Assembly: GCA_963785725.1 (NCBI GenBank)
Contig: CAWAWS010000045.1
Location: 1-18,027 of the forward strand
Length of the DNA stretch: 18,027 nucleotides
Direction of reading: 5' to 3'
Origin: an uncultured delta proteobacterium
GTDB taxonomy: Bacteria; Myxococcota_A; Polyangia; Palsa-1104
The notes beneath the pieces were generated by a model, which was not told the origin of the DNA, did no database searches, and saw only the letters and a program-made list of their open reading frames with translations. The position numbers and the translations under genes are program-made. Of the stretch, positions 1 to 18,027 are shown piece by piece (position 1 is the stretch's first letter; each line of letters begins with the position of its first letter).

Positions 1-115
1 GGGTCGTCCGTTCATGTTGCGGCGGTGACGGTCGATGCAGTGGGTGGAGGCGGTGGCTCGACGAATGGATGGATCCGCTTAAGATGGATCGCCGGCGCAA
101 GTGGCCAGCTTATTC

Positions 116-1660
116 ATGAATCAGCCGAGCCCAGATAGCGACAGCGACGACGGCCTCTCCGCGCTCTTGCGCGCGGCCGACTCGGGCGACGAGCGCGCGA
201 TTCTGAGCGCCGCCGCCGAGGTGGTCGCCGGGCTGCTCGGTGAGCGCGGGTCGTGCATTCTCGTCGATGGTGCGCCGCGCGTCGCCGTCGCCACGCAGGT
301 GCCGAAGCTGGCCAATTGGCCCATCGACATGGAGCGCTATCCCGAGATCTCGCTGGCCGTGCAGACGCGCGCCGTCGTCATGATCGAGGATGTGCGGAAC
401 GACCCGCGGCTGGACTCGATTCGCGCGCTGTTGCCGACCAACTTGTCGTCGGTGGCGGCGGTGCCGATGGTCGTCGGCACGCGCTGTCTCGGCGTGCTCT
501 TGGCGCAGTCGACGCTGCGGCGGCTGCCGAGCGTGCGCGAGCTCGAGCGCGCGGCGACGTTGGGACGCACGGCCGCGCACCTCGTCGACCGCGTGCGCAT
601 GCTGCGCGCGGCGACGAGCGAGCCGTCGGCGGTGCCGGTCGCCGTCGAGCGCGAGCTGTCGCAGCCGGTGGCCGTCGCCAGCGGCAAGTCGGCGTCGGCG
701 ACGTCGTCGCGGCGGGCGCGGCGCATCCTCATCGTCGACGACGACGACGCGCTGTGCGCCACGCTCCGCCTCGTCTTGGAGGCGAGCGGCTACGCGGTGA
801 CGACGGCCGAGAACGGCCTGGCCGGCGTCGAGAGCGCGCGCCGCGGACGACCCGATCTCATCCTCCTCGACGTCAACATGCCGTTGCTCGACGGCTTCGG
901 CGCCGCCGCTCGCCTGCGCGAGGATCCCACGACCGCGACGGTGCCGGTGCTGTTCCTGTCGGGCTCGGAGGACAAGATGGCGCGCGTGCGCGGCCTCGAA
1001 CTCGGCGCCGCCGACTACGTCTCCAAGCCCTGCTTTGCGCCCGAGCTGTTGGCGCGCATCGAGCGGGCCATCAAGCAGTCGATCTTGCAGCGGCGGGCGC
1101 GCGCGCAGACCCACGTCGACGAGCTGACCGGCCTCGGCAACCTGCGCGCGCTGCGTGAGCGGCTCGTCGTCGAGCAGTCGCGGCGCGAGCGCTATCACAC
1201 GCCGGTGTCGATCGTGCTCATCGACCTCGACAAGCTCAAGCTCATCAACGACCAGCAGGGCCACGCCGTCGGCAGCCGCATGATCGCCGCCGTCGGCGAG
1301 ACCTTGCGCGCCATGATCCGCGGTTCCGACCTGGCCGTTCGTTACGGCGGCGACGAGTTCGTCGTCGTGCTGGCGCAGACCAGCGCCGTCGACGGCCAGC
1401 GCTTCGCCGCGCGCCTCCTCGGCGAGCTGGCCACCCTCCGCGTCGACGGCCTCGTGCCCGCCGTCAGCATCGGCGTCGCCGCGCTCGACGGCGACGACAC
1501 CGATGACTTGGAGACGCTGCTCAAGCGCGCCGACGCCGCCGCCTACGAGGCCAAGCGCGCCGGCGGCAATCAGTCGAAGAACGCGCTCGGCGCCTGGCAG
1601 TCCACCGACTCGGCCGTCGTGAACGCCTCCGTGATCGATCGTTCGCACGCCAAGAGCTGA
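116..1660 (+). CDS. GAF-REC-GGDEF diguanylate cyclase response regulator
   Basis: N-terminal GAF-like segment (VMIEDVRNDPRL...SVAAVPMVVGTRCLGVL). Intact receiver domain (ILIVDDD, LILLDVNMPLLDG, FLSG, YVSKP). GGDEF domain (DELTGLGN, LIDLDKLKLINDQQGHAVG, RYGGDEF, ADAAAYEAK) with RxxD I-site (RGSD). Start is ATG 116 or GTG 101. Confidence 0.93.
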   Translation: MNQPSPDSDSDDGLSALLRAADSGDERAILSAAAEVVAGLLGERGSCILVDGAPRVAVATQVPKLANWPIDMERYPEISLAVQTRAVVMIEDVRNDPRLDSIRALLPTNLSSVAAVPMVVGTRCLGVLLAQSTLRRLPSVRELERAATLGRTAAHLVDRVRMLRAATSEPSAVPVAVERELSQPVAVASGKSASATSSRRARRILIVDDDDALCATLRLVLEASGYAVTTAENGLAGVESARRGRPDLILLDVNMPLLDGFGAAARLREDPTTATVPVLFLSGSEDKMARVRGLELGAADYVSKPCFAPELLARIERAIKQSILQRRARAQTHVDELTGLGNLRALRERLVVEQSRRERYHTPVSIVLIDLDKLKLINDQQGHAVGSRMIAAVGETLRAMIRGSDLAVRYGGDEFVVVLAQTSAVDGQRFAARLLGELATLRVDGLVPAVSIGVAALDGDDTDDLETLLKRADAAAYEAKRAGGNQSKNALGAWQSTDSAVVNASVIDRSHAKS

Positions 1661-1722
1661 AACGACTTAAGTTACGTAGAGATGTGATACTGTGTCGCTG
1701 GGCGGGACACCGGAGTCAGCGC

Positions 1723-2859
1723 ATGAAGCTCGAGGTCAAGGGCAAGATCTTGCTCGCCGAGGACGACGCCGTCCTGCGTCGCAGCTACGTTCGCTTGTTG
1801 CACCTGGCGGGCTACGAAGTGGTCGACGTCGAGGATGGCGCCGCCGCGGCCGAGCTCCTGCGCGACGGGCTCTTCGACGCGCTCGTGAGCGACATTTCGA
1901 TGCCCGGCGTCGACGGCATGGAGCTGTTGGCGCTGGCGCGCGAGGCCGACGCCGACCTGCCCATCGTGCTCATCACGGCGTCGCCGAGTGTGGCCACCGC
2001 CGTGCGCGCCATCGAGCGCCGCGTGCTGCGCTATCTCATCAAGCCGTTCGCCGCCGACGAGCTGGAGAGCGCGCTCGCCGACGCCATGCGCTTGCGCCGG
2101 CTGGCGACGGTCAAGCGCGCGGCCGAAGCGCTCGTGCGCGACGAAGCCCGCCGCGCCGACGCCAGCGCCAGCGCCTTTACGGACACGCTGGAGAAGCTGT
2201 GGATGGCGTATCAGCCCATCGTCGACTGCACGCGGCGCGAGGTCTATGCCTACGAAGCGCTGATGCGTTCCGACGGCGAGCTGAAGAATCCGGCGACGAT
2301 CCTGCAAGCGGCCGAGGCGCTCGATCGCGTGCACGAGCTCGGGCGCGTCGTGCGGCGGCGGGTGGCGGCGCGCGTGGCCGGCGAGAGCGACGCGGCGCTG
2401 TGCTTCTTCGTCAACCTGCATCCGCGCGATCTCTGCGACGACGAGCTGTTCGATCCGGCGGCGCCCTTGTCGAAGGTGGCCGCGCGCGTCGTGCTCGAAG
2501 TGACCGAGCGCGACTCGCTCGAAGGCATCGAGGGTCTGGCGACGCGCCTGCAACGGCTGCGCGGGCTCGGCTATCGGATCGCGCTCGACGACTTGGGCGC
2601 CGGTTACGCGGGGCTGGCGAGCTTCATCGAGCTGCGGCCCGAGATCGTCAAGCTCGACATGGCGCTCATTCGCGGCCTCGACCGCGACAAGGCGCGCCAC
2701 ACGGTCGTCTCCAACATGCGGGCGTTGTGCGCCGAGTTCGGCTGCCTCGTCGTCGCCGAAGGGGTCGAGACCGAGGGCGAGCGCGACGCGCTCATCCACA
2801 TCGGCTTTCAGCTCTTGCAGGGCTACCACTTCGGCCGTCCGCAGCGTTTTCCCGCCTAA
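1723..2859 (+). CDS. REC-EAL c-di-GMP phosphodiesterase response regulator
   Basis: Receiver domain (ILLAEDD, VSDISMPGVDG, LITAS, YLIKPF) then an EAL domain with all hallmark motifs (YQPIVD, YEALMR, FVN, LEVTE, IALDDLGAGY, IVKLD, VAEGVET, LQGYHFGRP). ATG 1723 has GGAG at 1712-1715. Confidence 0.93.
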   Translation: MKLEVKGKILLAEDDAVLRRSYVRLLHLAGYEVVDVEDGAAAAELLRDGLFDALVSDISMPGVDGMELLALAREADADLPIVLITASPSVATAVRAIERRVLRYLIKPFAADELESALADAMRLRRLATVKRAAEALVRDEARRADASASAFTDTLEKLWMAYQPIVDCTRREVYAYEALMRSDGELKNPATILQAAEALDRVHELGRVVRRRVAARVAGESDAALCFFVNLHPRDLCDDELFDPAAPLSKVAARVVLEVTERDSLEGIEGLATRLQRLRGLGYRIALDDLGAGYAGLASFIELRPEIVKLDMALIRGLDRDKARHTVVSNMRALCAEFGCLVVAEGVETEGERDALIHIGFQLLQGYHFGRPQRFPA

Positions 2860-2949
2860 AACGAGGGTTTTTCACGGCTGTCCCTCAAAGATCCGTCGTC
2901 GTGGGCGCGGATCGGGCCGCAAAGGCGCGGCCGTCGCCGCCCAACCGCG

Positions 2950-2965
2950 CGGCACGCCGGTTGCT
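2950..2965 (+). promoter_or_regulatory. Putative sigma-54 (-24/-12) promoter
   Basis: CGGCACG-CCGG-TTGCT matches TGGCACG-N4-TTGCW at all but the first base. It is intergenic, correctly oriented and ends 12 nt before ATG 2978. Confidence 0.7.
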
Positions 2966-2977
2966 GTCAGCCGGCGC

Positions 2978-4015
2978 ATGAATACTTCGCGCTTATCGAC
3001 TTACTTATCGAGCGGCTTATTAATGGTCTCGGTCTGCGTCACTGCCGCATGCAGCAAGCGGGCGATCGACGGCCCGTCGCGCCTCGACATGACCGCCGGT
3101 GGCGCCGACTTGGCGCCGTCGCCGGGCGGCGACCTGGCCGCCGCCGGCGCCATGACGATCGCCTGGCGCGCGCAGCCGAGCGGCACGACGCAGGTCTTGA
3201 ACGGCGTCTGGGGCTCGGCCGCCGGCGACATTTACGCCGTCGGCATCGGCGGCACCATCTTGCACAGCCGCGGCGACGGCCAGTGGACGGCGCAAACGAG
3301 CGGCACCACGGCCACGCTCAGCGCCGTCTGGGGCGACAGCGCCAGCGACGTCTTCGTCGCCGGCGACAGCATCGTCCTGCGCTCGAGCGGCGACGGCAGC
3401 TGGCGCGCCGAGACGCCGCCCGGCGGACCTTGGCTGGCGGTGTGGGGCTCGAGCGCCAACGACGTCTACATCGCCGGCATCCTCGGCATCGCGCACTCGA
3501 CCGGCGACGGCAGCTGGGTCGACGAGCCGCCGAGCACGCTGCCGCGCGGCTACTTCGGCCTCGGCGGTCGCGGCGCGAACGACGTGTGGGCCGTCGGCGG
3601 CGACGGCCAGACGATGGTCGGCCAGCTCATCGGCGGCGCCGAACGCTTCGACGGCAGCTGGAGCTGGACGGCGCTCGGCTCGACGGAGAACATGAAGAGC
3701 CTCGTCTTCACCGGCGCCGGCACCTTCATCGTCGGCAACGGCGGACAGATCTGGTGCGACAGCGGCAGCGGCTTCGTCCAGCAGGTCTCGAACGAGCCCA
3801 ACGACCTCAACAGCGTCTGGGCCGACAGCGCCGGCACGCTCTTCGCCGTCGGTGGCTGCGGCGGGGTCGTCACCTCGGCCGGCGACGGCGTGTGGACGGG
3901 CGAGAGCACGCCGTCGGCGTTGCCGCTGAACGGCGTGTGGGGCACGAGCGCCGTCGACGTGTACGCCGTCGGCTACGGCGGCGAAATCCTGCATCGCGCC
4001 TACGGCACCGACTAA
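2978..4015 (+). CDS. Lipoprotein with repeated VWGS motifs (WD40/YVTN/BNR-like beta-propeller)
   Basis: Hydrophobic N-terminus with lipobox-like TAAC, a low-complexity linker (DMTAGGADLAPSPGGDLA), then about 7 repeats of roughly 40 aa of the form L-x-x-VWGS-x-x-x-DVYAVG-x-x-G-x-ILH...GDG-x-W. This pattern is common in Myxococcota. Confidence 0.8.
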   Translation: MNTSRLSTYLSSGLLMVSVCVTAACSKRAIDGPSRLDMTAGGADLAPSPGGDLAAAGAMTIAWRAQPSGTTQVLNGVWGSAAGDIYAVGIGGTILHSRGDGQWTAQTSGTTATLSAVWGDSASDVFVAGDSIVLRSSGDGSWRAETPPGGPWLAVWGSSANDVYIAGILGIAHSTGDGSWVDEPPSTLPRGYFGLGGRGANDVWAVGGDGQTMVGQLIGGAERFDGSWSWTALGSTENMKSLVFTGAGTFIVGNGGQIWCDSGSGFVQQVSNEPNDLNSVWADSAGTLFAVGGCGGVVTSAGDGVWTGESTPSALPLNGVWGTSAVDVYAVGYGGEILHRAYGTD

Positions 4016-4029
4016 ATAACCGATAGCGG

Positions 4030-4308
4030 CTATTTCAGGTAGGTCTTGAGCACGTCGAGCAGCTCCTGCGTCGCCTGGGACCGCTTGGAGCTCGGGTTCT
4101 GCTCGGGATCGACGACGTGATGGCGAACGTGGTCCTGGATGACCTCGACGATGAGGCTGTTCATGGCCCCGCGACAGGCGACCAGCGTCTGCATGACGAG
4201 CGTGCAGTCGGCGTCGGCCTCGAGGGAGCGCTCGGCGGCGTCGAGCTGACCGCGCAGCCGGCGCAGCCGCAGCAGCAGCTTGTCGCGATTCTGCGTGACG
4301 TGACCCAT
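4030..4308 (-). CDS. CsoR/RcnR/FrmR-family metal-sensing repressor, RcnR/DmeR-like (Ni/Co)
   Basis: 92 aa with RLRRLRGQL and the ligand fingerprint His3-Cys35-His60-His64, the same numbering as E. coli RcnR. Divergent from a CDF gene. Confidence 0.9.
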   Translation of the reverse strand: MGHVTQNRDKLLLRLRRLRGQLDAAERSLEADADCTLVMQTLVACRGAMNSLIVEVIQDHVRHHVVDPEQNPSSKRSQATQELLDVLKTYLK

Positions 4309-4317
4309 CCGCCATCT

Positions 4318-4338
4318 ATACCATAGGGGGTATGGTAC
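4318..4338. promoter_or_regulatory. CsoR/RcnR-type operator (G-tract flanked by an AT-rich inverted repeat)
   Basis: Perfect inverted repeat TACCATA(4319-4325)-GGGGG-TATGGTA(4331-4337) spanning the 23-bp gap between repressor and CDF. A G/C tract between AT-rich arms is the known operator architecture of this family. Confidence 0.85.
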
Positions 4339-5252
4339 CTGAAATTTCTGCCGCGGAATTGCCGGCGCCGCCCCGCGTTCGCCATGACGAGGCCGAGCAT
4401 CGCCGCGCCGCCAACCGCGCCGTCGCCGTCTCGGCGGCGGGCCTCTTGTTGACCGGCGGCATCGAGCTCGCGCTGGCGCTCGTGACCGGCTCGGTGGCGC
4501 TGCTCGGCGACGCGCTGCACAACCTGGCCGACGTCTCGACCTCGGCCGTCGTCTTCGTCGGCTTTCGCGTGTCCAAGCGGCCGCCGTCGCCGGCGCATCC
4601 GTACGGCTACGAGCGCGCCGAGGATCTGGCCGGCCTCGGCATCGCGCTCGTCATCTGGGGCAGCGCCATCTTCGCCGGTTGGGAGAGCTCAGCCAAGCTC
4701 GTCAGCCACGCCGGCACCGCGCACGTCGGCGTCGGCATGGGCGCGGCCGTGCTCGGGATGGTCGGCAACTTCGCCGTCGCGCGCTACAAGGCGCGGGTGG
4801 CGCGCCGCATCCAGTCGACGACGATGGCGGCCGAGGCCAAGCACTCGTGGCTCGACATGCTGTCGTCGCTGGGCGCGCTGGTCGGGCTCGCCGGCGTGGC
4901 GCTCGGCTACGCCTGGGCCGACGCGCTCGCCGGCTGCGCGGTCACGCTCTTCATCTGCCACGTCGGCTACGAAGTGACCTCCGAGGTCGTGCACCACCTG
5001 ATGGACGGCGTCGATCCGGCGCAGCTGGCGGCGGCGGCGGCGGCGGTGCAAGCGCTGCCGGGCGTGCGGCGGGCGCGGGTGCGCGGCCGCTGGATGGGCC
5101 GCTCGCTCACGCTCGACGTCGAAGGCGAGCTCGCCGACGACGTGTCGCTGGCGACGGCGGAGGCGTTGGCGCCGGCAGTGCAAGACGCGGTGCACGCCGC
5201 CGTCGACGAGGCGCGCGCCGTCACCTGGATTCCGCGCCATCGCCTGCGCTGA
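4332..5252 (+). CDS. Cation diffusion facilitator (CDF) family metal efflux transporter
   Basis: GSVALLGDALHNLAD (TM2 HxxxD), HPYGYERAEDL, HSWLD (TM5 HxxxD), about 6 hydrophobic helices, and a C-terminal dimerisation domain starting LMDGVDP. Start uncertain (ATG 4332 lies in the operator; TTG 4359 is an alternative). Confidence 0.93.
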   Translation: MVPEISAAELPAPPRVRHDEAEHRRAANRAVAVSAAGLLLTGGIELALALVTGSVALLGDALHNLADVSTSAVVFVGFRVSKRPPSPAHPYGYERAEDLAGLGIALVIWGSAIFAGWESSAKLVSHAGTAHVGVGMGAAVLGMVGNFAVARYKARVARRIQSTTMAAEAKHSWLDMLSSLGALVGLAGVALGYAWADALAGCAVTLFICHVGYEVTSEVVHHLMDGVDPAQLAAAAAAVQALPGVRRARVRGRWMGRSLTLDVEGELADDVSLATAEALAPAVQDAVHAAVDEARAVTWIPRHRLR

Positions 5253-5401
5253 CAGCGGCCAAGCGCGCGGCGCCCACCGCAGACTGCCGTCAATCGTCCT
5301 CAGGGGGGCTGTCATCGCTGCGCGTCAATCGCCCTCGGTCATGACGTGGGCGAACGCGCGGAAATGCCCGGAATTGCGCGGACCGTGCGCGCCGACGCCG
5401 C

Positions 5402-5417
5402 TGGATCGTCGGTTGCA
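5402..5417 (+). promoter_or_regulatory. Putative sigma-54 (-24/-12) promoter
   Basis: TGGATCG-TCGG-TTGCA has exact GG-N10-GC spacing and a perfect -12 box. It lies upstream of AAGGGGAG (RBS) and ATG 5458. Confidence 0.5.
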
Positions 5418-5457
5418 GTGAGCGCAGCCACCGCGACGAGTCGCGAAGGGAGCGCAC

Positions 5458-6475
5458 ATGATGCGAGCGCAGCTTTGGGTGGTGGTGGCTTTGGGGTTGA
5501 TCGGATGTGGCGGCTCTTCACCGGCGCCGCAGCCGACGAGCACGACCGGCGGCTCGGCCGGCGGCAGCGGCGGCGGTGGCTCGGCGGGCGGTGGCGGCAC
5601 CAAATCCGGCGGCGGCAGCTCGTGGCTGACGGGCGCGGTCGGGCTGCTGTTGTCGTCGGACGGCGCCGACGGCACCTTCATCGCGCGCACCGGCCCGACG
5701 AGCGCCGATCTCTACGCGCTCGTCTGCGTCGGCAACTTGGACGGCTGGTCGGCGGGCGCCGGCGGCACCCTCATCGGCACGCACGACGGCGGCGCCTCCT
5801 GGTCGCTCGAGACGAGCGGCGTCACGACCGCCCTGCGCGCGCTCTCGTTCGCCGACGCCCAGCACGGCCTCGCCGTCGGTGACGGCGGCGTCGTCCTGCG
5901 CACCGTCGACGGCGGCGGCACGCTGGAGCCCGGTCAGCGTCGCCACCAGCGTCAGCTTACGCGGCGTCAGCTTGTCGAGCACGCAGGCGTGGATCATCGG
6001 TGACGGCGGCACGCTGCTGCACTCCGTCGACGGCGGCGCCAGCTTCGGCGCGCCTTCGGTGATCGCCGGCGTCGACCTACGCGCCATTCACTTCAGCGGC
6101 GACGGCTCCATCGGCGCCGCGGTCGGCGACGGCGGCACGATGCTCGTCACCCACGACGGCACGAGCTGGCAGGCGTTGCCGAGCGCGCCCGGCGATCTGA
6201 CGGCGCTCTCGATCTCGAGCGACGGCCAGCGCCTCGTCGCCGTCGGCGCCGCCGGCCTCTTGTGGCGCTCGACGGACGGCGCGGCCAGCTGGACCGGCAT
6301 CGCCGGCGGTGGCGCGCGCGCGTTCACGACCGTCGGCTTCTCCGACGACGTCGCCGGCTTGGGCTGGGCCGCCGGCAAAGCGGGCGCGCTCATGGTCACG
6401 CACGACGACGGCGCCTCGTTCGTCGCCCTCGACTCGGGCACGACCAAGGACATCTACTCCGTCGACGATCTGTAG
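5458..6475 (+). pseudogene. YCF48/BNR(Asp-box)-repeat beta-propeller lipoprotein, split by a +1 frameshift near 5917-5923
   Basis: Lipobox LIGC, Gly/Ser linker, and repeats of AVGDGG-x-L-x-T-x-DGG-x-x-W in ORF 5458-6003. The repeats continue in the frame of ORF 5879-6475 after TVDGG. Removing one base restores DGGxxW-SPVSV. Confidence 0.8.
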
Positions 6476-7093
6476 TCAGCGCGTGCTGCCGGCGAGTGCG
6501 GCCAAGTCGGACGCCAGGCGCTCGGGGCCGTCGCGGCTCAGGCCGTCGTAGACGCCGCGCACCTCGCCCGAGCGATCGATCAAATAGAACGCGGGAAACA
6601 GAATGAGCGAGCCATCGGCGACGCCCGCTTCCGACTTGACGAGGCCCATGCCCGCGGCCAGCGCCGGGAACGTTCGCGGATCGGCGGCGAGCAGCTGCCA
6701 GCGGCCGTTCGTCGGCGGAAAGCGGAGCTCGAAGCGCGCCAAGTCTTTCGGGCTATCGGAGGGCCCAATCGAGAACGAGACGAAGCGAATGTCGCCCGGG
6801 CTCTTGTGGAGGACGTCGAGCAGGTGGCGGCTCAAGAGCGAGCAGGTCTCGCCGCACTCCATGAACACGAAGTCGGCCACCCACACGTGGCCGATGAGGT
6901 CGGCGCGACGGAGCGGCTGACCGCGCTGGTCGACGAGCGCGAAGTCGGGCACGGCGAACGGCGGCGTGCGATGGATGGGCACGCCGAACGGCGGCGCGCG
7001 CCGGCTCAGCCGCGACTGCGCGAGCGCGAACGCCGCCCCGAGGCCGAGCAGCAGGCCGAGCGCCACCAAACCGCTGCGTCGCGCGCGAATCAC
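6476..7093 (-). CDS. SCO1/SenC-family protein (CxxxC; conserved His apparently absent)
   Basis: N-terminal TM helix, PDFALVDQRG, VWVADFVFMECGETC, FVSFSI, W-x-LL, FYLIDRSGEVRGVY. The probable start is GTG 7093; the upstream part of ORF 6476-8005 is antisense shadow of the neighbouring gene. Confidence 0.88.
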   Translation of the reverse strand: MIRARRSGLVALGLLLGLGAAFALAQSRLSRRAPPFGVPIHRTPPFAVPDFALVDQRGQPLRRADLIGHVWVADFVFMECGETCSLLSRHLLDVLHKSPGDIRFVSFSIGPSDSPKDLARFELRFPPTNGRWQLLAADPRTFPALAAGMGLVKSEAGVADGSLILFPAFYLIDRSGEVRGVYDGLSRDGPERLASDLAALAGSTR

Positions 7094-7245
7094 GCGTTGA
7101 TTGTGGCACGAGCGCTCGGGCGCGGCTGCGATTACGCGCGGCGGAAGCGCGGCCAATTGGGGAAATGGCCGCGCGATCGGGAACAAGAATCCCAGCGCAA
7201 CCTGCGCTGCGCACGCTATCTCGCCGAAATCGTACGGAGGCGCAG

Positions 7246-7261
7246 CGGCACAGCGGCTGCA
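7246..7261 (+). promoter_or_regulatory. Putative sigma-54 (-24/-12) promoter
   Basis: CGGCACA-GCGG-CTGCA has GG-N10-GC spacing and ends 15 nt before ATG 7277. Confidence 0.55.
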
Positions 7262-7276
7262 AACTACGACGCCATC

Positions 7277-8128
7277 ATGAAACGAAGCGTGTGGCTCATC
7301 TCCTTCGCGAGCGGCTGTTTGGCTTTCGGTGTCTTCGGCGCCCGCGCGCACGCTCACTTCGCGCTGCAGGCGCCGGCCTGCTGGATGTCGCAGAACGCCG
7401 TCGGCATTCCGCTCAAGATGGCGCCCTGTGGCAACGAAGGCGGCGGCACCGCGACGGGCCTGGTGACGACGTATCAAGAAGGTCAGATGATCACGGTGAC
7501 GATCAACGAGACCGTCTTTCACCCCGGCCATTACCGCGTCACGCTGTCGACGACCGATCAGGCGGGGCTGCCGGCCGAGCCGGTGCCGACGGCCAACTGC
7601 GGCGCCGTCACCGTCGAGAATCCGCCGGTGTTTCCCGTGCTCGCCGACGGCCTCTTCACGCACACGACCGCGTTTACGGCGCCGCAGACGGTGCAGATCA
7701 AGCTGCCCGACAACGTGACCTGCACCCATTGCGTCTTGCAGGTGCTGCAGTTCATGGAGAATCAACCGCCCAATCCGACCGGCTGCTTCTATCACCACTG
7801 CTCCGACATCGTCATTCAGGCGGGCGCGGTTCCCGACGGTGGCTTGGTCAGCGGCGGCGTCGACATGTCGCTGGCCGACATGTCGATGGAGTCGTCGGCG
7901 GCGACGCAAGACATGACGACCACCGATCGCGCGCCGGCGTCGCAAGACATGGCGACGGTCGTCGCCGCGCCCGACATGGCGATGCCGAAGGGCACGACCG
8001 TGCACAGCTCGCTGATTCCCGGCTGCTCGTTCGGCGGGCAGGCGTCGCCGGGGTCGGCGCTGGCGCTCGGCCTCGTGCTCCTAGGCTTGGCCGACGTGCT
8101 GCGCCGTCGCCGTCGCAGAGCCGAGTAG
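7277..8128 (+). CDS. Secreted N-terminal-His (His-brace-like) protein, SCE4755 family / polysaccharide monooxygenase-like, with MYXO-CTERM-type anchor
   Basis: Signal peptide ending AHA|H places His first in the mature protein (codon 7355). Motifs HF-x-L-x-x-P...K-x-x-PCG, ETVFHPGHYRV, CTHCVLQVLQFM, YHHCSDI. Asp/Met/Ser/Thr linker. C-terminal GC + hydrophobic helix + RRRRRR. Confidence 0.8.
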   Translation: MKRSVWLISFASGCLAFGVFGARAHAHFALQAPACWMSQNAVGIPLKMAPCGNEGGGTATGLVTTYQEGQMITVTINETVFHPGHYRVTLSTTDQAGLPAEPVPTANCGAVTVENPPVFPVLADGLFTHTTAFTAPQTVQIKLPDNVTCTHCVLQVLQFMENQPPNPTGCFYHHCSDIVIQAGAVPDGGLVSGGVDMSLADMSMESSAATQDMTTTDRAPASQDMATVVAAPDMAMPKGTTVHSSLIPGCSFGGQASPGSALALGLVLLGLADVLRRRRRRAE

Positions 8129-8172
8129 CGCCCGGCGCGCCACGTCTGCCCGTGGCATGATCGCGCGCTGCC

Positions 8173-8625
8173 ATGAAGCGTCTCGTCCTCGCCGCCTTCG
8201 CCTCGCTGCTCCTCCTCGTCGCCGCGATGGTGGCGGGGCGCCTCCTGCTGCTGTCGGCAACGGCGCCGCCGCTGCCGACGCCGCCGCTGCCGCCGGTGAC
8301 GCAGACGCTGTGGCCGGCGCCCGACTTCAGCTATCCCGACCAAGACAATCGCCCGCTGACGAAGCAGCAGCTCTTGGGGCACGTCTGGATCGCCGACTTC
8401 ATCTACACGCAGTGTCGCTCCGCCTGTCCGCTCTTGACGGCGCGGCTGGTCCTGCTGCAGCGCCAGCTGGCCCGCTCCGACGTTCGCTTCGTGTCGTTTT
8501 CGGTGAATCCGGCGCGGCTGGCGAGATTGACGTATTTGCCGACCAGGTCAGCATTCACCCGCGCGACGAAATCGCTGAGGTTGAGATCGAGGTCGTCGAT
8601 GCCGCTGCCGGACTTGGCCGCGTAG
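8173..8625 (+). CDS. SCO1/SenC-family protein, truncated at about residue 115 (junction ~8517)
   Basis: N-terminal [42 protein letters not shown]. The expected DT-P-x-x-L does not follow. The rest of the ORF to 8625 is antisense metG sequence. Confidence 0.85.
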
Positions 8626-9698
8626 TAGTAACGCAGCAAATCCGGATCCAGGTGTTCCAGATAGGTGCGCGCGCGGATGAAAGTGCCGCGCGACTTGCTC
8701 ATCTTGGCGCCGTCGACCGTCAAATAGCCGTTGACCTGCAGGGCGGTGGGCGCACGCAGGCCGGAGCCCTCCAGCAATGCGGGCCAGAACAATCCGTGGA
8801 AATTGACGATGTCCTTGCCGATGAAATGCCAGAGCTCGCTGCTGGATTCGTCGGTGATCAGGCGCTCGGCGTCGAGTCCGTGCTGGGCCGCATAGTGGGT
8901 GAGGGCGGCGAAATAGCCAATGGGCGCATCCAGCCAGACGTAAAAGTATTTGCCGGGCGCATCCGGAATCTCGAAGCCGAAATACGGCGCATCGCGCGAG
9001 ATGTCCCAATCCTTGAGCCCGGCGTCGAGCCATTCGCGCAGCTTCGCGGCGACCGAGGTCTGCAGACAGGATTTACGTAGGCGCGAGTCGATCCAGCCGC
9101 GCAGATAGCCTTCGAATGGCGCGAGATGAAAGAAGTAGTGCTCCGAGAGCCGCCACTCCAGGGCGACATCGGAGAGCACCGAGCGCGGGTCTTTGAGCTC
9201 GCGCGGGGAATAGGTCGAGCCACAGTGCTCGCAGTTGTCGCCATACTGATCCGGCGTGCCGCAGACCGGGCAGGTGCCCTTGATGTAGCGATCCGGCAGG
9301 AACATGCCGCGCAGCGGGTCATAGGCCTGCTCCACGGAACGGGTGACAATGTCGCCCTTTTCTTTCAGCGCGAGATAAATGCGACTGCAGAGTGCGCGGT
9401 TCTCTTCGGAATGCGTGGTGTAGTAGTGATCGAAGGCCACGCCGAAGTCGTGGAAGTCGCGCACGTGCTCGCGGTGGATATCGGCGATGAAGCGCTCGGG
9501 CGCAACACCGGCCTTCTCGGCGGCGAGCATGATCGGGGTGCCATGCGCGTCGTCGGCGCAGAAGTAGTTGACGCGATGGCCCGCGAGGCGCTGAAAGCGC
9601 ACCCAGATGTCCGCCTGCACGTAGCCGACCAGGTGGCCAAGGTGGATCGGCCCATTGGCGTACGGCAGGGCGTTGGTGACGATGATGCGGCGGGACAT
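8403..9698 (-). CDS. metG: Methionine--tRNA ligase, 3'-truncated (homology ends ~8505-8516, about residue 395)
   Basis: [16 protein letters not shown] (HIGH), ADDAHGTPI, Zn knuckle CPVC...[48 protein letters not shown]. The anticodon-binding and C-terminal domains are missing; the ORF tail to 8403 is antisense SCO sequence. Confidence 0.96.
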
Positions 9699-9850
9699 GA
9701 CAAGGCGTTGATAAAGAAAAGATTATGACACAGGGACGGAGCTGGCTCGGGGTTCTGGCGGGATGGTGGAGAAAAGGCAGGCTGCAGCCCGCAGCCGCGC
9801 CCGCGAGCCTGCCGGAGGCGGGTGGCGCGAATGCTAGACTGCGCAGCCTG

Positions 9851-10927
9851 ATGCAATCCCCTACCGCTTCCCCCGTTTCGCTGGCCGAGCGCGTTGCCGA
9901 GTATCTCGATCCGGTCTTGGGTCGCAGCCTCGGCGAGGCCGGCGTCGAACTGTCCGTCGATGAAAGCACGCCCATCCCCACGGTGCGCGTGCGCCTGGCC
10001 TTCCCCGCCGACGGTTATCGCAAAACGTTTGTGGAATCCCTGGCCGCCCACATCGGCGTGCCAGCGAAGATCGAACTGAGCTGGGCGGTCTCGCCCTATC
10101 CCGGAACCGGCACGGCCAGGCATCCCGAGATCAAGAACGTCCTTGCCGTGGCCTCCGGCAAGGGGGGTGTGGGCAAGTCGACCGTCGCGGTCAATCTGGC
10201 ACTGGCGCTCGCCGGCGAAGGGGCGAGCGTTGGTCTTCTGGACGCCGACGTCTATGGCCCGAGCCAGCCCTTGATGCTGGGCGTGCAGGGACCGCCCGAA
10301 TCGCCCGATGGCAAAGTGCTCGAGCCGATCCGCGCCCACGGACTGCAGACGATGTCGATCGGCTACCTGGTGGATCCCGCGCAACCGGTGATCTGGCGCG
10401 GGCCGATGGTCACCCAGGCGCTGTCGCAAATGCTGGGAGATACCCGCTGGCAGGCGCTCGACTATCTGGTGCTGGATCTGCCGCCTGGCACCGGGGATCT
10501 ACAGCTGTCGATGGCGCAGCGCATCTCGGTCGCCGGTGCGATCATCGTCACCACCCCGCAGGACGTGGCGCTGCTGGATGCGCGCAAGGGCCTGCGCATG
10601 TTTGAGAAGGTCTCGGTGCCGGTGCTGGGCGTGGTGGAGAACATGAGCTTCCACGTCTGCAGCAACTGCGGGCACCACGACGCGATTTTTGGCGAGGGTG
10701 GGGGTGGGCGTCTTGCCACGGAGGCGGGTGTCGAACTGCTCGCCCAGTTGCCGCTGGTCCGGCGCGTGCGCGAGCAGACCGATAGTGGGCGACCCCCGGT
10801 GGTGGCGGAGCCGGACGGCGAAACCGCGGGGCTGTACCGCGCACTGGCGCGCCGTGTGGCTGCGCGTCTGGCCTATGGCCGCCAAACCGGCAACGACTTC
10901 CCGGAGATCGTCGTCTCCGAAGACTAA
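9851..10927 (+). CDS. apbC: Mrp/ApbC Fe-S cluster carrier ATPase
   Basis: VASGKGGVGKST, DADVYGPS, WRGPM, DLPPGTGD, VTTPQ, ENMS-x-x-x-CSNC. Divergent from metG, as in E. coli. ATG 9851 is preferred over 9725 because an extended -10 (TGCTAGACT, 9832-9840) precedes it and 9722-9730 reads TGTCATAAT on the minus strand (candidate metG promoter). Confidence 0.95.
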   Translation: MQSPTASPVSLAERVAEYLDPVLGRSLGEAGVELSVDESTPIPTVRVRLAFPADGYRKTFVESLAAHIGVPAKIELSWAVSPYPGTGTARHPEIKNVLAVASGKGGVGKSTVAVNLALALAGEGASVGLLDADVYGPSQPLMLGVQGPPESPDGKVLEPIRAHGLQTMSIGYLVDPAQPVIWRGPMVTQALSQMLGDTRWQALDYLVLDLPPGTGDLQLSMAQRISVAGAIIVTTPQDVALLDARKGLRMFEKVSVPVLGVVENMSFHVCSNCGHHDAIFGEGGGGRLATEAGVELLAQLPLVRRVREQTDSGRPPVVAEPDGETAGLYRALARRVAARLAYGRQTGNDFPEIVVSED

Positions 10928-10969
10928 CCCGCGTTCAGGGTGACATTGCCGCGGCTGACGGGCCTGGGC

Positions 10970-12097
10970 TCAAAACTCGCTCCAGGATCCGTTGGGCAGC
11001 GAACCGAACACCATTCGTGCCGCACTGCGTCCGATGTCGCTGATCCCGGGCGTGTCGATGTTGGCGAGCGTGATGACGTAGGCGTCGCGCTCGGGCAAAA
11101 GCCAGATCGCCGAGCCGGCGCTGGCGTCCTCACCGATGGTGGACAGCAGGCGCTGGCCGTGAAAATCGGCGGCCGCCGTCACATACCAGGCCAACCCCCA
11201 GCCATTCTTTTCCGGCCGGTTCGAGCCTCCTCGCTCGTCCCACATCGCGCGGTAATCGCCCGCGTTGATGAATTCGCGATCGAGCAAGGCCTGGGCGAGG
11301 AATTTGAGTTCCTCCACCGACGACGCCAATACGAAAGATCCTGGCCCGTTCGTCGCGGGTTGCGGCATCACTTCCTGCACCCAGCCGCCGTGGCGCGGAG
11401 CGGGAGTGAACGAGCGCGCGAGATGGATGCCTGCGCTGGTCAGCTCCTCCGGGCTCCCGGTCTTGGTCATCTTCAAGGGATCGAAGAAGTCATCGCGCAG
11501 ATAATCGTGGAAGCTCTTGCCGCTGATCTGCAGGATCAGTTGCTCCAGCAAATCCTGGCTGACGCGGGCGGCGGCTTCGATCGTCGCATGCCCGTGTGCG
11601 CCCTTCGCAGTGCCAAGGGAAGTCGTGGTGAGCGAAGGTCGCGCCGCCTGGCTGAGGAGTTCCAGCACTGGCGTGCTGCTCACCGGAGCCGGCAGATCCT
11701 CAAGGTAAAAGCCGATGGGATTGACCGTGAACAGCCGTCGCTGATCCTGCAGGCGCAAGAGCGTCAGCGCAGTGAGCGCTGGCAACAGGCGCGGAATCCT
11801 GAACGCGGTAGCAGGCGTCGCTTTCTGCGAGATCGAGGGATCGGCGAAGCCATAGCCGCCCTGGAAGATGACCTTCCCATGTTCAACCACGGTCATGGCG
11901 AAGCCGGGGACGCCGAGGGATTCGCAGCGCGACGACATCAAGAGCTTGAGGCGATCGGTCAGCGTAGGCGGAGGAAAGCGCGCCATGGCGATGGAGGGCA
12001 AAACCAGCGCAAGGAGAACAAACAGCCAGCCGAAGCGGGCACGCGCGCGACGCTGCTGCGCCGGGCGTGCGCTCCCATCGGAGGCCATGCGCGTCAT
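10970..12097 (-). CDS. Beta-lactamase/serine hydrolase-fold (AmpC/EstB-like) exported protein with degenerate active site
   Basis: Signal/TM segment, GVPGFAMTVVEHGKVIFQGGYGFAD, ATPATAFRI, ISGKSFHDYLRDDFFDPLKMTKT, GWGLAW, LLPE...VITLAN. SxxK and YxN motifs are absent. Confidence 0.8.
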   Translation of the reverse strand: MTRMASDGSARPAQQRRARARFGWLFVLLALVLPSIAMARFPPPTLTDRLKLLMSSRCESLGVPGFAMTVVEHGKVIFQGGYGFADPSISQKATPATAFRIPRLLPALTALTLLRLQDQRRLFTVNPIGFYLEDLPAPVSSTPVLELLSQAARPSLTTTSLGTAKGAHGHATIEAAARVSQDLLEQLILQISGKSFHDYLRDDFFDPLKMTKTGSPEELTSAGIHLARSFTPAPRHGGWVQEVMPQPATNGPGSFVLASSVEELKFLAQALLDREFINAGDYRAMWDERGGSNRPEKNGWGLAWYVTAAADFHGQRLLSTIGEDASAGSAIWLLPERDAYVITLANIDTPGISDIGRSAARMVFGSLPNGSWSEF

Positions 12098-12106
12098 GCT
12101 GCGATC

Positions 12107-14257
12107 TTACCGGCCTTCGGTGGGTCCTGCGCCCGGCGGTTTCTGATGGGTCAGCAGCCAGCAGCGGTGGGGACGGCGCGCGCGCTGGAAGTCCTCGTCC
12201 AGGGTCTTGTCGGTGATGTCGGTGACCTCGCAGTCCTGGCTCAAGGTCTTGTCGAACGTGAAACGGCGGCGGTTGGTGGAGAAGTAGAGCTGGCCGCCCG
12301 GTGCCAGGCGCTTGAGCAGCGCACGCAGGAGGTCTCCGTGATCGCGCTGCAGATCCAGGGTGTCGCTCATCTTCTTCGAATTCGAGAAGGTAGGCGGGTC
12401 GCAGAGAATCAGATCGAACTCACGGTCTGCGCCGCGTGCGGGTTGCTCGAGCCAACGCAGGCAGTCCGCACGCAGGAATTGATGCGCGGGTCCCGCGAGC
12501 TGGTTGAGCGCGAGATTGGCCTCCGCCCATTCCAGGTAGCGGTTGGAGAGATCCAGGGACAGAGTTCGTGTCGCGCCGCCGCGGGCGGCATGCACCGTGG
12601 CAGAAGCGGTGTAGCAGAACAGGTTCAGAAAACGCTTGCCCTTGGCTTCGCGCTGCAGCCGAAGACGCAGCGGCCGGTGATCGAGAAACAGCCCGGTGTC
12701 GAGGTAGTCGGTGAAATTCACGTAAAAGCGGCAGCCGTGCTCCTGCACGATCTCACGGTCGCGCTTTTGGTCGAGGGGCTCGTACTGATCCGAGCCGCGC
12801 TGTCGCTCGCGCCGGCGCAGGTGTAGGTGGCTCGCTGGAACCTCCAGCTGGGTGGTGACGATGTTCAGCGCCGCTCGCAGGCGCTGCTCCGCCCGCACCG
12901 GATCAATGGTGTCCGGTGCTGCGTATTCCTGCAGGACGACGTGGCGCGGATTGCACTCGTAGACGTCGATGGCGAGCGCGAAATCCGGCAGGTCGGCGTC
13001 ATAGACGCGAAAGGCGCCGACGTCGTTGCGCCGCGCCCAGCGGTTGAGATGACGCGCGTTTTTCTTCAGCCGGTTCTCAAAGTCCTCTGCGTGCACGCCA
13101 CTGGCTTCTCGGGCGACGACGGCCGGGATTTCAAACTGCAGCAGCTTGCAGGGAATCGCGCCGTTGTAGAACGCGTGCATGGCATTCGCGCGCAAGCCCA
13201 TACGCGGCGCAAGGTCCGGGCGTGCGGTGAAGACCGCGGCTCGCCAACCCGGGAAGTAACGGCGCAGGCGCTCGCCCAGCAGGCTCAACACCTTGATGAC
13301 TTCCGCTTCCTCGCCGAGCCGCTCGCCATACGGCGGATTGACGATCACCAAACCGGGTTCTTCGCTGGGGGCGGTGAGCGTCGACAGATCGGCGGGCTCG
13401 AAGTGGACCTGTGCCTGCAGGCCAAGCCGGCGCGCAGCGGCGCGCGCCATCGAGAGCCCCCGCTCATCGAGATCGCGGCCGATCAGCGGCGGCAGCGCCT
13501 GGGCGAGGCCTGCGCTCGCGCGTGCCTGCGCTTCACTGCGCAGTCCTTCCCAGACCGCGGCATCAAAGGAGGATAGCGCCATAAAACCGAAGCGCTCGCG
13601 TGGCAGGCCGGGGGCGAGATCGGCACGCATCGCTGCGGCTTCCAGGACCAGGGTGCCCGAACCGCACATGGGATCGAGCAGGGTTCCCGCCTGCGGCCAG
13701 CCGGCGCGCGCCAACAGGGCCGCCGCGAGATTCTCCTTGAGCGGCGCGGGGGTACCGGAGCGATGCCCGCTGCGCTGATGCAGGCTTGCCCCGGCGAGGT
13801 CCAGGCTGAGCGACGCGGTCTGGCGCGACAGATGCAGGTGCACGCGCAGATCCGCATCCTCCCGATCCACGTTCGGGCGCTCGCCAAGTGCCTCGCGAAA
13901 GCGATCGGCGACGGCGTCCTTGACCCGCACCGCGGCGAACTGGGTGTTGGCAATCAGGGGCGTCTGCCCCGCCACTTCCACCAGAAACGAACGGCGCAGA
14001 TCGAACAGCGCGGGCCAGTCGATGGATTTCGCCAGCGTGTAGAGATCGTTGGCGTCGGTGATGGTCCCGCTGCTGAGCGACCAGAGCACCCGGTTTGCCA
14101 GGCGCGACCACAGGCAGGCCCGGTAGGCGTCTGCCCATTCCCCGCGCCCGGCAACGCCGCCCGGGCGCTCCCTGAGCTCGCCAATGGACAGCTGTCGCAG
14201 CTCCGCGGCCAGCAAGGGTTCGACGCCGCGAGGGCAGGAGAAGAAGAGCGAGATCAT
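12107..14257 (-). CDS. rlmKL: Bifunctional 23S rRNA methyltransferase RlmKL (m2G2445/m7G2069)
   Basis: 716 aa. CLWSRLANRVL, THUMP region, APLKENLAAA, DPMCGSGT, NPPYGERL, FENRLKKN, YDADLP, YLDTGLFLDHR, FLNLFCYT, DPPTFSNSK. Confidence 0.97.
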   Translation of the reverse strand: MISLFFSCPRGVEPLLAAELRQLSIGELRERPGGVAGRGEWADAYRACLWSRLANRVLWSLSSGTITDANDLYTLAKSIDWPALFDLRRSFLVEVAGQTPLIANTQFAAVRVKDAVADRFREALGERPNVDREDADLRVHLHLSRQTASLSLDLAGASLHQRSGHRSGTPAPLKENLAAALLARAGWPQAGTLLDPMCGSGTLVLEAAAMRADLAPGLPRERFGFMALSSFDAAVWEGLRSEAQARASAGLAQALPPLIGRDLDERGLSMARAAARRLGLQAQVHFEPADLSTLTAPSEEPGLVIVNPPYGERLGEEAEVIKVLSLLGERLRRYFPGWRAAVFTARPDLAPRMGLRANAMHAFYNGAIPCKLLQFEIPAVVAREASGVHAEDFENRLKKNARHLNRWARRNDVGAFRVYDADLPDFALAIDVYECNPRHVVLQEYAAPDTIDPVRAEQRLRAALNIVTTQLEVPASHLHLRRRERQRGSDQYEPLDQKRDREIVQEHGCRFYVNFTDYLDTGLFLDHRPLRLRLQREAKGKRFLNLFCYTASATVHAARGGATRTLSLDLSNRYLEWAEANLALNQLAGPAHQFLRADCLRWLEQPARGADREFDLILCDPPTFSNSKKMSDTLDLQRDHGDLLRALLKRLAPGGQLYFSTNRRRFTFDKTLSQDCEVTDITDKTLDEDFQRARRPHRCWLLTHQKPPGAGPTEGR

Positions 14258-14373
14258 CAGAAGGGGATTCGAGTAATGGGGGATTGAGCGTCAAGCGACG
14301 GTCGGTGGTTGGGAGCAGACACGGCCGTCGAGCGCTCCATGCTTTGGCGGAGGTGCCCTGCTATTCTTTTCGG

Positions 14374-15063
14374 ATGACAATGAGCCGTCGTGCCGCGCTC
14401 CAATCGTTGCTGTGTGCGGGACTTTCAGCCTGCGCCAGCGATAGCGGCGTGCCGCCGACGTTCAAGATCCTCTCCGGCCTCTACGATTCCGTTCGCAGCG
14501 GCGGCCCCACCGGGTACCGCAAGACCCCGGAGCAGGTGCGTGAATCGCATTTTGCCTGCTTGGGCGCCCAGGTGGGCGATGGCCCCAAGGCCATTCTGCT
14601 GCTCAATGCTTACGACGGCGATGCCTTGCGCTGGATCTCCGGTGACCAGGTGAGTCTGAAGACGCGATCCGGGCGCCTCTTGGAAACCGCCGGTTTGCCG
14701 CGCGATCTGCGCTCCACCGACTTTGTTCGCATGGATCCGCTGGCGGAGACCCAGTCGGCCGCGGCGCTGGGCCAGGCCTCGACCACCTGGGTCATGGACT
14801 TGTCCGAGCCCGACGAGTACTCGCTGGTCACCCAATCGAAATTCCTGGTGGTGGGCCCCGAGACCATCACGATCATGGACCGCTTGCACCGGGTGATTCG
14901 CGTCGACGAGAGCGTTGCCGTGAATGCCTGGGAGTGGGAGACCGTGAATCGCTACTGGCTGGATGCCGAGACGCTGTTTGTCTGGCGCTCGGAGCAGCGC
15001 TTCTGCAAGCAGCTGCCGATGATCACCCTCGAAGTGCTCAAAGCCCCCGAGCGCAAGGTTTAG
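14374..15063 (+). CDS. YjbF/GfcB-family lipoprotein (group 4 capsule / EPS export associated)
   Basis: SRRAAL...LSAC signal and lipobox. WISGDQVSLKTRSGRLLETAGL and NRYWLD...VWRSEQ...LEVLK resemble YjbF-family motifs. Lies next to a YjbE-like gene and polysaccharide genes. Start is ATG 14374 or 14380. Confidence 0.75.
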   Translation: MTMSRRAALQSLLCAGLSACASDSGVPPTFKILSGLYDSVRSGGPTGYRKTPEQVRESHFACLGAQVGDGPKAILLLNAYDGDALRWISGDQVSLKTRSGRLLETAGLPRDLRSTDFVRMDPLAETQSAAALGQASTTWVMDLSEPDEYSLVTQSKFLVVGPETITIMDRLHRVIRVDESVAVNAWEWETVNRYWLDAETLFVWRSEQRFCKQLPMITLEVLKAPERKV

Positions 15064-15080
15064 ACAAACGCCGGACACAG

Positions 15081-15109
15081 AAAACCCCGCAGGCCTGCGC
15101 CTGCGGGGT
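15081..15109 (-). terminator. Intrinsic terminator between convergent genes
   Basis: Perfect 11-bp stem ACCCCGCAGGC(15084-15094)/GCCTGCGGGGT(15099-15109) with a 4-nt loop. A short U-tract follows on the minus strand, downstream of the YjbE-like gene. Confidence 0.75.
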
Positions 15110-15154
15110 CGCGTCCTATCGTGTCGCCGCGCCGCGCGCGGTCGACCAAAATCC

Positions 15155-15385
15155 TTACTGCGTACTCGAGGACGTGCTGGTCGTCGAGCTGCCGTTGAGG
15201 CCGTTGTTTGGCTGCCGGGTCAAAATCACGATGGCAGCAATCACGCCCGCACCGACCACCCCGTAACCCACCTTGACCAGGGTTTCGTTGTCGTCCGCAG
15301 CGGTAGCGCCCGCATCCTCGGCGAACGCCAGCGGCGTGCCCAACAGGGTCGCCGAAACGATCATGCCCAGAACAAACTTCTTCAC
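15155..15385 (-). CDS. Small secreted YjbE/GfcA-like protein (76 aa)
   Basis: GTG 15385 preceded by GGGAGG. Signal peptide MKKFVLGMIVSATLLGTPLAFA, a second hydrophobic stretch, and a Ser/Thr-rich tail ending STTSTSSSTQ. Size, layout and STQ terminus resemble E. coli YjbE. Confidence 0.7.
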   Translation of the reverse strand: MKKFVLGMIVSATLLGTPLAFAEDAGATAADDNETLVKVGYGVVGAGVIAAIVILTRQPNNGLNGSSTTSTSSSTQ

Positions 15386-15584
15386 GCTGCATTCCTCCCA
15401 GATCGTACAACCGCTCCAGCCTGCACCCCCCAGGGCGCAATTTCCGAAGCTTCGCAAAGCATAGCTAAGCCACTGAGGAAACACCAGCCGGAACGGCCCT
15501 TGATCCCCTCTAGAGGCCGCCAAGGTGAGCCTGCCGACGAACGATGACGTAATGTGCGATCGGCGGTGGCCGTTCGGCCGTCGA

Positions 15585-15590
15585 TATAAT
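15585..15590 (+). promoter_or_regulatory. Candidate sigma-70 -10 box for galE
   Basis: Perfect TATAAT in a GC-rich intergenic region about 90 bp upstream of galE. No recognisable -35. Confidence 0.4.
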
Positions 15591-15681
15591 CTGCAGAAGG
15601 CCGGCGAGTGCCCAAAGGCAGGCAAGCGCCAACGGCTTCCTCCGCCCCGTTTTGACCCCGAGACCCGCCCGGACGACATCG

Positions 15682-16650
15682 ATGAAGACGCTCGTGTGCG
15701 GCGGTGCCGGTTACATCGGGGCGCATATGTGCCGGCTTTTGGCCGCCCACGGCCACCAGGTGACGGTGCTGGATGACCTCTCCACCGGCCATGAGGCCGC
15801 CGTGCGCTGGGGGCCTTTGCGGATTGCCGATCTCTGCGACGCCGACGACCTCGCCCGGGCGTTCGACGAGATCCAACCGGACTGCGTGCTGCACTTCGCC
15901 GCCAAATCCATCGTCCCCGAATCGCAGCGCCGTCCGGCCGAGTACTACCGCAACAATGTGCTGGGCTCCTACCACCTGCTCGAGCAGGTGCGCCGGGTCG
16001 GCGCAGGGATCATATTTTCGTCCACGGCTGCGGTTTACGGTCTCCCGCAGACCCCCCGGCTGCTGGAAACCCACCCGCTGAATCCGATCAATGCCTATGG
16101 CCGCACCAAGCTCGCCATCGAGCATCTGCTGCAGGACTACTGGAACGCCTACGCGCTGCCCTCGGTCAGCTTCCGCTACTTCAATGCCGCCGGCGCAGAA
16201 CCCGAGGCCAGCATTGGGGAGGGGCACGAGCCGGAAACGCATTTGATTCCGCGGCTGCTGGAGTCCGCGCTGGGGCGGCTGCCGACGATTGCCGTGTACG
16301 GCGACGACTACGCCACGCCCGATGGCACCTGCGTGCGCGATTACATCCATGTCGATGACATCTGCGAGGCCCACCTCGCCGGGATGAGCCTGCTCGGCGC
16401 ACAACCGGGGGCACATCGCTTCAATCTCGGAAACGGCGATGGCTACTCGGTGCTCGAGGTGGTCGAAACCACCCGCCGGGTGATCGGCCGGGCCATCGAG
16501 GTGATCCGCGCAGAGCGGCGCCCCGGCGACCCCGATCGCCTGGTGGCGGACGCCACGGCGGCCCGTCAGAGCCTGGGATGGACCCCGCGCAATGCCCTCG
16601 ACGCAATCATTGCCTCAGCCTGGCGCTGGCATCAGCAGCGCCGATTCTGA
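15682..16650 (+). CDS. galE: UDP-glucose 4-epimerase
   Basis: MKTLVCGGAGYIG, DDLSTGH, HFAAKSIVPES, FSSTAAVYG, YGRTK (YxxxK), FRYFNAAGA, GEGHEPETHLIP, TPDGTCVRDYIHV, RRPGDP. Confidence 0.95.
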   Translation: MKTLVCGGAGYIGAHMCRLLAAHGHQVTVLDDLSTGHEAAVRWGPLRIADLCDADDLARAFDEIQPDCVLHFAAKSIVPESQRRPAEYYRNNVLGSYHLLEQVRRVGAGIIFSSTAAVYGLPQTPRLLETHPLNPINAYGRTKLAIEHLLQDYWNAYALPSVSFRYFNAAGAEPEASIGEGHEPETHLIPRLLESALGRLPTIAVYGDDYATPDGTCVRDYIHVDDICEAHLAGMSLLGAQPGAHRFNLGNGDGYSVLEVVETTRRVIGRAIEVIRAERRPGDPDRLVADATAARQSLGWTPRNALDAIIASAWRWHQQRRF

Positions 16651-16669
16651 GCGAGGTTTGCCGCCCGGT

Positions 16670-17482
16670 TTAGTGGGCGCCGGCCTGGGTGAGGACGACG
16701 TAGACCGTGCGCAGCAGGATGCGGATGTCGAGCTTCGCGCAGCGGTTGCGGACGTAGAAGACGTCCAGGGCCACGCGCCGCTTGTAGTCCATGGAATTGC
16801 GGCCGGAGACCTGCCAGAGCCCGGTGATCCCGGGGCGCACGGCGTAGTACCAGCGCGCCGCGCGACCGTAGCGGGCGATCTCCGCCACCGTGACCGGGCG
16901 CGGGCCGATCAGGCTCATCTCACCGCGCAGTACGTTAAGGATCTGCGGCAGCTCATCAATGCTGCTCTTGCGCAGCAAAAGCCCAATCCAGGTCACCCGC
17001 GGGTCATTGACCAGCTTGTGGGTGCGATACCACTCCTCGCGGGCCTTCGGATCGCGCTCGAGCAGTTCGTTCAGCACGCGATCCGCGTTCGGCACCATGG
17101 TGCAGAACTTGAAGCAGGGGAAGGTCTTGCCATTGCGCCCAAGTCGCTGATGGCGAAAGACAATTCCGCTGCCTTGGAGCATCAGGATGGCGGACACCGC
17201 AAGCATCACCGGCGCGAAGGCGATCAGCGCGAAGACGGCGCCGATAAAGTCCACCAGGCGTTTGCCATCAAAGGAGATGGCATGCGTGGCGGGCGCCGAG
17301 GGGCGCCGCGATGGAAGTTCGACGGGCCACGGCCCGACCGAGGCGCTGGTGTGTTGCGCGTCGGTGTAAAAGCGCTCTTGCTTCAAGCGAGCGCTCGCAA
17401 TTGTAGAGACAGCGATGTCACCCCAGGGCCCCCAATCTGACGGCGAGTCTGGAGTCGCCGTTTCCGCATACTCAAATACCAT
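16670..17482 (-). CDS. Priming phosphoglycosyltransferase (bacterial sugar transferase; WbaP C-terminal domain / ExoY-like)
   Basis: KRLVD, one hydrophobic helix, RLGRNGKTF-x-CFKF-x-TM, EW-x-x-x-HKL-x-NDPRVT, RKSSIDELPQILNVLRGEMSLIGPRP, RPGITGLWQVSGRN. Start uncertain (ATG 17482 or TTG 17494). Confidence 0.92.
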   Translation of the reverse strand: MVFEYAETATPDSPSDWGPWGDIAVSTIASARLKQERFYTDAQHTSASVGPWPVELPSRRPSAPATHAISFDGKRLVDFIGAVFALIAFAPVMLAVSAILMLQGSGIVFRHQRLGRNGKTFPCFKFCTMVPNADRVLNELLERDPKAREEWYRTHKLVNDPRVTWIGLLLRKSSIDELPQILNVLRGEMSLIGPRPVTVAEIARYGRAARWYYAVRPGITGLWQVSGRNSMDYKRRVALDVFYVRNRCAKLDIRILLRTVYVVLTQAGAH

Positions 17483-17907
17483 CGCTTGGCCCAAACAGAT
17501 GCTGCGTTAAGACGGCCGGTGGAGCCGCGGAGATCGACGGCTCTGCCTCTCCCAAAACCCGCGGGCCCCTGAGCCCGTTGCCTGCCACTGTGTGTAACCG
17601 GAGCATTCTCTCGGGTTGCACATCCATATTCCGTTTGGCTGCCGGTACAACTCGAACATCCGCCGGCCACCGCTGCGCGGTGCGCGCCGAGTTATACCTG
17701 TTTCTCGCCCTTTTTGAGCCTGCGCTCCCGACCTCTACGGCGTCCTTCCGCGTGCTACGCTGCGCCGGCACGGACCCTCTATTTTCACCCGAACCGCCAG
17801 CCCGGTGACCCCTGAAAACGCGCCAACGGTCGTGCTGGCGATCATACTACAGCCCTCCAAAATTTCCCATTGAATCGAGGGCTTTTGCGCGGGAGTAAAC
17901 CTTAACG

Positions 17908-18027
17908 ATGCGAAGTTCCGACGCGACCGAAAACAGCCCGGCCGACGAGATTGACCTTGGGCCGCTGCTGCGATTCGTCCTGCGCAACGTACCCGGAAAC
18001 GACAATCAAGAAATTCTGCGTCGATCG
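17908..18027 (+). CDS. 5' end of a probable Wzc/Wzz-family polysaccharide chain-length determinant (partial)
   Basis: ATG 17908 downstream of GGGAG reads MRSSDATENSPADEIDLGPLLRFVLRN. DEIDL-x-x-L is the typical Wzz/Wzc N-terminal motif and the context is a polysaccharide locus. Runs off the window and is not in the ORF track. Confidence 0.55.
   Translation, partial: MRSSDATENSPADEIDLGPLLRFVLRNVPGNDNQEILRRS

Follow-up and report, generated by a model that had tools for sequence, protein, structure and literature searches.

Organization of the locus

In the window (the whole 18,027-nucleotide stretch of DNA analysed, from an uncultured delta proteobacterium), positions 6476..8517 had been read, from the letters alone, as a candidate copper-loading module in which a surface-anchored His-brace-like protein is encoded between two SCO chaperones. 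The three genes at the locus are real, and they are listed here with the other features considered.

2978..4015, + strand: secreted repeat protein without a family match, with a cluster of homologues in SCO-fusion loci
4030-4308, - strand: metal-sensing repressor (PF02583)
4332-5252, + strand: CDF metal transporter (TIGR01297 and PF01545)
6476..7093, - strand: divergent stand-alone SCO-like gene, 205 aa (PF02630, 38.2 bits; alignment)
7277..8128, + strand: SCE4755-family gene with a predicted LPMO fold, 283 aa (NF043005, TIGR03901, Pfam LPMO_10, structure model, conservation)
7277-7354, + strand: predicted signal peptide of the SCE4755 protein, ending in AHA before His27
7355-7822, + strand: mature SCE4755 domain, with His27, Glu78, His82, Met160, Tyr172 and Cys51/149/152/175
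about 8021-8116, + strand: MYXO-CTERM-like tail, separated from the mature domain by a low-complexity linker
8173..8515, + strand: 5' part of the SCO-cytochrome c-YHS fusion gene (PF02630; N-terminal anchor, CxxxC)
8453..8515, no strand: chimeric junction zone, 63 bases common to C47:175785-175723 (95%, blastn)
8502..18027, no strand: foreign arm, gammaproteobacterial-like, outside the true locus
G000:C47:175786-174977, - strand: rest of the fusion gene (SCO, cytochrome c and YHS domains)

The window contig is a chimera, joined at about 8505-8515 to gammaproteobacterial-like DNA. A tetranucleotide shift of 0.04 to 0.11 was found across the junction, two independent contigs lose their match to the window at 8515, and a 602-base contig of run X3 bridges the window half and the C47 half of the fusion gene. 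Apart from small gaps, 6283-8515 is covered by contigs of run X1, and one of these spans 8010-8317; the pair of SCE4755 gene and fusion in the window is real. The foreign arm contains a truncated metG, apbC, a beta-lactamase-like gene, rlmKL, yjbF, galE and a sugar transferase gene. Its MetG is 60% identical to enterobacterial MetG, but shares only 36% identity, over 166 aa, with the MetG encoded by the genome itself on contig C26; the genome's own apbC and rlmKL sit elsewhere, outside the arm, and among 20 relatives no match to the arm DNA was found except short or paralogous pieces. The chimeric contig posed a practical trap, concealing two thirds of the partner gene. A promoter scan of 6300-8600 returned no sigma-70-like sites, and four terminator-like sites, all within or close to coding sequence and given no weight.

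The repressor and the CDF transporter give the locus a metal-homeostasis context; neither had a match in 258 other loci. The secreted repeat protein has no Pfam or NCBIfam match, and its six clustered homologues all lie in SCO-fusion loci (L145, L146, L204, L221, L222 and L223). The earlier remark that no cytochrome oxidase genes are visible holds for the left arm, and no cox/cta genes were found in C47:165000-175786 either; as an argument it is weak, since everything right of 8515 is foreign and the absence of such genes from the window says little. The genome carries two cox loci on contig C2, one of which includes a separate SCO gene some 0.6 kb away from coxB, leaving the fusion SCO free for another client.

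The SCE4755-family protein

The protein scores 127.6 bits against NF043005, above the curated cut-off of 75, in agreement with the family call made at the outset, and 30.6 bits against Pfam LPMO_10. Of 401 genomes sampled from the class, 233 have the family, which occurs too in Acidobacteriota and Pseudomonadota. The motifs quoted in the sequence-only reading are all present (AHA|H at His27, HPGH at 82-85 and YHHC at 172-175), and they are unequally conserved: His27 and Met160 are invariant in the family and His82 and Tyr172 are invariant wherever aligned (165 rows), whereas His85, His173 and His174 vary. A small residue occupies position -3 of the putative cleavage site in 163 of 163 homologues (position -1 was part of the selection). 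Cys14, within the signal of the window protein, might form a weak lipobox and is found in just 3 of 163 homologues. At the other end, the Cys motif, transmembrane helix and Arg-rich terminus of a MYXO-CTERM-type tail are all visible, as had been noticed, although the tail scores 18.3 bits against TIGR03901, just below the cut-off of 20; such a tail occurs in 89 of the 95 family rows from outside the acidobacteria and proteobacteria.

A structure model of the protein (pLDDT 97.1) was used for a fold search, in which an AA15 LPMO (5msz) was the best match (Z 13.5, rmsd 3.0 over 134) and the 21 top rows were all LPMO or LPMO-like. The model has the LPMO beta-sandwich fold, and His82 and Tyr172 align with the second brace His and the axial Tyr of 5msz and 4b5q. 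The protein holds up as the His-brace candidate originally proposed, with His27 and His82 as the predicted brace and Tyr172 as the predicted axial residue. Two residues before this Tyr, where AA9 and AA15 enzymes have Gln or Glu, the window protein has Cys170 and its homologues Phe, Tyr, Cys, Asp or Ser. A Glu four residues before the second His (Glu78) is near-invariant in the family and may stand in for the second-sphere Gln/Glu of AA9/AA15; it is kept by the window protein and lost in seven fusion-linked proteins of family f78, so that a common function of all linked proteins is in doubt.

The SCO-cytochrome c-YHS fusion and the divergent SCO-like gene

What had been taken for a second SCO gene 44 bp downstream is the N-terminal third of an SCO-cytochrome c-YHS fusion gene, the remainder of which lies on C47; the start at 8173, the exact gap and a match above the Pfam cut-off all stood. 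The fusion comprises about 363 aa in all, its window and C47 halves being 81% and 87% identical, respectively, to the full-length protein P0004. Its SCO copper site is complete, with CxxxC in the window half and the His ligand in the C47 half, which also carries the CxxCH haem site and the YHS domain. There is a single c-haem site with a conserved Met, the YHS domain contains a Cys, and Cys-Cys-His, CxxCH and Met are invariant across 65 fusion proteins. Pseudomonas putida has Sco-cytochrome c fusions; the SCO1-cytochrome c-YHS arrangement had no match in the literature searched. A complex prediction with residues 50-389 of the L211 fusion and the SCE4755 domain scored 0.06 against a mark of 0.32, a value that says nothing either way.

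The divergent gene (7093-6476) was correctly recognized as SCO1/SenC, passing the Pfam cut-off, and the 183-bp gap holds if GTG 7093 is the start. It encodes CxxxC (Cys80, Cys84), but in the alignment the ligand column and its surroundings contain no His, which leaves the copper-chaperone signature of CxxxC plus a distal His incomplete. Other SCOs without the His are encoded ahead of the fusion in L126, L139 and L176, and the divergent protein shares 25-44% identity with them. None of the other loci examined combined an SCE4755 gene with two separate SCO genes, and the reading as a three-gene system with two SCOs was rejected. In L227, two SCO-profile matches are successive parts of one fusion gene.

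Recurrence of the pair

The co-occurrence of SCO genes with SCE4755 homologues, set in advance as one of the observations on which the proposal could fail, gave a split result. No SCO gene was present in any of 152 other SCE4755-centred loci, including that of the genome's own paralogue on C24 and those of the close same-family homologues L085 and L095. For the SCO-cytochrome c-YHS subfamily, on the other hand, an SCE4755 gene was found in 10 of 106 fusion loci, always on the same strand and in eight directly adjacent: directly upstream in seven (family f78, in which the fusion frame opens no further than about 50 bases from the stop codon of the SCE4755 gene) and directly downstream in one (L146), with a distance of 3.6 kb in the remaining two (L156 = L158). 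Two to three lineages other than the window's own have the pairing, where chance would give 0.12-0.16; P is about 0.01 for two independent pairing events and <0.001 for three. Seven of the ten linked loci form one inherited clade, to which the fusion of L156 is sister, and the linked label requires five changes on the SCE4755 tree (a quick tree) and four on the fusion tree (FastTree).

The fusion itself is found in just 26 of 401 genomes of the class sample. No SCE4755 gene was seen in 96 of the 106 fusion loci, 70 of which have at least 1.5 kb of upstream sequence, and in G013 the two genes lie on different contigs. Some apparent cases were set aside: weak SCO-profile matches in L015, L016 and L050, which would have pointed to general SCO enrichment beside SCE4755, are CxxC thioredoxins, and the fusion-profile matches in L028 and L037 are YHS domains only. 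In 82 Myxococcota SCE4755 loci, with genes called by a crude custom script, the neighbours were grouped into 225 clusters; a scan of 198 representatives, trimmed to 450 aa, at E 1e-12 yielded no conserved partner. Given the split enrichment result, the uniqueness of the two-SCO layout among the loci examined and the His-less divergent SCO, the pairing is an optional two-gene association, not a family-wide system. Of the dedicated SCO route put forward by the sequence-only reading, a non-random link to an SCO gene was retained and the three-gene family system was not; its statement that no description of the pairing was known agrees with the literature searched, in which none was found.

Interpretation of the pair

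The explanation preferred here, with a probability of roughly 40%, is that the fusion loads copper into the predicted His brace of the SCE4755 protein in the periplasm, before export. The signal peptide would be cleaved after AHA, so that the predicted mature chain begins at His27, and the C-terminal helix would keep the SCE4755 domain at the inner membrane, in a place where it could receive copper from the membrane-anchored fusion. The haem of the fusion may set the redox state of the copper or of the SCO thiols. Myxosortase cleavage and type II export to the cell surface would follow, along the MYXO-CTERM sorting and export route described elsewhere (PMC11980579). At the surface, the copper-loaded protein might oxidize a glycan or simply hold copper. 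The His-less divergent SCO would not be a second chaperone; it would assist the fusion in thiol redox chemistry. Such help would be optional, as the majority of SCE4755 genes have no partner and their products would depend on other SCOs or on free copper. According to a preprint (10.1101/2021.09.29.462439), LPMOs take up Cu(II) in vitro without a chaperone, which counts against this explanation; the same source floats Sco loading of the LPMO LpmP as a possibility and gives the copper source of LpmP as unknown.

Both genes could instead be copper accessory genes that gather in the same mobile or co-regulated regions, with no direct hand-over and with the fusion serving another client, such as an oxidase, MbnP/MbnH or a multicopper oxidase. 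This is a tentative alternative that we think somewhat unlikely. Genes for YtkA (9), MbnP (3), MbnH (2) and multicopper oxidases (4) occur in the 106 fusion loci, a metal repressor and a CDF transporter lie near the window pair, and most fusion loci lack SCE4755; L146 and L156 are such broader copper islands, in which co-location need not mean direct transfer. The tight same-strand pair in the window and in seven f78 genomes argues against it, as do the f78 maps, where no other copper gene was recognized beside the pair except a CusC/B-like set about 5 kb away (L220). That the adjacency in the window genome reflects chance or a recent rearrangement, with no functional link, seems very improbable: close homologues of the window protein lack the partner (L002, L003, L085 and L095) and no SCE4755 gene accompanies L206 and L207, the two fusions nearest to the window's among those of known context, but the recurrence in other lineages far exceeds the chance expectation.

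Other explanations assign the copper site a different use. If SCE4755 were a copper monooxygenase or peroxygenase whose Cu(II) is reduced by the c-haem of the fusion, copper loading would be secondary. The retained axial Tyr is compatible with this, a c-type cytochrome is described as reducing bacterial LPMOs (PMC8981238), and in 11 full-length proteins the SCE4755 domain is joined to another c-type domain, with two haems. The genome has two free-standing homologues of this di-haem domain, and in the reconstructed locus one is encoded at a distance of about 4.5 kb from the SCE4755 gene. However, the di-haem gene is found in none of the other loci; it occurs in 49 of 401 genomes of the class sample, and lies beside none of the listed SCE4755 matches (150 of 318) that allowed a cross-check. 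In addition, the Gln/Glu of AA9 and AA15 before the axial Tyr is missing, no conserved glycan-degrading neighbours were found (about five glycoside-hydrolase-like genes among the 198 neighbour representatives), and if the tail carries the protein to the outside of the cell, as the MYXO-CTERM route (PMC11980579) suggests, a cytochrome in the inner membrane would be out of reach during turnover. An electron-donating role as the main function is considered improbable. The same low credit as to chance adjacency is given to a Bim1/X325-like surface scavenger that captures copper outside and passes it to the SCO fusion for cuproenzyme assembly. X325/Bim1 (PDB 6ibh) has the same fold as the SCE4755 model and is the tied second-best match (Z 10.8), it has been implicated in copper transport (PMC10952591), and a non-catalytic site would fit both the invariant Met160 and the absence of Glu78 from the linked f78 clade. 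Nevertheless, AA15 matches distinctly better, the neighbour scan brought up no recurring TonB-dependent or other copper importer, and there is no evident path from a surface protein to a periplasmic SCO. The LPMO-type axial Tyr disfavours this explanation as well, being invariant here, whereas fungal X325 uses Asp as its fourth copper ligand (PMC10952591). A counterpart of that Asp is not apparent at the sequence level, where no Asp is among the invariant SCE4755 columns and Asp124 (96%) lies elsewhere.

Returning to copper loading by the fusion, the pair bears on how secreted bacterial LPMO-fold proteins obtain copper and electrons in the cell, and it supplies two small soluble domains of one operon that are suited to direct transfer tests. 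A wider and doubtful generalization is that SCE4755 might be a bacterial His-brace copper redox family, and a candidate for a new class of LPMO whose second sphere consists of Met and Glu. The family would have acquired c-type cytochromes as partners more than once, in one case the SCO-cytochrome c-YHS fusion, as a maturase for both insertion and reduction of the copper, and in a different lineage the fused di-haem domain. If true, a genetically encoded route for both copper loading and electron supply would be known for the first time for a bacterial LPMO-fold protein, and the Glu-less f78 branch would be a pure copper carrier.

Comparison with known systems

NF043005 is described as an SCE4755 family polysaccharide monooxygenase-like protein and is a hypothetical equivalog; most members are encoded alone, and the window member is paired with an SCO-cytochrome fusion. 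No function, partner or naming paper for the family was found in the literature searched, which likewise held no match for a histidine brace in myxobacteria or for a polysaccharide monooxygenase with MYXO-CTERM. The family is absent from the main text of the myxosortase discovery preprint, the supplements of which could list it.

Among LPMOs, the best sequence-profile match is the AA15 enzyme of Thermobia domestica (PDB 5msz; E 1.9e-7, 26% identity), with which the second His and the axial Tyr align. Compared with AA15, AA9, AA10 and AA11, SCE4755 has the invariant Met160 and, four positions ahead of the second His, the near-invariant Glu78, is apparently tethered to the membrane or surface, and is a candidate LPMO. 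X325/Bim1 has the N-terminal His and the surface anchor that are predicted for SCE4755, and differs in its Asp ligand, SCE4755 having an invariant Tyr at the LPMO axial position.

The fusion shares the Cys-Cys-His site of Sco1/SenC chaperones (PMC5668878). In Streptomyces, Sco is required to mature GlxA, a non-oxidase copper enzyme (PMC4736821). Unlike in both of these systems, the SCO here is fused to cytochrome c and YHS domains and is encoded beside its candidate client. Cbp2D of Cellvibrio japonicus, with its CjX183 domain, offers a further parallel, in that a c-type haem domain lies beside or is fused to an LPMO-fold copper domain, as here; the report on it states that no bacterial LPMO electron donor had been identified before CjX183 (PMC8981238). 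Whereas Cbp2D is a secreted carbohydrate-binding redox protein (PMC8981238), the haem here resides in a membrane-anchored SCO fusion or in a di-haem domain that belongs to no known family.

Reconstruction of the locus

The window, a complete 18-kb contig from an 8.9-Mb genome, is chimeric at about position 8515. The SCO similarity of the reading frame from 8173 ends there, at the truncated end of an opposite-strand metG whose product is 60% identical to enterobacterial MetG and just 36% identical, across 166 aa, to the MetG that the genome itself encodes on contig C26; additional separate copies of apbC and rlmKL are found elsewhere in the genome. Across the join, tetranucleotide distance to the rest of the genome goes up from 0.04 to 0.11, a shift inside the wide background spread and supporting only.

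Window 8453-8515 matches C47:175785-175723 on another contig of the genome at 95%. The C47 part encodes SCO, cytochrome c and YHS domains, and the window half and the C47 half are respectively 81% and 87% identical to a single full-length 365-aa protein. In sequencing run X3, a contig of 602 bases at depth 6.1 matches window 8311-8515 and then ends, and a record equal in both respects matches the C47 side; we take the two for one and the same record, which would bridge the halves. Contigs from run X1 tile 6283-8515, leaving small gaps, and one of them crosses the SCE4755-SCO boundary. From the join, the C47 half, the bridge and the tiling, we infer a true locus consisting of a divergent His-less SCO gene, an SCE4755-family gene and an SCO-cytochrome c-YHS fusion of about 363 aa, continuing on C47 (piece L116) with peroxidase-like cytochrome, CMD, beta-propeller-like and di-haem genes.

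Features of the window and of the C47 continuation
101-2859: GAF-REC-GGDEF and REC-EAL genes in tandem
2978-4015: secreted repeat protein, no family match; six clustered homologues, all in SCO-fusion loci
5458-6475: Ycf48/BNR-like lipoprotein gene over two frames (5458-6003 and 5879-6475)
7093-6476, minus strand: divergent SCO1/SenC-domain gene (Pfam)
7277-8128, plus strand: SCE4755-family gene, 283 aa; NF043005, 127.6 bits (cut-off 75)
From 8173, plus strand: second SCO1/SenC-domain gene (Pfam), starting 44 bases past the SCE4755 stop
L116:7886-8482: CMD/AhpD-like gene, preceding the 498-aa cytochrome gene
L116:8482-9975: 498-aa secreted cytochrome, weak MauG/peroxidase match, converging on the SCO fusion end

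The Ycf48/BNR-like gene, which has a paralogue on contig C38, is probably split by a sequencing frameshift. C47 is chimeric at the same fusion gene as the window: the C-terminal SCO part there is itself joined to a foreign kinase, and C47:175786-195882 (L116:10787 onward) is about 20 kb of foreign DNA with this kinase, sensor kinases and shifted composition. The assembly may hold other foreign contig ends.

The SCE4755 protein

The NF043005 score bears out the family assigned in the sequence-only reading, and the nearest named homologues are from Myxococcota. The protein also matches Pfam LPMO_10 (30.6 bits, cut-off 23). The model of the mature domain (pLDDT 97.1) has a predicted LPMO fold, with AA15 5msz as the top match (Z 13.5, rmsd 3.0, 134 aligned) and X325, AA10, AA11 and AA13 next at Z 10.5-10.8; Foldseek gave the same outcome. 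In the family profile aligned to 5msz and 4b5q, His82 is the second brace His and Tyr172 the axial Tyr, and Glu/Gln is absent at axial Tyr minus 2. Among 165 grouped rows, His27, Cys51, His82, Met160, Tyr172 and Cys175 are invariant wherever aligned, substitutions of Glu78 are confined to a single ten-member clade of family f78, and His85, His173 and His174, from the HPGH and YHHC motifs noted earlier, vary. LPMO alignments and AA10 structures would place Met160 and Glu78 beside the copper.

The residue at -3 of signal cleavage is small in 163/163 homologues. A MYXO-CTERM-like end is present as proposed, but scores 18.3 bits against a profile cut-off of 20; such tails occur in 89 of the 95 rows outside L013-L082 and in 3/71 within that mostly acidobacterial and proteobacterial set. 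The f78 clade (L211, L212, L216, L217, L219, L220, L227, L258, L259 and L261) lacks Glu78 as well as His129, both invariant elsewhere, and has acquired a second Met, at position 158; 7/10 are linked to the SCO fusion. Paired SCE4755 genes are tandem in L236 and divergent in L256.

SCO genes and the di-haem cytochrome

Both neighbours carry SCO domains, as the sequence-only reading had it, but the second is part of the fusion. The fusion family gave 222 matches at E 1e-20 among 8000 scored candidates, and in 65 aligned members the Cys-Cys-His motif known from Sco proteins (PMC5668878), CxxCH and one Met are invariant. The divergent SCO keeps CxxxC and lacks the His ligand, which tells against its proposed role as a copper chaperone. 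Since three small SCOs, likewise with CxxxC but no His, sit immediately before the fusion in L126, L139 and L176, it goes with the fusion rather than with the SCE4755 gene. No cox genes lie in the window's left arm or in C47:165000-175786; the genome has two cox loci, both on contig C2 and one with an SCO gene beside coxB. There are six SCO-profile matches in the genome; an SCO-like protein at C33:254902-255576 lacks both CxxxC cysteines in its seed translation.

A search for the SCE4755 domain among longer proteins gave 14 matches, of which 11 (P0124-P0128, P0130-P0135; 700-736 aa, 57-62% identical to the first) combine this domain, a MYXO-CTERM-like helix, a second hydrophobic Cys segment (lipoprotein-like) and a two-CxxCH domain of no known family. 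These fusions, known here as proteins, are one lineage. A free-standing di-haem homologue (27%, E 3e-33) lies at C47:169954-171639 (L116:4955-6526 corresponds to C47:169954-171525), which in the reconstruction puts it roughly 4.5 kb away from the SCE4755 gene; the genome has two copies, 49/401 genomes of the class Polyangia sample have homologues, and all Atlas clusters are 'hypothetical protein', with no named family. The di-haem gene was found in none of the other loci examined, so this proximity may be chance.

Neighbourhood surveys

From the SCE4755 side, 152 loci outside the source genome were surveyed: the best 80 of 88 from a genome-contig search, all 32 matches in 40 relatives, and 40 hand-picked from the class (34 from 150 listed of 318, and six unlinked f78); in 92 of the first 112, each flank measured 2.5 kb or more. 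An SCO gene was near in 0/152, and no Pfam SCO match in the 40 relatives was near an SCE4755 match, so general SCO enrichment beside SCE4755 homologues is not borne out. The genome's paralogue on contig C24 stands alone. Among neighbours of 82 Myxococcota loci, no conserved partner was found and carbohydrate enzymes were few. In the class sample, SCE4755 occurs in 233/401 genomes and the fusion in 26/401, tallies that, alone among our results, include two unpublished genomes (G662, G686).

The survey centred on the fusion took in 106 loci, 26 from genomes and the others the best 80 of 580 metagenome stretches. An SCE4755 gene was found in 10, always on the fusion's strand: immediately upstream in seven, immediately downstream in L146, and 3.6 kb away in the identical loci L156 and L158. 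The link is therefore limited to the SCO-cytochrome c-YHS subfamily. Among 25 other fusion-bearing genomes, 19 have the SCE4755 family and seven have it adjacent, all f78 (7 of the 13 from f78).

Possible roles of the pair

The sequences show the domains, the motifs, the gene order and the recurrence of an optional SCE4755-fusion pair; the LPMO fold and the brace residues are predictions. The suggested SCO route to an LPMO-like protein keeps an adjacent, recurrent candidate, and we tentatively favour, at roughly 40%, that the fusion loads copper into the SCE4755 protein. Hand-over would occur in the periplasm, before the myxosortase cleavage and type II export described in PMC11980579. Electron donation by the fusion appears distinctly unlikely: a c-type cytochrome reduces bacterial LPMOs (PMC8981238), but an inner-membrane cytochrome could not follow the protein to the outer surface, for which reason loading is preferred over electron supply during turnover.

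Second in probability to copper loading, though still unlikely, the two genes may simply share a copper island. Fusion loci contain YtkA (9), porin-like (6), MbnP (3), MbnH (2) and multicopper oxidase (4) genes, against 0, 0, 0, 2 and 0 in the 152 SCE4755 loci, and L146 contains most of these types. L146:90-7483 is a compact island of YtkA/FixH-like, porin-like, repeat protein, SCO-cytochrome c-YHS, SCE4755, MbnP and MbnH genes. Chance adjacency is improbable: 0.12-0.16 co-locations are expected over 1.09 Mb, and the linked label changes five times on the SCE4755 tree (a quick tree of 106 rows that keeps one in five of the acidobacterial ones) and four times on the tree of 111 fusion rows, which sets L156 near the f78 clade. 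If two to three events outside the window are counted as independent, P is about 0.01 to <0.001, a value that ignores the clustering tendency of accessory genes. Equally improbable is that the SCE4755 protein scavenges copper.

Relation to known systems

The literature search, with most subscription papers outside it, found nothing on the SCE4755 family or the pairing, in line with the sequence-only reading, and the family's terms are absent from the main text of preprint 10.1101/2023.06.07.544157. The pairing thus apparently is an undescribed one, between a known but uncharacterised LPMO-like family and an SCO-cytochrome c-YHS fusion. Besides PMC9145763 and PMC7924993, related literature covers the X325/Bim1 proteins (PMC10952591), possible Sco loading of the LPMO LpmP (10.1101/2021.09.29.462439) and the Sco-GlxA pathway of Streptomyces (PMC4736821).
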